Both the position numbers and the translations under genes were made by a program. Below, in pieces: positions 1 to 64,000 of a stretch of 64,000 nucleotides of DNA (position 1 is its first letter; every line of letters begins with the position of its first letter). Below the pieces are notes generated by a model. That model made no database searches, was not told the DNA's origin, and worked only from the letters and a program-made list of their open reading frames with translations. The stretch spans positions 14,070 to 78,069 of the forward strand of contig CACIQI010000005.1 in NCBI GenBank assembly GCA_902588745.1. Direction: 5' to 3'. The DNA is from an uncultured Alphaproteobacteria bacterium. GTDB lineage: Bacteria; Pseudomonadota; Alphaproteobacteria; HIMB59; GCA-002718135.

Positions 1-357
1 ATCATTTAACATCCAAGCATCATCTTGAATATCATGTATCATAGGTCTAAAACCTTTTAAAAATTTATTCTCACACAGTTTATCAATGTCATCTTTAGCA
101 TTGTTACTATCTAAATCAACCCAACCCACCACACCTGCAATAAATTCATATTTAGATGCTAAACTTAATGTAAATTCTGTTTCAGCAACAGTGTCAGCAG
201 CTTGGACAATTACTGTTTTAGTAATATTTTTTTGTTTTATAAGTGGCTCAAGATCTTCTGGAAAAAAATCTTTATATAAGACTTTCATATCTGGAGTCAT
301 CCATGAGTAATCTCCTCTTGAAAGTTTCCAAAAATGTTGATGACTATCTACGTACAT
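1..357 (-). CDS. amidohydrolase-2 (COG3618-type) metal-dependent lactonase, L-fucono-1,5-lactonase-like; N-terminal part only, runs off the left edge
   Basis: Not in the ORF track because it is open at the window edge. My translation of the minus strand from ATG 355-357 gives MYVDSHQHFWKLSRGDYSWMTPDMKVLYKDFFPEDLEPLIKQKNITKTVIVQAADTVAETEFTLSLASKYEFIAGVVGWVDLDS... The DSHQHFW start and the VQA...GVVGWVDL block are typical of this family. The start abuts the stop of the upstream dehydratase gene (TAAATG). Confidence 0.7.
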   Translation of the reverse strand, partial: MYVDSHQHFWKLSRGDYSWMTPDMKVLYKDFFPEDLEPLIKQKNITKTVIVQAADTVAETEFTLSLASKYEFIAGVVGWVDLDSNNAKDDIDKLCENKFLKGFRPMIHDIQDDAWMLND

Positions 358-1653
358 TTATTTCCAATAAGTACCATTATTATAATCAAATTCATTAAGA
401 GAACTATCTTTAATTTTTACAGAATACCCTGGATTTGTAGGCGTTACATATCCACCATCTTTAATCATTGCTGGATTTTCAAAATGTTCAGAACAGCTTT
501 CTGCATATTCACTTAATAATAAATCATGATTTGAAATTATAAACTTGTTGATTAGATTTAAATGCTGAACATATTCACATAAACCAACACCACCTGCATG
601 AGGAATAACGGGAGTATTAAACTTACTAGCTATTAAAAGAACTGGTAAAATTTCATTTATACTTGCTATTCTACAACTATCAATTTGGCAGTAATCTAAA
701 GATTTGTGTTCTATAAATTGTTTAAACATAACTTTATTCTGTATCATTTCTCCAGTTGCAAGATTAACGTCGGGATGTGCATCTTTAATTTTTTTAAAAC
801 CTAATACATCATCAGGGTTGGTTGGTTCTTCATAGAATAAAATATCGAACTGTTTTAGTTTCCCAATATTTTCTATAGTCTCGTTTACGCTCCAGATTTG
901 ATTGGAATCTACCATTAATTTATTTTTATTACCTATTAATTCTCTAACAAGTTTACAGCGATGGATATCCCTTTCTATATCTTGACCAACTTTCATTTTA
1001 AAATGAGTCCAGCCCTTACTTAAATTTTCTTCAACTAGTCTTTTCATTTTTTCATCTGAATATCCTAACCAACCAGCTGCTGTTGTATATGCTGGAAAAA
1101 TAGTGGAATTTAAATCGTCTAAATTTGAAGGTAAATTTATTTTTTTCTGATCAATTATTTTAGCTGCTTCATCTTTAGTAATTACATCGTCAATATAAGA
1201 AAAAGAGAGTTTATCTAACAAATCTCTTGTTTCTAATTCTATTATGTATCTCCAAAGAGGTTTTTTATGAAATTTAGAAATTAAATCCCATATTGCATTA
1301 AAAAAAGCTGCAGCTGCAAGATGTGTTACACCTTTTTGTGGTCCTACCCATCTTAATTGACTGTGGTTTGTAATTTTTTCCCATATGGATGCAATATCCT
1401 TTTCTATTTCTTCAACATTTTTTCCAATTATAAATTCTTTAAAATATTCTATGACGGTACAACAAAGATCATTACCTTTTCCAATAGTAAAGGTTAATCC
1501 AATACCAGTTAAATCTTTTTGATCAGTAAATATTGTAACATAAGTTGCAGAGTAGTCACAATCAACATGAACAGCATCAGTTCCCAAATTATCTTTTGAT
1601 GTTGGAAAACGAATATCCTGAGTTTTAATATCAATTATTTTCATATTGGACAT
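358..1653 (-). CDS. fucD: L-fuconate dehydratase (enolase superfamily, mandelate racemase subgroup)
   Basis: 431 aa. The blocks DIRFPTS..GTDAVHVDCDYSATYV, SQLRWVGPQKGV, PAYTTAAGWLGYSDEK, FYEEPTNPDDVLG and PHAGGVGLCE match my memory of Xanthomonas FucD nearly block for block. Confidence 0.88.
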   Translation of the reverse strand: MSNMKIIDIKTQDIRFPTSKDNLGTDAVHVDCDYSATYVTIFTDQKDLTGIGLTFTIGKGNDLCCTVIEYFKEFIIGKNVEEIEKDIASIWEKITNHSQLRWVGPQKGVTHLAAAAFFNAIWDLISKFHKKPLWRYIIELETRDLLDKLSFSYIDDVITKDEAAKIIDQKKINLPSNLDDLNSTIFPAYTTAAGWLGYSDEKMKRLVEENLSKGWTHFKMKVGQDIERDIHRCKLVRELIGNKNKLMVDSNQIWSVNETIENIGKLKQFDILFYEEPTNPDDVLGFKKIKDAHPDVNLATGEMIQNKVMFKQFIEHKSLDYCQIDSCRIASINEILPVLLIASKFNTPVIPHAGGVGLCEYVQHLNLINKFIISNHDLLLSEYAESCSEHFENPAMIKDGGYVTPTNPGYSVKIKDSSLNEFDYNNGTYWK

Positions 1654-2642
1654 CTTTCATCAATTAGTTTTTCATTAAGTAAATCTTTCCACAAATCTTC
1701 AGGGATAGGAAAATTTAAAAATTCTAAGTTTTGCTCCACTTGATCAAGCCTATCCATGCCTAAAATCATGGAGGTGACAAGTTTATTAGTATAGCAAAAT
1801 TGTATTGCTACTGCCGGAACAGGTACATCATATTTTTTACAAATATTTGCAATTTTTAAGTATCGTTGCTTAACTTCTTCTGGAATTTTATCATAAAAAT
1901 AAGTAATATTTTCACCTACACCTTTAGCTAAAATTCCTGAATTAAAAATTCCTGCAAGAATAATTCCTATATTATTTTTTTCAGCAATAGGGAAAAAATC
2001 ATTAAGAGCGTTTTGATCCAATAATGAATATCTGCCTGCAAGAACCATACAATCAAAATCGCCTGCATTTGCAAATCTTGCACATATATCAGAGTCATTT
2101 ACTCCTACTCCAATAGCTTTAATTACTTTTTCTTCTTTTAGTTTTTGAACGGCTTTATAGGCGCCGTCCATTGCTAATTTAAAATAATGATCAACCTCGT
2201 CACCAAAATTAAATCGATCTACATCATGAATTAAACAAATATCTACTTTTGAAACAGCTAATCTTAGTAATGATTGCTCAAATGCTCTCATCACACCGTC
2301 ATAAGAGTAATCGAGATTAGGAGAAAAATTTAAACTTCCTGCAAATCTCCCTCTATCTATATTATCTTTTTTTGCTGGTGTAAGATATCTTCCAACTTTG
2401 GTTGATAAAAAATAACTATCCTCATCTACAGTTTTTAAAAAATTTCCTAATCTATGTTCACTTAATCCATAACCATATAAAGGTGATGTATCATAAATAT
2501 TGATTCCTTTTTCATAGCTTTTTTCAAGTATGTCATAGCAATTTCGTTCATCAAGATTTTCAAATAAATTGCCTAAGGGTGCTCCACCAAAACCAATAGC
2601 TGTTAAGTTTATATCAGTTTTTCCAAGCTGTCTTTTATTCAT
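1641..2642 (-). CDS. aldo/keto reductase, D-threo-aldose (L-fucose) 1-dehydrogenase-like
   Basis: 333 aa with an AKR-like N-terminus (LGKTDINLTAIGFGGAPLGN, YDTSPLYGYGLSE). Overlaps fucD by 13 nt. Substrate is inferred from context only. Confidence 0.7.
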   Translation of the reverse strand: MNKRQLGKTDINLTAIGFGGAPLGNLFENLDERNCYDILEKSYEKGINIYDTSPLYGYGLSEHRLGNFLKTVDEDSYFLSTKVGRYLTPAKKDNIDRGRFAGSLNFSPNLDYSYDGVMRAFEQSLLRLAVSKVDICLIHDVDRFNFGDEVDHYFKLAMDGAYKAVQKLKEEKVIKAIGVGVNDSDICARFANAGDFDCMVLAGRYSLLDQNALNDFFPIAEKNNIGIILAGIFNSGILAKGVGENITYFYDKIPEEVKQRYLKIANICKKYDVPVPAVAIQFCYTNKLVTSMILGMDRLDQVEQNLEFLNFPIPEDLWKDLLNEKLIDERCPI

Positions 2643-4143
2643 GAATATTGCCCATAATTGATGAACTCATTTCTTCATAGTTATGATTATTGATAGTTTC
2701 ACCAACTACCTTAAAATCTTTCATTGTAATAATTCTATCTGCTAAGCTAATCATTTCAGGCATATCACTGGTAATTAAAATTATTGATGTGCCTTTTAAA
2801 GATAGTTCAATAATTAATTCATGAAGGTAAGATTTTGTTTTTATATCTATACCAACTGTAGGTTCATCAATAAATAATATATCAGTTCCAGAAGCTAGCC
2901 ATTTAGCTACACTAATTTTTTGCTGATTACCTCCAGATAAATTAGAAACAATTTGTTGGTAGGAAGGTGTTTTTACTTCAAGTTGTTTCACATAAGGATC
3001 TACTTTATTGTAAACAATACTGTCATTTAAAAAAGATAATATTTTTTTCAAATTTGACCAGACTGTTATTCCAGCATTGGATAAAACATCATGCATTAGA
3101 ATTAATCCCTCTTTTTTTCTGTCTTCACTTATGTATCCAATTTTATATTTTTCTAGTGCATCTTTTGGAGACTTAATTTTAATTTCTTTATTGTTGAGTA
3201 AAATCTGTCCAGAATTAATTTTATCTAACCCAAGTACACATTTTATTAATTCTGTTCTTCCTGCACCAACTAAACCGTATAATCCAAGTATTTCACCTTT
3301 TTTTAAATTTAAATTAATATTTTTATGACCAAGGTCAGTATTTATTGATTGTAAATCTAGTAAACTTTCATCTGTAAAATCAATATTTTTCTTAGATTTA
3401 ATTATTTGTTCATCTCTACCAATCATTAATTTAACAAGTTTCTGTCTATTAAGATTAGTAATTTGTTCAGACTCACAAGCATTTTTACCATCTCTCAAAA
3501 CAGTAACTTCATCACAAATTTCAAATACTTCCTCTAATTTGTGACTAACAAAAACTATACTGACATCTTGTTCAGCAACTAATCGTTTAAGTAATGCAAA
3601 TAAATTTTTTGTATCTTGTGGGGATAATGATGAAGTTGGTTCATCTAATAATAGTATTTTTGATTCTAAGGATAAGGCTTTAGCTATTTCACATAGTTGC
3701 ATTTTTGCAACTGTTAAATCTGATACTATTGTATTTGGATCTATATCCAACTCCATAATATCGAGCCATTTTTTTGATTCTTTGGCAACAGTATTATAAT
3801 CAATTAGTCCTAAATTATTTTTAGGAAGGTTGGTTAACATTAAATTTTCACCAACTGAAAACCTCCTAATTAAATTTCTTTCTTGGTGCACAACTGAAAT
3901 TCCAGCATTCATTGCTTCATTAGGTGAAGAAAAAGACTTCTCTTGATTATTTAAAAATAGCTTTCCTTCATTTTGATTATATACTCCTGTAATAATTTTA
4001 ATTAATGTAGATTTTCCTGCTCCATTTTCACCAAGAAGTGCATGGATTGATTTTTTTTTGAGTCTAAAGTTTGCATTATCAAGAGCTTTAACACCAGGAA
4101 AATTTTTTGTAATGTTACTGAGTTCTAAAATATAATCACTCAT
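2635..4143 (-). CDS. sugar ABC transporter ATP-binding protein with duplicated NBD (CUT2, RbsA/MglA/AraG type)
   Basis: 502 aa. Walker A GENGAGKST, a second degenerate P-loop GLVGAGRT, signature LSGGNQQK and Walker B ILFIDEPT. Confidence 0.9.
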   Translation of the reverse strand: MSDYILELSNITKNFPGVKALDNANFRLKKKSIHALLGENGAGKSTLIKIITGVYNQNEGKLFLNNQEKSFSSPNEAMNAGISVVHQERNLIRRFSVGENLMLTNLPKNNLGLIDYNTVAKESKKWLDIMELDIDPNTIVSDLTVAKMQLCEIAKALSLESKILLLDEPTSSLSPQDTKNLFALLKRLVAEQDVSIVFVSHKLEEVFEICDEVTVLRDGKNACESEQITNLNRQKLVKLMIGRDEQIIKSKKNIDFTDESLLDLQSINTDLGHKNINLNLKKGEILGLYGLVGAGRTELIKCVLGLDKINSGQILLNNKEIKIKSPKDALEKYKIGYISEDRKKEGLILMHDVLSNAGITVWSNLKKILSFLNDSIVYNKVDPYVKQLEVKTPSYQQIVSNLSGGNQQKISVAKWLASGTDILFIDEPTVGIDIKTKSYLHELIIELSLKGTSIILITSDMPEMISLADRIITMKDFKVVGETINNHNYEEMSSSIMGNIHE

Positions 4144-5104
4144 CTGAAAAAACCTTTGTTCTTCTCTCTTCTCTATATTCTCTGTATCTATTTATAAATA
4201 CCGCTAATAAAATCATAAATCCTAAAAATATTTGAACAAAAAAAGGATCAATTTTAAAAATTACTAAAGCTTGAGAAATTATAGAAACTAATATCACACC
4301 AAATGCAGTAGCAATAACATCTACTTTTCCACCAGCAAGTATAGCGCCTCCAATTACCGGAGCAGCAAATGAAGGTAATAGCCAAGAATCACCTATATTG
4401 GGTGTCCCAAGTTGTAATCTACAAACCACTAACATTCCACCGATAGCAGCTAAAAGGCCTGATATAACATGAGCATAAATAACTATTTTTGTTGAAGATA
4501 TTCCTATTAGTTCTGATGATTGTACATTATTCCCGTATGCCAGCATATACCTTCCAAGTGATGTTCTATTCATTAAAATCCACATCAGCACAGTTATAAT
4601 AATTGGTATAATAACTAAGTAAGGTATAGGGCCAAAGATTTTTGCATTTCCAAAAAATTTAACAGCCTCAGGAATTTCATAAAAAGGTTGAGCCTCTGTT
4701 ATTCCTAAATTCATTCCCTTAAAAATGTAAAGTGTAGCAAGGGTAATAATAAAAGCTGATATGCCAGTTTTAACAGTGATGTATCCATTTATAAAACCAC
4801 AAGCAAGACCAATTAATAATCCAATGAGAACAGCAGGTAAAATAGACATGCTATAAACTTCCATTAAGCCAGTAAATGAAATCGCAACTAAGCCACCAAT
4901 TGCTCCAACAGATAAGTTCATTTGACCAATTGCAATGATAATCATTTGTGACATTGCCACAACGAGCATCAAACTAACACTCAGCATTAAAACATATAAA
5001 TTAAATGGAGAAATAAATGCAGGCTTAAACAATGAAATTAATATTGAACCAAAAATTAAAACTAAACCAAGTCCAAACCAATCTTTTTTTAAAAGCGCGC
5101 TCAT
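4136..5104 (-). CDS. CUT2 sugar ABC permease (RbsC/AraH-like)
   Basis: 322 aa polytopic hydrophobic protein. 8-nt overlap with the ATPase gene and 4-nt overlap with the upstream permease. Confidence 0.85.
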   Translation of the reverse strand: MSALLKKDWFGLGLVLIFGSILISLFKPAFISPFNLYVLMLSVSLMLVVAMSQMIIIAIGQMNLSVGAIGGLVAISFTGLMEVYSMSILPAVLIGLLIGLACGFINGYITVKTGISAFIITLATLYIFKGMNLGITEAQPFYEIPEAVKFFGNAKIFGPIPYLVIIPIIITVLMWILMNRTSLGRYMLAYGNNVQSSELIGISSTKIVIYAHVISGLLAAIGGMLVVCRLQLGTPNIGDSWLLPSFAAPVIGGAILAGGKVDVIATAFGVILVSIISQALVIFKIDPFFVQIFLGFMILLAVFINRYREYREERRTKVFSDE

Positions 5105-6087
5105 GAAACAATTGAATTTTTAACAGTAAAATATTCCCTGGCTCTATCTAGCAGAACAGCTCCTAATAATATGATCCCAAGAAAAAATCTTACCCAAAAT
5201 TCACCAACGTCAATTAAGTATAATCCATTATTTATTAATGTGACAAGAATTGCTCCTAGCATTGTTCCAAAAACTGTAACCTTACCTCCAGAAAGAAGTG
5301 TTCCACCCAATACTGGAGCTAAAAAAGCAGGTAATAACCAGTCAAATCCAAGATGACCAGCCATAGACGGAATTGCAGCACCAATTCTTGCTGTTAACAT
5401 TATACCAGCTAGTGCTGCCAAGAATCCTGACAGCATATGACAATAAATAAACATTCTATCTACAGAAATACCTGATAATTCAGCAGCATCAGGATTAGCT
5501 CCAGCTGCGATAAGCTTTCGGCCAATATCAGTGTATTTAAAAATATAATAAAGTACAAAACAAGTCAGCACACTGATAATTAGTAATGGTGAAATATATT
5601 TATTGAAAAGTTTTAAACTTCCAAAATCAGTAAAAGCCTCTGGTAGTTTTCTAAAAGCTTCTGCTTCAGTTAGCAAGGTCATGAAACCAAAATAAATACT
5701 CATCGTTGCCAGTGTAACAATGAAACTATGAACACCTGTTCTAACAGTTACAAATCCATTAATCCAACCTAGAAATGAACCAAAAGCTAAAACTAAAATG
5801 ATTGTAATAGAAATAGGAATTCCCATACTTTCCATACACCAACCACCAAACATTGCTGCAGAAACACCTAAAGCACCTAGAGATAGATTTAAACCTCCAG
5901 TAAGTATAACTACCATCATTGCTAAACCAATCATTATATCTAGAGCAACTACTCTTGAGAGAGCATAAATATTGAATCTTGAAGTAAATCCATCAGTTGA
6001 AAAGGAAAAAATACAAATAAATACAATTACCAAAATAAGTAAACCAAACTGATTAGTTTTTACAAAATTAGGAATTTTATTATTCAT
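5101..6087 (-). CDS. CUT2 sugar ABC permease (RbsC/AraH-like), paralog of 4136-5104
   Basis: 328 aa polytopic protein. Shares the ...TGG.NLS.GA... and ...LLP.F.APV.GG..L.GGK... blocks with the neighbouring permease. Confidence 0.85.
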   Translation of the reverse strand: MNNKIPNFVKTNQFGLLILVIVFICIFSFSTDGFTSRFNIYALSRVVALDIMIGLAMMVVILTGGLNLSLGALGVSAAMFGGWCMESMGIPISITIILVLAFGSFLGWINGFVTVRTGVHSFIVTLATMSIYFGFMTLLTEAEAFRKLPEAFTDFGSLKLFNKYISPLLIISVLTCFVLYYIFKYTDIGRKLIAAGANPDAAELSGISVDRMFIYCHMLSGFLAALAGIMLTARIGAAIPSMAGHLGFDWLLPAFLAPVLGGTLLSGGKVTVFGTMLGAILVTLINNGLYLIDVGEFWVRFFLGIILLGAVLLDRAREYFTVKNSIVS

Positions 6088-6094
6088 AAAAAAA

Positions 6095-6111
6095 GGGGGC
6101 TTAATGCCCCC
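6095..6111 (-). terminator. GC-rich hairpin plus T7 tract between the binding-protein gene and the first permease gene (intrinsic terminator/attenuator)
   Basis: The minus strand reads GGGGGC-ATTAA-GCCCCC followed by TTTTTTT running straight into the permease ATG (6087). A 6-bp all-GC stem is conspicuous in this AT-rich DNA. Confidence 0.7.
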
Positions 6112-6119
6112 ATATTATT

Positions 6120-7148
6120 TTAACTTGGACAGTTTAGATATGTGCTATCAAAAGTTTCTAAAATTTCTAGAGAAATTCCTCTCATAGCCATAACGTATGT
6201 ATCAACATCGCTAATATCAACAAATACAGTACCTGAATCAATAAATTGATCAGTTTGTGCAGTTGATTTCCAAGGTGCATCAGCTTTGAACTCACAACCT
6301 TGTCTAACTTTGTCCATTACATATGAACCAATGTAACCTTGTCCATATGGGTTTTGAAGCATAGTTCCATGAACATAACCATCTTTAATAGCTTTTAAAA
6401 CTACTTCGTCATGATCAATACCAACCATTTTAATTCTTTTATCACCCATATTAGTTAAAGCTTGTGCTGCTACAACAGCAGGAACCCAAGCAGTAGTAAC
6501 AATACCATCTACTTCACTTCCTTGAGCCGCCATGAAAGCATTAATTTTTTCATCAGCTGGTTCATAAGCATCAATATCAGCAATAACTTGAATAATTTCT
6601 ACTCCACCACCTGCTTCTGAAACAGCTTGTTCAACAGCATTGATTCTTAGAGTTGTATTTGGATCAACTAAGAAACCAGTAAAGTGAGCAATTTTTCCTT
6701 TGCCACCTAAAGCTTTAATTAATTCTTTTGTACCAAGATAAGCTGAGTGACCAGTGTCAGTTCCAAAACAAAATTTTGCTTGAGTTGGTTGTTCAACACA
6801 TCCTGCTAAAGCAGCTGTTGGTATACCAGCATCATCTAGTTCACCTAAAATTTTATTTGTACCAACTGCATCACCAGGAAATACAAGTACTGCATTGTAA
6901 CCTTGACCAACTAAACTTTCAATTAACTCGTTTTGTTGACTTAGATCCCACTCTGCAGGAACTCTGTAATCTGCTTTTCCTAAACCAAAGTCTTCTACAG
7001 CATCTAAACCTGCTTGTTCCCACGCAGCAAAATAAGGGTGCGGGCCACCAGGGACTAGAGCTACTTTAGTAACACCATGACCACCGGCAAAAACAGGTGA
7101 TACTAGTAAAGCAAAAAAAGAAGTTAAAAATATTATAAATTTTTTCAT
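6120..7148 (-). CDS. periplasmic sugar-binding protein (type-1 periplasmic binding fold, RbsB-like)
   Basis: 342 aa. Signal peptide MKKFIIFLTSFFALLVSPVFA followed by GGH. First gene of the CUT2 operon. Acidic, low-Lys composition unlike its neighbours. Confidence 0.8.
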   Translation of the reverse strand: MKKFIIFLTSFFALLVSPVFAGGHGVTKVALVPGGPHPYFAAWEQAGLDAVEDFGLGKADYRVPAEWDLSQQNELIESLVGQGYNAVLVFPGDAVGTNKILGELDDAGIPTAALAGCVEQPTQAKFCFGTDTGHSAYLGTKELIKALGGKGKIAHFTGFLVDPNTTLRINAVEQAVSEAGGGVEIIQVIADIDAYEPADEKINAFMAAQGSEVDGIVTTAWVPAVVAAQALTNMGDKRIKMVGIDHDEVVLKAIKDGYVHGTMLQNPYGQGYIGSYVMDKVRQGCEFKADAPWKSTAQTDQFIDSGTVFVDISDVDTYVMAMRGISLEILETFDSTYLNCPS

Positions 7149-7252
7149 TATTCCTCCTTAAATTTTTTTTAATGTATTCAGATTTAGAACTTAAATCAAC
7201 AAAAATAAAATAAAGTATTTATTTATAATTATATTGATTATACTATTGTCGC

Positions 7253-8440
7253 ATGCTGTATTCATTTAGATGGTTTGGTCATAATGATCCTTCAAAATTA
7301 GATCAAATTCGACAGATAGGTGTTGAAGGAATCGTATCATCACTAGCACAAATAAAATATGGTGAAAAATGGTCTGCATTCGAAATCAAGAAAAGGAAGA
7401 AATTTATTGAAAGTTTCAAAATTAATAACAATAAAAATTTAACTTGGAGTGTTGTTGAAAGTCTTCCTGTCCACAATGACATAAAAAAAAGGTCAGGGAG
7501 ATATAAATATTACATAGATCAATACAAAGAGTCATTGATAAATTTAGGAAAGAATAAGATTAAAAATATTTGTTACAATTTTATGCCATTGATTGATTGG
7601 GTGAGAACAGATTTAAATCATCAACTACCAAATGGAGCATTTGCTTTAAAATATAATCATCTTCATGTCTGTGCATTTGAAAATTTTATTTTAAAATCTA
7701 AAACAGCAAAAAAAAGGTATTCACCCAAAGAAATCCATACTTCAAAAAAAATATTAAAAAAAATGAATTCTAGTGATTTAAAAAAACTTAAAATGTCTTT
7801 ACTTGGAGGGTTAGCTGCAAACGATAGAAAGTATACAATTAAAGATTTAAATTATGAGATTGATCAATTTGCAGAATTAAATCATAGTGATTTACAAAAT
7901 AATTTAAAAGATTTTATAGAAGAAATTTATCCAATCATAAAAAAATATAATATTCATTACAATATTCATCCAGATGATCCTCCATATAATGTTTATGGAT
8001 TACCAAGAATTGTTTCTAATGAGAAAGATATTAATTTTATTGTGAATATAAAAAAAGATACAAATGTAGGTTTAACTTTTTGTACAGGATCCCTTGGTGT
8101 TAATAAAAAAAATAACTTAGTCAATATAATTAAAAAATATGGTTCTTATATAAATTTTATTCATTTAAGAAATATAAGACACATTCCAAAATCTCTCGAT
8201 TTTTATGAAGATGACCACCTTAATGGAAGCCTGGACATGGTGTCTATTGTCAAAGCAATATTAAAAGAAGAAAATAAAAGGAAAAAAAGTAATCATCCTA
8301 TTAAACAAATTCCTATGAGGCCTGATCATGGGCATACAATACTTCATGACCAATTTAATTCAGTAATACCTGGATATTCATTATTAGGCAGAATGAAAGG
8401 GCTAGATCAGCTTAAAGGTGTAATAAAAGCTATAAATTAA
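7253..8440 (+). CDS. uxuA: mannonate dehydratase
   Basis: 395 aa, the length of UxuA. The N-terminus FRWFGHNDPSKLDQIRQIGVEGIVSSL parallels E. coli UxuA (WRWYGPNDPVSL...). Confidence 0.85.
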   Translation: MLYSFRWFGHNDPSKLDQIRQIGVEGIVSSLAQIKYGEKWSAFEIKKRKKFIESFKINNNKNLTWSVVESLPVHNDIKKRSGRYKYYIDQYKESLINLGKNKIKNICYNFMPLIDWVRTDLNHQLPNGAFALKYNHLHVCAFENFILKSKTAKKRYSPKEIHTSKKILKKMNSSDLKKLKMSLLGGLAANDRKYTIKDLNYEIDQFAELNHSDLQNNLKDFIEEIYPIIKKYNIHYNIHPDDPPYNVYGLPRIVSNEKDINFIVNIKKDTNVGLTFCTGSLGVNKKNNLVNIIKKYGSYINFIHLRNIRHIPKSLDFYEDDHLNGSLDMVSIVKAILKEENKRKKSNHPIKQIPMRPDHGHTILHDQFNSVIPGYSLLGRMKGLDQLKGVIKAIN

Positions 8441-9479
8441 TTTTTACCTTATATTTATTTGCTAAAAACAAAAAATCAGTTTTTAATTCCTTATCTATTG
8501 GAATACCTGTTTTTAATCTTTTATTAGAAGTAATTTTTTCTTTTTCGCCTGGATATAAAATTGGATTATTATTTTTTTTTGGTTTTTGTTTTTTTAGATC
8601 ACTCATATAGTTTTTCATACCTTTAAAATATTGTTTTTTTGTAGTGAAAGCATTTAATGAAATGGCGATTAAGAAATGTCCTAACTTTCTTGGTGTACTA
8701 AAATCTGGTCCAATCATTGATAATAAACGGTATCCATGAGCCATACCAATAAGAGGTCCACACATTATTTCTACAGAAGAAGATAATCCAAAACCTTTAT
8801 ACCCATATTCTTTACCTCCAAGTGGAGCCAAAGAAACAGCGTCATAAGGGTTAGTCGTGTAGTTTCCGGATTTATCAAGTGCAATCTCAGATTTTAATTT
8901 AGTAGAATTTGCTCTGGCTCTCATAACTTTATTCCATGCTATCGAAGTTGAAGAAAAATCTGCATGTAAAAAGTCTTTATTACCTATTGGTGCTGTAAAA
9001 GAATAAGGATTAGTCCCGTGAAAAGGTTTCTTACCATTATACGCTATTGCAAAAGCATCTGAGTGTGTAAATGAAAAACCAACACAGTCGTTTTGTGCAA
9101 TATCCATAGAATATACACCTGCAGCACCATAGTGTGAGGAGTTTATTATGCCAATTGAAGCAATGCCATTCTTCTTTGCCATAGATGATACTATTGCTGA
9201 TGCCTTTAAAGCTGCTACATGCCCTAAGCCATCATCAGCATCATAGACAGCTACACCTCTATTTTTTTTTATAAGCTTCATTTTAGGTTTTGCTTTTATT
9301 CTTCCGTTTTCAATACATTTTACATAATGAGAAAATAATCTAATACCATGACTGTCCACGCCTCTAAGAGAAGAATCTAAAAGTGATTTAATAAGTAAAT
9401 TTCTATCCTTTTTTGGAACAGATAGTTTTGATAAAATGCTATCAAAAAATTCATTTATTTTGTTGGGTAAAATTTTCAT
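8430..9479 (-). CDS. Ldh_2 family (malate/L-lactate/sulfolactate/2,3-diketogulonate-type) NAD(P)-dependent oxidoreductase
   Basis: 349 aa with LRGVDSHGIRLFSHY and SHYGAAG blocks typical of Ldh_2. The 3' end overlaps the uxuA 3' end by 11 nt (convergent). Confidence 0.75.
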   Translation of the reverse strand: MKILPNKINEFFDSILSKLSVPKKDRNLLIKSLLDSSLRGVDSHGIRLFSHYVKCIENGRIKAKPKMKLIKKNRGVAVYDADDGLGHVAALKASAIVSSMAKKNGIASIGIINSSHYGAAGVYSMDIAQNDCVGFSFTHSDAFAIAYNGKKPFHGTNPYSFTAPIGNKDFLHADFSSTSIAWNKVMRARANSTKLKSEIALDKSGNYTTNPYDAVSLAPLGGKEYGYKGFGLSSSVEIMCGPLIGMAHGYRLLSMIGPDFSTPRKLGHFLIAISLNAFTTKKQYFKGMKNYMSDLKKQKPKKNNNPILYPGEKEKITSNKRLKTGIPIDKELKTDFLFLANKYKVKINL

Positions 9480-9480
9480 C

Positions 9481-10911
9481 TTATGAAATTATTTCTTTTA
9501 ATAATGATTTTAAAGGTTTTTCTTTCATTAAATTTAGATTTTTTTTGACTGCTGTTAACATTTCTTCTTTTTTACTTTCCGAAAGATTAAAAATATTTTT
9601 ATTATTAATTATTTCTTCAAAAAAATTATCCTTATTATTTTTATAAACATTGTAAAAGTATTCTTTATTTCCATCATCAAGTCTATTTTGATCTTCTTCA
9701 ATAATTTGAAATAAGAAAAATAACCAAGAGGCTATGATAAATTGAATATATTTAGTTGCTCCTTTATTATTATTGTAGGTATCAAGTATTCTTATAGGTA
9801 TTTTTAAAGAACCATCCATAGCAATTCTTAACAATTTATCCTCTATGTAGGTATTTTTAAATCTTTCTAAAATTTTCATTTTGTACTCATTTATATTAAA
9901 ATCATCTTTAGTTTCTAAAGTGGGTAACACTTCTTGGTCTAAAAAATTTAAAATAAAATTGTAAATATTTTTATCCTCTATTGCTTCATGAACATATGTA
10001 TACCCACACAAATGACCAATGTATGCTACAGCTGAGTGGGAAGCATTCAGTATTTTAAGTTTATTATTTTCATAAAATTTTACGTCTTCAACAAATTTTA
10101 TTTTATTATTTGATAAAATATTTTTTAGCTCATCATTATTTGATTGAATATACCAATCTCTATAAGGTTCAGTAACCACAATTGTATTATCATTATATGG
10201 CAAGTTAAAATATTCAGATTGTTTATTATTATTTGGAACAATTCCATCAACCATAGATAATGGGAACTCAATATTATTATCAAACCAATCTAAACACTTT
10301 GGATATTTTTTTTCTATAAATTGTTTAACTAAATTTTTTAAAATTGTTCCATTTTCAGACAAATTATCGCAACTTAAAACGATTAATTTTTTTTTGTTTT
10401 TCTTATATCTTTCTATTATTCCAAAACTTAGATGACCTATCAAAGTTGATAACTCTTTATCCTCTAAATCATTAATAATTTGATTCGAAAAATTTAATTT
10501 TTTATTTTTATCAAAATGATATCCCTTTTCTGTAACAGTAATTGTAATTAATTTAATTTTTTCAGATACAATTAAATTTCTTATTTCATTCTTGTGTTTT
10601 AAACCAAATAAAACTTTTTTAATTGGATTTAAAATATCAACTTTTTTATAATTATTTGATATCCTTACCAAAGAATACAAGTAGTCTTGTAACTGCATTT
10701 TATTATTTGTTTCTTCAGACCTTAAATTGACCCCAATTATGGAAATGTTTTTATTATTTTCTAATATTTCATGAATATATAGTGCTTGGTGAGCTCTATG
10801 AAAATTACCAATACCGAAATGAAGTATGCAATCTTCATTATTATTAATATTATAACTTGGAAATGATTGTTCTTTTAAAAGATTTCTATTTATGTTTTTA
10901 TTTAATTGCAT
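9481..10911 (-). CDS. mannitol dehydrogenase family oxidoreductase, fructuronate/tagaturonate reductase-like
   Basis: 476 aa. The HFGIGNFHRAHQALY dinucleotide-fold block sits about 30 aa from the N-terminus, as in UxuB/MtlD-family enzymes. Confidence 0.8.
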   Translation of the reverse strand: MQLNKNINRNLLKEQSFPSYNINNNEDCILHFGIGNFHRAHQALYIHEILENNKNISIIGVNLRSEETNNKMQLQDYLYSLVRISNNYKKVDILNPIKKVLFGLKHKNEIRNLIVSEKIKLITITVTEKGYHFDKNKKLNFSNQIINDLEDKELSTLIGHLSFGIIERYKKNKKKLIVLSCDNLSENGTILKNLVKQFIEKKYPKCLDWFDNNIEFPLSMVDGIVPNNNKQSEYFNLPYNDNTIVVTEPYRDWYIQSNNDELKNILSNNKIKFVEDVKFYENNKLKILNASHSAVAYIGHLCGYTYVHEAIEDKNIYNFILNFLDQEVLPTLETKDDFNINEYKMKILERFKNTYIEDKLLRIAMDGSLKIPIRILDTYNNNKGATKYIQFIIASWLFFLFQIIEEDQNRLDDGNKEYFYNVYKNNKDNFFEEIINNKNIFNLSESKKEEMLTAVKKNLNLMKEKPLKSLLKEIIS

Positions 10912-10941
10912 ATTAATAATTAAAATATACTTAAACAGAAG

Positions 10942-11694
10942 ATGATCAATAAAATATATAAAAGTGTGCTTATAACTGGTGCATCAAGTGGTATTGGCTT
11001 AGAAACACTTAAAAGATTTTTAAAAGAAAATGTAAAAGTTTATGCTCTTGATAAAGACGTTTCAATATTAGAGAAATTGAAAAAAAAACATAAATTTGAA
11101 ATCATTCAAATTGATCTCTTTGACACGGATCAAATTTATAAAAAACTTTCCAAAGTAAAAGTTGATATTGTAGTTTGTAATGCAGGCATTGGAAGAGGGG
11201 CTGAAGGTATATTAAAAGCGTCAAGGCAAGATATTGAATTATCTACAAGATTAAATGTCGAGTCTTATCTTCATACTTTAAAAACTATTGTTCCAGGAAT
11301 GATAAAAAGAAGAAAAGGACATGTAGTTTTAATGGGGTCTCTTGCAGGTCTATACCCACAAATGAGTACTGTTTATGGCGGTCAAAAAGGTGCTATACAT
11401 AGAATCGCACAAAGCTTAAGAATTGAACTTAGCGGTTCAAGAGTTAAAGTTTCTGAAATATGTCCTGGAAGAACTAAAACAAATTTTGGTAAAGCTGCAT
11501 TTACAGATAAAAATAAAGCTAAAAAATTTATGTCTGGTTTTACTCTTCTCGAGCCAAGAGATATTGCTGATGCTATTATGTTTGCAGTAAGTGTTAGATG
11601 GCGAAGCAATATTAGCACTATTGAAATTTCTGGCACAGAACAATCCCCAGGCGGAGTGCCGATTATTCCAGTAAAAGATCCAATACTTTCATAA
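10942..11694 (+). CDS. short-chain dehydrogenase/reductase (SDR)
   Basis: 250 aa with TGASSGIG, NAG and YGGQK (YxxxK). Confidence 0.85.
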   Translation: MINKIYKSVLITGASSGIGLETLKRFLKENVKVYALDKDVSILEKLKKKHKFEIIQIDLFDTDQIYKKLSKVKVDIVVCNAGIGRGAEGILKASRQDIELSTRLNVESYLHTLKTIVPGMIKRRKGHVVLMGSLAGLYPQMSTVYGGQKGAIHRIAQSLRIELSGSRVKVSEICPGRTKTNFGKAAFTDKNKAKKFMSGFTLLEPRDIADAIMFAVSVRWRSNISTIEISGTEQSPGGVPIIPVKDPILS

Positions 11695-11735
11695 ATTAAT
11701 TAAATATTTTTTATTTTAATATAATAAAATTAATT

Positions 11736-12839
11736 ATGGAAAAACCTGTCAGATATGGTGTTATTGGCATAGGAGGTATGGGAGCAAATCATGCTAAAAA
11801 ATTACAAGAGAATAAAATAGAAAATGCCATCTTAGCCGCAGTTGCTGATTCAAATGTAGAATATAAAAATAAATATGAAAATATTCCTTTTTTTGAAAAT
11901 ACTGATAATTTTTTTGATAATAAAATTATAGATGCGGCAATCATTGCTACACCTCATAAATCGCACATAGATCTAGCGAAAAAAGCTCTCGAAAATAATA
12001 TTAATGTTATAATTGAAAAACCCTTAGCAATAACTAGTAAAAAGTGTCGAGAATTTATTAATATTTCACAAAGTTTTAAAGCATTTTTTACTGTTATGCT
12101 AAATCAAAGGACTAATCCTGTTTATGTTAAGATAAAGGAACTAATTAATGGAAACGAATTAGGTAAAGTTCACCGTTTTCAATGGACAATAACTAATTGG
12201 TTTAGAACAAACTATTATTATCAGACGTCTAATTGGAGAGCTAAATGGGAAAGTGAAGGTGGAGGCGTTTTAATAAATCAGAGTATTCATCAACTTGATT
12301 TGTGTCAGTGGTTATTTGGTATGCCTGACAGTGTATATACTGATTTGGGATTAGGTCGCTTTCATAAGATAGAAGTTGAAGATGAAGTGACTTCAATCTT
12401 TAAATATAAAAATGGATTAAAAGGTGTATTTATTACAACAACAGGTGAAGCTCCTGGTGTAAACAGATTGGAAATTGCATCAGATAAGGGTTTAATTACA
12501 ATTCAGGATAATAATGTTACATGGGAAAAAATAGATTCATCTACTGAATTTATTAATAACTCTAAAACACTTTTTGGAATGCCTAAAAAAGAAAAAATTA
12601 ATTTTAATTTTAAGGCTGATTTGGATCAACATATTGAGCATCAAAGACTTATTCAAAACTTTACAAACTTCCTCCTAGGAAAAGAAAAACTGTTAGTGAA
12701 TGGAAAAGATGGTTTAAATTCAGTTGAATTAATTAATGCCATGGTTCTATCGGGATTAGAGGAAAAAAAAATAGAGCTTCCTTTAGATGAGGTTAAATAT
12801 GAACAAAAATTAGAAGAAATGATAAGTAAATCAAGATGA
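11736..12839 (+). CDS. Gfo/Idh/MocA family oxidoreductase
   Basis: 367 aa with the VIGIGGMGANH Rossmann start and an EKPLA motif. Confidence 0.85.
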   Translation: MEKPVRYGVIGIGGMGANHAKKLQENKIENAILAAVADSNVEYKNKYENIPFFENTDNFFDNKIIDAAIIATPHKSHIDLAKKALENNINVIIEKPLAITSKKCREFINISQSFKAFFTVMLNQRTNPVYVKIKELINGNELGKVHRFQWTITNWFRTNYYYQTSNWRAKWESEGGGVLINQSIHQLDLCQWLFGMPDSVYTDLGLGRFHKIEVEDEVTSIFKYKNGLKGVFITTTGEAPGVNRLEIASDKGLITIQDNNVTWEKIDSSTEFINNSKTLFGMPKKEKINFNFKADLDQHIEHQRLIQNFTNFLLGKEKLLVNGKDGLNSVELINAMVLSGLEEKKIELPLDEVKYEQKLEEMISKSR

Positions 12840-13606
12840 AAATTAATCAAATTGCAGTAACTCTTTATACCGTTAGAGATTTTTGCCAAAATGAAAAAGA
12901 TTTATTTGAGAGCCTTAAAAAAATCAAAAATATTGGATATAGTAGCATTCAAATCAGTGGTGTTGGTTTAATTAATCCTAAAAAAATAAAAAGCATGTGT
13001 GAAGATTTGAGTTTAGTTATATGCGCTACACATGAACCAAATGAACAAATTATAAATAATACTGATGAAGTTATTAATAAGTTAAAAATTTTTAATTGCG
13101 AATATTCCGCTCTTCCTTATCCATTAAATGTAGATATGAAAAACTTAGAAGAAATTGATAAATTCATAGAAGATATAAATATCGCTGGCTCCAAGTTTCA
13201 TGCAGAAGGAAAGGTGCTATGCTACCATAATCATGCACTTGAATTCCAAAAAGTTCAAAATGAAATAATTTTAGATAGAATTTATAAAAATACAGATAGT
13301 AGATTCATACAAGGAGAGCCAGATATTTATTGGATACAAAAAGGTGGTCAAAATCCACTAATGTGGTGTAAAAAATTAGATCAACGAATGCCATTATTAC
13401 ATTTAAAAGATTTTATAATGATAAATGATCAAGAAAGTTTTTTTGCAGAGGTTGGCTTAGGTAATTTAGATATCAAAAATATTGTTAAAAGAGCAACAGA
13501 TTCAGGTTGTAAGTGGTTTATTGTTGAACAGGATGAATGTAATGGCGATCCTTTTGATTCACTTCAGATTAGCTATAATAATTTAGTAAAATATGCAGTT
13601 ACTTAA
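12836..13606 (+). CDS. xylose isomerase-like TIM-barrel protein (sugar phosphate isomerase/epimerase family)
   Basis: 256 aa with the pattern YHNHALEF, D.YW, HLKD, VEQD. ATGA overlap with the upstream Gfo gene. Confidence 0.75.
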   Translation: MKINQIAVTLYTVRDFCQNEKDLFESLKKIKNIGYSSIQISGVGLINPKKIKSMCEDLSLVICATHEPNEQIINNTDEVINKLKIFNCEYSALPYPLNVDMKNLEEIDKFIEDINIAGSKFHAEGKVLCYHNHALEFQKVQNEIILDRIYKNTDSRFIQGEPDIYWIQKGGQNPLMWCKKLDQRMPLLHLKDFIMINDQESFFAEVGLGNLDIKNIVKRATDSGCKWFIVEQDECNGDPFDSLQISYNNLVKYAVT

Positions 13607-14812
13607 GAAAAAAACTTTTTGCGTTTTGATGTAATAAATTATTAATATCCCTTTCTATTATAAATTTTGATAACTCGTAATTTTTCTTAGAAAGATCTTC
13701 ATAATATTCATATAAAATTTCATGTAAGATATTTTTGAAATGAGACCATTTATATATAAGTTGATCAGTAACTCTTGCATCGGAATGCTGAGGTATAAAT
13801 GAAAGACCTAGCATATCAATCCTCATTTTTAGAACAATTTTTATAATACTTGGCTGGTTCATAAACCACCAAAAACCAAATATTTTTAAATTAGGATGTT
13901 TACGAGCTAAGACAGTTAATTCGTGCTGATCATTTAAAGATAAACAAGTTACAAGAAATTTGTTTTCCGGAAAAGAATTACATAATTTACTTAGTTCTTT
14001 GAGATTAATATCACCAATCCCATCTCCAGCTAAACCAAAACTACTATTTACAGCTCGTTTAACACCTAACATTAAAGACAATGGGATATTTTTTTTATTT
14101 AACCATGATAAAATTAATTTCCAAAGAGGATCATTTAAGATTTCTTTAAAATTATCTGAATTTGCTGAAATAGCTGCATACACTGGATTTGATACTAAAA
14201 AACAACTATCTAAATAATTTATTACAATATCATCTGCTTTTTGATTTATCTTAGTTTGATTTTTTGCAACCTCAGTTGCTTGGGAATTGTTAATAATTAA
14301 ATCATCCAGTCTTAATGATGATTGAAATATATTTCTATCCCAATCATTATCTTTATATAAATTCCATTCATCAATATCAAATGGATTATTTGTCATTACT
14401 AAAGAAGCAACATTTGATAATTTTAAAATTTTTTCATCTGTAAGAGATTTATTTTCATATTCATTTTTTAGTTCTTCAAAAGTTTATTATTATAATTAAT
14501 ATCTAATTTTTGAAGTACCGTTAGTACGCCTTTACACGCTTCAGAAATTGGTGTTCTATTTTGAAATAATTCTTCCCAGATAAGTTTTGCTTTATTTACG
14601 TCATCAAGAGAGTAAAATTTTTTTGCACTTATATTTGCATTGGTTAATAATTCTGCAATTAAATAATGATAGTTTAATAAATTAACAAAACCAGAAAGAG
14701 AATGACTTTTAAAGGCAGATGGAAATAAATGCGTATGAATATCAAAAATTTTTGTATTATTAATAACGTCATCTAAAGTATCGGATAATTCCTGATTAGA
14801 CATATTCATCAC
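13599..14812 (-). pseudogene. Bh0493-type uronate isomerase (amidohydrolase superfamily) split by one frameshift into 114-aa and 265-aa ORFs
   Basis: The N-terminal ORF has DIHTHLFPS...YHYLIAELL...LIWEELF..RTPISEACKGVL. The C-terminal ORF has MTNNPFD...NKFLVTCLSLNDQHELTVLARK...FGFWWFMNQP...FIPQHSDARV..QLIYKW. The downstream frame is already open from 14483 (TFEELKNEYENKSLTDEKILKLSNVASLVMTNNPF), so the two frames overlap in 14471-14483. Confidence 0.7.
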
Positions 14813-15828
14813 TTAATATTGCCAAGCCTAATCGCATTTTTTTGAGCTTTGATTGCCAATTCCATAACTTTTAAACAATGTGATTGATCCATTGCAGTAC
14901 TAGTTCTGTTTATAACATCACCCATTAATCTCTCAAAATATGTTAGGGGTTCTTTAGAAGCATTTTTATATTCATATTTTTTATTATTAACTAAAAAAAG
15001 GTGATCTGTACCCTCTCTACCAACAAGATCGACATACTTTCTTAATTCAATGTATCCTTTTGTACCTAAAATGACCAATCTGCCATCACCCCAATTAGGT
15101 AAAGCATCAGGAGTGTACCAGTCTACCCTAATGTAACCTCTTCCCTTATCTCCATGAATTAAAATTTCACCAAAATCTTCAAACTTATTATGTTCAGGAT
15201 TTGCAAAATTACCTGTTGAAGAATTTATAATTTCTACATTTTTAGATCCAGTAAAAAATAAAAACTGATCTATTTGATGTGAAGCAATATCACATAAAAT
15301 ACCGCCATATTGATCGTAATCAAAAAACCAATCAGGTCTAGTTTGGATATTCAATCGGTGAGGTCCCATTCCAATTGTTTGAACAACATCTCCAATTTCA
15401 CCCGCTTGAATTAAATCATAGGCAGCTTGAACTGACGGCACTTCAAATCTTTCAGAAAAATCAATTGAAAAAATTTTTCCTGTTTTTTTTGCAGTATTTT
15501 CAATTTCTTTAAGTTGTTCTAAAGTTGTACAACCAGGTTTATCTAACATTACATCTTTTCCAGCATTCATACACTCAATAGCTAAAGCTGCTCTTTTAAC
15601 TGGAATGTCTGCTATCAATACTAATTCAATTTCTTTATTTTTTAATAAATCCTCTTTATTTGTAAAGCGGGGTATATCAGGATGTTTTTCATTAAAATCT
15701 TTTGTAATTTTATTATCAGTTTCATTCCACCAGCCAATACATTCGCATCCCAAATTTAACATACCATTTAATTGTCCAAAAATGTGTCTATGCTCAACAC
15801 CCATTGCAGCAACTTTAATTTTTCTCAT
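14809..15828 (-). CDS. Gfo/Idh/MocA family oxidoreductase (divergent N-terminal motif)
   Basis: 339 aa with the family layout, DKPGC in place of EKP, and a C-terminal alpha/beta domain. Confidence 0.78.
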   Translation of the reverse strand: MRKIKVAAMGVEHRHIFGQLNGMLNLGCECIGWWNETDNKITKDFNEKHPDIPRFTNKEDLLKNKEIELVLIADIPVKRAALAIECMNAGKDVMLDKPGCTTLEQLKEIENTAKKTGKIFSIDFSERFEVPSVQAAYDLIQAGEIGDVVQTIGMGPHRLNIQTRPDWFFDYDQYGGILCDIASHQIDQFLFFTGSKNVEIINSSTGNFANPEHNKFEDFGEILIHGDKGRGYIRVDWYTPDALPNWGDGRLVILGTKGYIELRKYVDLVGREGTDHLFLVNNKKYEYKNASKEPLTYFERLMGDVINRTSTAMDQSHCLKVMELAIKAQKNAIRLGNIK

Positions 15829-15839
15829 GATTAAATATC

Positions 15840-16868
15840 TTACTCCATTGTAATTAGTTTATTTTTTTTAGATGATTCTATCATTGCATCAATTAGATAA
15901 TGAACTTTCAATGCTTCTTTTCCAGTAATTTCAAATTTTTTATTTGTATTAATTGATTTTGCAAAATTAAGTATAAGATCTTTATGCCAATCAAATGGAA
16001 AGGCCATAGGATCAGCAGTACCGCCAGTCCCAGATTCCTCTCCAAACTCTTCTTTTTTACCGTTCCTCCAATTAATAATAAGTGTTCCTGCTTCAAGTTT
16101 GACTGTTGCATTTTCACAATGAAGAACAATTGACTCTGATGAGCCTGGAAAAACACTCGTTGAAGCGAATAAAGATGCAATTACGCTATTTTTAAATTTA
16201 ATACCACCAGTTACAAAATTTTCTGACTCCATTTTATGAAACTTTGTAGTTTCCGCCATTACCATCACGTCTTTAACATCCCCTAAAAGACTGATAGCAA
16301 GATCAAGTGTATGAATAGCTTGGCTTATAAGAACTCCTCCACCATCTCTCTTGTATGTTCCTCTACCTGGTTCATCATAATAGGACTGTTCTCGCCACCA
16401 TGGAATATTGATTTGAGCTGAAAAAATTTGACCAAATTTATTCTCATTTATTAATGATTTTAATTTAATTGAGGATTTTCTAAATCTGTGTTGAAAAACT
16501 ATACCGAGGTTAACTTTATTATTTTCACAAATTGAGACTATACTTTTTGCATTTTCTAAAGTTCGTTCAATTGGTTTTTCCATTAAGATATGTTTTCCAT
16601 GTTTACTAAATTGCTCTACTAGTTCTAAGCGTTGATTTGGAGGGGTGATGATATCCACCATGTCAACTTCAGGATTATCATAAATGCTATCAATGTCTTG
16701 AAATGAATTAAAATTATAATTTTTAGAAAAATTTTCTCTTTTTTCCTTATTTCGAGAAAAAACTCCAACTACATTAATATCGTCCTTTAATTCATTTAAA
16801 GCCAAGGCATGGGGTTTTGCAGCCATACCCGTACCAATAATGGCAAGTCCAATTTTTTTAGAACTCAT
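15840..16868 (-). CDS. Gfo/Idh/MocA family oxidoreductase
   Basis: 342 aa with IGLAIIGTGMAAKPH and EKPIERT. Confidence 0.85.
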   Translation of the reverse strand: MSSKKIGLAIIGTGMAAKPHALALNELKDDINVVGVFSRNKEKRENFSKNYNFNSFQDIDSIYDNPEVDMVDIITPPNQRLELVEQFSKHGKHILMEKPIERTLENAKSIVSICENNKVNLGIVFQHRFRKSSIKLKSLINENKFGQIFSAQINIPWWREQSYYDEPGRGTYKRDGGGVLISQAIHTLDLAISLLGDVKDVMVMAETTKFHKMESENFVTGGIKFKNSVIASLFASTSVFPGSSESIVLHCENATVKLEAGTLIINWRNGKKEEFGEESGTGGTADPMAFPFDWHKDLILNFAKSINTNKKFEITGKEALKVHYLIDAMIESSKKNKLITME

Positions 16869-17950
16869 TAATTATTTTTTTTTGATACAGACATGCCATT
16901 CTCTTCAAAAAGATGAACTGAATCTCTTTTAAAACGCAGATATAATTCTTCTCCCTTATTAATTTTATATTGCCCGGTATGATGAACAATTAATTGTTTT
17001 ATTCCTTCACCCTGACAATAAAAGTAAGTTTCACTTCCGAGCTGTTCAGTAAAATCAACATTTACTTTCAAATCTGAATTTTGCTGTTCACAAACTTCTA
17101 TATGTTCAGGTCTTATCCCAAGAGAATAAGCTGTATTATTTTGTAAATTTTTATGATTTGTTTGTAAATTCATTGCATCTGAAACTAAATTGAATGAACC
17201 AGACTTATCAATTGCATTAACTTTTATAAAATTCATTTTCGGAGATCCAATGAAACCAGCTACAAAAATATCACTGGGATTATTATATAAATCAAGTGGT
17301 GCTCCTGCTTGTGCAACATAGCCATTATTTAAAACTACTATTTGATCAGCCAATGTCATTGCTTCAACTTGATCATGTGTAACATAAATCATTGTACCAC
17401 CAATTTTTTCATGAAGTGCTGATAATTCTTTTCTCATTGTTACTCTTAACTCAGCATCAAGATTAGATAAGGGCTCATCAAACAAAAAGGCTTTTGGATC
17501 TCTAACTATTGCTCTTCCAATAGCTACTCTTTGTCTTTGACCACCAGAAAGTGCTTTTGGTTTTCTTTGAAGATACTCTTCAATTTGTAAAAGTTTAGCT
17601 GCACTATTAACTTTTTCTTCAATTGTTTTTTTATCAATTTTTAAATTTTCCAATGCAAAGGCCATATTTTTAAAAACAGACATGTGAGGATACAAAGCAT
17701 ATGATTGAAAAACCATAGCCAAACCTCTTTCTGAAGCGGGTATATTACTTACTTCATTTCCGTCGATTAAAATTTCTCCTGATGTAATTCTTTCTAATCC
17801 AGCAATAATTCTTAATAATGTTGACTTACCACATCCAGAGGGGCCAACTAAAACTAGAAATTTTCCACTTTCAACTTTCAAATCAACTCCATGAATTACT
17901 TCTGTTTGATCATAACTTTTAAAAATGTCCTTTAATACGATTTCAGTCAT
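16868..17950 (-). CDS. CUT1 sugar ABC transporter ATP-binding protein (MalK/UgpC/MsiK type)
   Basis: 360 aa with GPSGCGKST, LSGGQRQR, FLFDEPLS and a C-terminal regulatory/TOBE-like domain. Confidence 0.9.
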   Translation of the reverse strand: MTEIVLKDIFKSYDQTEVIHGVDLKVESGKFLVLVGPSGCGKSTLLRIIAGLERITSGEILIDGNEVSNIPASERGLAMVFQSYALYPHMSVFKNMAFALENLKIDKKTIEEKVNSAAKLLQIEEYLQRKPKALSGGQRQRVAIGRAIVRDPKAFLFDEPLSNLDAELRVTMRKELSALHEKIGGTMIYVTHDQVEAMTLADQIVVLNNGYVAQAGAPLDLYNNPSDIFVAGFIGSPKMNFIKVNAIDKSGSFNLVSDAMNLQTNHKNLQNNTAYSLGIRPEHIEVCEQQNSDLKVNVDFTEQLGSETYFYCQGEGIKQLIVHHTGQYKINKGEELYLRFKRDSVHLFEENGMSVSKKNN

Positions 17951-18960
17951 CTATCTCTTCTCATTATTGCTTTGTCAGGGTCAGCATGTTGTAAGTGTAT
18001 AGGCGGCATCCCATTCAAGATTTTTTTTATATCATTCATCATCATATCTCTTATATTTTTATATGAATAATCTAAAGCACCTGCAACATGTGAAGTAAAT
18101 AAAATATTAGATTTTTTTCTAAAAATTGAATCTGCTGGCACAGGCTCGACTGGATATACATCTATAGCTGCTCTAAAATATTCATTTTCAGCAAGTTCAA
18201 TAAATTCGTCAAAATCAACAACCTCCGCTCTACTGACTAGAACTACTGAACTATTTTTTTTAATTAATTTTAATTTATCTTTACTAATAAATCCTTCATT
18301 TTCAGTAGTTACTCCAGCTAATATGAATATAAATTTATTGTTAGATAGTAAATCATCAATCGATACAGGGTTTACACCTTGGCTTTCTAAGTATTCATTA
18401 GATAACCATGGATCAAATACTGAAATTTTACAGTTAAATGGTTTTAACAAAGGAAGTAAACTTTTTGCTAAATTTCCAAACCCAATTAAACCAACATTTG
18501 AATTAAAAAGAGTGTAAGCAAATTTATTTTCTTTAATTCCATATTGCTCTTCAGAATTTAAAAATTTTTTGTAAACTCCCAAAACATTTCTAGAAAGTGA
18601 GATTGCGTAACCTATACAAGCTTCGGCAACAGCAGGAGCCATGGCAGGTGCAGCTGATAAAACATAAATACCTCTTCTATGTGCTTCATGATAATCAATA
18701 TTCGGTTCCCAATTTGCTTTGACATTTATAATAGCTTTAATTTTTTTTGATTTATCTAAACGTTCTTTAGGCATAGCAGTCTGTCCAACTAATATTTCAA
18801 TTTCTTCAATATTTTTATCTACAAGTTCATCAGGTGCTCGACTGCCAAAGTGATAGATTAAATTAGATATTTTTTCTAATTCAGTCTTAACATCATTGGT
18901 AAAAACCATTTCTTCATTTCTTGGATAAGGATCAAAAAAAATTAGAGGCTTGTGTTGCAT
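17947..18960 (-). CDS. D-isomer-specific 2-hydroxyacid dehydrogenase family protein
   Basis: Contains GLIGFGNLAKSL (NAD fold), SRAEVVD, DVYPVEP and TSHVAG. I place the start at MQHKP (ATG 18958-18960), sharing one base with the upstream permease stop (TAATG). The 37 extra codons of the tracked ORF lie inside the permease gene. Confidence 0.8.
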   Translation of the reverse strand: MQHKPLIFFDPYPRNEEMVFTNDVKTELEKISNLIYHFGSRAPDELVDKNIEEIEILVGQTAMPKERLDKSKKIKAIINVKANWEPNIDYHEAHRRGIYVLSAAPAMAPAVAEACIGYAISLSRNVLGVYKKFLNSEEQYGIKENKFAYTLFNSNVGLIGFGNLAKSLLPLLKPFNCKISVFDPWLSNEYLESQGVNPVSIDDLLSNNKFIFILAGVTTENEGFISKDKLKLIKKNSSVVLVSRAEVVDFDEFIELAENEYFRAAIDVYPVEPVPADSIFRKKSNILFTSHVAGALDYSYKNIRDMMMNDIKKILNGMPPIHLQHADPDKAIMRRDR

Positions 18961-20024
18961 TACTTCATACCTGTACTTGCTATTCCTGTTGTTATAAATT
19001 TTTGTAAGTAAGCAAATATAATTGCTATAGGTAATAAAGTTACCATAGTCATTGATAATACATAATTCCACTGACTAGTAAGTTCTCCGTGAAATGCGTT
19101 TAATCCAATTTGCAATGTATAAACTTCACTTTTTGATAAAACTATTAAAGGCCATAAGAAATCATTCCACCTCCACATTATGGAAAAAATTGCTAAAACT
19201 GCAATCGCAGGTATAGATAAAGGTAGGACAACTCGCCAATAAATTGCCCATTCACTTGCGTGATCCATTCTTGCTGCTTCTATAAGCTCTCTAGGCAATG
19301 TAAGCATATATTGACGAAGTAAAAAAACTCCTGTTGGTGTTGCAGCACCTGGAAGAATTACGCCCCATAATGAATTTATCATTCCAAAGTTTGCAACAAC
19401 ATAAAAAACTGGTACCAAAATTATCGTTAATGGAATTAATAATGTACCTATAACAAAAACAAGTGCAAAATTTTTCCCTCTAAACTCATATATAGAAAGT
19501 GCATATGCTGCCATTGAATTTATTATTAACGTTATTATTGTTGCTACAACAGTAATGAAAGTTGAGTTTTTGAAATAAAGTAAGAAATCATACTTTCTTA
19601 AAGGATCAACATAGTTTTGCCACTGAATTTTAAATTCTCTAATTTTTTCTCTTTTATCAATGGGTACTTTTACTGTTTCTCCTGGGTTTAGAGGATCAAC
19701 CATTTTAGCATTAATTCCAATTCTTTTAATTTGTGCTAACTGCTTTACTGACCCATCTTCTTGTGTCACATTAAAAATTGGTAAGGGTTTATCGTATCCT
19801 TCAACATCAACTTGAATTTGAGAAAGTGGCAAAATTGTTGGAGGATATTCTTGTATACCTGCTAATGTCTTTAATGAAGATAATCCTAACCACACAACAG
19901 GACCAAACATTAAAAGAACACCTAAAAATAAATAAAAATAAGAAAAATAATCTGTCCAATGATATTTATTTTTATATCTTTTTTTTGTAGCAATTTTTAT
20001 TATTCTTGAAGTTGTTTCAGACAT
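18960..20024 (-). CDS. CUT1 sugar ABC permease (MalG-like) with an enlarged periplasmic loop of about 100 aa
   Basis: 354 aa with the EAA-type loop REL.EAARMDHAS.W.I...V.LP. Confidence 0.85.
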   Translation of the reverse strand: MSETTSRIIKIATKKRYKNKYHWTDYFSYFYLFLGVLLMFGPVVWLGLSSLKTLAGIQEYPPTILPLSQIQVDVEGYDKPLPIFNVTQEDGSVKQLAQIKRIGINAKMVDPLNPGETVKVPIDKREKIREFKIQWQNYVDPLRKYDFLLYFKNSTFITVVATIITLIINSMAAYALSIYEFRGKNFALVFVIGTLLIPLTIILVPVFYVVANFGMINSLWGVILPGAATPTGVFLLRQYMLTLPRELIEAARMDHASEWAIYWRVVLPLSIPAIAVLAIFSIMWRWNDFLWPLIVLSKSEVYTLQIGLNAFHGELTSQWNYVLSMTMVTLLPIAIIFAYLQKFITTGIASTGMK

Positions 20025-20025
20025 A

Positions 20026-21057
20026 TTAGATTTCTTGATGTTTACTTTCTTTATTTCGACTGAAATATAATTGCATAAGTGTTAAAAATAAAAGTACCAC
20101 ACCGAGAACCATAGATGCGGCGGCTGCAAGACCAAAATTTTGAACAGATCCAGATGAAGCAAATCCTGTGGTAAAAATATATTGAACAATCAATGATGTA
20201 GATGTTCCAGGCCCCCCACCAGTTAAAACATATATTTCATCAAATGTTTGAACACCTTTTATTGAGGCAAGAATAAATACAACTAATAAATTTGGCATTA
20301 GAAGAGGTAGAGTTATTCGAAAGAAAATTCTTTCTCGGCTAGTTCCATCCATTTCGGCTGCCTCATATAAATTTGGAGGTATTGCTTGAAGACCTGCTAA
20401 TACAATCAGAGTGTAAAAACCCATATGGGCCCATATTGATACAAAGATTACAGATGCCATAGCCCATGATGGATCCGTTAAAAATGATACTTTGTCTCCA
20501 CCATAAGACTCAATTATTGCATTGAAAGCTCCATTTTTTAGCAGTATCCATTGCCAAATCAAACCAACAACAACTGGTGACAATAAAACAGGGAAAAAAA
20601 ATACCGATCTAAAAAAGCCTCTGCCAATAATTTTCTTATTTAATATCACGGCAGTCAAAACTGAAAAGAAAATCATTAAGCCAACTTGAAAAACAACAAA
20701 AAATATAGTGTTATAAACTCCTCTCCAAAAAAAATCTTCTGTACATGTATTTGGGTTTAAATAACTCTCACAATCAAATAACTGATCATATTGTTTTGTT
20801 GTAGGAAGTTCTCTCTCAGCAAATAACAGTTCGTCACCAGATGATAATGAAAAGAAAAAGTTTGCACCAAGAGGGATTATTACAAATAATCCAAAAAAAA
20901 TTAAATTTGGAAGCAAAAAAATATATGGCATATTTCTTACACCAATAATTTTTTGAATTGGCCACATGATTAAATCAATAGCATGCATTAAAAATGCAAA
21001 GGGAATGTTTAAAATTCTAAGGAAAAAAATTTTTGTTTGATTTCTAATATTTTCCAT
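20026..21057 (-). CDS. CUT1 sugar ABC permease (MalF/UgpA-like)
   Basis: 343 aa with the EAA loop LYEAAEMDGTSRERIFFRITLPLL. Confidence 0.85.
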   Translation of the reverse strand: MENIRNQTKIFFLRILNIPFAFLMHAIDLIMWPIQKIIGVRNMPYIFLLPNLIFFGLFVIIPLGANFFFSLSSGDELLFAERELPTTKQYDQLFDCESYLNPNTCTEDFFWRGVYNTIFFVVFQVGLMIFFSVLTAVILNKKIIGRGFFRSVFFFPVLLSPVVVGLIWQWILLKNGAFNAIIESYGGDKVSFLTDPSWAMASVIFVSIWAHMGFYTLIVLAGLQAIPPNLYEAAEMDGTSRERIFFRITLPLLMPNLLVVFILASIKGVQTFDEIYVLTGGGPGTSTSLIVQYIFTTGFASSGSVQNFGLAAAASMVLGVVLLFLTLMQLYFSRNKESKHQEI

Positions 21058-21075
21058 TAAATGATTTCGAAAAAA

Positions 21076-21096
21076 AGCTGCTCAAAATGAGCAGCT
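21076..21096 (-). terminator. hairpin plus T tract between the binding-protein gene and the first permease gene
   Basis: The minus strand reads AGCTGCTCA-TTT-TGAGCAGCT (9-bp stem) followed by TTTTTT, about 15 nt before the permease ATG (21057). Confidence 0.65.
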
Positions 21097-21122
21097 TTAT
21101 ATTATTATTATTTTGGATGTAA

Positions 21123-22403
21123 TTATCCGCCGTATTTTTCTTTAAGTTGTTTTTCAACATCTTCATCCATACGCGTCCAAGCTTCTTCCATTGTCATTTC
21201 ACCAACAATAGCTTGTCCTAATCTTGAGATAATTGCGTTAAACATTATACGGTTGTCAACGTGTGCCTGAAGATCAAAAGCGACTTGATCAATAGTTGGC
21301 ACTGCGCCAGCAAAAGTGTTTAATGCATGTTTTGCGTTTGGATCATCAGTTTGATAGTCAACTTGTAGATCTAAGTGTCCAGGGATAGCAAGAACTTGAC
21401 CAATAAAACTACTTAGTTGTTCTTTACTAGAAAGATAATCCATTACCTTTCCAACAGCTGGATTAGCATTGAATGCTAATAGTGCATTTCCACCTGGCAT
21501 TCCAGTACATGCAGCAGGACCACATGGAGCTGGTACAGCCCACCAATCAAAATCATCTCCTACTTCATTTGCAAATCTTCCAATTTGCCATGAACCACTC
21601 ATCATGAAAACTACCTCAGCAGCATTCCACCAATCATTTGGAGCATGATATTTAGATCCTGAAACTGATCCCCAAAGATCTTTACTCATTGTACCTGCTT
21701 GGTGCCAGTCATAAAGCATTTGAGTCATAGCTTTTAATCCATCATCAACTAATTTTGGATCACCATTTGAATCAAAATATTTCGCACCCATAGAAATCGC
21801 AGGGCCTGATACACGGTGACCTGATCTATCCCAAGCCATTGGTATAGGAGTACCTGTTTTTTCTGCTACTTCAATTGAAACTGCTGCCCATTCTTCCCAA
21901 GTTGCACCAGGGCCTAATAGATCTACACCAGCTTGTTCAAATAGAGTTTTATTTACATATGGACCAGTAACGGTCATTGTAGAATGGAAACCATGAATTG
22001 AAGTTGTATCTCCAGGCTTACGATACCAATTTAAAAAAGGACCGAAGCTTTTTTCATAGTAACTTGGATCAGCTACATAAGGCGTAATATCAGCATAATA
22101 TTTGTTTAATCCACCAAGATCAGTAACACGAGCAATGTCAGGACCTTCACCAGCAGCAAGCTGGATAGGTAGAGTGTTCATTATTGCATCATATGGTACA
22201 ATATCTAAAATTACATTTATATCTGGATTAGCTGCATTAAACTCATCAATTTGTGCTGCAATTGGCACATTTTCTTTGTCTCCATCTCCATACCACATAA
22301 TACGTACATCTGTGGCAGCAAAAGAAACTGCAGAAATTAAAGTTAATGAGAATGAAACTAAAGCTACAGATATTGCTTTTAAAATAAACTTAAAGTTCAT
22401 CAT
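21123..22403 (-). CDS. extracellular solute-binding protein family 1 (CUT1 sugar-binding protein)
   Basis: 426 aa. Signal peptide ...LISAVSFA followed by ATD. Operon-first position. Confidence 0.85.
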   Translation of the reverse strand: MMNFKFILKAISVALVSFSLTLISAVSFAATDVRIMWYGDGDKENVPIAAQIDEFNAANPDINVILDIVPYDAIMNTLPIQLAAGEGPDIARVTDLGGLNKYYADITPYVADPSYYEKSFGPFLNWYRKPGDTTSIHGFHSTMTVTGPYVNKTLFEQAGVDLLGPGATWEEWAAVSIEVAEKTGTPIPMAWDRSGHRVSGPAISMGAKYFDSNGDPKLVDDGLKAMTQMLYDWHQAGTMSKDLWGSVSGSKYHAPNDWWNAAEVVFMMSGSWQIGRFANEVGDDFDWWAVPAPCGPAACTGMPGGNALLAFNANPAVGKVMDYLSSKEQLSSFIGQVLAIPGHLDLQVDYQTDDPNAKHALNTFAGAVPTIDQVAFDLQAHVDNRIMFNAIISRLGQAIVGEMTMEEAWTRMDEDVEKQLKEKYGG

Positions 22404-22496
22404 TTATCCTCCAATTTTTTTCAGACTTAAACATATTAAATTATTATATACAAGTAATAAAAACCCAGAAATAATGGCAAATTTTGAAATTAAATA

Positions 22497-22521
22497 ATAA
22501 TATTTTGTTAAAAAATATTAT
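22497..22521. promoter_or_regulatory. inverted repeat ATAATATTTT-N5-AAAATATTAT, 17 nt upstream of the isomerase-like gene
   Basis: 10-bp perfect arms read directly from the sequence. They are all A/T, so chance occurrence is not negligible. Confidence 0.25.
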
Positions 22522-22538
22522 AAACATATCAAAATTCA

Positions 22539-23912
22539 ATGATTGGTTATTTAGCATTAGCAAGAGATACATTTGATATAAATTATGCTTTAGATAATAA
22601 AAAAAGGTTTGAAAAATTTATAGATATTTTAGACATTAAATACTCACATTTTAAAGAATTAATTACAGATGATGAAACAGGGAAAAAAGCTATTAGATAT
22701 TTTAAAAAACTAAATTGTAGCAAATATATCATTGCTCAAACAACTTTCACTGATGCAAAATTTATAACAAGTTTTGCTAAAACATTTAATAAACCAATAC
22801 ATTTAATAAGTTTTAAAGAGCCGAGAACAGGTAAGCGGTTAAGATTGAACTCTTTATGTGGTGTAAATCTTGCTATGCATTCTTTAATCAAATTAAAATA
22901 TAAACCAGAATTTTCAATATTTATTAATAATAAATTATTTGAAATGGAAAAAATTAATAATTTTTTAAAAAATAAAAAAATTTTAAAAAATAATACATTG
23001 AAAAAAATAAAAAATCCTAAAAAGAAAGATGATATTATTTTTTCAAAAAAAAAGAATTTAGGACTTGTTGGAAAAAGACCAGATGGATTTTTTACCTGTG
23101 ATTATGATAATAGAGAAATAGAAAAAAAATTAAATTATAGTCTTAAGAAAATTAAATTAGAAACTTTGTTTAATATTTCTAAAAATGTTAGCACTAAAGA
23201 TATTACAAAAACTAAAAATCAAATAAAAAAAGATTTAAAATCAGTCTCAAAGTTGAATGCAAATGAATTAAATAAAAGTATTTCAATTTTTCATGGATTA
23301 GAAAAAATAAAAAATGATAACAAAATTGATACTTTTGCAATTAAGTGTTGGCCTGAAATGTTTACTCAATTTGGATGTGCATCATGTGGTCCAATGGCTA
23401 TGATGAATGAAAAGGGAGTTAGTAGTGCATGTGAAGCTGATGTATTAGGAAGTATAAGTTGCGATATTTTAAATAAGATAAATAACAGCCCGTCACTTTT
23501 AGTAGATGTTGTTGATTGTGATCCCAAAACTGATACTTTAGTTTTTTGGCATTGTGGATTAGCTCCAATTAGTATGGCAAAAAAAAATACAGCAAGTGCA
23601 ACTGTACATTCTAATAGAAGGAAAGCATTGCTTCATGATTTTGCATTTAGACCTGGAAAAATAACAATATTTAGAGTTTCAAAATCAGAAAATAAATTAA
23701 AATTTATTGTTATTAAAGGTGAAGTTTTAGATAAAAAAAATTCATTTTCAGGTACTTCGGGTGTTGTGAGATTTCAAACAAATACCTATCAAAAATTAGT
23801 TAGATTATTCACGTCTGGTATCGAACATCATCTAGCATTCACATATGGAGATGTATATTCAGAAATAAAAAAACTAAGTGCGCAATTGAATATTCCAATT
23901 TACACAACATGA
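22539..23912 (+). CDS. L-fucose/L-arabinose isomerase family protein (short FucI/AraA-like aldose-ketose isomerase)
   Basis: 457 aa. The C-terminal half carries AIKCWPEMFTQFGCASCGPMAMMNEKGVSSACEADVLGS and FWHCG blocks typical of this family. A K/N-rich low-complexity linker lies in the middle. Confidence 0.65.
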   Translation: MIGYLALARDTFDINYALDNKKRFEKFIDILDIKYSHFKELITDDETGKKAIRYFKKLNCSKYIIAQTTFTDAKFITSFAKTFNKPIHLISFKEPRTGKRLRLNSLCGVNLAMHSLIKLKYKPEFSIFINNKLFEMEKINNFLKNKKILKNNTLKKIKNPKKKDDIIFSKKKNLGLVGKRPDGFFTCDYDNREIEKKLNYSLKKIKLETLFNISKNVSTKDITKTKNQIKKDLKSVSKLNANELNKSISIFHGLEKIKNDNKIDTFAIKCWPEMFTQFGCASCGPMAMMNEKGVSSACEADVLGSISCDILNKINNSPSLLVDVVDCDPKTDTLVFWHCGLAPISMAKKNTASATVHSNRRKALLHDFAFRPGKITIFRVSKSENKLKFIVIKGEVLDKKNSFSGTSGVVRFQTNTYQKLVRLFTSGIEHHLAFTYGDVYSEIKKLSAQLNIPIYTT

Positions 23913-24997
23913 AAACAAAAATTAAATATGGAATTGTTGGAAGTGGACTAATGGGTTGTGAACATATTTCAAATATTAATCTTATAGATTCAGCTGAAGT
24001 AGTTGCCATCTCAGACAGTAATGAAAATTCAATAAATAAAGCTAAAAATCTTATCTCAAATGATATTAAAATCTATTCAAATAATAATGAAATTTTTAAA
24101 AATAATGAAGTGGATGCTTTTATTATTTCGACTCCCAATTTTACCCATCATGATATAATTAAAGAAGCGTTAAAAACAAAAAAACATTTATTAATTGAAA
24201 AACCCTTATGTACAAAATTAGAAGATTGTCTTGAAATTAAAAAATTATCAACTTCATATCCATCAGTTATATGGGTGGCTATGGAGTATAGGTACATGCC
24301 ACCTGTTAAAAAAATGATCCAAGAAATAGGTAGTAATAAAATTGGTAAGCTTAAAATGCTTTCAATTCGTGAACATAGATTTCCATTTCTCAAAAAAGTA
24401 GATGATTGGAATAGATTCCAAATAAACACCGGTGGAACATTAGTAGAAAAATGCTGTCATTTTTTTGATTTAATGCGCCTAATTACAAATAGTGAAGTTA
24501 CACAAGTATATGCAAGTGGTGACCAAAGTGTAAATCATCTTAATGAAAATTATAATGGAAAAGTTCCTGATATATTGGACAATGCATTTGTAATTTTAGA
24601 TTTTAAAAATGGAATAAGAAGTTCTTTAGAACTTTGTATGTTTGCAGAAAATTCAGAAATGCAAGAAGAGCTATGTGCTGTTGGAGATAAGGGTAAAATA
24701 GAAACAGGTGTGCCAGCTGATGTATCTGGAAAAAACTCTTCAGAAGTTAGAATAGGTTTAAGAAACTCTAAAAATGCAATTAAAGAATTAGTTGAGGTAG
24801 ATAAAAAAATTTTATCAGCTGGGCAACATCATGGATCGACTTATTATCAACATTTAGAATTTATTAAAGCAATTAATAATAATTTAAAACCACAAGTTTC
24901 TATAAACGATGGTCTTCATGCAGTGGCTATTGGAGAAGCAGCAGAGAAATCAATAAAAGAAAATCGTGTGGTTAAGATGAGTGAATTTAATCTTTAA
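23909..24997 (+). CDS. Gfo/Idh/MocA family oxidoreductase
   Basis: 362 aa with YGIVGSGLMGCEH and EKPLCTK. ATGA overlap with the upstream gene. Confidence 0.85.
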   Translation: MKTKIKYGIVGSGLMGCEHISNINLIDSAEVVAISDSNENSINKAKNLISNDIKIYSNNNEIFKNNEVDAFIISTPNFTHHDIIKEALKTKKHLLIEKPLCTKLEDCLEIKKLSTSYPSVIWVAMEYRYMPPVKKMIQEIGSNKIGKLKMLSIREHRFPFLKKVDDWNRFQINTGGTLVEKCCHFFDLMRLITNSEVTQVYASGDQSVNHLNENYNGKVPDILDNAFVILDFKNGIRSSLELCMFAENSEMQEELCAVGDKGKIETGVPADVSGKNSSEVRIGLRNSKNAIKELVEVDKKILSAGQHHGSTYYQHLEFIKAINNNLKPQVSINDGLHAVAIGEAAEKSIKENRVVKMSEFNL

Positions 24998-25922
24998 AAT
25001 ATTCAAAAAATTTATTTGTTTTATCAATTATAAAATTACTTACTCTAACGTTTGATTCAGCAGTTACACCTGCAATATGAGGTGATAAGATGCAATTCAT
25101 ATCATTTGTAATATTGTTAAAAAATTCTTCATTTACTGGTTCATTTTCAAAAACATCTAATGCGAAACCAGAGATATATTTATTTTTATAAGCATCAATT
25201 AAGTCTTTCTCATTGATGACGCCACCCCTAGAAGAATTAATTATAATTGGTTGTTTTTTCATTTTAATAAAAGCTTGTCTGTCAAATAGATACTTTGTTT
25301 CATTATTTAATGGGACATGAATAGAAATTATGTTGGCCAAATTAAGAATTTCATCGAATGAAACTTTCTTAACATTTTCTGCCTCCATTTGTTTTGAGGT
25401 TATAAAAGGATCATATGCAATACAGCTAACATCAAAAACATTTACAAGATTTAAAACTTTTTTTGAAATATCCCCAAAACCTATTAGACCAAAAGTCTTT
25501 CCTTTAAGTTCTTTTGTAACAATTGATGTCCTTGGCCATTTTCCTTGTAGAGTTTGTTCTTTAATAATGTGAGTTTTTTTTAATAATGTAAGAGAAGAAT
25601 TCAAAACGTATTCTGCAACAGAGTCAGAATTCATACCTGTTGCTGGCTGAACAATGATATTATTTTTTTTACAGTATTCTGTATCTATATTATCAAGACC
25701 AACACCTAATCTTCCTATAAACTTTAAATTTGACGCATTTATTAAAATTTTCTTATCTAAACTTGTTTTATTCCTTACGATGATGCCATCAAATTTCTGA
25801 ATTTCTCTTTCTAAAAAATCTTTATTTTGCCAGGCATCTTTTTTATAGATTACATCAAATTTTTTATTAATATTTTGCAATGATTGTGAATCTATAAATT
25901 CTGTAATTAAAATTTTTGTCAT
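24987..25922 (-). CDS. D-isomer-specific 2-hydroxyacid dehydrogenase (phosphoglycerate/glycerate/hydroxypyruvate reductase-like)
   Basis: 311 aa with GLIGFGDISKKV, SSRGGVI, DVFENEP and SPHIAG. Confidence 0.85.
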   Translation of the reverse strand: MTKILITEFIDSQSLQNINKKFDVIYKKDAWQNKDFLEREIQKFDGIIVRNKTSLDKKILINASNLKFIGRLGVGLDNIDTEYCKKNNIIVQPATGMNSDSVAEYVLNSSLTLLKKTHIIKEQTLQGKWPRTSIVTKELKGKTFGLIGFGDISKKVLNLVNVFDVSCIAYDPFITSKQMEAENVKKVSFDEILNLANIISIHVPLNNETKYLFDRQAFIKMKKQPIIINSSRGGVINEKDLIDAYKNKYISGFALDVFENEPVNEEFFNNITNDMNCILSPHIAGVTAESNVRVSNFIIDKTNKFFEYFKD

Positions 25923-26827
25923 TTAATTTTTCTAATTTTTAATTTTTTTAAAAACTTTTTTACGTTGTTTAAATTTGGTATTGAATATATGCCTCCTGCT
26001 TTCATGCATTTTAAAGTTGCAGTAGCTGCTGCCAATTGAATACTTTGAGAGTTTGATTTATTTAATGATAGAGCTGTTGCAAAAGCACCATGAAAAACAT
26101 CTCCTGCACAATTCGTTTCAACTGTTTTTACTTTTGGAACATTACAATGATATAATGAGTTATTTTCAACCCAATAAACACCTTTTGATCCCATAGTAAC
26201 TGCAACAAATTTATTTGTTTCATTGAATATTTGAAAAAGAGCCTTTTGCGTATTGATGTTTTTTTTATAAGTTTTCAAACCTTCTTCAGAAAATATAGGG
26301 TGCGAAGCTTTGTGAACAATTTCAGAAATTTTATTAGAATTTTTAAAATTATCTAGATCAGCAACACATTTAATATTTTTTTTATTGGTATTAATAGCAA
26401 TATAAGAGGCCATATCTATCCATCTCATATCTATTGAATAAATATCCTTTTTTTTAAAATTTAATTTGGGTATTTTCTTATAATCAAGTAATTTTGGATC
26501 ATTGTATGCTGCTAGTAATCTTTCACCCTTTGTATCCTCAATTACAAAGCTTTGCGAAGACTGACATTTTTTAATAAAAATTGATTTACTAGTATTTATA
26601 GAAAATTTTTTTAATTCATTTTTTAAAAAGACTGATGAATCATCATCTCCAAATTTTCCTATGAATTTTGATTCAGAGCCCAAAATTCTTGCAGTAAATG
26701 CCGATACTGCTGCTGAACCACCTAATCTTTTATCAATACCTCTAGATAAAACTTTAATTGGTTTTTTTGGAAATTTATTAATCCTACTTATGTAATCTGT
26801 AAATATTGATCCTGCACAAATGATCAT
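25919..26827 (-). CDS. PfkB family carbohydrate kinase
   Basis: 302 aa with an N-terminal GGSAAVSA block and the C-terminal PfkB signature TNCAGDVFHGAF. Confidence 0.85.
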   Translation of the reverse strand: MIICAGSIFTDYISRINKFPKKPIKVLSRGIDKRLGGSAAVSAFTARILGSESKFIGKFGDDDSSVFLKNELKKFSINTSKSIFIKKCQSSQSFVIEDTKGERLLAAYNDPKLLDYKKIPKLNFKKKDIYSIDMRWIDMASYIAINTNKKNIKCVADLDNFKNSNKISEIVHKASHPIFSEEGLKTYKKNINTQKALFQIFNETNKFVAVTMGSKGVYWVENNSLYHCNVPKVKTVETNCAGDVFHGAFATALSLNKSNSQSIQLAAATATLKCMKAGGIYSIPNLNNVKKFLKKLKIRKIK

Positions 26828-26837
26828 AAAATATTAA

Positions 26838-27407
26838 TTAAAGGTATTTAACTTTACCAATAAACTTTCTAAACCTATCTCTTATAGTTATAGGATTGAG
26901 CGGAATGGGATCAATTTTAACATTTCCAGAATTGATCTTTGAAATTATTACATATGAATTATCTTTATCATCAATGGCTTTGTTTAATTCATTAACTGTT
27001 TCCTCGCCAGAACATTCAATCACATTTTTGCAGCCAGCTCCTAATGCAACATCCTTTAAGGAAGTTTTCTCATCAGTAAATGTTCGTTGATCTCCTGTAG
27101 ATCCATAAGAACCATTATCAATTATCAATAAAGTATAGTTTGATGGCGCTCTATTACCTATTGTTGCTAAAGTATTCATATTCATTAAAACTGATCCATC
27201 ACCATCTATACTAATAACGTGTTTATTTTGGGATAGTGCCAAGCCTAAGCCAATAGAAGATGATAAGCCCATACTGCCTAACATATAAAAAAAATTTGGT
27301 TGATCACTAATTTTATATAATTCTTGAGATGGAAGACCTATATTACAAATAACTAAGTTATCTTTAAGAATATTTTGTACCTTATTTAATAAATCAAAAC
27401 GGTTCAT
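26838..27407 (-). CDS. TPP-dependent decarboxylase beta subunit, sulfopyruvate decarboxylase ComE-like (phosphonopyruvate decarboxylase not excluded)
   Basis: 189 aa, the size of ComE. TPP motif IDGDGSVLMNMNTLATIG...LLIIDNGSYGSTG. Confidence 0.65.
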   Translation of the reverse strand: MNRFDLLNKVQNILKDNLVICNIGLPSQELYKISDQPNFFYMLGSMGLSSSIGLGLALSQNKHVISIDGDGSVLMNMNTLATIGNRAPSNYTLLIIDNGSYGSTGDQRTFTDEKTSLKDVALGAGCKNVIECSGEETVNELNKAIDDKDNSYVIISKINSGNVKIDPIPLNPITIRDRFRKFIGKVKYL

Positions 27408-27904
27408 TTATCATCTTTCATTAAATTGAAATCACATAAAATAGCTACTGGTGATTCAACAACTTTGGCATGTTTGCTAAAAGTTGAAATTTTATCTAAT
27501 TCTTTTTCAGAAGAGCAATGCAACATAGGTATTCTCAACGTTTGTAAAATATCTTCAGTAATCTTCGCCATTCCACCTTGCGCTCCTACTGGCTCACCAG
27601 GTGTACCCCTGTAACTAATTAAAAAAACAACAGGCATTTGATATAATTGTAATAGAGAAACAATTGCATTCACTGAATTTCCAATCCCTGTATTCTGCAT
27701 CATTATACACGGGAATTTATTTCCTAAATAAGCTCCAGCACAAATACCCATACCTTCTTCCTCTCTTGGTACAGCTGAATAATAAACATCTTTATCATTT
27801 TCAAGAATATCAATCATGTTGGCTAATAACTTACAAGGAACACTTAAGTAAAAATCTACTCCACCTTTTTTTAAATTATCGATGATTTTTTTACTGATTT
27901 TCAT
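27404..27904 (-). CDS. TPP-dependent decarboxylase alpha subunit, sulfopyruvate decarboxylase ComD-like
   Basis: 166 aa, the size of ComD. Pyrimidine-binding domain blocks (PREEEGMGICAGAYLG, MQNTGIGNS). ATGA overlap with the beta subunit gene. Confidence 0.65.
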   Translation of the reverse strand: MKISKKIIDNLKKGGVDFYLSVPCKLLANMIDILENDKDVYYSAVPREEEGMGICAGAYLGNKFPCIMMQNTGIGNSVNAIVSLLQLYQMPVVFLISYRGTPGEPVGAQGGMAKITEDILQTLRIPMLHCSSEKELDKISTFSKHAKVVESPVAILCDFNLMKDDK

Positions 27905-27950
27905 TTATGCGGATGTCTATAGATATAAAATTATAAAACAATAAATTAAT

Positions 27951-29003
27951 TTATTTAAAATCATTTCTTAATTTTATTTTTGTATTTGAATTATATGTTT
28001 CGCCTACTTTTAATATAGTTGATGGAAAATTTGGTTGATTAATAGCATCTGGAAAAATTTGCGTTTCTAGACACATACCATATTGTAATCCATAATTTCG
28101 ATTATGTTTACCATGATATGAATCTTTCATCATATTACCAGTATAAAATTGTATTCCAGGTTGATCAGTCGAGTATTCAACTCCCATACCAGTAATATTA
28201 CTGTAGATGGAAGCTATAGATTGATCAATAGAATGATCTTTGAGAACATAATTGTGATCAATACCACCGCCATCTAAAAAAGATTTATTTATTTCAAATG
28301 AATTATTAAGATCATATTTTGTATTAACTACATCGAATAATTTACCAGTAGGAATTGATCCCTCATCAGTTTCGCAAATTTGATTAGATGATATTCTTAC
28401 AACATGGTCAGTAATATTTTTATAATTATCTTTATGGCCATGGAAATTCCAATAGTTATGATTAGTCATATTAACAATAGTATCTTGATCTGTAGTAGCA
28501 TTAAAGGAAATTAGAATTTCGTTATTATTATTAAGTTCGTAAATAGTTTTACAATTTAGGTTGCCTGGATAATTTTCTTCTAAATGTTTAGACTGGTAAG
28601 TGAGTTCTACTTTTATACTTTGGCTTGTTTTTATAATATCGGCTATTTTCCAAATCTTTTTATTGAAACCTACCTCTCCACCATGAAGATGATCAGGTTC
28701 AGTATTAGAATATAAATTATATTCTTTCCCATTAAGAGTAAATTTACTTTGCCCTATTCTATTACAAACTCTTCCAATAATTGAATTGAAATATCCATGA
28801 GCTTCCAGGCAATCATCTAAATTACCATAACCTAATAAAACATCCTCTGTTTCAGAAAGATTCGAAGAAATTGGAATACAAACTTCACTCATATAACCAC
28901 CATAAGTATAAAAACTAAAACTATAATTGTTTGAGTTAATAATATTAACTATGTCAATATTTAAACCTTTATCATTTTGAAGTTTGGTAATTTTATATTC
29001 CAT
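27951..29003 (-). CDS. aldose 1-epimerase (mutarotase)
   Basis: 350 aa with HLHGGEVGFNKKIW, TNHNYWNF and CLETQIFPDA blocks of the GalM family. Confidence 0.85.
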   Translation of the reverse strand: MEYKITKLQNDKGLNIDIVNIINSNNYSFSFYTYGGYMSEVCIPISSNLSETEDVLLGYGNLDDCLEAHGYFNSIIGRVCNRIGQSKFTLNGKEYNLYSNTEPDHLHGGEVGFNKKIWKIADIIKTSQSIKVELTYQSKHLEENYPGNLNCKTIYELNNNNEILISFNATTDQDTIVNMTNHNYWNFHGHKDNYKNITDHVVRISSNQICETDEGSIPTGKLFDVVNTKYDLNNSFEINKSFLDGGGIDHNYVLKDHSIDQSIASIYSNITGMGVEYSTDQPGIQFYTGNMMKDSYHGKHNRNYGLQYGMCLETQIFPDAINQPNFPSTILKVGETYNSNTKIKLRNDFK

Positions 29004-29902
29004 TATGTTTTCCTTAATCTTTGAAAATTATTTTTTCTTTGTTGAAGATAAATGATTAATCCACCTAAAACTATGAAAAAAGCACCTGGGAAAAGTTGAT
29101 CAACTGGCCATTCTGCAAAAAATATCCAACCTAAAATAAGTGCAAAAAATATCTCAATATAATCAAATGGCATAATTTTACTAAGTTCTGCTTTTCTAGC
29201 ACCATATATTAAAAGTAAAGTTCCAGATCCTCCTGCAATCCCCATTATACAAACTACTAAGAAATCATTTATACTTTTGAAATTTTCCCACATACCAAAA
29301 AACACCACTAACATACATGCAACTATGATTGTCCCTGTTTGACCATACAAGTTGATAAGTGGTGAAGGAACATGATCCTCAAAACTTAAGGATGTTACCC
29401 TTGCTAGTGAATATCCAAAAGCAGCAAGTATAGGAAGTAATAACATATAATTAAAGTCTGATGACCAAGGTTGCATAATTAAAACGATACCTACAAAACC
29501 AGAAATTACTGCACTCATTTTGTACCAACCAAATTTTTCACCTAATAAAGGAATAGCAAGAAGGGTGACCATCATGGGCCCAGTGTATTCCATGGTAGCG
29601 ACTAAAGCAAAAGGTAAGTAAGCATAAGAAGTATAGAGACATAATTGAGCCAATGCTACAAATACTCCGCGGAATAATCCTAACTTCCATTGCGTTATTT
29701 TTATTTGTCTACCATTGCGGTGCCAATCTTGTGAAAAATATAAAGCAATAACACATGGGATCATTCCAAATAAATTTCTAAAAACAGAAAGTTGAGCTGC
29801 TGGATATTCGTTTCGTAAAAACTTTATCGCAATCCCCATACAATCCAATAAAAACAAACCTGAAAGTGATAATATAACAGCTAAAAATAAATTATTTTTC
29901 AT
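29003..29902 (-). CDS. EamA/DMT family transporter
   Basis: 299 aa, about 10 TM segments, two EamA-like halves. Shares one base with the mutarotase start. Confidence 0.8.
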   Translation of the reverse strand: MKNNLFLAVILSLSGLFLLDCMGIAIKFLRNEYPAAQLSVFRNLFGMIPCVIALYFSQDWHRNGRQIKITQWKLGLFRGVFVALAQLCLYTSYAYLPFALVATMEYTGPMMVTLLAIPLLGEKFGWYKMSAVISGFVGIVLIMQPWSSDFNYMLLLPILAAFGYSLARVTSLSFEDHVPSPLINLYGQTGTIIVACMLVVFFGMWENFKSINDFLVVCIMGIAGGSGTLLLIYGARKAELSKIMPFDYIEIFFALILGWIFFAEWPVDQLFPGAFFIVLGGLIIYLQQRKNNFQRLRKT

Positions 29903-29915
29903 TAATCATAATCTA

Positions 29916-30974
29916 TTATTCTAAAATAATTTCTTTTCCTACTTCTTGACTTTTATAGATTCCATCTAAAATTTTCATTACTTGTAGAGAGTGTTCAGCC
30001 GGAATAGTAACTGGTTGATCGTTTGCAACAAACTCTGCAAACTCGATACATTCTTTGGCATGAGGTTCAATAGTGTCTTTTAAATTTCCTTCAATTTTTT
30101 TAGTTATGTGAGTTTGAGAATTGATATCATTTTTTATAATCTCACAATTAGGCCAATGCAAACCAGCTTCTCTTCCGTATAACCATACCTGCATATCTTC
30201 TATTTTATCTTCTGGTAGTTTATGATGAAGCATCCATGATACTTCAAGCATCAAGGTTGCACCATTTTTAAACCTAACAAACGCAGCTGCAAAATCCTCA
30301 ACGTTCATTGCTTCCTTATCGTATTCTCCATTGTAACTAAAAGAATTTGGATGCTTTGCTAATTCTGTTTTTGACACACCCGTCACAGAAAGTGGTTCTG
30401 GATTGTTCATAAACCAAAGAGTTAAATCTAATACGTGCACCCCTATATCAATACAAGGCCCTCCTCCTGAATTTTCTTTTTTTAAAAAACCAAGTGAGAC
30501 TGGTAAAAAATTTCTTCTAAGCATCCAAGAACGTGCATGATATATCGAACCAATTGATTTGGATTGATCTTTTATTAATTGAGAATCTTTTCTAAATCTA
30601 AAGTGTTGAGCACACATTAATTTTTTTTTCGTTTGATCTCTTACTTCAATCATTTTTTTTATTTGTGAGGCATTTGGAGCTAAGGGTTTTTCACATAAAA
30701 CATCTTTGCCTGCTTGCATTGCTTTAATTGCTAAATCACAATGATAGTTATTAGGCGCACAAATATCTATTACATCTATATCTGGATCATTAATCATATC
30801 TAAGGGATCAAGATATAATTTTTTTATTTGATTTGTATTACCCCAATCTTCGAGTGTTGATTTGTTTATATCAGAGCCTGCTATTAATTCTGCATGTTCT
30901 GACATGCGCCAACCAGGTACATGTAACTTCGCAATGCCACCAACGCCAATAATGCCAACTTTTATTTTACTCAT
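29916..30974 (-). CDS. Gfo/Idh/MocA family oxidoreductase
   Basis: 352 aa with VGIIGVGGIAKLH and EKPLAPN. Confidence 0.85.
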   Translation of the reverse strand: MSKIKVGIIGVGGIAKLHVPGWRMSEHAELIAGSDINKSTLEDWGNTNQIKKLYLDPLDMINDPDIDVIDICAPNNYHCDLAIKAMQAGKDVLCEKPLAPNASQIKKMIEVRDQTKKKLMCAQHFRFRKDSQLIKDQSKSIGSIYHARSWMLRRNFLPVSLGFLKKENSGGGPCIDIGVHVLDLTLWFMNNPEPLSVTGVSKTELAKHPNSFSYNGEYDKEAMNVEDFAAAFVRFKNGATLMLEVSWMLHHKLPEDKIEDMQVWLYGREAGLHWPNCEIIKNDINSQTHITKKIEGNLKDTIEPHAKECIEFAEFVANDQPVTIPAEHSLQVMKILDGIYKSQEVGKEIILE

Positions 30975-30990
30975 ATTTATATTTTTTAAT

Positions 30991-31980
30991 TTAGATATTT
31001 ATCCATTTTTTTTCTTTTTCTGATTGGTAAATTGATTCCATTATACTACTTCTCAATGCTGCTTCTAAAGGAGTAATTAAATTTTTAGTATTGTTATCAA
31101 TTAATGAATTGAGAAATAAATCAAATGCATGAGGTAATGCTTCTGGTAAATTTTCTTCTATTCTTTCTGTTTTTTTACCATCCTTATTTTCGTTTATAAT
31201 TAGTTGCTCATTCGTTGTTCTTGCGTGAGCTTTTGTTCCACTTAAAAAAATAGTATAAGGCTGTGCTATATCTATCCATCCCGCAGCAATACTAGCTATC
31301 AATCCACTTTTAAATTTTATTAATGCTTCTCCACTCTCTTCACAACCTGGATATTGATTATATACTTTTGTAAAGGTTGCACTTACTGACTCAACATCAG
31401 AAAAAAACCATAAAAGAAGATCTAAAACATGTGTTCCTAAATCGCCAAAAGCCCCAACGCCTGCAACTTTAGGATCTGTCATCCATTGATAGTCTTTGAA
31501 AATATCCCTCATAATACCATCGTGACAATTAATGAGTCGAATTCTTGAAATTTCGCCAAAATAATTATCGGTAATTAATTGTTTAAGCTTTATGTAAACA
31601 GGATTGCTTCTCATGAAATATCCAGTTTGAAAAATAATATTTGAAGACTCAATAAGATTTGCCATTTCAAAAGAATCTTTTTTTCCTATCCCCAAAGGTT
31701 TTTCTATAAAACAGTTTTTTTTATTCTCGGTAATCTGTTTAACTAATTCATAGTGCAAATTAGTTTCTGAACACACAATAACACCATCTAAATTAGGTTC
31801 TTTCAATAAATCAATATAGTTATCATAATTCTTACATTTCAGTTTTTCTGAGTCACTTTTTGACCTGTTCTTGTCTTTGTCCCAAACACCAATACAATTA
31901 ATTTTAATGTTTGAAATTACCTTAGAAATAAAATTTGGTGTATGAATATGAGAGGTTCCAATAAATGCTATATTTTTCAT
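30991..31980 (-). CDS. Gfo/Idh/MocA family oxidoreductase
   Basis: 329 aa with IAFIGTSHIH and EKPLGIG. Confidence 0.8.
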   Translation of the reverse strand: MKNIAFIGTSHIHTPNFISKVISNIKINCIGVWDKDKNRSKSDSEKLKCKNYDNYIDLLKEPNLDGVIVCSETNLHYELVKQITENKKNCFIEKPLGIGKKDSFEMANLIESSNIIFQTGYFMRSNPVYIKLKQLITDNYFGEISRIRLINCHDGIMRDIFKDYQWMTDPKVAGVGAFGDLGTHVLDLLLWFFSDVESVSATFTKVYNQYPGCEESGEALIKFKSGLIASIAAGWIDIAQPYTIFLSGTKAHARTTNEQLIINENKDGKKTERIEENLPEALPHAFDLFLNSLIDNNTKNLITPLEAALRSSIMESIYQSEKEKKWINI

Positions 31981-31998
31981 TACAGTTATAAAAACTAC

Positions 31999-32985
31999 TT
32001 ATAGAGCACAACACTGATCGACCCAGTGACCTGGTTCAACTTCAATAAGGCCCATTTTTATTTCTCCACCTTTGCAATCTACTCCAGGATTAGGACATCT
32101 GGTTCTAAACACACAACCTGGAGGTGGATTTAATGCACTAGGAATTTCTCCCTTTAGTTCTATAGCTTCAGATCTTTTCTCTGGATCAATTGATGGAATA
32201 GAAGATAATAGTGCCTTTGTGTAAGAATGTTTTGGATTCTTAAATAATTCTCTTGAGGGTCCCATTTCAACTATGTGCCCCAAATACATAACTGCAACAA
32301 CATCACATACATGAGCTACTACACTTAAATCATGACTTATGAATAAATAAGTTAAGTTAAGCTCGGTTTGAAGTTGTTTTAAAAGATTTAATATATCTGC
32401 TTGTATTGATACATCTAAAGCAGCAACACTTTCGTCTGCTACTATAAATTTTGGATTACTTACTAAGGCTCTTGCAATTGATATTCTTTGTCTTTGTCCT
32501 CCAGAAAATGCATGAGGAAATCTTCTTAAATGCTCAATATTTAATCTACATTTTGAAGCAATGTCTCTTACTCTTTCATCAGTTTCTTGTCTTGAGTTTG
32601 TTATTTTCATCACTTCTAAAGGCTCTGCAATAATATCCCTCACTGTCATTCTTGGACTTAAAGCAGCATAAGGATCTTGAAAAATTAATTGAGCTTTTTT
32701 TCTATATTCTTTTAAATCTTGTTTGTTCATATCTGTTAAATCATAATCTCTTTCATCGTCATGAAAAATAACATTTCCAGAACTAATTTTATTAGCTCCA
32801 AGTATTGCTCTACCAAGAGTAGTTTTTCCTGAACCAGATTCACCCACTAAACCAAAAAAAGATCCTTTTTTAATTTTGATATTGATATTGTTTACAGCAT
32901 GTATTTTTTGTTTTTTTGAAATAAAATTTTCTTGATAATCAAAATTTACTGAAACATTATTTACTGAAATTAAATTATCACCCAT
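31999..32985 (-). CDS. Opp/Dpp-type ABC transporter ATP-binding protein (OppF/DppF-like) with a Cys-rich C-terminal tail
   Basis: Contains GESGSGKTT, FSGGQRQR and the tail CVFRTRCP...C...GHWVDQCC. I place the start at MGDNLISV (ATG 32983-32985), giving an 8-nt overlap with the upstream ATPase gene. The longer tracked ORF extends into that gene. Confidence 0.85.
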   Translation of the reverse strand: MGDNLISVNNVSVNFDYQENFISKKQKIHAVNNINIKIKKGSFFGLVGESGSGKTTLGRAILGANKISSGNVIFHDDERDYDLTDMNKQDLKEYRKKAQLIFQDPYAALSPRMTVRDIIAEPLEVMKITNSRQETDERVRDIASKCRLNIEHLRRFPHAFSGGQRQRISIARALVSNPKFIVADESVAALDVSIQADILNLLKQLQTELNLTYLFISHDLSVVAHVCDVVAVMYLGHIVEMGPSRELFKNPKHSYTKALLSSIPSIDPEKRSEAIELKGEIPSALNPPPGCVFRTRCPNPGVDCKGGEIKMGLIEVEPGHWVDQCCAL

Positions 32986-33967
32986 TTTGACCACACTTAA
33001 TTCCACATTGATCAACCCAGTGACCTGGTTCAACTTCAATTAATTTCATTTCTATTTTACCATCTTTTCCTTCTGGATTATGATGGGGGCATCTAGTTCT
33101 AAATACACACCCAGTTGGTCTATCTAATGGACTTGGAATATTTCCAGGTATTGGAGATAACGGTGCGTCTAAGTTATTTATATCAGGTAAAGCTTGTAAT
33201 AGCCCTTTTGTATAAGGATGTTTTGGATTTTTAAGGATCTCATTTACTGGACCTTTCTCCACTACACTTCCCAAATACATAACCGCTACATGATCAGCTA
33301 CCTGAGCAATAACACCTAGATCGTGAGTAATAAATATTACTCCCATTTGATATTCTTTAATAATATCTTTAATTAGATTAATTACTTGAGCTTGAATTGT
33401 TACGTCTAAAGCAGTTGTTGGCTCATCTGCTAATAAAAGTTTAGGCATTGTTGATAGTGCCATAGCTATCATTGCTCTTTGACGCATTCCCCCAGATAAT
33501 TCAAATGCATATTGATTAAACCGTTTTTCTGCATCTGCTATGCCTACTCTTTTTAGCATGTTTATGGATATTGATTTTGCTTCCTCTTTATTAATATTTT
33601 TATGAATTAGTAATTGCTCAACCATTTGTGCGCCAATTTTTATTGCTGGAGCAAAACTTGCCATAGGCTCTTGAAAAATCATTGATACTTTACCACCTCT
33701 TATTTTTTTTAAGTCTTGCTTAGAGGTAAATTGAAGAACATTTTCGTTGTCTAAAATTATTTCTGCATCTTCATTATAAGAAGTATTACCTGGATTTAAT
33801 TTCATAATCGATTTAGCAGTCACAGATTTACCTGATCCGGATTCACCAACTATACCAAGTACTTCACCTTGATCTACAGAAAGAGAGATATTTTCAACTG
33901 CAGTAATTCTACCTTCGTCAGTATCAAATTTTACATCTAAATTTTTTACTTCTAATAAATGACTCAT
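32978..33967 (-). CDS. Opp/Dpp-type ABC transporter ATP-binding protein (OppD/DppD-like) with a Cys-rich C-terminal tail
   Basis: 329 aa with GESGSGKSV, LSGGMRQR and the tail CVFRTRCP...GHWVDQCGIKC. Confidence 0.88.
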   Translation of the reverse strand: MSHLLEVKNLDVKFDTDEGRITAVENISLSVDQGEVLGIVGESGSGKSVTAKSIMKLNPGNTSYNEDAEIILDNENVLQFTSKQDLKKIRGGKVSMIFQEPMASFAPAIKIGAQMVEQLLIHKNINKEEAKSISINMLKRVGIADAEKRFNQYAFELSGGMRQRAMIAMALSTMPKLLLADEPTTALDVTIQAQVINLIKDIIKEYQMGVIFITHDLGVIAQVADHVAVMYLGSVVEKGPVNEILKNPKHPYTKGLLQALPDINNLDAPLSPIPGNIPSPLDRPTGCVFRTRCPHHNPEGKDGKIEMKLIEVEPGHWVDQCGIKCGQNG

Positions 33968-33968
33968 A

Positions 33969-35129
33969 TTATTTTACCTTATGAGGATCAGCTGCATCAC
34001 GTAATCCATCCCCCACATAGACAAATGTTAAAATTAATACGACTAAGAAAAATACAGGGATAAAATACCATTGATAGTTTAAAAGTACGTCGGCCTTTGT
34101 TGCATTTTGTAAAAGTACACCTAGAGAGTTTACTGGTTCTCTCAAACCAAGTCCTATAAAACTTAAAGCTGTTTCAGATAATAACATGTATGGGAAACTA
34201 ATGACTAAATCGACAATAATATAGCTCGTGAAACTTGGTAACAAGTGTCTTATAATAATGTGAGTAGATGATGCTCCACAAAGTTTTGCAGCAAGAATAT
34301 ATTCTTGGCTTCTTTCACTAAGTAGATGCGTTCTTACTCTTCTAGCAAGTGTTGGCCATGAAATTAATCCAAGTAAACAGGAAATAAAAAAGAACCGTAA
34401 TTCAGAACTCCATTCTAATGGCGCAAAGGCAGCAAGACACATAAACAGAGGTATGGGTGGAACCGTTCGAATTGCATCAGTAAACATTTGTAATACGCTA
34501 TCAATCCAACCACCATAGTAACCTGAGATCCCGCCTATTATTAGGGATAGAACAAAAGATATAAATACACCAAGAGTTCCAACAGCCAGTGAAATGTAAA
34601 TTGCGCTTAAGGTTCTACTGAATAAATCTTTTCCTGCCTTATCTGTGCCAAATATATGGATACCGCCTTCTTCAACTCCAAATAAATGAGTATTAAATGT
34701 AAAACCTGGAATTTTAAAATCTAAAATTTTTCCTGGAAGATTTATATTAAAATCAAAAACTTTATATTCCCATCCTTCAACAAAAAAATAAACGTATCTT
34801 CTTTTTTCAGTATCAACTTTATAGACCCATCTAAAATTTGTATCTGCTCCTCTATACTTTTCTAATGTGTGTAAAAACGGCCTAGCAGAAAATCCATTAT
34901 CATCCCAAAACATTGGAATTTGAGGTGCTCCGTTTTCATAATCTTTATCTCTTCCTTTAATTGTTGGATCATAAGGAGATAGAAAATCTGCAAAAAGACT
35001 ACAAATAATCATAAATAATAAAATAGAACCAGCAATCATAGCAGATCTATTTCCAAAAAAGCGTGTTCTTACTAATTGCATCTGAGTTGCAGTATAATAA
35101 GCTTCTTTTTTTTGATTACTAACCTCCAC
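33969..35129 (-). CDS. Opp/Dpp-type ABC permease (OppC/DppC-like) with a long periplasmic N-terminal loop
   Basis: 386 aa polytopic protein, in operon position. Confidence 0.85.
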   Translation of the reverse strand: MEVSNQKKEAYYTATQMQLVRTRFFGNRSAMIAGSILLFMIICSLFADFLSPYDPTIKGRDKDYENGAPQIPMFWDDNGFSARPFLHTLEKYRGADTNFRWVYKVDTEKRRYVYFFVEGWEYKVFDFNINLPGKILDFKIPGFTFNTHLFGVEEGGIHIFGTDKAGKDLFSRTLSAIYISLAVGTLGVFISFVLSLIIGGISGYYGGWIDSVLQMFTDAIRTVPPIPLFMCLAAFAPLEWSSELRFFFISCLLGLISWPTLARRVRTHLLSERSQEYILAAKLCGASSTHIIIRHLLPSFTSYIIVDLVISFPYMLLSETALSFIGLGLREPVNSLGVLLQNATKADVLLNYQWYFIPVFFLVVLILTFVYVGDGLRDAADPHKVK

Positions 35130-36132
35130 CCATAACTCCTTTTCTTATTCTTGGATCAATTATAGCTAAAATAATATCCGTTATAAAATTTACAAAAACA
35201 ATTGTTGCTGTTAGAAGAAAAATAATTGCACCTGCTAATTGCTGATCATTTGATCTTGCTAAAGCTTCAATCAACAATGCCCCGGCTTCTGTAAGAATTA
35301 AAATTAAGGCCACAATCGGCAATGCACTAAATATACGATTAAGGTCGAAACCTATAGAATTGATTACTGGACCTAAAGAATGTTTTGCTGGATATCTCCA
35401 CAACAAACTCATTCCTGATATTCCTCTAGCCCTTGCAGCCATTACATATAGTTTATCATTTTCATCTAGCATTAGTGCTCTAACTGTTTGAAGAGCAAAG
35501 GCAGTTGCATTCCAACCTAAAACAAATATTGGAAGCCAAGCTCTACTTAAAAAATCAAATAGTTTTGCTGATGACCAGGGTTCGTTTTCATATTCTTGAG
35601 AAAATAAACCTGTCATCGTATCTCCATAGTAAACAGTCATAAAAAGCATAATACAGAGTGCTACTAAAAAATTAGGAAGTGCTATTCCAAGATAACTAAT
35701 AAATTTAAGCGTATTATCTAATGATGCATATTTTGTCGTGGCCGATATGATCCCAACTGGTATGGCAATTAAATATGAAAATATTAGTGCAACCAAACAT
35801 ATTGTTAAAGATAAAGTAAATCTTCCACTTAATAATTCATTAATATTCATTCTCAGAATACAACTATCACCAAAATCTCCATTAAAAACTATATTAGAAA
35901 CCCATTTGCCATATCTATACAAAAAAGGTTTATCTAAACCTAAACGAATTTTTTCTTTTTCTATGTCTTCATAAGTTATTTGTGATCCTTGTGTATTTTT
36001 AAATGCTAGATATCTTTCAGCACAAGTTCCAGGAACTAATTCCATTAATGAAAAAACAATAAAGCATACAAGAAGCAAAGTTATAATTGCAAGTCCTGCT
36101 CTTGTGAGAGTAAATTGTATAAAATTAATCAT
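35119..36132 (-). CDS. Opp/Dpp-type ABC permease (OppB/DppB-like)
   Basis: 337 aa, polytopic, with the family-typical C-terminus ...DIILAIIDPRIR. Confidence 0.85.
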   Translation of the reverse strand: MINFIQFTLTRAGLAIITLLLVCFIVFSLMELVPGTCAERYLAFKNTQGSQITYEDIEKEKIRLGLDKPFLYRYGKWVSNIVFNGDFGDSCILRMNINELLSGRFTLSLTICLVALIFSYLIAIPVGIISATTKYASLDNTLKFISYLGIALPNFLVALCIMLFMTVYYGDTMTGLFSQEYENEPWSSAKLFDFLSRAWLPIFVLGWNATAFALQTVRALMLDENDKLYVMAARARGISGMSLLWRYPAKHSLGPVINSIGFDLNRIFSALPIVALILILTEAGALLIEALARSNDQQLAGAIIFLLTATIVFVNFITDIILAIIDPRIRKGVMGGG

Positions 36133-36170
36133 ATAAATAATTAGGAGACAAGAATAATTAAAAAAAGAAA

Positions 36171-36193
36171 AGCGGCAATATATAATTGCCGCT
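36171..36193 (-). terminator. hairpin plus T tract between the binding-protein gene and the first permease gene (also T-flanked on the plus strand)
   Basis: AGCGGCAAT-loop(5)-ATTGCCGCT (9-bp stem) flanked by an A-run and a T-run. On the minus strand it is followed by TTTCTTTTTT upstream of the permease ATG (36132). Confidence 0.7.
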
Positions 36194-36217
36194 TTTTTTA
36201 TTATTTATTGAGTTAAA

Positions 36218-38272
36218 TTACTCGTCTAACCACCATTGAGTAGCTAGGTATGGGTATGTTCTATAATACTCATACGAAGTAGTTTTAAACTGCGTAAAGT
36301 TTTTCAAAGCATTTCTATGATAAGTTGGGAAAGGTGCTTTCACCGTACCAATCAATAGACTTTGCTCTGTTAACATTGTTGCAATTTTTTCACCCCACTC
36401 ATTAGACTCAGCAGTACCAAGAGCGTAAGATTGGAATTTATCAATTCCATCACTTAAGTCATATACCCACTGAGGAGGTTTAGTACCTTCGTCACCATTA
36501 CTATCAATGTATGCTGCCCAATCTAAACCTTGTGTATGGTTAAAGTAGTTACCAAACGGAGGTTTAAATGTTTCTGGGTTACCAGCAACAATTGCTAATG
36601 GTTGACCTTTATCCCAAACATGAACGTCAAGTTGGTTAGCAGCTTGCGAACCACGATATTCATCTGGAGTTACCTCTTTAAAAGTAGTTTTTACTCCTAC
36701 TTCATTGAAGTATCTTGCAACAAGTTCAACTTCAACACCACCAATACCTTGAGTAGCATAGTCAATGTTAATAGCTAGAGCATCACCATTTGGTAATTCT
36801 CTAAATCCATCACCATCAACGTCTTTTAATCCTACTTCATCAAGCAGAGCATTAGCTCCATCTGGATCGTATTGAGTCATATGCATTTTTATACTTTCAG
36901 GAACGAAGTCAGGTGCAGGAGAAAATCCTACAAACTGCTCAACTTTACCTAAACCGTAATATGCAACTTCGTTGATCTCGTCTCTATTCATTGCAATTGA
37001 CATTGCTTGACGGAAACGAATATCCCCATAGACTTTACGTTTTTCAGGATCAGGATGTGTTACATTAAAGCTAAATAATGCAGCACCACAACCTGGATTG
37101 ATTTGAACTTGATATCCACCAGACTCAGCACCATCAAGTAATTGAGGAGCGGACTCTAATTGAACAGACTGTGATTTATAATCAACTTCACCATTAACAA
37201 GTTTTAACAATCTTATTTCATTTTCATTGATGTATCTTTCATTTTGATAATCAATGTATGGTAATTGATTCCCAGCTGTATCAACTTGGAAAAAGTATGG
37301 GTTAGCTGCATAGACTCTACCTTCAGTAGTGTCTTCAATAGTCATGTAAGCTTCTAAAGAAGGATAAGCTGCATAAGGTAATCCAGCAACTAGATCTGGT
37401 TTAGCTAGTAAAGGAGTTGGAGTATCAGTCCAACCTGAGTTACCATAATATGCTGCTAAAGCATCATAACCATCTGCAAATCCTAATGCCTGAGCATTTG
37501 CATCAGCATTTGAATCAATTTCCGGATGGAATTGTTCTAGGAAATGTGAAGGCATGAAGAACTGGTTATATGACCATGCAATAGTTGCAGTTAAACCAGG
37601 GAACGGAGATGGTAAGTTAAATCTTACTGTTTGATCATCAATTACATCAACAGTCATTGGCTCACCACCAACTAAAAGATATGGATATGGTTTTTCACGA
37701 ATCTTTGGATTCATCATCAAATCTTCGTACCAAAACTCAACATCTCTAGCCACAAAAGGTTCACCATTTGACCACTTGTGACCTTTACGTAACATGAATG
37801 TTAAAGTAGTAAAATCATCATTCCACTCATAATCTTTAGCAACGTTTGGAACAATTGTAGTTAAGTCATCAGCAAAACGTAATAAGTTAACGTGTCTTGT
37901 AGATAACATATCAGAAGTTCCAGCTTCAGTTGCGTTCGATAAGAAGTTTATTGTATTTCCATATTTACCAATAGACTCATATGGTACTACAACAAGCGGT
38001 TCATCAGGTAATCTATCCTCAACTGGAGGTAGACTTCCTGGGTTACCTTGTATTGTAGCGTTTATGCTAGCAATATTTGGATTATCTGAAAACTTCATAG
38101 TACAGCCAGCTGCACTTTCATATTCTGATAACTCATATTGCTGAGGATATTTTCCGCCTGTCTGTGCATCGTTCATTGTTGTACCTACGCAATGACCACC
38201 TGCAAAAGAGCTTCCACTCCAGACAAAGGTTGCGGAAGAAAATACTAACGCTATGAATAGTTTTTTTAACAT
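36218..38272 (-). CDS. extracellular solute-binding protein family 5 (Opp/Dpp-type), unusually large
   Basis: 684 aa. Signal peptide ...VWSGSSFA followed by GGHC. Operon-first position. Acidic, low-Lys composition. Confidence 0.85.
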   Translation of the reverse strand: MLKKLFIALVFSSATFVWSGSSFAGGHCVGTTMNDAQTGGKYPQQYELSEYESAAGCTMKFSDNPNIASINATIQGNPGSLPPVEDRLPDEPLVVVPYESIGKYGNTINFLSNATEAGTSDMLSTRHVNLLRFADDLTTIVPNVAKDYEWNDDFTTLTFMLRKGHKWSNGEPFVARDVEFWYEDLMMNPKIREKPYPYLLVGGEPMTVDVIDDQTVRFNLPSPFPGLTATIAWSYNQFFMPSHFLEQFHPEIDSNADANAQALGFADGYDALAAYYGNSGWTDTPTPLLAKPDLVAGLPYAAYPSLEAYMTIEDTTEGRVYAANPYFFQVDTAGNQLPYIDYQNERYINENEIRLLKLVNGEVDYKSQSVQLESAPQLLDGAESGGYQVQINPGCGAALFSFNVTHPDPEKRKVYGDIRFRQAMSIAMNRDEINEVAYYGLGKVEQFVGFSPAPDFVPESIKMHMTQYDPDGANALLDEVGLKDVDGDGFRELPNGDALAINIDYATQGIGGVEVELVARYFNEVGVKTTFKEVTPDEYRGSQAANQLDVHVWDKGQPLAIVAGNPETFKPPFGNYFNHTQGLDWAAYIDSNGDEGTKPPQWVYDLSDGIDKFQSYALGTAESNEWGEKIATMLTEQSLLIGTVKAPFPTYHRNALKNFTQFKTTSYEYYRTYPYLATQWWLDE

Positions 38273-38359
38273 ATATTTTCTCCTATAAGATAAATTTATC
38301 GTATGATTTTGTTTGTAAACAATTTTGACTTTTTAGCAAAAATATTTGACGTTTTTATT

Positions 38360-38381
38360 ACAATTTTTTTAAAAAAATTGT
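38360..38381. promoter_or_regulatory. perfect 22-bp palindrome ACAATTTTTTTAAAAAAATTGT in the divergent promoter region
   Basis: Read directly from the sequence. It lies 43 nt upstream of the sulfatase ATG and 88 nt upstream of the binding-protein ATG. Confidence 0.35.
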
Positions 38382-38423
38382 GTATTTCTTCTTAATTAAT
38401 TACTTTAATAATTATTAGTAAAT

Positions 38424-39959
38424 ATGGAAAAATCTAAAAAATCTGTTCTTTTTATATGTGCTGATCAATGGCGTTTTGACTGCTTTAGCTTCCTAAATCA
38501 TCCATATGCTCTAACACCAAACTTAGACAAACTTGCTTCACAAAGTATAATTTTTAAATCACATTTTGCTGGAATTGTCCCTTGTGGTCCATCTAGAACT
38601 ACTATGCTGACTGGTTTATATCCATTTATACATCGTTCAGTATATAATGGTGCTCCTCTTGATAAAAGATTTACAAATATCGCTAAAGAAGTTCGTAAAC
38701 TAAATTATAATCCAAGACTTTACGGATACACTGATACCTCTTGGGATCCGAGATATTTGGATCCAGAAGATAAAAAAAATTTTACATATGAATCACCAAT
38801 GGAAGGGTTTGATGATGGTTGTGTTTTACCAGGAGGAAAACCGGAGCCTTGGGCTAACCATCTTAATCAAAATGGTTTTGAAATTAATAAAGCAGAAGAT
38901 TTGTACAAAGGAAGAAAGCCTAAAGATGATCAAGCGTATATTTATGAACCATATTATATTCCAACTGAATTTTCAGACACCGCATTTTTAGCAGACAAAG
39001 TTGTTAACGACTTAAAAAAGGTTAAAGATTCATTTTTTATGCATGTATCTTTTTTAAAACCACACCCACCCTTTCATGTAGCTGATCCATGGTTTAGTAA
39101 ATTTAATCCAGATAGTATTAACTTATCTAAAAATAATATTTCACTGAAAGAATTATCAAAAAAACATCCACTACTTAAAGAGTTATGTAAAAAATTTTTA
39201 CTTAAAGAAAATTTCTCTGAAATTAATTATGATCTTTTAAAAGATCAAGATATCAAAAATATTATGAGTGTCTATTTTGCTATGTGCGCAGAAGTTGATT
39301 TTAATATTGGTAAAATTTTGATTGCTCTTAAAGAAACAGGGCAAGAAGAAAATACAATGATAATTTTTACTAGTGATCATGGAGAAATGTTAAATGAAAA
39401 TAATTTATGGGGGAAATTAGGTTGGTGGGACTCTTCTTATAGAATTCCATTATTTATTTATCTGCCTCAAAACAATCCAAAAGAAATTAACCTTTTAACA
39501 GAATCTGTAGATGTTGCTCCTACAATTTTAGAATGGCTTGGTGGTGACATTCCCATTGATTGGAATGGTCAATCACTGATGCACAATATCAATCATAAAT
39601 ACAAAAAATCACCTAATAAAGAATATGTTGTTTTTGATTATGATTTTAGAGAAAGTACTTCATTTGTTAAAGATAAAAAATTAGCACCCGAACAATGTAA
39701 TCTATCGGTCATTAGAAATAATAAATGGAAATATGTTCATTTTCCTTCATTGCCATGTTTATTATTTGATTTAGAAAAAGATCCTGAGGAAATAAATGAT
39801 CTATCAGACTTAAGAGAATTTCAAGATATAAAACATGAACTAGTATCAAAATTGTTAAGTCACCGCATGATTCATCAGGAGCGACAATTATCAAACACTA
39901 AACTTTCCAGTTCAGGTGTTAATACAAATTCTGGACCATTTAGCAGAAAAATGGAATAA
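38424..39959 (+). CDS. sulfatase family protein, Cys-type (formylglycine motif C-G-P-S-R)
   Basis: 511 aa. N-terminus VLFICADQWR, then PCGPSRTTMLTG (CxPxR), then FTSDHGEM later. No signal peptide is evident. Confidence 0.85.
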   Translation: MEKSKKSVLFICADQWRFDCFSFLNHPYALTPNLDKLASQSIIFKSHFAGIVPCGPSRTTMLTGLYPFIHRSVYNGAPLDKRFTNIAKEVRKLNYNPRLYGYTDTSWDPRYLDPEDKKNFTYESPMEGFDDGCVLPGGKPEPWANHLNQNGFEINKAEDLYKGRKPKDDQAYIYEPYYIPTEFSDTAFLADKVVNDLKKVKDSFFMHVSFLKPHPPFHVADPWFSKFNPDSINLSKNNISLKELSKKHPLLKELCKKFLLKENFSEINYDLLKDQDIKNIMSVYFAMCAEVDFNIGKILIALKETGQEENTMIIFTSDHGEMLNENNLWGKLGWWDSSYRIPLFIYLPQNNPKEINLLTESVDVAPTILEWLGGDIPIDWNGQSLMHNINHKYKKSPNKEYVVFDYDFRESTSFVKDKKLAPEQCNLSVIRNNKWKYVHFPSLPCLLFDLEKDPEEINDLSDLREFQDIKHELVSKLLSHRMIHQERQLSNTKLSSSGVNTNSGPFSRKME

Positions 39960-39966
39960 TAAAAAT

Positions 39967-41016
39967 ATGTTAACGACTGTTATAGGCGCCTATCCAAAAC
40001 CAAGCTACTTAAAAATAACTGATTGGTTTAATGCTTCTGGTGGTACAGATACAGAATATCCAACTAAATTTTACGAAGATGAAATAAAAAAAATGGGCGA
40101 TAATGTTGAAGAGTTATTTAATAAAGCTAGCAAAGAAATAATTAGTGATCAGGAAGAATGTGGTATTGATATCCTAACCGATGGTGAAGTTAGAAGAGAA
40201 AATTATATTCACTATCATTGTAGATATTTAGAAGGAATTGATTTTGAGAATCTCACAGAAAAAGTTGCTAGGACAGGGAATTATAAATGCTGGTTACCAA
40301 CAATAACTTCAAAAGTTAAAGCAAAAGAATCTTTTTTGGTTGAAGAGTGGAAAAAAAATCAGAGTTTAACGAATAAAGATTTAAAAATTACTATACCTGG
40401 ACCAATGACTATAACAGACACCATAGCAAATACATTTTATGATTCAGATGAACATATGGGTGAAGACTTAGCTGATGCTATTAATGTAGAAATTAAAAGA
40501 TTGGTTGATGCAGGATGTAAATACATTCAAGTCGATGAACCGTTGTTTGCTAGAAAACCAGAAAATGCTCTTAATTTTGGAATTAAAAACCTAGAAAGAT
40601 GTTTTAAGGATATTAATAATCAAAGTATAGAAAAAATTACACATATTTGTTGTGGCTATCCTGATAAATTAGATGCAGTAGATTATCCAAAAGCGCCTTT
40701 AGATTCATACAGTAAAATTAGTAAAGCTTTAGATGAGTCAATTATAGACACAGTTTCTATTGAAGATGCTCATCGATATAATGATTTAAATTTTTTAAAA
40801 GATTTTAAACAAACAAAAGTTATTTTTGGTTTAGTAAAAATAGCAAGCTCTCAAGTTGAGACTAAAGAAGAAATTGTCTCAAGAATAAATGATGCATTAA
40901 AGTTTATTGATACTGAACAATTAATTGTTGCTCCTGATTGCGGCCTTGGTCACTTACCTCGAGATTTAGCAAAAATAAAATTAAAAATAATGGTGGAAGC
41001 TGCTGATAGTTTCTAA
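39967..41016 (+). CDS. core-only cobalamin-independent methionine synthase-like protein (MetE C-terminal domain family)
   Basis: I place the start at MLTTVIGAYPKPSYLK (ATG 39967-39969), just after the sulfatase stop. Contains DGEVRRENY, HICCGYP and APDCGLG zinc-ligand-type blocks. 349 aa. Confidence 0.75.
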   Translation: MLTTVIGAYPKPSYLKITDWFNASGGTDTEYPTKFYEDEIKKMGDNVEELFNKASKEIISDQEECGIDILTDGEVRRENYIHYHCRYLEGIDFENLTEKVARTGNYKCWLPTITSKVKAKESFLVEEWKKNQSLTNKDLKITIPGPMTITDTIANTFYDSDEHMGEDLADAINVEIKRLVDAGCKYIQVDEPLFARKPENALNFGIKNLERCFKDINNQSIEKITHICCGYPDKLDAVDYPKAPLDSYSKISKALDESIIDTVSIEDAHRYNDLNFLKDFKQTKVIFGLVKIASSQVETKEEIVSRINDALKFIDTEQLIVAPDCGLGHLPRDLAKIKLKIMVEAADSF

Positions 41017-42128
41017 TGGACTAAAGTTTCTGGATTAGCATAATCATAATTTAAATCATCAGCAATAGCTTTATATGTAACGGCACCTTTAAAAATATTT
41101 AAACCATTCATAAAATTTTTATCATTTTTTAAAGCATCATTAAAACCGTTAGAAGCTAAGTTTTGAATAAATGGTAAAGTAACTGCATTTAAAGCAAGTG
41201 TAGAAGTTCTAGGAACTCCCCCTGGCATATTTGCAACACAGTAATGAACAACGTCATCAACAACATATGTAGGGTTTGCATGAGTTGTTGGTTTACTAGT
41301 TTCAACACAACCACCTTGATCAATTGCAACATCAACAATTACAGATCCACTTTTCATCTCTTTTATCATGTCCTTAGTTATAATCTTTGGAGCATTAGAG
41401 CCTGGAACAAGCACACCACCAATTAGTAAATCACATTCAGAAATATAATCTTTTAGATTTATTTTATCACTGTGTAGTGGTTCTATTTTATCACCAAATT
41501 TTTCTTGTAATTCTTCTAATCTTTTTTCTGATTTATCAACGATGAAAACTTTTGCTTGCATACCGGTAGCAATTATTGCTGCATTTTCACCTACAACACC
41601 TCCACCTAAAATTAAGACATTTCCAGGTTGAACCCCAGGCGCACCCCCTAAGAGTAAACCACTTCCACCCTTATGTTTTTCAAGTGAATACGCACCAGCT
41701 TGAATCGACATTCTGCCGGCTACAGCACTCATAGGTGCAAGAAGTGGTAATTTATTATTATGATCACTTACTGTTTCATAAGCTATACAAATTGAATTTG
41801 AATCAATTAAACCCTTTGTCAATTCTGGAGCTGCTGAAAGATGTAAGTAAGTAAACAAAATTTGGTTTTCTCTTATCATTGAAACTTCATTCATTAGAGG
41901 TTCTTTTACTTTTACAATCATTTCAGAATCATTGAAAATATCCTCAGCTGAATTTACAATTTTTGCACCTGATAATTCATAATCACTATTTGAAAATCCA
42001 GCACCAATTCCTGCATCTTTTTGAATTAGTACTGTATGTTTATTCTTTACTAATTCTTTAACACTTTGCGGAGTAAGCCCAACCCTAGACTCCTGAGCTT
42101 TAATCTCAGAGGGAACACCTATTTTCAT
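41013..42128 (-). CDS. ald: alanine dehydrogenase
   Basis: 371 aa. MKIGVPSEIKAQESRVGLTP...ILGGGVVG... is collinear with Bacillus/Mycobacterium Ald as I recall it. Confidence 0.9.
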   Translation of the reverse strand: MKIGVPSEIKAQESRVGLTPQSVKELVKNKHTVLIQKDAGIGAGFSNSDYELSGAKIVNSAEDIFNDSEMIVKVKEPLMNEVSMIRENQILFTYLHLSAAPELTKGLIDSNSICIAYETVSDHNNKLPLLAPMSAVAGRMSIQAGAYSLEKHKGGSGLLLGGAPGVQPGNVLILGGGVVGENAAIIATGMQAKVFIVDKSEKRLEELQEKFGDKIEPLHSDKINLKDYISECDLLIGGVLVPGSNAPKIITKDMIKEMKSGSVIVDVAIDQGGCVETSKPTTHANPTYVVDDVVHYCVANMPGGVPRTSTLALNAVTLPFIQNLASNGFNDALKNDKNFMNGLNIFKGAVTYKAIADDLNYDYANPETLVH

Positions 42129-43468
42129 TATCTGTCATGCATATAGTTAGAGATACCTGTTCTTAATTTTTCAATTATCTCATCAATATGTTTTTTTTCA
42201 CAAGTAAATGGAGGTGCAACAATTAAACAATCACCTGTTGCTTTCAAGCTTAAGCCTGCTTCAAATAATTTTTTAAAACAAGCATATCCAGCTTTGCCTA
42301 AACGCTCATCCATTTTAATATCAATTCCTCCCATCATTCCATATCCTCTTATATCAGTAATGATATCCAAGTCTTTCAAAGTAAATAAACCATCTAAGAA
42401 ATATGGAGACATATCTTTTGCTCTATTAAATAAATCTTCTTTCTCGATTATATCTTGCATTGCTAAACCTGCTGCCATTGAAACAGGTATAGCAGAATAA
42501 GTATAACCATGAAAAAATTCTATAGCTCCTGTAGGTGAAGCATCAACAATAGTGTCATAGATATGATCACGTGAAGCTACTGCGCCTAAAGGTACAACAC
42601 CATTAGTAATTGCTTTAGCCATTGTCATGATATCTGGACAAACATCAAAAGCTTGGGCTGCAAATGGGGCGCCCATTCTTCCCCAGCCAGTAATAACTTC
42701 ATCAAAAATTAAAAGAATTCCGTGTTTGTCACAAATTTCTCTTAGTCTTTTTAAATATCCTTTTGGCGGAACTAAAGTTCCTGTTGATCCTGCCACTGGC
42801 TCAACAATACATGCAGCAATATTTTCAGCACCTATGTTACCAGCAATCCTTTCAAGATCATCTGCTAGATCAGCACCTGTTTCAGGTTCGCCCTTTACAA
42901 ATAAATTTTCAGGTAAATGAGTATGTCTTAGATGATGTACATTTGGCATGAGAATATTTGAGAAAGTTTTTCTATTAGCAATCATTCCGCCAACAGAAAT
43001 TCCTCCAATATTCATTCCATGATAACCTCTTTCTCTTCCTACTATGTGAGATCTATGACCTTCTCCTTTTGCTTTAAAATATGCTATGGCTGTCTTAATT
43101 GCTGTTTCTACAGCTGATGAACCACAAATAGTAAAAAATATTTTATTTAAATCTTCGGGCGTATGTTTTGAAACTTTTCTAGCTAAATCAAATGAACCAC
43201 CAAAACCTTGTTGAAATGGTTGAACATAATCTAATTGCTCTAATTGTTTAGATACTGCTTCTCTTATTTCTGGTCTTGAATGACCCGCTGGACTACAAAA
43301 TAATCCTGAGCTAGCATCAATTAATTTATTTCCATAATGATCAGTATAATAAACACCTTCTGCCTTAACCATTAATCTTGGACTATTTTTATAGTCTCTA
43401 TTAGATGTAAATGGCATCCAATGTTCTTCTAATGAATTAGGTATTTCAGTTCTTTTTTCTAAGTCCAT
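42128..43468 (-). CDS. class-III aminotransferase, omega-amino acid:pyruvate type (beta-alanine/taurine-pyruvate aminotransferase-like)
   Basis: 446 aa. HWMPFTSNRDYKNSPRLMVKAEGVYYTD...LFCSPAGHSRPEI...GRERGYHG resembles Pseudomonas omega-APT as I recall it. Its stop shares one base with the ald start (42128). Confidence 0.85.
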   Translation of the reverse strand: MDLEKRTEIPNSLEEHWMPFTSNRDYKNSPRLMVKAEGVYYTDHYGNKLIDASSGLFCSPAGHSRPEIREAVSKQLEQLDYVQPFQQGFGGSFDLARKVSKHTPEDLNKIFFTICGSSAVETAIKTAIAYFKAKGEGHRSHIVGRERGYHGMNIGGISVGGMIANRKTFSNILMPNVHHLRHTHLPENLFVKGEPETGADLADDLERIAGNIGAENIAACIVEPVAGSTGTLVPPKGYLKRLREICDKHGILLIFDEVITGWGRMGAPFAAQAFDVCPDIMTMAKAITNGVVPLGAVASRDHIYDTIVDASPTGAIEFFHGYTYSAIPVSMAAGLAMQDIIEKEDLFNRAKDMSPYFLDGLFTLKDLDIITDIRGYGMMGGIDIKMDERLGKAGYACFKKLFEAGLSLKATGDCLIVAPPFTCEKKHIDEIIEKLRTGISNYMHDR

Positions 43469-43586
43469 CTTTTTCCTTATTAAAGATTGAGTATATGAAA
43501 TTATCGATAAATCAAAGAATATTTCTTACACAATAAAGAAATATCATAGGAAAAATTGTAGCAGTGGTATAGAGAGAATACCAAAT

Positions 43587-44486
43587 ATGAGCACATTACC
43601 AGAAGATCTTAAAAGTAAAGCCTTAGAGACTCCCGACATACCAGCAGCAGTTGTGTGCCCCAATCAAGAAAGCATATTATTAGCTGTAATTGAAGGTAAG
43701 AATATGAACCTCATCGATCCAACTTTAATTGGAAATAAAAGTTTAATTGAAGAAACAGCGAAAAAATTAAGTTTGGATATTTCTAATTTTAATATTGTAG
43801 AGGCTAAAGATGAAGAGGATAGTGCTTCAATTGCTTGTCAAATGTCTAATGAAAATAAAAGTAAAATCATAATTAAAGGGAATCTTCATACTGATATTTT
43901 AATGCGCTCTTATTTAAAAAAAGAATTTAATTTACTTGATGGTAGAAGATTAAGTCATATTTGGCATATGACTACACCGCAGCTTAAAAAACCTCTTTTT
44001 ATTACTGATGGCGCCTTAAATGTTTTACCAAGAGTTGATATAAAATTACAAATTCTTAAAAATGCTGTTCAATTTTGTAATAAATTAAATATTAGTAAAC
44101 CAAAAGTTGCAATTTTATCAGGTACAGAAGATCCAATTGAAAGTATGCCAAGTTCAGTTGATGCCAAAAAAGTTATGGAACTTGCGTCAGAAGAAAAAAT
44201 TAATGCATTTATTCATGGACCGCTTGCTTTTGATAATGCTGTTTCTGAGGAAGCAGCGAAAATAAAAGAAATCAATAATGATGTTGCTGGTGATGCTGAT
44301 GTATTATTAGTACCTAATTTAGAAACTGGAAATTCTTTGTCTAAAATAATGGTTTATTTTATGAATGCTTGTGCGGCAGGAATAGTAATTGGTGGTAAAG
44401 TACCAGTTGTAGTCCCTAGCAGAGCAGATAGTAAAAATTCTAAACTTGCATCAATTATGGCAGCTGTAGTTGCTGCAAATAACTAA
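43587..44486 (+). CDS. pta: phosphate acetyl/butyryl transferase (short PTA_PTB-only type)
   Basis: 299 aa with KGNLHTD, ITDGALN and NLETGNSLSK blocks of the PTA_PTB family. Confidence 0.75.
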   Translation: MSTLPEDLKSKALETPDIPAAVVCPNQESILLAVIEGKNMNLIDPTLIGNKSLIEETAKKLSLDISNFNIVEAKDEEDSASIACQMSNENKSKIIIKGNLHTDILMRSYLKKEFNLLDGRRLSHIWHMTTPQLKKPLFITDGALNVLPRVDIKLQILKNAVQFCNKLNISKPKVAILSGTEDPIESMPSSVDAKKVMELASEEKINAFIHGPLAFDNAVSEEAAKIKEINNDVAGDADVLLVPNLETGNSLSKIMVYFMNACAAGIVIGGKVPVVVPSRADSKNSKLASIMAAVVAANN

Positions 44487-44509
44487 TTAGTAAATAAATT
44501 TTAGCTCGA

Positions 44510-45367
44510 ATGCTTTTAAGACATTACTTTTTAATTTTAATAATCACTTTTTTATTTGGAAGTGCCTACCCTGTTCAGAAAGTTATTTTTAATGAAAATG
44601 TACCACCATTATTAATGGGAAGTTTAAGAATGTTAGTGGTTTTCATATGCCTTTTGCCTTTTTGGAGATTTAGAATTCCTGAAAAAAAATACTGGTTACC
44701 ACTTCTCTTTTTTTCAATTGCTATGGGTTTTTTAGCAAATGTTTTTATGACATTATCTTTAAATGAAGCAAATATAGTTTCTCCAATAATTATTGGTTCT
44801 CAATTGGCTGTACCATTTGCAATATTATTAAGCTCATTTTTTTTAAAAGAGAAAGTAAGTATTAAAAAATGGGTACTAATATTTATTTCTTTTTTTGGCA
44901 TCATTTTATTGGGCTTTGATCCATTAATAAGAAATGAAATTTTTGCATTATTCTTAATTACGTTAATGGCATTCTTCTATGCTAGTGCACAAGTATTTTC
45001 CAGGTACCTAAAAGATTTAGAAGTCACTCTCACAAATGCAGTAATGGGACTAGTTGGATTTGTATTACTAATTATTTCATCATCAATATTTGAAGGACAA
45101 ACAGTAAACGAAATAAAAAATATTAGTTTTCAATCATGGTTATTAATATTGCATTCAGGTATCTTTGTTTCAATCGCTGCTCACATGTCGATGTTCTATT
45201 TATATAGGATGTATCCTGTTAATAGGGTATTTCCATTTTACGCTTTATTTCCTGTATTTGGTGTGTTGTTAACATTTATAATTTTTTATGAAATACCAAC
45301 TTTAATTACTTTTATTGGAGGTATAATTGTAATCTTAGCAACTTATTTTATAAATAAAGAAAATTAA
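44510..45367 (+). CDS. EamA/DMT family transporter
   Basis: 285 aa, about 10 TM segments. Confidence 0.8.
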   Translation: MLLRHYFLILIITFLFGSAYPVQKVIFNENVPPLLMGSLRMLVVFICLLPFWRFRIPEKKYWLPLLFFSIAMGFLANVFMTLSLNEANIVSPIIIGSQLAVPFAILLSSFFLKEKVSIKKWVLIFISFFGIILLGFDPLIRNEIFALFLITLMAFFYASAQVFSRYLKDLEVTLTNAVMGLVGFVLLIISSSIFEGQTVNEIKNISFQSWLLILHSGIFVSIAAHMSMFYLYRMYPVNRVFPFYALFPVFGVLLTFIIFYEIPTLITFIGGIIVILATYFINKEN

Positions 45368-45374
45368 ATTTTGA

Positions 45375-46142
45375 TTATTTAGCTGTCCATCCTCCATCAA
45401 TTACTAGTGATGAACCAGTCATCATTGAAGCAGCATCTGAAGCAAGATACACTACAGCACTAGCAATATCACTTTCTGTTGCTACTTTTCCTAAAGGTAT
45501 GTTTTCAATTACAGATTTTTTAAAACTTTTATCTTTAAAAAATTTTTTGACCATTGGGGTTTCCACAAATGTAGGGCAAACGGAATTAACTCTGATGTTG
45601 TGCTTAGCCAAATCAATAGCCATCCCTTTGGTAAGACCTTCAACACCAAACTTAGTCATATTATAAACACTTCTAAGAGGAGCGCCTACTTTACCTAACT
45701 GAGAAGAAATATTTATTATTGATCCACCAATTTTTTTTCTATTTTTTGATTTAAGCATAACTTTTGTAGCTAATTGAGCAATATCGAATGATGCTTTAAT
45801 ATTAAGATCAACCACTTCACTCATATCTTTTCTTTTAATTTTGGTGAAATATTCAGGTCTATTTGTACCAGCATTATTTACTAATATGTCTAATTTATTA
45901 ATTTCTAAAAATATTTTTTTTATTTCTTTTAAATTAGTTACATCACACACATAATAACTACATTTCTTTTTGAGTTTTTTAATTTTGTTTTGAACAATTA
46001 AAAGATCTTTCTCTGTACGACTAAGAATTATTACATTTGCGCCTGCTTCTGCTAATGCTATAGCACATGCTTTACCTATGCCTTTGCCTGACCCTGTCAC
46101 AAGAGCAGTCTTATTTTTTACATTAAAATTTTTTAGAAACAT
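45375..46142 (-). CDS. short-chain dehydrogenase/reductase (SDR, FabG/gluconate-5-dehydrogenase-like)
   Basis: 255 aa with TGSGKGIG, NNAG and YNMTK. Confidence 0.88.
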   Translation of the reverse strand: MFLKNFNVKNKTALVTGSGKGIGKACAIALAEAGANVIILSRTEKDLLIVQNKIKKLKKKCSYYVCDVTNLKEIKKIFLEINKLDILVNNAGTNRPEYFTKIKRKDMSEVVDLNIKASFDIAQLATKVMLKSKNRKKIGGSIINISSQLGKVGAPLRSVYNMTKFGVEGLTKGMAIDLAKHNIRVNSVCPTFVETPMVKKFFKDKSFKKSVIENIPLGKVATESDIASAVVYLASDAASMMTGSSLVIDGGWTAK

Positions 46143-46155
46143 TTGATCTGATTAT

Positions 46156-46815
46156 TTACAATGAAAAAATAGATTGATCTAATAAATTCATTTTTTTAAT
46201 ACACATTTGAAAACTATCTTCTAAATGGTAATCGCCTGGAAACCCAATGCATTTAATTCCAGCGTTTACGGCAGAATTACTACTTTCTTCAGTATCCTCT
46301 ATTGCAATACAATCTTCTGGCTGTAAATTTAATTTATCTAATGTAACTTTATAAATTTCTGGATGTGGTTTTTCATTTTTAACAAATGATTTATTACCAA
46401 TGAATTCAAATTCTTCTTTTGAAATTTGACCAGAAAGACTTTCAAATACTGCATCGACATTATTTAAAGTTGTAGAAGTTGAGAAAGCAAGTTTAATATT
46501 ATTATCTTTTGTATACTTAATTATTTCATCAACGCTCTTTCTTAATTTTTGTTTATTCTGAATAATGAACGAGCTAAAGATTTCTGTTTTTCTATTTCTA
46601 ATTTGTGAAGCATTTACATTAACATTATTTTTTTCAGCAAAATCTTCTACCCTTTTTGTCCCTCCAGATTTTTTTAACAAAATTTTATAGTCTTGCTCAT
46701 CCCAATACCAATCAAGTCCAGCTTCTTTAAAAGCTTCATTAAATGAGTTACGTTGAATGTTAGAAGATTCAATTAGTGTCCCGATAGATCCAAATAAAAG
46801 TGCTTTATATTTCAT
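46156..46815 (-). CDS. HAD-IA-like (CbbY/beta-phosphoglucomutase-like) protein with degenerate motif I
   Basis: 219 aa. Motifs II-IV are recognisable (FSTST, EKPHPEIY, IEDTEESSNSAVNAG), but motif I reads LLFGSIGTL instead of F-D-x-D-G-T-L. Confidence 0.75.
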   Translation of the reverse strand: MKYKALLFGSIGTLIESSNIQRNSFNEAFKEAGLDWYWDEQDYKILLKKSGGTKRVEDFAEKNNVNVNASQIRNRKTEIFSSFIIQNKQKLRKSVDEIIKYTKDNNIKLAFSTSTTLNNVDAVFESLSGQISKEEFEFIGNKSFVKNEKPHPEIYKVTLDKLNLQPEDCIAIEDTEESSNSAVNAGIKCIGFPGDYHLEDSFQMCIKKMNLLDQSIFSL

Positions 46816-46834
46816 AAGATTAGAAATTTTATTA

Positions 46835-47716
46835 TTAACCTTTTACTGCTCCAGCAGTTAAACCACTTATTAATTGTCTTTGGAAAAACATGATTATCAT
46901 AAAAAGTGGTGCAGTTGCTGAAACAACACTTGAGACTGCCCACATATAATTTCCACTATGTTCAATTGTGCCCAAATAAGCATTAATTTTAGGAACCATA
47001 GTATAATTCTGCTGATTTAAAAGAAGTGAAGTAACTGTAAAATCATTATAGGCTAACATCATACTGAATAACCCTGCTGTAACAACTCCAGGCCACATAA
47101 CAGGCATTATAACAAAGCGAAACGCTTGAAAATATGAACAGCCATCAATTAGCGCACTTTCATCTAACTCTTTAGGAACTGTTTTAAAGAAGGAATAAAG
47201 TAACCATAATGTAAAGGGTTGATTGATTGCAACTAAAACAATTATGGTAGTTGGAAGTATGCCCCAAACGTTCAATTGGAAGAAAGGAAATAGATAACCA
47301 GAAACTAATGTAATGTGTGGCATCGCTCTAAAAATCAATGCAGCTATTAAGATCCAAAAAGTATATTTATATGTCGATCTAGACAAGGCATAAGCACCTA
47401 ATGTTCCTAAAAATAAAGAGATTGTAACAACTGAAACAGTAATAATAATTGTATTCATTGTTGCTTTCCAAAATTCACCTTCAGTCCAAGACTCTACATA
47501 TGCCTTAACTGTAGAAGTATCTCCTGTTTCTATCAAAGTATTAACTCCTGTGACTGCAAACATCCAATCAGCTCTTGAGAAAAAGTCGGCTTTTACTTTA
47601 AATGATCCCCAAAAAGTCCATATAAAAGGAAACACGGAAATAATTAACCAAGCAAGAATAAAAAAACTATTTATTAAAATTAGTTGTTTTGAGTATCTGT
47701 TAATTTTTGATTCCAT
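46835..47716 (-). CDS. CUT1 sugar ABC permease (MalG-like)
   Basis: 293 aa with the EAA loop LDESALIDGCSYFQAFRFVIMP. Confidence 0.85.
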   Translation of the reverse strand: MESKINRYSKQLILINSFFILAWLIISVFPFIWTFWGSFKVKADFFSRADWMFAVTGVNTLIETGDTSTVKAYVESWTEGEFWKATMNTIIITVSVVTISLFLGTLGAYALSRSTYKYTFWILIAALIFRAMPHITLVSGYLFPFFQLNVWGILPTTIIVLVAINQPFTLWLLYSFFKTVPKELDESALIDGCSYFQAFRFVIMPVMWPGVVTAGLFSMMLAYNDFTVTSLLLNQQNYTMVPKINAYLGTIEHSGNYMWAVSSVVSATAPLFMIIMFFQRQLISGLTAGAVKG

Positions 47717-47717
47717 A

Positions 47718-48746
47718 TTATCTTTCCGTTCTAAATTCTCTCCATGTTCTTATAAGTACTGGTGTTAATAGAATTGCTACACCAATAATAGTTAACATAG
47801 ATGTTGCTCCTGCAGATCCAAATAACATTTTGTTTTCACTTCTTAAGTCATTATAAATCATCCAAGAAAGTGATTGAGCAACTCCTTCAGCAGCGAACCC
47901 GATTATTGGCTCAAGAACCCTAAAATTATCCATTAGACAAATTAATATAATAAATGTTGCTACCGGATAAAGATGTGGAATAACAATGTGTCTGACTCGT
48001 TCATATCTTGAGGCGCCATCTATGATCGCTGCTTCAATTGGATCTTGAGGAACAGTTTGTAATGCAGCATAAAAGACAACAAAAGCAAATGGTGTATTGT
48101 GCCAAATCCCATAAATAATCAGAGTAATCCAAGTCAATTGACTTGAGGACTTTAGTGATAGGTTTGGATCATCAAATAAGAATTGAATAAATGAACCTAA
48201 TATTCCCTTAGCATCTATCATCCAAAATAAAACGAGAGATCCAATCAATGGTGTTACAATCATAGGCAGTATAACACCAAAAATGGTTGGGCCTTTTAAA
48301 CTTTTTGTAATTGTATTTACACTTAAAGCAACGATGAAACCTAAAACTACAACTGGTGGTGTAACGGCAAAACAAAATGTAAGTGTAAATAAAAGTGCTT
48401 TGTAAAAAGGTAAATTTAGTAAGATATCCGTAAACTCAGCTATGGATGAGGAATTAGTCCAAGCCTCTTTAATTTCATCAAAAGCTAAATGATTTCTATC
48501 GCCGTATGTTCCTAAACCATTAAATCTTCCAAGAGGCTGTTCCTCTTGTAATTTTGTAGTGGCCTCAATATCTACTTTAGTTTCAGTTTTACATCCAAAT
48601 GGATCGCATTTTTCTACTTCCATTAAAATTTGTTCAGGTTCAATATGTAGAGATTGAAAAAAACTAGAAATAATTGGAAGTCCAATAAATAATAGCATTG
48701 CCAATCCACTTGGAAAGAAGAACCAAAAAAATGTTCTGTGGGGCAT
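47718..48746 (-). CDS. CUT1 sugar ABC permease (MalF-like)
   Basis: 342 aa with the EAA loop IEAAIIDGASRYERVRHIVIPHL. Confidence 0.85.
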   Translation of the reverse strand: MPHRTFFWFFFPSGLAMLLFIGLPIISSFFQSLHIEPEQILMEVEKCDPFGCKTETKVDIEATTKLQEEQPLGRFNGLGTYGDRNHLAFDEIKEAWTNSSSIAEFTDILLNLPFYKALLFTLTFCFAVTPPVVVLGFIVALSVNTITKSLKGPTIFGVILPMIVTPLIGSLVLFWMIDAKGILGSFIQFLFDDPNLSLKSSSQLTWITLIIYGIWHNTPFAFVVFYAALQTVPQDPIEAAIIDGASRYERVRHIVIPHLYPVATFIILICLMDNFRVLEPIIGFAAEGVAQSLSWMIYNDLRSENKMLFGSAGATSMLTIIGVAILLTPVLIRTWREFRTER

Positions 48747-48766
48747 CTATTTCTTACTAAAAAAAA

Positions 48767-48790
48767 AGTGGAACATAATAATGTTCCACT
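48767..48790 (-). terminator. hairpin plus T8 tract between the binding-protein gene and the first permease gene
   Basis: The minus strand reads AGTGGAACAT-TATT-ATGTTCCACT (10-bp stem) followed by TTTTTTTT, 12 nt before the permease ATG (48746). Confidence 0.7.
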
Positions 48791-48812
48791 TTATCATAAA
48801 TATTTATACGGT

Positions 48813-50048
48813 TTATAGAAATCCTTGCTCAGTAGCTTTTGCTACATAAGCAGCTTCTACATCCGCTAATGCTTTTTCAGCAGACTCATTTCCTTGAAGG
48901 AATTCAACAAGTTCTGTACTCAAAGCACCATGTAATAGACTCATGTATGGTAAGCTTGGGTAAGGTGTTGCACCTCTATTAGCAGCGTCAACAACTGGCC
49001 CTGCTGTATCTCCAGGCGAATAACCATCAATCAACCAAATTGTTGCATTTGGATTAGCATTTGCCATTTCTGTTGAAGTTGCTGCACCTAAAAGAGCTCT
49101 AAAAGATGCTTCTGCATTTTCATCAGAAGTGTTTGTTGCAATTCCAAATCCATCCCACCATAGAGTTGTTGCTGGTTTACTTCCACCACCTACAGATGGA
49201 GAAGGAGCTAATCTAGTATCAGCTTTAATTGCTTGATCACCTTCGTCATCTAACAATGAAGCTGCACCTGAGTTCCAGATATGCATTAATGCTACATTAC
49301 CAGACTCCCATTCTTCTTTAACTGCATTTGTATCTTGAGTTAAGAAATCAGGGTTACTTACTTCGGTTAATCTTTTAAGCATATTAAGAGCAGCTACACC
49401 TTTAGCGTTATTTACACTAACTTCAGCTGTTCCAGCTTTAAAGAAATCACCTCCATGACCTAGGTACATGTTTACAAACTCTTGACCTAAGTTCCATCCA
49501 GATTTGAAAGCACCAGCATATGGGTTAGCCATTTTACCAGAAGCTTTAATTTTTTCTGCAGCCGCAATTACCTCTTCATATGTTGAAGGAACTGCGATAC
49601 CTAAATCATTAAGAATACTTTCTCTGTACCAAAGATGTTGAGCATTAGCCATAAATGCTACTGCATAAATTTTACCATCAATCACGATTTTTTGATTGTC
49701 TTGTAATGCACTTCCGTATTTAGCAACTAAATCATCAAGTGGACGAATTAAGTTATCATTCATTAAAGTTGTAATTGAACCATTAGTAACAAGTTTAGCA
49801 GAGAATTCAGCTGGGTTAGCTGAAAGTGCTGCAACTTGTAATTTATTATGATCAACAGAATGTGTTACAGAAAAATCTGCATCAGGTCCTGCACAACTTT
49901 TTACTTCATCCATGAAAATTCTGTATGTTGTAAATTCGTTTGCTAGAATCTTTATTGATCCATCTGTTACTCCACAAGGTGAGTGCCCACCGGCATATGC
50001 ACTTGTGCTAACAAATGTGAACAATAGAGCTATTAATAGTTTTTTCAT
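48813..50048 (-). CDS. extracellular solute-binding protein family 1 (CUT1)
   Basis: 411 aa. Signal peptide ...FVSTSAYA followed by GGHSPC. Operon-first position. Confidence 0.85.
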   Translation of the reverse strand: MKKLLIALLFTFVSTSAYAGGHSPCGVTDGSIKILANEFTTYRIFMDEVKSCAGPDADFSVTHSVDHNKLQVAALSANPAEFSAKLVTNGSITTLMNDNLIRPLDDLVAKYGSALQDNQKIVIDGKIYAVAFMANAQHLWYRESILNDLGIAVPSTYEEVIAAAEKIKASGKMANPYAGAFKSGWNLGQEFVNMYLGHGGDFFKAGTAEVSVNNAKGVAALNMLKRLTEVSNPDFLTQDTNAVKEEWESGNVALMHIWNSGAASLLDDEGDQAIKADTRLAPSPSVGGGSKPATTLWWDGFGIATNTSDENAEASFRALLGAATSTEMANANPNATIWLIDGYSPGDTAGPVVDAANRGATPYPSLPYMSLLHGALSTELVEFLQGNESAEKALADVEAAYVAKATEQGFL

Positions 50049-50070
50049 ATATTTCCCCTTATTAATAAAG

Positions 50071-50083
50071 TGTGAAATTCACA
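50071..50083. promoter_or_regulatory. LacI/GalR-like palindrome TGTGAA-A-TTCACA upstream of the binding-protein gene
   Basis: Perfect 6-bp arms, 23-35 nt upstream of the binding-protein ATG (50048). Half-sites resemble GalR/CcpA-type TGTGAA half-sites. Confidence 0.4.
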
Positions 50084-50131
50084 TTTAAGTATAAATCCTT
50101 TATATTGGTATTAGAAAATAATGCAATAATA

Positions 50132-50157
50132 TGAATTGATATTCAAGATTTTGAATA
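50132..50157. promoter_or_regulatory. array of TGAAT/ATTCA half-sites including TATTCA-N6-TGAATA, 20 nt upstream of the LacI gene
   Basis: TGAAT 50132-50136, TATTCA 50140-50145 and TGAATA 50152-50157. The same motif recurs at 52787-52804 and 56989-57006. Confidence 0.5.
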
Positions 50158-50177
50158 TTGAAATGGGGGGATAATTC

Positions 50178-51176
50178 ATGAGTTTTAAAAAGACTGCGAC
50201 ATCACAGGACGTAGCAAAACTAGCAGGAGTATCCCAATCAGCTGTTTCTAGATGTTTTACAAAAGGTGCTAGCATTTCTAGTAGAACAAAATTGAGAGTC
50301 TTGGAAGCAGCTAGGAAATTAAAATATAAAGCACCTAATATATCTTCTAATTCAATATCTAATGACGATAGCGGATTAGTTGCTGTCATTTTACCTTACG
50401 TTACAAGCAGATATTATCCAGAAGTTTTAATAGAGTTACATGAAGCACTTAGGAATGGGGGGTTTAGAATTTTATTAATTACAACTGATGATGGAGAGGA
50501 ATTAGATGAAAAATTAATACAGCCATACTTAAAAGAAAAACTTATTGCAATAATATCAGCCACAAAACCTACTGAAAAATTTGTTGAAGACTGCAATCAA
50601 AAAAGAATACAGTTTATTGCCTATAATAGAAGTTGGAATATACCAACGATAAGTTCCGTTGCATGTGATCATCGTAACGGAGGAGAAATAGTTGCAGAAT
50701 ATTTTACAAATAAAAATCATAAAAATATTGGTCTCATTGAAGGGCCAAAAGGATCTTTTGTTAGCGATGAGCGATGCAAAGGTTTTAAAAATTATCTTAA
50801 AAATAATAAAAAAATTAAATTAAATATTGAAAAAGGTTTTTTTACTTATGAAGGTGGATATCAAGCAACTGAAAAAATTTATAATAAAAACATAAGTGCA
50901 ATATTTTGCGCTGACGACACAATGGCATTTGGTTGTTTAGATTATATTAAAAAAAATACTTCGTTAAAAACACCTTCTCAATTAGAAATTATTGGTTATG
51001 ACGATATATCTATGTCAGCTTGGGAATCATATAACCTAACAACTGTCAGACAGCCTATTAGACAAATGTCAAAACTAGCAACTCAATTAATAAATGAATT
51101 TATTAAGGATCCAGATTTTGAACCTATAAATCATATTGTACAGGGAAGACTTATAAAAAGAAAAACTACAAAATAA
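50178..51176 (+). CDS. LacI family transcriptional regulator
   Basis: 332 aa. N-terminal HTH ATSQDVAKLAGVSQSAVSRCF plus a periplasmic-binding-fold effector domain. Confidence 0.9.
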   Translation: MSFKKTATSQDVAKLAGVSQSAVSRCFTKGASISSRTKLRVLEAARKLKYKAPNISSNSISNDDSGLVAVILPYVTSRYYPEVLIELHEALRNGGFRILLITTDDGEELDEKLIQPYLKEKLIAIISATKPTEKFVEDCNQKRIQFIAYNRSWNIPTISSVACDHRNGGEIVAEYFTNKNHKNIGLIEGPKGSFVSDERCKGFKNYLKNNKKIKLNIEKGFFTYEGGYQATEKIYNKNISAIFCADDTMAFGCLDYIKKNTSLKTPSQLEIIGYDDISMSAWESYNLTTVRQPIRQMSKLATQLINEFIKDPDFEPINHIVQGRLIKRKTTK

Positions 51177-51177
51177 T

Positions 51178-51597
51178 TTATTTAAATTTTAATCCCATCT
51201 GTTCAAAAACACCATGATTATCTACCATAACGTAATTATCTAAAAACTTTCCATCTTTAATGGTCCAAAAATCTGAAAATTGCATTTTGATAGATTTGCC
51301 TGTTGGCTCTACTCCAAGATATGTTCCACTATGTGTACCTGTTAGAAATCCCGTTGCACTAATCCACTCACCTTCAGCAACCACAATATCATTTTTTACA
51401 TGATAATCTGGAAATGCTTCATAAAAAGGTTTTAGAACTTTATATTTAAAATTTTCTATACCATGGATATCACCAAAACCTGGAGGACCATGCCAGACCA
51501 TATTATCATGCCAGTACTTGTGTTGTGCTTCTAGATCTTGAGCATTAAGTGCATCATACATATCAGCTAATAATTTTTTACTTTCATCTAAAGTCAT
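51178..51597 (-). CDS. single-domain NTF2/SnoaL-like protein (predicted ester cyclase type)
   Basis: 139 aa. YWHDNMVWHGPPGFGDIHG...TGTHSG.YLG..PTGK......DFW.I.DGK pattern typical of SnoaL-like ester cyclases. Confidence 0.75.
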   Translation of the reverse strand: MTLDESKKLLADMYDALNAQDLEAQHKYWHDNMVWHGPPGFGDIHGIENFKYKVLKPFYEAFPDYHVKNDIVVAEGEWISATGFLTGTHSGTYLGVEPTGKSIKMQFSDFWTIKDGKFLDNYVMVDNHGVFEQMGLKFK

Positions 51598-52733
51598 TTT
51601 TTATCTCCTAAAATTTGCATTAGAATTGCAAGCTCATTAAAACCAGTCCACTCTTTAATAATTTTATTATTTTTAATTTCCCATTGTGTGATTCCCCACA
51701 AATACACTTCTCTATTAGTTGGTTGGCCATATGAGCCATTCCCTTTATGCGTTCCTACTGCGCCCCAACGAACCGATACTAAATAGCCGTCTTTTGTATT
51801 TCCCATCCAGTATAAATCTTCAATACTAAGTGCAAGATCAGGAAATGAAGCTAAAATTGAAATTATAAATTTTCTTAATTGCAAAACTCCTTTAAATTTA
51901 CGACCAGTTGAACCTTCAAATTCTACCTTACTAGAGTATGCTTTATTTATTGCAGAAAAGTTTCGTCTATTCCAAATTGTATCATAAACTGCATGAACAA
52001 ACTCTCTTACATTTGTAATTTTATCTGGAATATCAAAACTAATTGGTTTTAATTTAGTAATATTTCTTGTTGGCTTAGAGTTTTTAAAGTGAGGAGCATA
52101 GGGCCCTGAAATTCCATCATCAACAAGTTGCTTGGCAACTTGATTTAAATCTAATCCGAGTTGTTTAATTAAACCTGCTGTATCGTAGACAACATTTTCG
52201 TAATAAATTTCATTATTTTTTGCTACACAATTTGCAATACAAAATAATCTTACTTTTTTACCAGTTGGTTTAGAAAATTTGCTAAATCCTGTATTTGTTC
52301 CGGTAATAATTGTTCTATGCGAAGTATGAAAACTTGCGTTTTCATTTCCTGCCCAAATAACTTCATCTGCAAATAATCGAATATCTGGAAAGGCGTTGTT
52401 TGTGTGTACAGTATCAGCTACTATTTTTTCAGATCCAGATTGTAAACCAAATTCATCCCAAACTCTGCAATCTTTACTGTAGGTATCATAGATGTAGCCA
52501 ATATTTTTTTCTTCCCAGATTTGATATGTAATCCTTACAATATAATCAATTATATTTTTATACTGATCCTCAAACCCCTTCATTGATTGATGTTTAAGTT
52601 TTTTTGGTTTTGGATTTAATGACTTAGCAGTTCCTCCACCACCGTATGCTTTTAATGAAATATCATAACTCTTAGGCATATGATGATCTTGAAGGGCTTC
52701 TGGTCTTTTATCTATAATTTTTTTAAATTTCAT
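51594..52733 (-). CDS. two-domain NTF2/SnoaL-like protein, type I (paralog of 54978-55970)
   Basis: 379 aa with two tandem SnoaL-like halves (ITYQIWEEKNIGYIYD...VIWAGN...TGKKV and VYDTIWNRRNF...VRWGAVGTHKGNGSYGQPTNREV). Confidence 0.65.
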   Translation of the reverse strand: MKFKKIIDKRPEALQDHHMPKSYDISLKAYGGGGTAKSLNPKPKKLKHQSMKGFEDQYKNIIDYIVRITYQIWEEKNIGYIYDTYSKDCRVWDEFGLQSGSEKIVADTVHTNNAFPDIRLFADEVIWAGNENASFHTSHRTIITGTNTGFSKFSKPTGKKVRLFCIANCVAKNNEIYYENVVYDTAGLIKQLGLDLNQVAKQLVDDGISGPYAPHFKNSKPTRNITKLKPISFDIPDKITNVREFVHAVYDTIWNRRNFSAINKAYSSKVEFEGSTGRKFKGVLQLRKFIISILASFPDLALSIEDLYWMGNTKDGYLVSVRWGAVGTHKGNGSYGQPTNREVYLWGITQWEIKNNKIIKEWTGFNELAILMQILGDKK

Positions 52734-52766
52734 AATTTGTATTTGTAATGAGATACATTTAAAAAT

Positions 52767-52804
52767 ATTTCAAAGCAATGAAATTTTATTCAAAAAAATG
52801 AATA
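52767..52804. promoter_or_regulatory. tandem inverted repeats ATTTCA-N6-TGAAAT and TATTCA-N6-TGAATA, starts 20 bp apart
   Basis: Read directly: 52767-52784 and 52787-52804, centred in the 107-bp divergent spacer between the two SnoaL-like genes. Confidence 0.5.
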
Positions 52805-52840
52805 TTGTCTTTTTTAGTTTATTAATATAATCAAAATGGA

Positions 52841-53845
52841 ATGACTGATCTCCAAGCAGAAAAAAAATTAGTATTAGATTATTTCAATGAAATAGATAGT
52901 TGCAACATTGATTCATTATCTGAAGTTATATCCAAATACGCATCAGAAGAATTTAGTATGAAATGTACCCACCCATTCAACGAACTAGGTAGTATAGATC
53001 TTGTTGCTAATAATCTTTGGAAACCAATTAAAGATTCATTTTCACCTATACAACGTCGATTAGATATATTTTATGCTGGGATAAATTCATTAGATAAAAA
53101 TAAAGGTAAATGGATCTCCAGTATGGGTCATTTCATGGGTGTTTTCAATAAACCGTTTGTAGGCCTTAAACCAAATTATAAATCTACTTTATTAAGATTT
53201 GCTGAATTTTATAAAGTGGAGAATAATAAAATTACTGAAGGAGTAATTTTTTTAGATGTAATGAATTTAATGCAGCAACTAGGTCTTTCTATAATTCCTG
53301 AATCTACAGGTCTCGTTTGTGTAACACCAGGACCAATGAATCATAAAGGTTTAAAATTTGATATTTCTAATGAAAGTGAAAGTCAAAAAACATTGGATTT
53401 AATTCATAGAATGCGCGATCGACTTGTTAAAGGATCCAAAATGCAATCTTATAAAGAAGAATTAGAATTAGATTGGCATAATGACATGATTTGGTGGGGA
53501 CCAGGAGGTATAGGGGCTTCATATACTATTGATGGTTATCAAAAAGGTCATACAAAACCATTTCAAGATGGTTTAGAATTTGTTCGTTTCAATGGACACA
53601 TACTTAGTAGCTCTGAAGATGATCTCGGAGGTTGGTTTGGTTGGCCAAATTTAATTATGAAACCTAAAGGAGAATATTTAGGATTAACAAATGCAAGTGA
53701 TATTGAATCAGAAATGAGAGTTGTAGATTTATATCGAAGAGATGGAGATAAACTAGCTGAAAACTGGATCTTTATTGATCATTTACATTTTTTAAAAAAA
53801 CTAGGAGTGGATCTTTTAGAAAGAGCAAAATTTTTAAATCAGTAA
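52841..53845 (+). CDS. two-domain NTF2/SnoaL-like protein, type II (paralog of 57045-58142)
   Basis: 334 aa. The C-terminal half WHNDMIWWGPGGIGASYTIDGY resembles the single-domain protein 51178-51597. The N-terminal half is a more divergent NTF2-like domain. Confidence 0.6.
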   Translation: MTDLQAEKKLVLDYFNEIDSCNIDSLSEVISKYASEEFSMKCTHPFNELGSIDLVANNLWKPIKDSFSPIQRRLDIFYAGINSLDKNKGKWISSMGHFMGVFNKPFVGLKPNYKSTLLRFAEFYKVENNKITEGVIFLDVMNLMQQLGLSIIPESTGLVCVTPGPMNHKGLKFDISNESESQKTLDLIHRMRDRLVKGSKMQSYKEELELDWHNDMIWWGPGGIGASYTIDGYQKGHTKPFQDGLEFVRFNGHILSSSEDDLGGWFGWPNLIMKPKGEYLGLTNASDIESEMRVVDLYRRDGDKLAENWIFIDHLHFLKKLGVDLLERAKFLNQ

Positions 53846-54973
53846 TTAGATAACTTTTGAGGCAAGTTTAGTACCCTCAACTAATGCATGAAGCTTTTCA
53901 TAACAAATTTTTTCATCAATTTTTCCAAAACCAGCAAATGTACTAAAACCACAATCTGTCCCTGCCATCAATTGATCTTTTGGAATGACTGTAGAAAACT
54001 GAATTAATCTATCTGCAACAACTTCTGGATGCTCAACAAAATTAGAGGTTGAGTCGATTACTCCAGGTACTAAGACTTTATCTTTTGGTAACTTTATATC
54101 TTGAAAAACTTTCCATTCATGTGCGTGCCTAGGATTAGAAGATTCAATGAGAAAGTATTTTACCTTTGATTTCAAAATTATAGGTAATATTTTCTCTAGA
54201 GCAATATCGTGTGTGTGGGGTCCTTCATAATTGCCCCAACATATATGCATTCTAGTTTGCTCAACATCTACATTAGATAATGCTAAGTTTAGACATTCAA
54301 TTTGTAGTTCTGCACGTTTTATAAACTCATCTTCAGATAAATTTTTAAAATTCATATGTCTTGCTAAAGCAAGGTCTGGGCAATCTAATTGAACTTGGAT
54401 ATCTGATTTTGTTATTAGCTCATATTCTTTGGCCATAATATTAGATAATTTATCCAAATATTCATCTTCGGTACTATAAAATTTATTTGGCATAAAAACA
54501 TTTATGACGCCAGGTGATGCTGAGTTCATAAATGCATGTCGGTGATTAAGTTTATCAAGTGAATTTTTAAAATTATTTATATCCTGTAGAAGAGAAGTTT
54601 CATCTTTTACTTTTAATTCGTTTGTACAACATGGTCTGGTATAAGTTGGAGTGCCACCACTTTTAGCAATCTTTTCTTTGTATTCTGGAAAATCATCAAG
54701 ATCAGCAGGTGCTCTTCTTTCGCTTTCACCTGAGAACCCATCAATTCTGTCTTTAATATATGTAGCGTAGCTAATTTTACTCATCTCCCCATCACTGACA
54801 AAATCAATTCCAACATCAAGTTGGCTCTTAACAACACTTTCCACGTTATTTTTTAATACTTCATCAAAACTACTTTGACTAAATTTCTCTCCTTTATCTT
54901 TTGCAAATAGAAATTCTGAAAGTTCTTTTGATCTAGGAAGGCTTCCAACATGTGTTGTTAAAATATTAGACAT
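53846..54973 (-). CDS. core-only cobalamin-independent methionine synthase-like protein (MetE C-terminal domain family)
   Basis: 375 aa with TTHVGSLPRS, DGEMSK, HICWGN and GTDCGF blocks. Confidence 0.75.
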   Translation of the reverse strand: MSNILTTHVGSLPRSKELSEFLFAKDKGEKFSQSSFDEVLKNNVESVVKSQLDVGIDFVSDGEMSKISYATYIKDRIDGFSGESERRAPADLDDFPEYKEKIAKSGGTPTYTRPCCTNELKVKDETSLLQDINNFKNSLDKLNHRHAFMNSASPGVINVFMPNKFYSTEDEYLDKLSNIMAKEYELITKSDIQVQLDCPDLALARHMNFKNLSEDEFIKRAELQIECLNLALSNVDVEQTRMHICWGNYEGPHTHDIALEKILPIILKSKVKYFLIESSNPRHAHEWKVFQDIKLPKDKVLVPGVIDSTSNFVEHPEVVADRLIQFSTVIPKDQLMAGTDCGFSTFAGFGKIDEKICYEKLHALVEGTKLASKVI

Positions 54974-54977
54974 TAAA

Positions 54978-55970
54978 TTAACCTGTTTTTAATAAAATCT
55001 GTTTCCAGATCATAGTTTCATCATAGAGAACCCATTCATTTTTAATACCTCTTTCTCCAAATTCAACATGATTAATACCCATTATATAAATTTTCGAATT
55101 AGAGGCTTTCCCAAAAAGACCATCTCCTTCATGTTTACCTACCATAGACCATCGAACTGAAGCTTTTTTAGGTTCATATTTTTCTTCTGTAAAAGCAATG
55201 TGCTCAACTGAGAACAATGCGTTAGGAAAAGCATCTCTTAATTGTTTCCAAAATTTTATTACCTCATCTCTACCATAGTGAGTATTTCCCCCTGGTTGAA
55301 ATTGCTGTATGGCTCTGTCATAACTATCATTTATTGTTTTCTCTAAATTGATGTTCATAATAGAGGTTAAGATATTTGCATATAATTCTCCAATGTTACC
55401 AGATGCTAAAATAGGAGATTTATAAATTGATTTAACAGGTGTATTTTCATCAAAGGGTTTACTAGCTTTTTCAGGACCACCCTCATCTTTAACAAGATTA
55501 CTTGCAAATTTCTTGGGGTCAATTCCAATTTGTCTCACAATTGCTCCTTGATCTCTCACAAGCCACTCATCATAAACTTGATTATTCATGCATGCACAAT
55601 CAGCGATAGTTCGGTAATATAGTTTTTTTCCTGTTGCTTTCCCATACATCCCATCAACAGAATGAGTAGAGGTTGATAAAATGCGATGCGACGAAAAATA
55701 TCCCTCATCATCATTTCCTGTCCAAATTACATCTTCACCTAAAAGTGTTCTATCGGGAAATAGTTTTTTACTAGCATAGGTACTTTCAATTACTGGGTCT
55801 GCACCATAAATTACTCCAGATGGAGATCTTGTAGGTGTGGGGAGGCTTACATTTGGAGTATCAGCATAATAATCTCTTATTGCTTCAACATCGTTTTTTT
55901 CCCAAATTTGATATGTAATCTTTAAAATATAATCAGGAAAATCTTTGAATTGTGAATCAAATCCTTTCAT
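54978..55970 (-). CDS. two-domain NTF2/SnoaL-like protein, type I (paralog of 51594-52733)
   Basis: 330 aa. FKDFPDYILKITYQIWEKNDV...VIWTGNDDEGYFSSHR...ATGKKL and VRWSMVGKHEGDGLFGKASNSKI parallel the paralog. Confidence 0.65.
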   Translation of the reverse strand: MKGFDSQFKDFPDYILKITYQIWEKNDVEAIRDYYADTPNVSLPTPTRSPSGVIYGADPVIESTYASKKLFPDRTLLGEDVIWTGNDDEGYFSSHRILSTSTHSVDGMYGKATGKKLYYRTIADCACMNNQVYDEWLVRDQGAIVRQIGIDPKKFASNLVKDEGGPEKASKPFDENTPVKSIYKSPILASGNIGELYANILTSIMNINLEKTINDSYDRAIQQFQPGGNTHYGRDEVIKFWKQLRDAFPNALFSVEHIAFTEEKYEPKKASVRWSMVGKHEGDGLFGKASNSKIYIMGINHVEFGERGIKNEWVLYDETMIWKQILLKTG

Positions 55971-55981
55971 ATAATTAATAT

Positions 55982-56953
55982 TTAATTAGTTTGTCGTATT
56001 ATAAATAAATTACCATCATGATTACTTATCTGTCTTATTGAACGAAGTGAATTTTTTGGAACAGAAAAAGTATCTTTTTCTTTAATTACAACTTTGTCTC
56101 CATCACAATCTATTTCCCATTCACCAGATAAACAATGATACACTTCTGATTTCTCCAGTTTGTATTCATGTATATGAGCACTCTTGCCGTTGAGAAGTGA
56201 AAGGCTAAAACCTGTTTCATGCGGTATATTTGGAGTAAAAGATTTATCATGAATTTGAAACTGATCAATGTAGTTGATAATTTTATTAGATTGATAGTGA
56301 TCATCATCGACAAAATATTTATCTTTATCATTAAATCGAATAACAAACTTTTCTATGTCTTCTGAAGAGTAATGATCGAAACTCTCTAATTCATTATCTT
56401 CTAATGGCTGAATAATTTTAGTTTCATCTGTTACTTTCTGTTTCTCTGTGTCTATTAAAGAATTATCATTCATTAATACCATGCCAGATTCTTTTGCATC
56501 TTTTAAAAGTTTAGGTGTCCAAGTAATAACACCTGGATCATTTTCACCTAACACAACAAACATTAAAGCTTCTTCATCACTTACATTTTGAAAACCTCTG
56601 AACATGTTTGTGGGAAAAGAAGCGATATCACCTTTTTTTAGTATTACTTCTCCTTCTGTGCCATCAACACCCCAATAAAAACGCCAGGCACCTGAGTGAA
56701 TTATAAAAACTTCTGCTGTTGTGTGACTATGTAATCCAGAGCCATTCATCGGCGCAGCACTGACAGCACCAATATTAAAGCCATGTTCTTCAGCTATTTT
56801 AACATTTTGTTTAGCATCTTCACTTACACCAGGTCCTATAACTGAATAATTTTTCCTATCTTGATGACCTTTTAGTTTTCCCTCAACAAAAGGTATATTA
56901 CTAGGAATAAGTTCATCGAATTTAGCTAATCTAGATGTAATATTAATTGACAT
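55982..56953 (-). CDS. bicupin protein (two cupin domains, both with HxH...E metal-ligand pattern)
   Basis: 323 aa. Cupin 1 is GSGLHSHTTAEVFIIHSG and cupin 2 is GKSAHIHEYKLEKSEVYHCLSG. Confidence 0.7.
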   Translation of the reverse strand: MSINITSRLAKFDELIPSNIPFVEGKLKGHQDRKNYSVIGPGVSEDAKQNVKIAEEHGFNIGAVSAAPMNGSGLHSHTTAEVFIIHSGAWRFYWGVDGTEGEVILKKGDIASFPTNMFRGFQNVSDEEALMFVVLGENDPGVITWTPKLLKDAKESGMVLMNDNSLIDTEKQKVTDETKIIQPLEDNELESFDHYSSEDIEKFVIRFNDKDKYFVDDDHYQSNKIINYIDQFQIHDKSFTPNIPHETGFSLSLLNGKSAHIHEYKLEKSEVYHCLSGEWEIDCDGDKVVIKEKDTFSVPKNSLRSIRQISNHDGNLFIIRQTN

Positions 56954-56968
56954 ATTTTAATGATCTTT

Positions 56969-57006
56969 TATTCATTTTTTTTGAATATTATTCAAAATAA
57001 TGAATA
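56969..57006. promoter_or_regulatory. tandem inverted repeats TATTCA-N7-TGAATA and TATTCA-N6-TGAATA, starts 20 bp apart
   Basis: Read directly: 56969-56987 and 56989-57006, in the 91-bp divergent spacer between the bicupin gene and the type II SnoaL-like gene. Confidence 0.5.
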
Positions 57007-57044
57007 AATCAATTATTATTTAACAATAGTGTTATTAAATTATT

Positions 57045-58142
57045 ATGGCAAATAAAATACAAAACTTTGATACAGGTGAGAAAGATAACTCAAACATAAT
57101 TCATTTAGATCTTGATCCAAAGATAAATATTGAAAACAAAATATATTTTAAAAATTTATTAAAAAAAATTGTCGAGTGCTCTTTAGATAATTTAGAAGAA
57201 AATCTTGAAAATTTATATCACGTAGATGCTGAGTTTAATGGATTTCATCCAATTAATGAAATTAAAGGAATTGAAGAAATAAAAAATAAATTTTTAATAC
57301 CTCTAAAGAAGGCATTCCCCGATCTCGAAAGAAGAAATAATCTAGTTATTGGAGGAGCATTTAGAGATAAAGTTTTTGTTTCATTTATTAGTCATTTAAC
57401 TGGAACTTTTAAAAATGAGTGGTTAGGCGTAAAGCCGACTAACAAAACAATTTATCTTAGAACATGTGAAGCACATCAGATTACAAATAATAAAATAATA
57501 AAATCCTATACATTAATTGATACTGTAGATTTTATCCGTCAGGCTGGATATTGGCCTATAAATAAATCTCTTGGGGTAGAAGGGATGTGGCCTAGTCCAA
57601 TCACAGGTGATGGAGAAAATAATCAAAATTTAGATAAGGAACTGTCTCTTCAATCTTTGAATCAAGATTTAACCATGCAAAGAAGTTTAAATATTAAACC
57701 TGAGACTGAGCCAGGTCTATCAAAAGATCAAATAAGGGAGAAATTAATTAATCATCCTCAACAAGATTATTGGCACCCAAAAATGATGTGGTATGGGCCA
57801 AGTGGTATAGGTACAGCTAGAGGTTTAGATGGTTTTGTTGATCATCATCAGCTCCCATTTAGACTTACATTCAAGGAAAGAGATTATTGGAAAATCGGTC
57901 ATTATATTGAAATTGGAGATGGAAATTATTCTATGACTGGTGGTTGGCATAGTATTCAGTGTGTTCATGGATCAAGTGATTGGTTAGGATATGAACCTAC
58001 TCAAAAAAAAATAACAATGAGAGTTATGGATTTTTATTTACATCATGAAGGGTTAATTAGAGAAAATTGGGTACCGATCGATATAGCACACATATTAGAT
58101 CAAATAGGCATTGATATCTTTAAATTAATTCATAAAAAATAA
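57045..58142 (+). CDS. two-domain NTF2/SnoaL-like protein, type II (paralog of 52841-53845)
   Basis: 365 aa. WHPKMMWYGPSGIGTARGLDGF and the C-terminal ...ENWVPIDIAHILDQIGIDI parallel the paralog (...ENWIFIDHLHFLKKLGVDL). Confidence 0.6.
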   Translation: MANKIQNFDTGEKDNSNIIHLDLDPKINIENKIYFKNLLKKIVECSLDNLEENLENLYHVDAEFNGFHPINEIKGIEEIKNKFLIPLKKAFPDLERRNNLVIGGAFRDKVFVSFISHLTGTFKNEWLGVKPTNKTIYLRTCEAHQITNNKIIKSYTLIDTVDFIRQAGYWPINKSLGVEGMWPSPITGDGENNQNLDKELSLQSLNQDLTMQRSLNIKPETEPGLSKDQIREKLINHPQQDYWHPKMMWYGPSGIGTARGLDGFVDHHQLPFRLTFKERDYWKIGHYIEIGDGNYSMTGGWHSIQCVHGSSDWLGYEPTQKKITMRVMDFYLHHEGLIRENWVPIDIAHILDQIGIDIFKLIHKK

Positions 58143-58144
58143 TT

Positions 58145-59464
58145 ATGGCAATAGAATATTTAAAAAAAGGTTTAGACGAAAAACAAAGAATTGAAGATAA
58201 TGATAAAGTAAAAAAAATTGTTGAGGAAACGTTAAGTAAAATTGAATCAGAAGGCGATAAACATATTAGAGAGTTATCTCAAAAATTTGATAACTATTCT
58301 CCAGATAGTTTTAGATTAAGTGAAGATCAAATTAATCAATTAATGAGTGAAGTCTCTGATGATGACAAAGAAGATATTAAATTTGCTCAAAAACAAGTGC
58401 GATCATTCGCGGAAGCACAACTTAAAACTTTAAGTGAATTAGAAGTAGAAACGCATCCAGGTGTGATTCTTGGTCATAAAAATATACCAGTACAAGCAGT
58501 AGGATGTTATGTACCTGCCGGAAAATTCCCAATGGTAGCTTCTGCTCATATGTCAGTTGTTACTGCCTCTGTTGCTGGGGTTCCAAGAATTGTTGCTACC
58601 ACCCCACCATTTAAAGGTAAGCCAAATCCAGCTGTCGTTACAGCAATGAAAATGGGTGGTGCTCACGAAATTTATGTTTTGGGAGGAATGCAAGGAGTTG
58701 GTGCTATGGCTATTGGTACAGAAACTATTAAACCTGTAGATATGCTTGTTGGACCTGGCAATGCATTTGTTGCTGAAGCGAAAAGACAATTGTATGGCAA
58801 AGTTGGTATCGATTTATTTGCTGGTCCAACTGAAACAATGGTAATTGCAGATGAAACTGTTGATGGTGAAATATGTGCAACAGACTTATTAGGACAAGCT
58901 GAACATGGATATAATTCTCCTGCTGTGATGATAACAAACTCAAGAAAACTTGCAGAAGAAACATTTAAAGAAATTGATAGAATTTTAGAAATTTTACCCA
59001 CTAAAGAAACAGCAAGTACAAGCTGGAGAGATTATGGAGAAATAATTTTATGTGATACTTATGAGGAGATGTTATCTAAAGCAAATGAAATAGCTTCAGA
59101 GCACGTTCAAGTTATGACAAAAAAAGATGATTGGTTTTTAGAAAATATGACATCTTATGGAGCTCTATTTTTGGGCGCTAGAACTAATGTTGCTAATGGT
59201 GATAAAGTCATAGGCACTAACCATACTCTTCCTACTAAAAAAGCTGGAAGATATACTGGTGGTTTGTGGGTTGGTAAGTTCATTAAAACCCATACTTATC
59301 AAAAGATTATGACAGATGAAGCTGCAACTCTCATCGGAGAATATGGATCTAGACTTTCACATTTAGAAGGTTTTATAGGTCATGCAGAACAATGTAATGT
59401 GAGAGTAAGACGATATGGGAAAAAAAATGTTGGATATGGAAAACCAGCAGGAGAAAAAATTTAG
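58145..59464 (+). CDS. histidinol dehydrogenase family NAD-dependent 4-electron alcohol dehydrogenase (HisD paralog; sulfopropanediol 3-dehydrogenase HpsN-like candidate)
   Basis: 439 aa with a LLGQAEHG block, a GPGNAFV block and a C-terminal H..E region of the HisD family. No other his genes are adjacent. Confidence 0.85.
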   Translation: MAIEYLKKGLDEKQRIEDNDKVKKIVEETLSKIESEGDKHIRELSQKFDNYSPDSFRLSEDQINQLMSEVSDDDKEDIKFAQKQVRSFAEAQLKTLSELEVETHPGVILGHKNIPVQAVGCYVPAGKFPMVASAHMSVVTASVAGVPRIVATTPPFKGKPNPAVVTAMKMGGAHEIYVLGGMQGVGAMAIGTETIKPVDMLVGPGNAFVAEAKRQLYGKVGIDLFAGPTETMVIADETVDGEICATDLLGQAEHGYNSPAVMITNSRKLAEETFKEIDRILEILPTKETASTSWRDYGEIILCDTYEEMLSKANEIASEHVQVMTKKDDWFLENMTSYGALFLGARTNVANGDKVIGTNHTLPTKKAGRYTGGLWVGKFIKTHTYQKIMTDEAATLIGEYGSRLSHLEGFIGHAEQCNVRVRRYGKKNVGYGKPAGEKI

Positions 59465-59465
59465 C

Positions 59466-59861
59466 TTATTTTAATTCCCCTTTAACTCTCATTTCATTTC
59501 TAATTTTTGTTGCCGAGATATCATGTATTTCTTTTCCTAAATCATGTTCTGTAAATGAATAACCAACTCCTCTTCCATAAGAAATATCTATAATGTTTGG
59601 AACCTTAACAACTACATATTCTTTGCCATCAGTAAAACCATGTTGAGCTAAACCTTCATTGATTTTTGCTTTTACTTCTTCAAATTGAAATGGATTGTCA
59701 GCTTGACCTTCTACACCTGCATCTACACCTCCCACATCACGATACATTATACATACCTGACCTGTTTTCTGAAGTGACCTTTTAAATAATTCTGTATGTC
59801 CATCATGCCATGGTTGCCATCTACCTAACATTTGTACTGTTGGTTTTTTCCAATCAAACAT
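59466..59861 (-). CDS. minimal cytidylyltransferase-fold nucleotidyltransferase (HxGH ... ISxTxxR)
   Basis: 131 aa. GRWQPWHDGH resembles the GRFQPFHxGH of NadM/NadR-type adenylyltransferases. The C-terminus carries ISATKIRNE. 8-nt overlap with the upstream kinase-like gene. Confidence 0.65.
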   Translation of the reverse strand: MFDWKKPTVQMLGRWQPWHDGHTELFKRSLQKTGQVCIMYRDVGGVDAGVEGQADNPFQFEEVKAKINEGLAQHGFTDGKEYVVVKVPNIIDISYGRGVGYSFTEHDLGKEIHDISATKIRNEMRVKGELK

Positions 59862-60267
59862 TTTTAATCTCCTTTGCTAGATTTTCTATTTCTTCATCTG
59901 ATAAAAATTTGGTTATTTTAATGTCAGTTTTATTTGGTTGTTCAAACATTTTATTTGTATCTTCAAACCTACCTTCTTTAATAGTATCCAGCCAGATAAC
60001 AAAATCAGGCTCAAAAGCTTCTCTTGCTTTTTCAGTTGGTGCTACAAAGTCACAAATTACCCATCTTCCATTTTGTTTTTCGAAATCAGCAAATGTTTTC
60101 ATTCTATTGGCTTGTCGTATTCTACCATCCATTGTAAAATCCCAATCATTTGCTGACTTCCTGACTACATCTGCGTTATACCAAGCACAATTATCAATTA
60201 CTTTGATAAGCCTTTCAGCTAACCAAGTTTTACCAGCACCAGGAAGACCACAAATAAGTATTTTCAT
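59854..60267 (-). CDS. small P-loop kinase, adenylylsulfate (APS) kinase-like
   Basis: 137 aa. GLPGAGKTWLAERL, then YNADVVRKSANDWDFTMDGRIRQANRMKTFADFEKQNGRWVICDFVAPTEKAR, which is collinear with the CysC pattern LDGDNVR..DLGFS..DR.ENIRR..EVA......G......ISP....R. Confidence 0.6.
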   Translation of the reverse strand: MKILICGLPGAGKTWLAERLIKVIDNCAWYNADVVRKSANDWDFTMDGRIRQANRMKTFADFEKQNGRWVICDFVAPTEKAREAFEPDFVIWLDTIKEGRFEDTNKMFEQPNKTDIKITKFLSDEEIENLAKEIKNV

Positions 60268-60278
60268 ATTTTTATAAT

Positions 60279-61070
60279 TTAAATTTTAGCGATAAAATTA
60301 GGGTTAATAACACTTTCTTTCGTGTTGTATAGTAATATATTTTCATTAAAATCTTTAATTGATCCTCCTGCCTCTTCAAGAATAATATGTCCGGCAGCAA
60401 TATCCCATTCTGAAGTTGGACCTAGTCTTGGATAGATATTTGCCTTACTTTCAGCTAAGTAACAAAATTTAAGTGAACTACCAATTTGGATTAATTCAAA
60501 ATTATTACAATTATCATTTATCCAATTATCAAAATCTTTATTAGAATGTGATCGACTACCAATAACCTTTGTTAAATTACTTTTGTCTTTTACTGAATTT
60601 ATTTTTATAAAATCTTTAGTTGATTCAATATTTGACTCTGTAATTAATTTATATGCTCCATTGTTTTTTAAAGCATAATAAAGCAAGGACTTAGCAGGCG
60701 CATATATAATACCAAATATTGGTGAGTTATTTTTTATTAATGCAATATTAACAGTAAATTCTCCATTTTTTTTAATAAATTCTTTAGTTCCATCTAATGG
60801 ATCTATTAACCAATATGAATTCCAAGTTTTTCTTTCTCTCCATTCTATTAGACTTTCTTCGCTTAATATAGGAACATTTGGGCTAAAAGATTTTAATCTA
60901 TTTAAAATTAAATTATTTGATTTTATATCAGCTTCCGTAATAGGTGAATTATCATCTTTTATTTCTATATTATAAGATTTTTTATATACTTTTTGAATTG
61001 CTTTGCCTGCATCTATGGCAGTATTTAATATTTTTAATAAATTTTTTGATTTATGTAATTCTAAGTTCAT
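60279..61070 (-). CDS. cysQ: 3'(2'),5'-bisphosphate nucleotidase (inositol monophosphatase family)
   Basis: 263 aa with WLIDPLDGTKEF and SEWDIAAGHIILEEAGG blocks. Confidence 0.8.
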   Translation of the reverse strand: MNLELHKSKNLLKILNTAIDAGKAIQKVYKKSYNIEIKDDNSPITEADIKSNNLILNRLKSFSPNVPILSEESLIEWRERKTWNSYWLIDPLDGTKEFIKKNGEFTVNIALIKNNSPIFGIIYAPAKSLLYYALKNNGAYKLITESNIESTKDFIKINSVKDKSNLTKVIGSRSHSNKDFDNWINDNCNNFELIQIGSSLKFCYLAESKANIYPRLGPTSEWDIAAGHIILEEAGGSIKDFNENILLYNTKESVINPNFIAKI

Positions 61071-61104
61071 GATTCTTTAAATAGAATTTTTCTATTAATT
61101 AAAG

Positions 61105-62016
61105 TTATATGTAAATGAAATACATATATCCAAAATACAAAGTCAATCCCATAATTCCATAAATACGTCCAATTTTTTTCGCAAATATCATGAACAGTAG
61201 AATTAGTACTGTAATTGACAGCATAAAGTATAAATCTTGATTTGCTAACACTGCAGGAACTTTAAAATTACCAAAAAATGAACTAATGCCTAGAACACCT
61301 AATACATTATAAATATTGGAACCCAGAATATTTCCTAGAGCAAAATCAATCTTTTTTCTAAATGCAGAAACAATACCAACTGCAAGTTCTGGAAGAGAAG
61401 TTCCAAAAGCTACTAATGATAATCCAATTACTGAAGCCGGAACATTATACGTCCTTGCAATACTAATTGCAGAGTCAACAAGTAAATCTGCACCAAATAC
61501 CAAACACGATATACCTATTATAATTAATATTAATGAGATTGTTATTGAATAATCGTTTTTATCTATTTCTAAATTTTCAATTTCTCCTTTTTTTATTTGA
61601 ATATACATTAGATAAATTAATGATGTAGTTGCAACTAACCCAAAAATAAAATTAAAATAAAAAAAAGTCATAATAATTAATACAATTCCTAAAATAATAT
61701 TTATCCAAGCTTGGTTAATCTGATTTTTATTTATATTGATAATTGGAAAAATTAATGTTGTAGTGGCCATTACAAGTATCAAGTTTGCAATATTACTTCC
61801 AACTACAGCACCTAAAGCAAGATCCGAAAAATCATTAAGAACTGCATTAATACTGCTTGCCAATTCAGGTAATGATGTTCCCCCGGCTACAATTACAACA
61901 CCAATTGCAAACAATGAGATATTAATTTTTCTTCCAAAACTAACTGAACCTCTTATAATTATTTCAGCACCTAAAACTAGTAACCCTAATCCAATAATCG
62001 AAAATAATATATTCAT
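61105..62016 (-). CDS. Ca2+/cation antiporter (CaCA, YrbG-like Na+/Ca2+ exchanger family)
   Basis: 303 aa with two alpha-repeats, GGTSLPELASS and FGTSLPELAVG. Confidence 0.85.
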   Translation of the reverse strand: MNILFSIIGLGLLVLGAEIIIRGSVSFGRKINISLFAIGVVIVAGGTSLPELASSINAVLNDFSDLALGAVVGSNIANLILVMATTTLIFPIININKNQINQAWINIILGIVLIIMTFFYFNFIFGLVATTSLIYLMYIQIKKGEIENLEIDKNDYSITISLILIIIGISCLVFGADLLVDSAISIARTYNVPASVIGLSLVAFGTSLPELAVGIVSAFRKKIDFALGNILGSNIYNVLGVLGISSFFGNFKVPAVLANQDLYFMLSITVLILLFMIFAKKIGRIYGIMGLTLYFGYMYFIYI

Positions 62017-62090
62017 TGAAAATTTTTAATTATTTAAGTTAGTTATATGTTTAAATTAAATAGTATATAATAAATAAATTTTTCTAAATT

Positions 62091-63695
62091 ATGAACGAAA
62101 GTTTTGACTATATTATTATTGGCGCTGGTACAGCAGGTTGTATATTAGCAAATAGACTTTCAGAGAATGAAAATATCAAAGTACTTTTGATTGAAGCTGG
62201 AGGCAAAGATACTAATCCTTGGATACATATTCCTGGGGGTTATTTTAAAACTATGCATAATTCTAAAACTGATTGGTGTTTTACAACCGAAGAAGAGGAA
62301 TTTTGCAACAATAGAAAAATGCTTATCCCAAGAGGAAAGACCTTAGGTGGTAGTTCATCAATTAATGGTATGCTTTATATAAGAGGTCATGCGAATGATT
62401 ATAATTATTGGAGACAACTAGGTAATATTGGATGGTCTTGGGAAGATGTTTTACCATATTTTAAAAAATCAGAAGATTACAGGATCTCCAAAAGTGACTT
62501 TCATGGAAATGGTGGGCCAATCAAAGTTGAAAAAATTAGATCAAAATTTAAATTGTTAGATTTATTTTTGGAAGCTTCTCAAGAGTTTGGCTATAAAAAA
62601 AATAATGACTTCAATGATGGTGATAACGAAGGAATGGGTTATTTCCCTATGACAATTGATAAAGGATATAGATGTAGTGCTTCAGTTGCCTTCTTAAATC
62701 CTATCAAAAATAGAAAAAATTTAAAAATTATAACTGAGGCACATGTTAAAAATTTAACCTTTGAAAATTTAAAAGTAAAAAATGTAAATTTATGGAAAAA
62801 CAATGAAGAATTTTCATATTCTGTAAATAAAGAAGTTTTATTGTCTGCTGGAACAATTGGATCTCCTCACATATTACAAGCTTCGGGTATTGGTCCAGGT
62901 AAACTGTTAAATAAAAATAATATTAGTATTGTAAAAGAAATTAATGGTGTTGGAAAAAATTTAACTGATCATTTGATGTTAAGACCAGTTTACAAAATTA
63001 AAAACTTAGAAACATTAAATGACATATATCATAGTTTTACAAAAAAATTTTTAACGGGTTTAAATTATTTAATTTATAAAAAAGGACCCTTAACAGTTGG
63101 GGCAAGTTACTTGTGTGGGTTTATTAAAAGTGATTCGTATTTAGAAAACCCCAATCTACAATTTCATATCTCACCAGCTAGTACTGATTTATTAGGAAAA
63201 GTAGGACTGCATAAATTTCCAGCATTCACTCCTACAATAACAAATATTCGTCCGACAAGTAGGGGTTCAATAGAAATTAAATCTTCAGATACAAGAATTT
63301 ATCCTCGAATAAAAATGAACTACTTATCTACTGAAGAAGATAGAGAAATTGCAGGAAAATCAATAAAAATTGTACGAAAAATAGTTTTAGAATCAAAAGC
63401 ATATAAAAATTATGAACCAGAAGAATATAGACCTGGAATAAAATATAAAGATAATGAATCTCTAGCAAAAGAAGCTGGTAAATTTGCAAACACTATTTTT
63501 CATCCAGTGAGTACATGTAAAATGGGTAATGATGAAAACTCAGTTGTAAGTGATAATCTTAAAGTAAAAGGAATAAATAACTTAAGAGTTGTTGATGCAT
63601 CTGTGATGCCAACTATTACATCAGGTAATACGAATGCCCCTACTATGATGATTGCTGAAAAAGCATCAGACTTAATTATTAATGATCAGAAATAA
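62091..63695 (+). CDS. GMC family FAD oxidoreductase (choline/alcohol dehydrogenase-like)
   Basis: 534 aa with DYIIIGAGTAGC, GGSSSINGM, HPVSTCKMG and the C-terminus NTNAPTMMIAEKA. Confidence 0.88.
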   Translation: MNESFDYIIIGAGTAGCILANRLSENENIKVLLIEAGGKDTNPWIHIPGGYFKTMHNSKTDWCFTTEEEEFCNNRKMLIPRGKTLGGSSSINGMLYIRGHANDYNYWRQLGNIGWSWEDVLPYFKKSEDYRISKSDFHGNGGPIKVEKIRSKFKLLDLFLEASQEFGYKKNNDFNDGDNEGMGYFPMTIDKGYRCSASVAFLNPIKNRKNLKIITEAHVKNLTFENLKVKNVNLWKNNEEFSYSVNKEVLLSAGTIGSPHILQASGIGPGKLLNKNNISIVKEINGVGKNLTDHLMLRPVYKIKNLETLNDIYHSFTKKFLTGLNYLIYKKGPLTVGASYLCGFIKSDSYLENPNLQFHISPASTDLLGKVGLHKFPAFTPTITNIRPTSRGSIEIKSSDTRIYPRIKMNYLSTEEDREIAGKSIKIVRKIVLESKAYKNYEPEEYRPGIKYKDNESLAKEAGKFANTIFHPVSTCKMGNDENSVVSDNLKVKGINNLRVVDASVMPTITSGNTNAPTMMIAEKASDLIINDQK

Positions 63696-64000
63696 TTATT
63701 GAACTACTGTATCTTTAGGATCAATTCCAGCAACTTCAACTGGCGCCTTCATAGCATCTCTTCTAAAAGGTTCTCCTAGTTCTTGATTTAACATAACTTC
63801 TATAAAAGTAGTTATGCCTTCCATTTGATCTTTGCAAGATTTTTGTAAAGCTTCTGTTAGTTCCTCTTGAGTGTAAACTTTAACACCTTTAAATCCACAT
63901 GCTTCAGCAATCTTTGCATAGCTTAATTTAGGATCAAGTTCTGTTCCAACAAAATTATTATTATACCAAAGTGTAGTATTTCTTTTCTCCGCTCCCCATT
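63696..64000 (-). CDS. C-terminal 101 codons of a TPP-dependent enzyme, sulfoacetaldehyde acetyltransferase (Xsc)-like; continues beyond the right edge
   Basis: Not in the ORF track because it is open at the edge. My minus-strand translation gives ...WGAEKRNTTLWYNNNFVGTELDPKLSYAKIAEACGFKGVKVYTQEELTEALQKSCKDQMEGITTFIEVMLNQELGEPFRRDAMKAPVEVAGIDPKDTVVQ*. The layout is an acetolactate-synthase-like C-terminus. The ELGEPFRRDA tail matches my recollection of Xsc proteins, which is unverified. Confidence 0.55.
   Translation of the reverse strand, partial: WGAEKRNTTLWYNNNFVGTELDPKLSYAKIAEACGFKGVKVYTQEELTEALQKSCKDQMEGITTFIEVMLNQELGEPFRRDAMKAPVEVAGIDPKDTVVQ

Follow-up and report, generated by a model that had tools for sequence, protein, structure and literature searches.

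The genes between positions 45375 and 59464 of a 64-kb window (the whole stretch of DNA analyzed, whose positions are used throughout) probably form a single LacI-repressed catabolic regulon whose substrate is an imported small carbohydrate-like compound. The unit has roughly 16 genes and includes SnoaL/NTF2, bicupin, MetE-like and HisD-like genes together with a CUT1 ABC importer, a HAD hydrolase, an SDR and a LacI regulator; the window itself is a sugar and polyol utilization island. Hundreds of species of SAR11, the most abundant bacteria in the ocean, carry the regulon, and relatives of its type II NTF2 proteins occur in at least 577 species genomes. As an earlier note on this DNA had held, no characterized pathway with this gene combination was found in the literature, nor any paper describing the pathway. 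That note had called eight open reading frames (five SnoaL/NTF2, bicupin, MetE-like and HisD-like), all of which are present at the coordinates and on the strands given here:

45375..46142, minus strand: SDR oxidoreductase, final gene of the ABC operon (adh_short_C2, 202 bits)
46156..46815, minus strand: HAD-family hydrolase, beta-phosphoglucomutase family (HAD_2, 73 bits)
46835..47716, minus strand: ABC permease 2, CUT1 type (open reading frame; L001 and L002 orthologues with BPD_transp_1)
47718..48746, minus strand: ABC permease 1, CUT1 type (open reading frame; L001 and L002 orthologues with BPD_transp_1)
48765..48792, minus strand: hairpin with a 12-bp stem, then a T-run (scan for terminator-like sites)
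48813..50048, minus strand: periplasmic solute-binding protein, CUT1, with signal peptide (SBP_bac_1, 70.7 bits)
50140..50157, unstranded: operator O1, TATTCAAGATTTTGAATA, between the ABC operon and lacI
50178..51176, plus strand: LacI-family repressor (LacI HTH and Peripla_BP_1/3/4 domains)
51178..51597, minus strand: S1, single-domain SnoaL/NTF2 protein (SnoaL, 88 bits, one PF07366 stretch)
51594..52733, minus strand: I_a, tandem SnoaL/NTF2 protein, type I, 379 aa (SnoaL PF07366, two stretches, 84.7 bits)
52787..52804, unstranded: operator O2, TATTCAAAAAAATGAATA, between I_a and II_a
52841..53845, plus strand: II_a, tandem SnoaL/NTF2 protein, type II (SnoaL PF07366, two stretches, 46.8 bits)
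53846..54973, minus strand: core-only MetE-like Zn enzyme, 375 aa, lacking the N-terminal domain (Meth_synt_2, 51 bits)
54978..55970, minus strand: I_b, tandem SnoaL/NTF2 protein, type I (SnoaL PF07366, two stretches, 51.5 bits)
55982..56953, minus strand: bicupin (Cupin_2, two stretches)
56989..57006, unstranded: operator O3, TATTCAAAATAATGAATA, between the bicupin gene and II_b
57045..58142, plus strand: II_b, tandem SnoaL/NTF2 protein, type II (SnoaL PF07366, two stretches, 64.6 bits)
58145..59464, plus strand: HisD-family four-electron dehydrogenase, HpsN clade (Histidinol_dh, 446 bits)

The genes are arranged in six transcription units (binding protein-permease-permease-HAD-SDR; lacI; I_a-S1; II_a; bicupin-I_b-MetE-like; II_b-dehydrogenase) that start at three divergent promoter regions, each with one copy of the same 18-bp operator. 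This palindrome (TATTCA-N6-TGAATA) has three perfect matches in 64 kb versus 0.02 expected, and O1 and O3 overlap promoter-like sites on the minus and plus strands, respectively. The operator was spotted by eye rather than in an unbiased motif search, and the genome-wide count and cross-locus test came afterwards. Across 82 related SAR11 loci (1.5 Mb), 126 of 126 operator copies lie at those three places, with a copy found 29, 34, and 62 times at the O1, O2, and O3 positions, respectively; loci L057 and L066 lack lacI and also lack the operator. Of the complete loci among these 82, all but one retain the core order MetE-like, type I (I_b), bicupin / type II (II_b), HisD-like. Because three promoter regions share a LacI-type operator and synteny extends over these loci and distant phyla, the genes act together. 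The LacI gene (50178-51176) and the CUT1 binding protein and two permeases (46835-50048) do lie beside the cluster, as described there, but are not mere flanks; they belong to the same unit, which reaches to 45375. A regulon with LacI and a CUT1 ABC system is most naturally read as serving the catabolism of a small polar compound taken up from outside; the algal origin proposed in the earlier note is a conjecture.

The binding protein's best PDB match (2e-11) is a trehalose/maltose binder, and no close match was found among the solved binding proteins in the PDB, so there is no liganded structure to guide substrate assignment; its exact sequence was found on 978 contigs. The hairpin just 3' of its gene is a putative intra-operon attenuator or mRNA stabilizer. 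The permeases share 45-64% identity with cluster permeases of Ruegeria, Marinovum, Vibrio, Ensifer, Mesorhizobium, and Alloyangia. The HAD hydrolase scores 80 bits against TIGR02009, under that model's cut-off, and in SAR11 its gene accompanies the cluster in architectures A, B, and C. The SDR scores 208.6 bits against the NCBIfam 'glucose 1-dehydrogenase' subfamily (cut-off 215), has orthologues (37-42% identity) within the Ruegeria, Ensifer, Mesorhizobium, and Priestia clusters, and is placed after the HisD-like gene in SAR11 loci of type C.

All five SnoaL/NTF2 genes score above the Pfam gathering thresholds and, since S1 aligns with both halves of the tandem proteins, hold nine domains in all, the count given in the earlier note. 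The type I pair (I_a/I_b) shares 32% identity over 331 aa (E 6e-55) and the type II pair (II_a/II_b) 27% over 327 aa (E 1e-37), which sustains the paralogy proposed for both. S1 overlaps the I_a stop codon by 4 nt, and I_a has a 50-aa N-terminal extension that is kept in its orthologues. Because Ruegeria, Marinovum, Ensifer, and Mesorhizobium (Rhodobacterales and Rhizobiales) have a separate orthologue for each of type I, IIa, IIb, and the single-domain protein, the paralogues (27-32% identity) are ancient, and each member probably has its own role. The same distribution speaks against a segmental duplication making two units here, as had been suggested; the two proposed type I/spacer/type II units do contain paralogous pairs, but in the second it is the bicupin gene, not type I, that borders the spacer. 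Orthologues share 34-35% identity with S1 (Ruegeria, Marinovum, Ensifer, Mesorhizobium), 40-44% with II_a (the same genera and Vibrio), and 43-49% with I_b (plasmid-borne). The I_b family has 162 representatives at E<=1e-30, II_b has 2185 homologues, and the Deinococcus and Priestia NTF2 copies have their nearest relatives in the I_a type.

AlphaFold modeled the N-terminal domain of II_b at pLDDT ~90 and the C-terminal domain with low confidence, and Foldseek matched the model to SnoaL-like cyclases, with the tandem proteins Lsd19 and MonB aligning across both domains; at the level of the predicted structure, the NTF2 fold of the N-terminal domain is confirmed. These top matches are anthracycline and polyether enzymes, and the Pfam SnoaL family is named for polyketide cyclases, which would suit a cluster that makes a polyketide-like or other secondary metabolite, after the automatic name 'ester cyclase / polyketide metabolic process'. 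We regard this as hardly credible, as no polyketide synthase, acyl carrier protein, ketosynthase or tailoring set was found in any SAR11 or non-SAR11 locus examined, the genes are always linked to an importer (binding-protein-dependent ABC or MFS) and a LacI repressor, and such production is not known from SAR11 genomes. NTF2 folds often serve as binding modules or oxygenase beta subunits, and the nine domains recur in SAR11 type A, Ruegeria conchae, and Halobellus, so the proteins might instead be non-enzymatic, serving as hetero-oligomeric subunits, scaffolds or binding proteins from which a few 'real' enzymes receive the substrate. This too is unlikely: type II has many invariant polar residues (among them several His, Asp, Glu, and Arg), the modeled structure is closest to those of enzymes, and the Vibrio pelagius cluster consists of the importer and four tandem NTF2 genes only, which is sensible only if NTF2 proteins are catalytic.

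The bicupin, core-only MetE-like and HisD-family assignments of the earlier note agree with the domain matches listed above, which likewise exceed the Pfam gathering thresholds. In the N-terminal cupin, H75, H77, E81, and R119 are invariant, while the C-terminal site is less conserved. The bicupin model has a pLDDT of 66.7, with low confidence in the N-terminal domain, and its top Foldseek matches (oxalate decarboxylase, quercetinase, and salicylate 1,2-dioxygenase) are all bicupins, confirming this fold for the predicted structure. The MetE-like protein scores far under the NCBIfam equivalog cut-offs; its HICWGN, IES, and DCG motifs align with the Zn ligands of MetE and its GS...GE with residues of the homocysteine site, and from these sequence features it is a probable thiol methyl/alkyl transferase. 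No riboswitch (no SAM riboswitch) is present at its gene. Its orthologues share 49-52% identity in Ruegeria and Marinovum and 38% in Halobellus. The gene is absent from several complete versions (Deinococcus, Mesorhizobium, Ensifer, Priestia), so methyl removal there would be optional or performed by another enzyme.

The cluster families occur together in Ruegeria, Marinovum, Ensifer, Mesorhizobium, Alloyangia, Deinococcus, Priestia, and Novosphingobium, with partial sets in Vibrio and Halobellus; the gene set is ancient and held together across phyla. Identity of the B1 genomes to the window is 40% for the binding protein, 62% for I_b, 78% for II_b, 86% for the MetE-like protein, 91% for the bicupin, and 98.6% for the dehydrogenase. 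Versions outside SAR11 add an enol-lactonase-like hydrolase resembling PcaD and a pyruvate aldolase that resembles HpaI/GarL or is an RraA family member; one amidohydrolase is similar to cog3618 lactonases. The aldolase is absent from SAR11 versions and the hydrolase from most of them, so the end of the pathway is not visible in this genome.

In the proposed route, the CUT1 system would import the compound, probably energized by a MalK-type ATPase encoded elsewhere (e.g. 16868-17950). Cofactor-free steps on enol/enolate intermediates would then fall to SnoaL/NTF2 enzymes of at least four functionally distinct kinds (type I, IIa, IIb, and single-domain), with roles assigned from fold precedent only; candidate steps are removal of a substituent by addition-elimination, tautomerization, dehydration, and retro-aldol ring opening. 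The MetE-like enzyme would demethylate the compound, with homocysteine or another thiol as the methyl acceptor, the SDR would supply a redox step, and the bicupin, with its 2-His-1-Glu site and invariant Arg, could perform a metal-dependent isomerization or an O2-dependent cleavage. The dehydrogenase may convert a -C(OH)-CH2OH end to -C(OH)-COOH with 2 NAD+, and the HAD hydrolase has no place in the scheme. As the non-SAR11 sets continue with the enol-lactonase-like hydrolase and an RraA-/HpcH-type aldolase, we infer that the carbon ends as pyruvate and a small acid. In SAR11 the transporter and NTF2 genes diverge fast and are swappable, so their products probably recognize what varies within a family of related substrates; the bicupin, MetE-like protein, SDR, and dehydrogenase would act on the core that these substrates share. 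The leading substrate candidates, put forward tentatively, are mycosporine-like amino acids or gadusol-type C7 cyclitols (sunscreens).

A 6-substituted 6-deoxyhexose or a polyol is likewise a possible, if doubtful, substrate. It would be degraded by an oxidative non-phosphorylative Entner-Doudoroff-like route, with sulfo-ED logic and a non-sulfonate X at C6, in which the SDR oxidizes C1, a lactonase cleaves the resulting lactone, an NTF2 or cupin protein dehydrates the sugar acid, an aldolase yields pyruvate and X-lactaldehyde, and the HisD-like enzyme converts this aldehyde to the acid. We give this route a minority chance. The SDR nearly reaches the glucose 1-dehydrogenase cut-off, lactonase-like hydrolases and an HpaI/GarL-like aldolase are compatible with it, the minimal Priestia operon maps onto it one-to-one, LacI with CUT1 is typical of sugars, the island setting fits, and CpHpsN accepts an aldehyde intermediate (PMC11382572). 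However, a sugar-acid dehydratase of the NTF2 or cupin type is not known, the aldolase is missing from SAR11 versions, and the route does not account for the need for four to five different NTF2 enzymes, the methyl transferase, the recurrent amidases or the second HisD-like gene. DHPS-type sulfonates are improbable at best, and some other compound takes the remaining weight.

The dehydrogenase belongs to the HisD family, as the earlier note had it, but is closer to HpsN than to HisD (403 bits to CpHpsN 8v35 vs 260 bits to true HisD). It is 48% and 45% identical to two validated HpsNs, its best PDB matches (1e-119), and 72-73% identical to cluster copies in Ruegeria, Alloyangia, Mesorhizobium, and Ensifer; databases label it a DHPS (sulfonate) enzyme (JGI name sulfopropanediol 3-dehydrogenase). 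Were it a true HpsN forming sulfolactate, the cluster would be a pathway for DHPS or another C3-sulfonate, and the remaining genes would process a sulfonated precursor (sulfoquinovose, sulfoquinovosyl-glycerol). SAR11 is a reported DHPS user (PMC11131964), CUT1 binding proteins are known to import sulfoquinovosyl-glycerol (SmoF weakly matches the binding protein here, 5.5e-7), and sulfur-nucleotide genes adjoin the cluster (APS-kinase-like and CysQ in the window; cysNC/cysD in L001). Those neighbors lack the operator, however, and no suyAB, xsc, cuyA, hpsO/P pair, sulfite exporter or sulfite dehydrogenase was found in the nine non-SAR11 clusters examined. An assayed SAR11 'HpsN' had a Km of 106 mM for R-DHPS and merely a 2.2-fold preference over histidinol, and is probably the other SAR11 variant (G-R-Y-N-N), not the G-K-F-P-M enzyme. 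A sulfonate pathway is thus quite unlikely, and DHPS and sulfolactate, suggested in the earlier note, are less likely substrates than the annotation implies, since the enzyme is of the HpsN clade yet fails the HpsN sequence test. HpsN binds sulfonate through the motif G-R-Y-A/S-H and its His126 (PMC11382572); the dehydrogenase (at residues 126-130) and all cluster copies have G-K-F-P-M instead and therefore lack this His, and the catalytic Glu-His pair, Asp, and Lys (Lys353) of HpsN are kept.

The genes at 45375-59464 are a widely conserved LacI regulon, not described before, that encodes NTF2 enzymes of four kinds and an HpsN-like dehydrogenase of a new subfamily. An ORF check recovered all eight ORFs of the cluster proposed in the earlier note, with coordinates and strands unchanged. 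Pfam confirmed its bicupin, MetE-like and HisD-like genes (two-cupin, Meth_synt_2-only and Histidinol_dh proteins, respectively) and located upstream a LacI regulator and a CUT1 binding protein. The cluster is real, and more coherent than was visible from sequence alone.

Genes and predicted operators of the regulon (window coordinates)
45375-50048, ABC operon: binding protein (SBP), two CUT1 permeases, HAD hydrolase, SDR
50140-50157, operator between the SBP gene and lacI
50178-51176, lacI
51178-51597, S1, single-domain NTF2 protein (one SnoaL stretch)
51594-52733, I_a, type I NTF2 protein (two SnoaL stretches)
52787-52804, operator between I_a and II_a
52841-53845, II_a, type II NTF2 protein (two SnoaL stretches)
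53846-54973, MetE-like protein
54978-55970, I_b, type I NTF2 protein (two SnoaL stretches)
55982-56953, bicupin
56989-57006, operator between the bicupin gene and II_b
57045-58142, II_b, type II NTF2 protein (two SnoaL stretches)
58145-59464, HisD/HpsN-like dehydrogenase

These genes share a perfect 18-bp palindrome, TATTCA-N6-TGAATA, which is common to three divergent intergenic regions and occurs only three times in the 64-kb window (0.02 expected from dinucleotide shuffles). The 82 related SAR11 loci (1.5 Mb) contain 126 perfect copies, 62 between the bicupin gene and II_b, 34 between I_a and II_a, 29 between the SBP gene and lacI, and one at a contig edge; loci without the LacI gene are also without the operator. 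The regulator has the HTH_LacI and periplasmic-binding-like domains of its family, and the palindrome is its predicted operator in the target promoters. Gene spacing fits six transcription units (I_a and S1 overlap by 4 nt, II_b and the dehydrogenase gene are 2 nt apart, and the gaps along the ABC-HAD-SDR genes are short), and on the basis of the shared operator and this spacing the functional unit is set at 45375-59464, including the ABC importer, HAD hydrolase and SDR. No riboswitch or other RNA was found in the window using Rfam, and a sigma-70 promoter scan gave fewer matches than shuffles in this AT-rich DNA. A 12-bp, GC-containing hairpin with a T-run lies at 48765-48792, after the gene for the binding protein and before the first of the permease genes; a hairpin at this place is the usual device to over-express the binding protein relative to the permeases.

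The predicted CUT1 importer consists of an SBP_bac_1 binding protein and two BPD_transp_1 permeases, with no ATPase within the regulon. A MalK-type ATPase is encoded at 16868-17950, and the ATPase gene is inside the cluster in L002 (a distant SAR11-like genome), Ruegeria, Marinovum, Vibrio and Ensifer. The binding protein was seen on nearly a thousand contigs, and a PDB search found no close characterised relative; identity with the characterised SAR11 glucose binder was rejected, as there was no close PDB match. Positions 1-31980 hold a carbohydrate and polyol utilisation island, unusual for SAR11, which also includes five Gfo/Idh/MocA genes.

Other genes of the carbohydrate and polyol island (window coordinates)
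358-1653, enolase-superfamily gene
2635-7148, CUT2 ABC system
7253-8440, UxuA
9481-10911, mannitol-dehydrogenase-family gene
16868-22403, second CUT1 system with MalK ATPase
22539-23912, fucose-isomerase-like gene
25919-26827, PfkB kinase
27951-29003, aldose 1-epimerase

Directly downstream of the dehydrogenase gene, on the opposite strand, three genes at 59466-61070 encode a 131-aa protein without a Pfam match, a 137-aa P-loop protein that resembles a truncated APS kinase, and a phosphatase of the CysQ family; in the related locus L001, cysNC, cysD and cysQ occupy the matching slot (12423-15992). These sulfur-nucleotide genes belong to a lineage said to lack sulfate assimilation, and are probably outside the regulon because they have no operator. 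At 38424-41016, a sulfatase gene (PF00884; PehA-like, 408 bits, below its cut-off) shares 44 nt with another core-only MetE-like gene (39916-41016; Meth_synt_2, 140 bits), and the two look like a second, unrelated pair of ester hydrolase and MetE core. Four ORFs of 92-155 aa, at 50111-50389 (-), 58672-59001 (-), 59810-60277 (+) and 61736-62029 (+), are antisense to well-supported genes and are probably spurious shadow ORFs.

All five NTF2-like ORFs were placed by Pfam in the SnoaL/NTF2 clan above gathering thresholds, scoring 46.8-88.1 bits against a cut-off of 28.4 (PF07366 or PF12680), and the count of nine domains was correct, S1 aligning to both halves of the tandem proteins in pairwise BLAST. 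By the same method, identity is 32% within the type I pair (E 6e-55) and 27% within the type II pair (E 1e-37); with paralogues this divergent, and with separate orthologues outside SAR11, the segmental duplication that the earlier note had suspected is rejected as a recent event. A mis-called I_a start codon was ruled out, the 50-aa extension being conserved. The G+C content of the cluster is uniform with the remaining window, and public copies of its proteins come from Pelagibacteraceae. Confidence in the AlphaFold models was limited (mean pLDDT 66-67), with the II_b N-domain at about 90 and its C-domain at low confidence. The II_b N-domain is modelled as a cone-shaped alpha+beta barrel, matches SnoaL-like cyclases and limonene epoxide hydrolases in Foldseek (ChaU, AclR, IdmH and LEH; E about 1e-6, TMt 0.72-0.79) and also resembles PhzA/B, and the tandem NTF2 enzymes Lsd19 and MonBI-II align across both II_b domains, the C-domain part resting on the low-confidence model. 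The NCBIfam SnoaL_meth_ester score was 30.9 bits against a cut-off of 200, and no PKS genes, and hence no type II PKS/anthracycline context, were found in any SAR11 or non-SAR11 locus examined.

An exact-match contig look-up with II_b gave no match. For its family 2185 homologues were detectable, most of them in marine metagenomic data, with relatives in at least 577 genomes (scanned at one genome per species), and the best 80 of these genomes are almost all SAR11 single-cell genomes. When all window proteins were compared with the related loci using tblastn, the order MetE-like, I_b, bicupin, II_b, HisD-like, with the divergent intergenic region between bicupin and II_b, was kept in essentially every complete SAR11 locus, L002 being the one clear exception. 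Architecture A is the same as the window; B is without S1, I_a and II_a, has a binding protein 40-47% identical to that of the window, and sometimes includes an additional type II-like gene as well as an alpha/beta hydrolase; C is without LacI and has SDR/HAD genes after the dehydrogenase. Closely related SAR11 genomes (L034-L044, L060-L069) carry strongly divergent transporter and NTF2 genes at the same locus. In some B-type genomes with flanks 95-99% identical to the window, the bicupin (91%), MetE-like protein (86%), SDR (91%) and dehydrogenase (98.6%) are conserved while the binding protein (40%), permeases (42-53%), I_b (62%) and II_b (78%) diverge; given this contrast, the genes for the transporter and the NTF2 proteins behave like one specificity module that can be swapped at a single chromosomal locus, and the allelic mosaic suggests that swapping is driven by recombination. 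Contig L040 (NYXO01000073.1) bears the label 'Methanobacteriota archaeon ARS96' but has a SAR11 cluster of type B, with a dehydrogenase 99% identical to that of the window, and is almost certainly a mis-binned SAR11 contig. In L002 (8709-14739) an alternative oxidase gene follows the cluster; next comes another CUT1 system, which includes a glycoside hydrolase resembling GH63/MGH1 (the family of mannosyl- or glucosyl-glycerate hydrolases).

Outside SAR11, searching the proteins of annotated plasmids and chromids revealed the gene set in cultured bacteria; plasmid records of Sinorhizobium and Ensifer are unannotated, and the Ensifer cluster was annotated by hand. Ruegeria conchae and Marinovum algicola encode a UgpC ATPase, SBP, two permeases, single-domain NTF2, HisD-like, type II, SDR, LacI, type I, bicupin and MetE-like proteins, plus an alpha/beta hydrolase and an RraA-family protein, and Ensifer, Mesorhizobium and Alloyangia have close variants of this set. 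Reduced versions in Deinococcus, Priestia and Novosphingobium comprise LacI, SDR, cupin, alpha/beta hydrolase and HpcH-type aldolase genes with 1-4 NTF2 genes, 1-2 HisD-like genes and an amidase or C-N hydrolase.

Identity of alphaproteobacterial orthologues to the window proteins (reciprocal comparison)
S1, 34-35%
Type I, 46-49%
II_a, 40-44%
II_b, 32-46%
MetE-like protein, 49-52%
Bicupin, 30-33%
SDR, 37-42%
Binding protein, 39-47%

The genes have been inherited together since ancient times, and because the alphaproteobacterial clusters hold separate orthologues, the multiplicity of NTF2 genes is an ancient division of labour and not a SAR11 expansion. The type I family is compact: 162 of 1.84 billion representatives matched at E<=1e-30. 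In Vibrio pelagius the cluster is limited to the importer and four tandem NTF2 genes, beside sarcosine oxidase (soxBDAG) and purU, and Halobellus limi has five NTF2 genes and a MetE-like gene beside a GcvT-family protein; the one-carbon and glycine-type neighbours in these two loci (L085, 2544-8710; L086, 427-1779) hint that glycine, sarcosine or methyl units are released, or could be coincidence.

The dehydrogenase (PF00815, 446 bits) scored 403 bits to the solved HpsN 8v35 and 260 bits to HisD 4g07, and is named sulfopropanediol 3-dehydrogenase by JGI. It also scored 431 in TIGR00069 (HisD; cut-off 244), which indicates that this model does not separate the HisD and HpsN subfamilies, and it lies in a LacI catabolic regulon, not a his operon. 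Conserved with the Cupriavidus enzyme CpHpsN are the catalytic Glu318/His319 ('ASEH'), the Zn ligand Asp352 and the sulfonate-contacting Lys353 ('GDK'). In the CpHpsN structure, an HpsN-specific loop, G-R-Y-A/S-H, ends in His126, which switches between Zn and sulfonate, and HisD has G-S-A-P-L at that position (PMC11382572). Residues 126-130 of the window protein are G-K-F-P-M, like neither, and the loop reads G-[KR]-[FY]-P-[MIL] in every copy linked to a cluster. The alphaproteobacterial cluster copies are 72-73% identical to the SAR11 protein, and either is only 45-48% identical to validated HpsN; suyAB, xsc, cuyA and the hpsO/hpsP pair are absent from the window cluster and from nine non-SAR11 clusters. 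The enzyme is therefore not filed as HpsN, and a DHPS-type role for the cluster is unlikely. Like HpsN, it probably turns a vicinal hydroxy-CH2OH group into a 2-hydroxy acid by four-electron oxidation, but its substrate would be another one, probably not a sulfonate. A second SAR11 variant with the loop G-R-Y-N-N, 54% identical to validated HpsN and 46-48% to the window protein, fills the slot after II_b in five loci (L027, L053, L055, L058 and L059), and in L002 (15122-16408) stands beside a rhodanese gene instead. This variant is probably the SAR11 'CuHpsN' of Liu et al., for which they report that the Km for R-DHPS was 106 mM and the preference over histidinol only 2.2-fold.

At 375 aa, the MetE-like protein is about half the length of full-length MetE (~750 aa); PF01717 matched at 51 bits (cut-off 21), PF08267 gave no match, and the best NCBIfam methionine-synthase equivalog scored 105.6 bits (cut-off 406). 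Alignment to 1ypx and to Cys733 of Arabidopsis MetE shows HICWGN, IES and DCG as its Zn-ligand motifs, and V-G-S11 and D-G-E63 align with Arabidopsis S439 and E490, which we take to be the homocysteine-site Ser and Glu. The enzyme most plausibly takes a methyl group off the substrate. The bicupin has Cupin_2 in two stretches, with Foldseek matches to OxdC, YxaG and salicylate dioxygenase (E about 1e-13). Its N-domain has invariant His75, His77 and Glu81, with an invariant Arg119 in place of the motif-2 His that is usually the fourth metal ligand, and the His residues of its less conserved C-terminal site are not invariant; the complete 3-His(+Glu) site of bicupin dioxygenases and decarboxylases is therefore lacking. 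The SDR scored just under the glucose 1-dehydrogenase cut-off, and its PDB matches were generic and FabG-like, with no substrate clue. The clusters outside SAR11 include accessory enzymes similar to 3-oxoadipate enol-lactonase, to cog3618 lactonases and to pyruvate aldolases of the HpaI/GarL or RraA type, the RraA-family protein matching weakly (3e-8 to an uncharacterised PDB entry, 1e-6 to a LigK model). Together with the SDR, by homology, these look like a lower pathway that would oxidise, open and aldol-cleave its intermediates and end in pyruvate. [quoted passage not shown]

A literature search that included MAA catabolism and SAR11 pangenome work found no description of the cluster, in agreement with the view that no characterised pathway has this composition. 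The candidate class that explains more of its features than any other is mycosporine/gadusol, tentatively put forward from chemical reasoning. MAAs and gadusol are UV sunscreens of phytoplankton, cyanobacteria, fungi and zooplankton. Their ring C(OH)-CH2OH would allow the HisD-like oxidation, their enol methyl ether the MetE-like demethylation, and the amino acids on their imine/enaminone carbons could be removed by NTF2 enzymes, with PhzA/B, by analogy, as a precedent for NTF2 imine chemistry. In the order of steps that we infer, tandem NTF2 enzymes would strip the amino-acid substituents from the imine/enaminone ring, an activity long known from Vibrio to which, to our knowledge, no gene has been assigned. 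The MetE-like enzyme would move the enol methyl group onto homocysteine to give methionine, and the HpsN-like enzyme would oxidise the ring C(OH)-CH2OH to C(OH)-COOH. The bicupin, with O2, might then cleave the resulting cyclic reductone to 4-carboxy-4-hydroxy-2-oxoadipate, a known substrate of RraA-type aldolases, which an RraA or HpcH aldolase would split into pyruvate and oxaloacetate. Bacteria are reported to turn shinorine and porphyra-334 into mycosporine-glycine and 4-deoxygadusol, with no genes named (PMC3083659). The MAA reading would also explain the second HisD-like gene and the amidase of the terrestrial versions (fungal mycosporine-glutaminol) and the swappable SAR11 transporter/NTF2 modules (many MAA variants), and would fit the sun-exposed habitats of the hosts (surface ocean, saltern, high altitude and leaf surfaces). 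Chemical logic and cluster contents make it conceivable, if doubtful, that the regulon is the first catabolic pathway for MAAs or gadusol.

Given the extreme streamlining of SAR11, the presence of relatives of these genes in at least 577 species-level genomes and that of the binding protein on nearly a thousand contigs, the substrate is likely a significant surface-ocean carbon flux. Naming it would explain what four orphan NTF2 orthogroups, a new HisD/HpsN subfamily and a catabolic core-MetE do; through the core-MetE, bacteria unable to reduce sulfate could have a new way to make methionine from a dissolved metabolite. Genes of the subfamily are annotated hpsN or hisD, and where ocean surveys of genes and transcripts take 'SAR11 hpsN' as a measure of DHPS oxidation, part of the count may belong to another pathway. 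The question is directly testable, as cultured, genetically tractable hosts (Ruegeria conchae M340, Marinovum algicola DG898 with pMaD9, Phaeobacter inhibens NZ_CP019309.1, Ensifer adhaerens) carry the cluster.

The system is of a known kind, a substrate-inducible catabolic regulon, and its substrate is probably ecologically important. Like the classical LacI and CUT1 sugar regulons (mal, thu, smo), it has a repressor with palindromic operators in divergent promoters and a binding-protein gene followed by a hairpin and two permease genes, with the ATPase shared or encoded elsewhere; unlike them, it is without the glycoside hydrolase, kinase or isomerase of standard sugar routes, and its catalytic genes are NTF2, cupin, MetE-like and HisD-like. 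The NTF2 proteins are predicted to share the alpha+beta barrel of SnoaL/AknH cyclases, Lsd19 and MonBI-MonBII, and two domains are fused in one chain as in Lsd19, but identity is only 11-20%, and the setting is an importer-linked catabolic regulon instead of a polyketide or polyether pathway. The MetE-like protein presumably belongs with the core-only, folate-independent MetE relatives (MesA-D type; 1ypx, 3rpd), which are likewise a single barrel without the N-terminal folate domain and whose Zn ligands and homocysteine-site Ser and Glu it conserves, but its gene lies in a LacI-controlled catabolic operon without a SAM riboswitch. The dehydrogenase has the fold and clade of HpsN (Cupriavidus pinatubonensis 8v35 and Ruegeria-type 8wwe; 45-48% identity), but is without the sulfonate-binding, Zn-switching His126, and its partners are NTF2, cupin and MetE-like genes rather than hpsO/hpsP/suyAB/xsc/cuyA. 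As in lower pathways with a class II pyruvate aldolase as the last step (those of protocatechuate 4,5-cleavage with LigI/LigJ/LigK, homoprotocatechuate with HpaI, glucarate with GarL, and sulfo-ED), the non-SAR11 clusters have a lactonase-like hydrolase and an RraA- or HpcH-family aldolase beside the cupin and SDR; these enzymes all score well below family cut-offs, however, the clusters are without a LigAB-type dioxygenase or IlvD/enolase-type dehydratase, and the SAR11 version is without an aldolase.

What the first reader, a model, noticed from the sequence alone, without database searches (positions are those of the whole stretch)
58145..59464. HisD-family dehydrogenase outside any his context: candidate DHPS (sulfopropanediol) 3-dehydrogenase HpsN or a new alcohol-to-acid dehydrogenase
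The 439-aa protein has HisD hallmarks (QAEHG and related blocks). It is co-directional with a type II SnoaL-like gene, separated by a 2-nt spacer, and no other histidine biosynthesis genes are nearby. It is established that HpsN, which oxidises 2,3-dihydroxypropane-1-sulfonate to sulfolactate, is a HisD homolog. The window also holds candidates for the downstream steps: sulfolactate dehydrogenase candidates (Ldh_2 at 8430-9479, 2-hydroxyacid dehydrogenase at 24987-25922), ComDE-like genes, an Xsc-like gene and Pta. From sequence alone I cannot distinguish HisD, HpsN or another specificity.
Basis: partly seen in the sequence, partly recalled or inferred. Interest (0 to 1): 0.55.

Follow-up and report, generated by a model that had tools for sequence, protein, structure and literature searches.

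The report
HpsN-sister dehydrogenase, probably not HpsN
This intact SAR11 gene is a spare relative of the histidine enzyme HisD from an uncharacterised sister branch of the sulfonate enzyme HpsN; it lacks HpsN's sulfonate-binding histidine and travels with an orphan nutrient-breakdown island, so counting it as a DHPS gene in ocean surveys is probably wrong.

Summary
Window 58145-59464(+) is an intact 439-aa HisD-family (PF00815) gene, 2 nt after a tandem-SnoaL gene, under strong purifying selection (dN/dS 0.05-0.08).

It is not the housekeeping hisD. Five of six near-complete same-genus genomes carry both a canonical hisD and this gene. In this 80%-complete assembly, hisG-hisD fall in a gap beside contig C24.

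It is closest to HpsN (best PDB hit, TM 0.94), but two trees and an AU test put it in a separate sister clade ("clade B").
- Clade B keeps every Zn and catalytic residue and HpsN's anion-binding Lys.
- It replaces HpsN's diagnostic G-R-Y-A/S-H with G-K-F-P-M, so the sulfonate-binding His126 is Met130.

In 77 of 80 SAR11 species loci it follows the same SnoaL gene, inside a LacI/CUT1-ABC/SnoaL/bicupin/MetE-like/SDR island. That island recurs on Roseobacter and Paracoccus plasmids. One Paracoccus plasmid also carries a true HpsN in a separate cysteinolate cluster.

Most likely it is an NAD/Zn four-electron alcohol-to-acid dehydrogenase for an unidentified intermediate of that island. DHPS is not excluded.

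The scan reached the same reading on other SAR11 genomes. New here:
- a 428-aa HpsN-clade paralog that fills the same slot in one genome;
- the two-paralog Paracoccus plasmid;
- the assembly-gap explanation for the missing hisD.

The parts
58145..59464 (+). HisD-family, HpsN-sister ('clade B') NAD/Zn dehydrogenase, 439 aa
   Evidence: ORF and Pfam/NCBIfam matches. Trees and AU test. AF2 model with pLDDT 90.4, TM 0.94 to closed CpHpsN 9cp7. dN/dS 0.05-0.08.
58520..58543 (+). Specificity loop G126-K-F-P-M130-V-A-S133. Met130 sits where HpsN has the sulfonate- and Zn-binding His126.
   Evidence: Alignment to CpHpsN and RpHpsN and residue mapping. The motif definition is from PMC11382572. The loop is invariant in all SAR11, Roseobacter and Rhizobium orthologs examined.
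59198..59206 (+). G352-D353-K354: the Zn-ligand Asp plus the HpsN-type anion-binding Lys (HisD has Tyr here)
   Evidence: residue roles from PMC11382572.
57045..58142 (+). Tandem SnoaL/NTF2-like gene, first gene of the two-gene operon
   Evidence: Pfam SnoaL plus SnoaL_2. Immediately upstream on the same strand in 77 of 80 SAR11 species loci.
56954..57044 (.). Divergent promoter region with two TATTCA...TGAATA inverted repeats (56969-56987 and 56989-57006), putative LacI operators
   Evidence: Read directly from the sequence. An earlier scan report, e1-5148528, read them as LacI operators; I did not re-test this.
51178..56953 (.). Rest of the SnoaL island: bicupin 55982-56953(-), SnoaLx2 54978-55970(-), MetE-like core 53846-54973(-), SnoaLx2 52841-53845(+), SnoaLx2 51594-52733(-), SnoaL 51178-51597(-)
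   Evidence: Pfam. Synteny in relatives. The same gene set surrounds clade B genes on Ruegeria, Octadecabacter and Paracoccus plasmids.
45375..51176 (.). Transport and regulation end of the island: SDR 45375-46142(-), HAD-like 46156-46815(-), CUT1 permeases 46835-48746(-), solute-binding protein 48813-50048(-), LacI 50178-51176(+)
   Evidence: The SDR ortholog lies directly beside the HisD-like gene in other SAR11 genera (L120-L122) and in Variovorax and Hymenobacter.

Best explanation
The gene encodes an NAD+-dependent, Zn2+-dependent dehydrogenase of the HisD superfamily. Like HisD and HpsN, it should oxidise a primary alcohol to a carboxylate in two hydride transfers through a bound aldehyde. 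It belongs to an uncharacterised clade (B) that is sister to HpsN. It is not the housekeeping HisD and is probably not a dedicated DHPS dehydrogenase. It is co-transcribed with a tandem-SnoaL gene from a LacI-type divergent promoter. It serves a roughly 14-kb catabolic island holding a CUT1 ABC importer, LacI, five SnoaL genes, a bicupin, a MetE-like core and an SDR. Its substrate is most likely a small intermediate of that pathway carrying a terminal -CH(OH or NH2)-CH2OH and a nearby anionic or metal-binding group. Shown: fold, intact catalytic and Zn residues, clade placement, loss of the sulfonate His, conserved synteny and purifying selection. Inferred: the reaction type, NAD preference (Asp49), operon regulation and the nature of the substrate.
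For: 1. Family and fold. PF00815 446 bits. The AF2 model has TM 0.94 and rmsd 1.9 A to closed CpHpsN, against TM 0.86-0.88 to HisD structures.
2. Active site. Zn ligands Gln251, His254, Asp353 and His413 are present, as are catalytic Glu319 and His320, His360, NAD-contacting Asp49 and Phe208, and HpsN-type Lys354.
3. Not HisD. It is 32-36% identical to the SAR11 canonical HisD. Five of six same-genus genomes at 90% completeness or more have both genes. In G000, hisG-hisD fall in an assembly gap next to contig C24.
4. Not inside HpsN. Clade A (HpsN, verified by context) and clade B are separate, with support 99/96 and 100/99. The AU test rejects joining the SAR11 proteins to HpsN, p = 7.7e-6.
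5. Motif. The HpsN motif G-R-Y-A/S-H reads G-K-F-P-M, invariant across clade B orthologs.
6. Context. The SnoaL gene lies upstream in 77 of 80 SAR11 species loci. The same island surrounds clade B genes at 74-75% identity on Ruegeria, Octadecabacter and Paracoccus plasmids. None of 13 non-SAR11 clade B contexts holds hpsO, hpsP, comDE, xsc, suyAB or cuyA. All three clade A contexts do.
7. Co-occurrence. Paracoccus alcaliphilus p77023 carries a true HpsN (GRYAH) in a cysteinolate cluster and a clade B gene in the SnoaL island on one 77-kb plasmid.
8. Selection. dN/dS is 0.05-0.08.
Against: No member of clade B has been assayed, so the substrate is unknown.

Several points favour an anionic, sulfonate-like ligand. 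The HpsN-type Lys354 is kept. The genome has ComDE, Xsc and Pta.

In one SAR11 genome (G012, L121) a 428-aa HpsN-clade paralog sits in exactly the same slot. In another (G026, L120) that paralog and the same SDR lie next to the taurine/Pta module with no SnoaL island. I infer this is the type that Liu et al. showed to oxidise R-DHPS weakly. These points keep a DHPS-like substrate alive.

The AU test group was named after the tree had been seen.
Confidence: 0.6

Rival explanations
1. It is a working C3-sulfonate dehydrogenase: R-DHPS or sulfolactaldehyde to sulfolactate, or L-cysteinolate to cysteate. It would bind the sulfonate through Zn and Lys354 without the His, and feed the genome's sulfopyruvate decarboxylase, Xsc and Pta route.
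For: The nearest characterised enzymes are HpsNs: 403 and 358 bits against 260 bits for HisD, and TM 0.94. Lys354 and all catalytic residues are kept. ComDE, an Xsc fragment and Pta are in the window. A His-less SAR11 HpsN homolog (57% to RpHpsN) oxidised R-DHPS stereospecifically (PMC11131964). A paralog of that kind replaces this gene in the same slot in G012 and pairs with the same SDR beside the taurine module in G026. JGI names close homologs sulfopropanediol 3-dehydrogenase.
Against: His126, described as conserved in HpsN homologs and binding the sulfonate, is Met. The gene falls in a sister clade, not inside HpsN. There is no hpsO, hpsP or TRAP, and the island uses a CUT1 sugar-type importer with LacI. 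Clade B orthologs in Rhizobium, Klebsiella, Priestia, Deinococcus and Variovorax have no sulfonate genes nearby. Paracoccus keeps a separate true HpsN on the same plasmid. The SAR11 homolog that was assayed had Km 106 mM for DHPS, which is not physiological.
Confidence: 0.25
2. It is the organism's histidinol dehydrogenase, or a functional backup for it.
For: It is the only PF00815 hit in this assembly. It passes TIGR00069's cut-off. NCBI names orthologs histidinol dehydrogenase.
Against: The assembly is 80% complete, and hisG-hisD map to a gap beside contig C24. Relatives have a separate canonical hisD scoring about 512 bits. The protein is 32-36% identical to those and lies far from them in the tree. 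It has GDK rather than HisD's GDY. It sits in a catabolic island, while hisB, hisA and hisF are elsewhere.
Confidence: 0.03
3. It oxidises a carboxylate or polyol analogue of DHPS. Examples are 3,4-dihydroxybutanoate to malate, glycerol or glyceraldehyde to glycerate, or an aldonate to an aldarate. It would act in a non-phosphorylative sugar or sugar-acid type pathway. This is a specific version of the best explanation.
For: Klebsiella aerogenes has only LacI, the hisD-like gene and a GntP-family acid permease. In Variovorax the gene pairs with an SDR, LacI, tricarboxylate-type binding proteins, two aldolases and an SMP-30 lactonase. Deinococcus, the Roseobacters and Hymenobacter add a cupin, an alpha/beta hydrolase, an aldolase or an FAH-family enzyme. 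Replacing the sulfonate-binding His with Met while keeping Lys fits a smaller or different anion.
Against: This rests purely on inference from gene neighbourhoods. No such HisD-family activity is known. The neighbourhoods differ between phyla, so one substrate may not fit all of them.
Confidence: 0.2

Closest known systems
HpsN, (R)-DHPS 3-dehydrogenase, EC 1.1.1.308 (Cupriavidus pinatubonensis, PDB 8V35/9CP7, PMC11382572; Ruegeria pomeroyi, PDB 8WWE, PMC11131964)
   Same: Same fold (TM 0.94). 45-47% identity. Same Zn ligands, Glu-His catalytic pair, NAD-selecting Asp and anion-binding Lys. Presumably the same four-electron alcohol-to-acid chemistry.
   Different: It sits in a sister clade, not within HpsN. 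The G-R-Y-A/S-H motif is G-K-F-P-M (His126 to Met130). It has no hpsO, hpsP, TRAP, comDE or suyAB operon and lies in a LacI/CUT1/SnoaL/bicupin island.
SAR11 'CuHpsN' (PU1002_02401, HTCC1002), assayed in PMC11131964
   Same: A SAR11 HisD-family paralog outside any hps operon. It is weakly active on R-DHPS (Km 106 mM) and histidinol (Km 16 mM). By its 57% identity to RpHpsN it matches the 428-aa type found here (L120, L121). That type also lacks the His (GRYNN or GRNNY) and pairs with the same SDR.
   Different: The 428-aa type lies inside the HpsN clade and is only 46-48% identical to the window protein. That it equals CuHpsN is inferred from identity values, not checked by sequence.
Bilophila sp. 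4_1_30 HpsN, an L-cysteinolate/(R)-DHPS dehydrogenase (PMC12814064)
   Same: It shows that the HpsN clade accepts the amino-alcohol analogue as well. The same cluster type (CuyA/CuyC/CuyB/HpsN) lies on the Paracoccus plasmid that also carries a clade B gene.
   Different: That enzyme keeps CpHpsN's substrate-binding residues and sits with cuyABC. The window gene does neither.
HisD, L-histidinol dehydrogenase, EC 1.1.1.23 (E. coli 1KAE, Brucella 4G07)
   Same: Same superfamily, fold, Zn site and mechanism. The hydrophobic P-L/P-M at the loop position resembles HisD's G-S-A-P-L.
   Different: 29-36% identity. GDK instead of GDY. Distant in the tree. Not in a his context. Relatives carry a separate canonical hisD.

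Membership tests
HisD superfamily (PF00815) | Full-length match to the family profile and the four-domain HisD fold | tested here: met
   446.5 bits over profile positions 4-411 of 411. Model pLDDT 90.4, TM 0.86-0.94 to HisD and HpsN structures.
HisD superfamily (PF00815) | Zn ligands (Gln, His, Asp, His from the partner chain) and the catalytic Glu-His pair | tested here: met
   Gln251, His254, Asp353, His413, Glu319 and His320. Gln251, His254, Asp353, His413 and Glu319 are invariant in the 24-sequence alignment, and His320 is nearly invariant (at least 90%).
HisD proper (histidinol dehydrogenase, EC 1.1.1.23) | Groups with authentic HisD in a phylogeny | tested here: not met
   Separated from SAR11 and other HisDs by several well-supported nodes. 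32-36% identity.
HisD proper (histidinol dehydrogenase, EC 1.1.1.23) | The genome's only copy, or located with his genes | tested here: inconclusive
   It is the only hit in the 80%-complete assembly. Five of six near-complete congeners have a second, canonical copy. Synteny with G004 places hisG-hisD in a gap at the start of C24. hisB, hisA and hisF are on C2.
HpsN (DHPS 3-dehydrogenase, EC 1.1.1.308) | HpsN-specific motif G-R-Y-A/S-H with the sulfonate- and Zn-binding His126 (PMC11382572) | tested here: not met
   The protein reads G-K-F-P-M; His126 aligns with Met130.
HpsN (DHPS 3-dehydrogenase, EC 1.1.1.308) | Lys353, which hydrogen-bonds the sulfonate | tested here: met
   Lys354 in G-D-K.
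HpsN (DHPS 3-dehydrogenase, EC 1.1.1.308) | Falls inside the clade of HpsNs verified by context | tested here: not met
   It is sister to that clade (100/99 against 99/96). The AU test rejects inclusion, p = 7.7e-6 (the group was named after seeing the tree).
HpsN (DHPS 3-dehydrogenase, EC 1.1.1.308) | Operon with hpsO, hpsP and a DHPS transporter, or with suyAB, comDE or cuyA | tested here: not met
   The neighbours are SnoaL, bicupin, MetE-like, LacI and CUT1 genes. Contrast Leisingera, Rhodovulum and Paracoccus. The island's SDR is only 29-31% identical to HpsO.
HpsN (DHPS 3-dehydrogenase, EC 1.1.1.308) | NAD-dependent oxidation of R-DHPS to R-sulfolactate | not testable with these tools
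   This needs an enzyme assay.

The most novel reading that the evidence does not exclude
Clade B is a new substrate specificity within the HisD superfamily. It would be the alcohol-to-acid step of a widespread orphan pathway (the SnoaL-rich LacI/CUT1 island) for a plankton-derived metabolite not yet identified. The island is present in about 60% of well-assembled Pelagibacterales genomes sampled. Together with the His-less 428-aa type, clade B would account for much of what ocean surveys count as 'SAR11 hpsN', so SAR11's inferred role in DHPS oxidation would be overstated.
Probability: 0.5. Interest if true: 0.7.

Novelty: new variant of a known kind. Interest (0 to 1): 0.55.

Why it matters
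DHPS is a major carbon and sulfur currency between phytoplankton and bacteria. SAR11 has been credited with most open-ocean hpsN transcripts, using homology cut-offs (167 bits to RpHpsN in PMC11131964). This protein passes those easily, at 358 bits. If clade B does not oxidise DHPS, such budgets need re-partitioning. One of the commonest accessory islands of the ocean's most abundant bacterium would then point to an unknown substrate. The case also gives a clear, testable specificity switch (His126 to Met with Lys kept) in a structurally well-understood enzyme family.

Tried and rejected
1. HisD reading: rejected on phylogeny, on the second copy in relatives and on the assembly-gap analysis.
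2. Simple HpsN membership: rejected on the motif, the clade and the context.
3. Literature on the cluster. Searches for 'ester cyclase' plus 'histidinol dehydrogenase', for SnoaL/LacI/paralog terms and for pRL8 found nothing functional. The only result was that pRL80041 is detected in bacteroid proteomes.
4. Naming the 428-aa SAR11 type as HTCC1002 CuHpsN. The search for homologous proteins and the listing of cluster members returned only unnamed hits at 97% identity or more, so the link rests on matching identity values.
5. PDB sequence searches with the island's binding protein, SnoaL protein and bicupin. These gave only remote hits (trehalose/maltose binding protein 46 bits; 'ester cyclase' 8KAA 18 bits; quercetinase 20 bits) and no ligand clue.
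6. The SAR11 binding-protein screen (PMC11485210). It covers HTCC1062's single sugar binder, SAR11_0769 (glucose), not this island's protein.
7. The representative search. It gave no full-length cluster above 49% identity because clade B collapses into the query's own 50% cluster. The plasmid tblastn was what revealed the 54-77% relatives.
Full report
**Observation.** Window 58145-59464(+) is an uninterrupted ATG..TAG frame of 439 codons.
- It matches Pfam Histidinol_dh end to end (446.5 bits) and TIGR00069 (431.5 bits).
- The upstream gene (57045-58142) carries two SnoaL-like domains and ends 2 nt before the start codon.
- The stop lies 1 nt from the stop of a convergent 131-aa gene.
- Homologs at 83-100% identity are very numerous in marine metagenomes and in single-cell genomes named Pelagibacteraceae or uncultured Alphaproteobacteria, so the organism is a SAR11 bacterium.
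- Pairwise dN/dS against four orthologs is 0.05-0.08, so the gene is functional.

**Is it the housekeeping hisD?**
- It is the only PF00815 match in this assembly, but the assembly is 79.6% complete.
- Five of six same-genus genomes at 90% completeness or more carry two matches: a canonical hisD at about 512 bits and the ortholog of this gene at about 445 bits.
- In the closest relative (G004, ortholog 99% identical), the genes downstream of the canonical hisD are 97-99% identical to the first genes of G000 contig C24. The first of these is cut by the contig end. hisD and the genes upstream of it are absent from G000.
- HisG is also absent from G000, whereas hisB, hisA and hisF are present on contig C2.
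- The canonical hisG-hisD pair therefore almost certainly lies in an assembly gap.
- The window protein is 32-36% identical to the SAR11 HisDs.

**Relation to HpsN.**
- The best solved relatives are the DHPS 3-dehydrogenases CpHpsN (403 bits) and RpHpsN (358 bits), ahead of Brucella HisD (260 bits).
- An AlphaFold2 model (pLDDT 90.4) superposes on closed, ligand-bound CpHpsN with TM 0.94 and rmsd 1.9 A at 47% identity. HisD structures give TM 0.86-0.88.
- Every Zn ligand and catalytic residue named for CpHpsN is present: Gln251, His254, Asp353, His413, Glu319, His320 and His360.
- The NAD-selecting Asp49 and the sulfonate-contacting Lys, here Lys354, are also present.
- The structural paper defines an HpsN-specific motif, G-R-Y-A/S-H. 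Its His126 ligates Zn in the free enzyme and binds the sulfonate in the product complex. HisD has G-S-A-P-L there.
- The window protein reads G-K-F-P-M, so His126 is Met130. This loop is invariant in all orthologs examined, from SAR11 to Rhizobium.

**Phylogeny.** I built reference sets from genome context rather than from names.
- The Leisingera caerulea and Rhodovulum sulfidophilum plasmid genes sit in LacI-TRAP-hpsN-SDR(hpsO)-ADH(hpsP)(-comDE) operons.
- A Paracoccus alcaliphilus gene sits in a CuyA/CuyC/CuyB/TauABC cluster of the D-cysteinolate type described in PMC12814064.
- In an 89-row quick tree and a 44-row careful tree, the family members that carry G-D-K form one super-clade (100/99). 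It splits into clade A and clade B.
- Clade A (99/96) holds all context-verified HpsNs and is His-bearing apart from one basal member.
- Clade B (100/99) holds the window protein and its SAR11 orthologs. It also holds plasmid genes of Rhizobium, Sinorhizobium, Ruegeria, Octadecabacter and Paracoccus at 74-77% identity.
- More distant clade B members, at 54-66% identity, come from Klebsiella, Caballeronia, Variovorax, Priestia, Hymenobacter, Deinococcus and Arthrobacter.
- An AU test rejects a tree that unites the SAR11 proteins with clade A to the exclusion of other clade B members: delta lnL 132, p = 7.7e-6. The caveat is that the group was chosen after seeing the tree.
- Lineages branching below A and B have P-L at the loop, so the His looks like a derived feature of HpsN and clade B keeps the older state.

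**Context.**
- In 77 of 80 species-level SAR11 loci the tandem-SnoaL gene lies immediately upstream on the same strand. The bicupin, a second tandem-SnoaL gene and the MetE-like core are found in 66-68 of 80, a count limited by contig ends.
- Five relatives, including another genus, show the full order: ABC permeases, binding protein, LacI, MetE-like, SnoaL, bicupin, then divergently SnoaL and the hisD-like gene. The far flank varies.
- The 91-bp divergent promoter carries two TATTCA...TGAATA inverted repeats. An earlier scan report read these as LacI operators.
- The same gene set surrounds the clade B gene on plasmids of Ruegeria sp. AD91A, Octadecabacter arcticus 238 and Paracoccus alcaliphilus. 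It comprises a CUT1 ABC system, several 'ester cyclase'/NTF2 genes, an SDR, LacI and a cupin. The two Roseobacter plasmids also carry the MetE-like II protein. An alpha/beta hydrolase and an RraA-type aldolase are added.
- Further afield a recurrent core of hisD-like gene, SDR and LacI appears with aldolases, a hydrolase, a cupin or a lactonase in Variovorax, Deinococcus, Roseomonas and Hymenobacter.
- Klebsiella aerogenes has just LacI, the hisD-like gene and a GntP-family acid permease.
- None of 13 non-SAR11 clade B neighbourhoods contains hpsO, hpsP, comDE, xsc, suyAB or cuyA. All three clade A neighbourhoods do.
- P. alcaliphilus p77023 carries both paralogs, each in its own cluster, on one 77-kb plasmid. 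This argues for different jobs.
- In a sample of 81 Pelagibacterales genomes at 80% completeness or more, clade B orthologs (83-100% identity) occur in about 50.

**A third SAR11 type, and evidence that cuts the other way.**
- Five genomes lack clade B but have a 428-aa protein that is 46-48% identical to the window protein.
- It is 56-57% identical to Leisingera HpsN, falls inside clade A and reads GRYNN or GRNNY at the motif, so it too has no His.
- Liu et al. report that the HTCC1002 homolog (PU1002_02401) is 57% identical to RpHpsN. It oxidises R-DHPS stereospecifically but with Km 106 mM, and histidinol with Km 16 mM. I infer, without a sequence check, that this is the 428-aa type.
- In G012 (L121) the 428-aa gene occupies exactly the slot of the clade B gene, after the tandem-SnoaL gene and before the SDR.
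- In G026 (L120) it lies back to back with the same SDR ortholog (75% identical to the window's SDR), next to the Ald/aminotransferase/Pta module, with no SnoaL island.
- Compared with G026, the window looks as if the HAD-like to SnoaL block had been inserted between the SDR and the hisD-like gene.
- The SDR plus HisD-like pair may therefore be the functional unit. Its position among sulfonate genes in SAR11 (ComDE, Pta and Xsc confirmed) keeps a DHPS-like substrate possible. I give that rival 0.25.

**Mechanism proposed.** By homology the enzyme is an obligate domain-swapped dimer. The substrate's C2 hydroxyl or amine and a third group would chelate an octahedral Zn. Glu319 and His320 would act as acid/base, and two NAD+ would be used in turn to take -CH2OH to -COO-. 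This is inferred from CpHpsN and HisD, not tested. Keeping Lys354 while replacing the His with Met suggests an anionic or polar group other than a sulfonate, or a sulfonate bound less tightly. Acid-type transporters (GntP and TTT) and the lactonase, aldolase and FAH partners in other phyla hint at a hydroxy-acid or sugar-acid-like substrate. This remains speculation.

**An oddity.** Between SAR11 and the Roseobacter plasmids the HisD-like protein is 74-77% identical, while its island neighbours are only 28-62% identical. Either the constraint on it is unusually strong or it has moved separately.

**Comparison with earlier scan reports.** Follow-ups on three other SAR11 genomes reached the same verdict: HpsN sister clade, no sulfonate His, orphan island. 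I reached it independently before reading them. New here:
- the slot replacement by the 428-aa paralog;
- the two-paralog Paracoccus plasmid;
- the link to the published CuHpsN kinetics;
- the assembly-gap explanation for the missing hisD;
- the AU test.

**Verdict.** This is a real, expressed-looking gene. It is a new variant within a known enzyme kind. It is neither HisD nor, on the defining features tested, HpsN. Its function is tied to an orphan catabolic island and its substrate is unknown.

Noticed in passing
L121:8071-9357 (G012) and L120:7996-9282 (G026): A 428-aa SAR11 paralog lies inside the HpsN clade (56-57% to Leisingera HpsN) with GRNNY or GRYNN instead of GRY[AS]H. In G012 it replaces the clade B gene in the same slot of the SnoaL island. 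In G026 it sits back to back with the island's SDR ortholog beside the Ald/aminotransferase/Pta module, with no SnoaL island.
   Followed up: partly
L123:9688-16775 (Paracoccus alcaliphilus p77023) and L107: One 77-kb plasmid carries a complete D-cysteinolate-type cluster (CuyA-like desulfhydrase, DegT-family CuyC, racemase CuyB, TauABC-like transporter, His-bearing HpsN, sulfate exporter). It also carries the SnoaL/CUT1/LacI island with a clade B gene.
   Followed up: partly
window 45375-59464 versus L104, L105, L107: The HisD-like protein is 74-77% identical between SAR11 and the Roseobacter, Paracoccus and Rhizobium plasmid orthologs. Every other island protein is only 28-62% identical. The cause could be an unusually strong constraint or separate transfer, and is unexplained.
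   Followed up: no
G000 contig C24 start; L129 (G004:C5:12000-28000): The canonical hisG-hisD region of this genome appears to lie in an assembly gap. Genes downstream of hisD in G004 begin at base 2 of G000 contig C24, and the first of them is truncated by the contig end.
   Followed up: yes
window 26838-27904 and 63696-63998: Sulfopyruvate decarboxylase alpha and beta pass NCBIfam's curated cut-offs, and the right-edge fragment matches the Xsc C-terminus. The Ldh_2 protein at 8430-9479 scores 206 bits against a 500-bit cut-off for L-sulfolactate dehydrogenase, so that assignment is open.
   Followed up: partly
window 59462-59468: The stop codons of the hisD-like gene and the convergent 131-aa nucleotidyltransferase-like gene are 1 nt apart, leaving no room for a terminator between them.
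   Followed up: no
L108 (Klebsiella aerogenes NCTC10006): A minimal unit of LacI-family regulator, clade B hisD-like gene (annotated hpsN) and GntP-family permease lies in an enterobacterial chromosome fragment. This is a tractable organism for finding the substrate.
   Followed up: no
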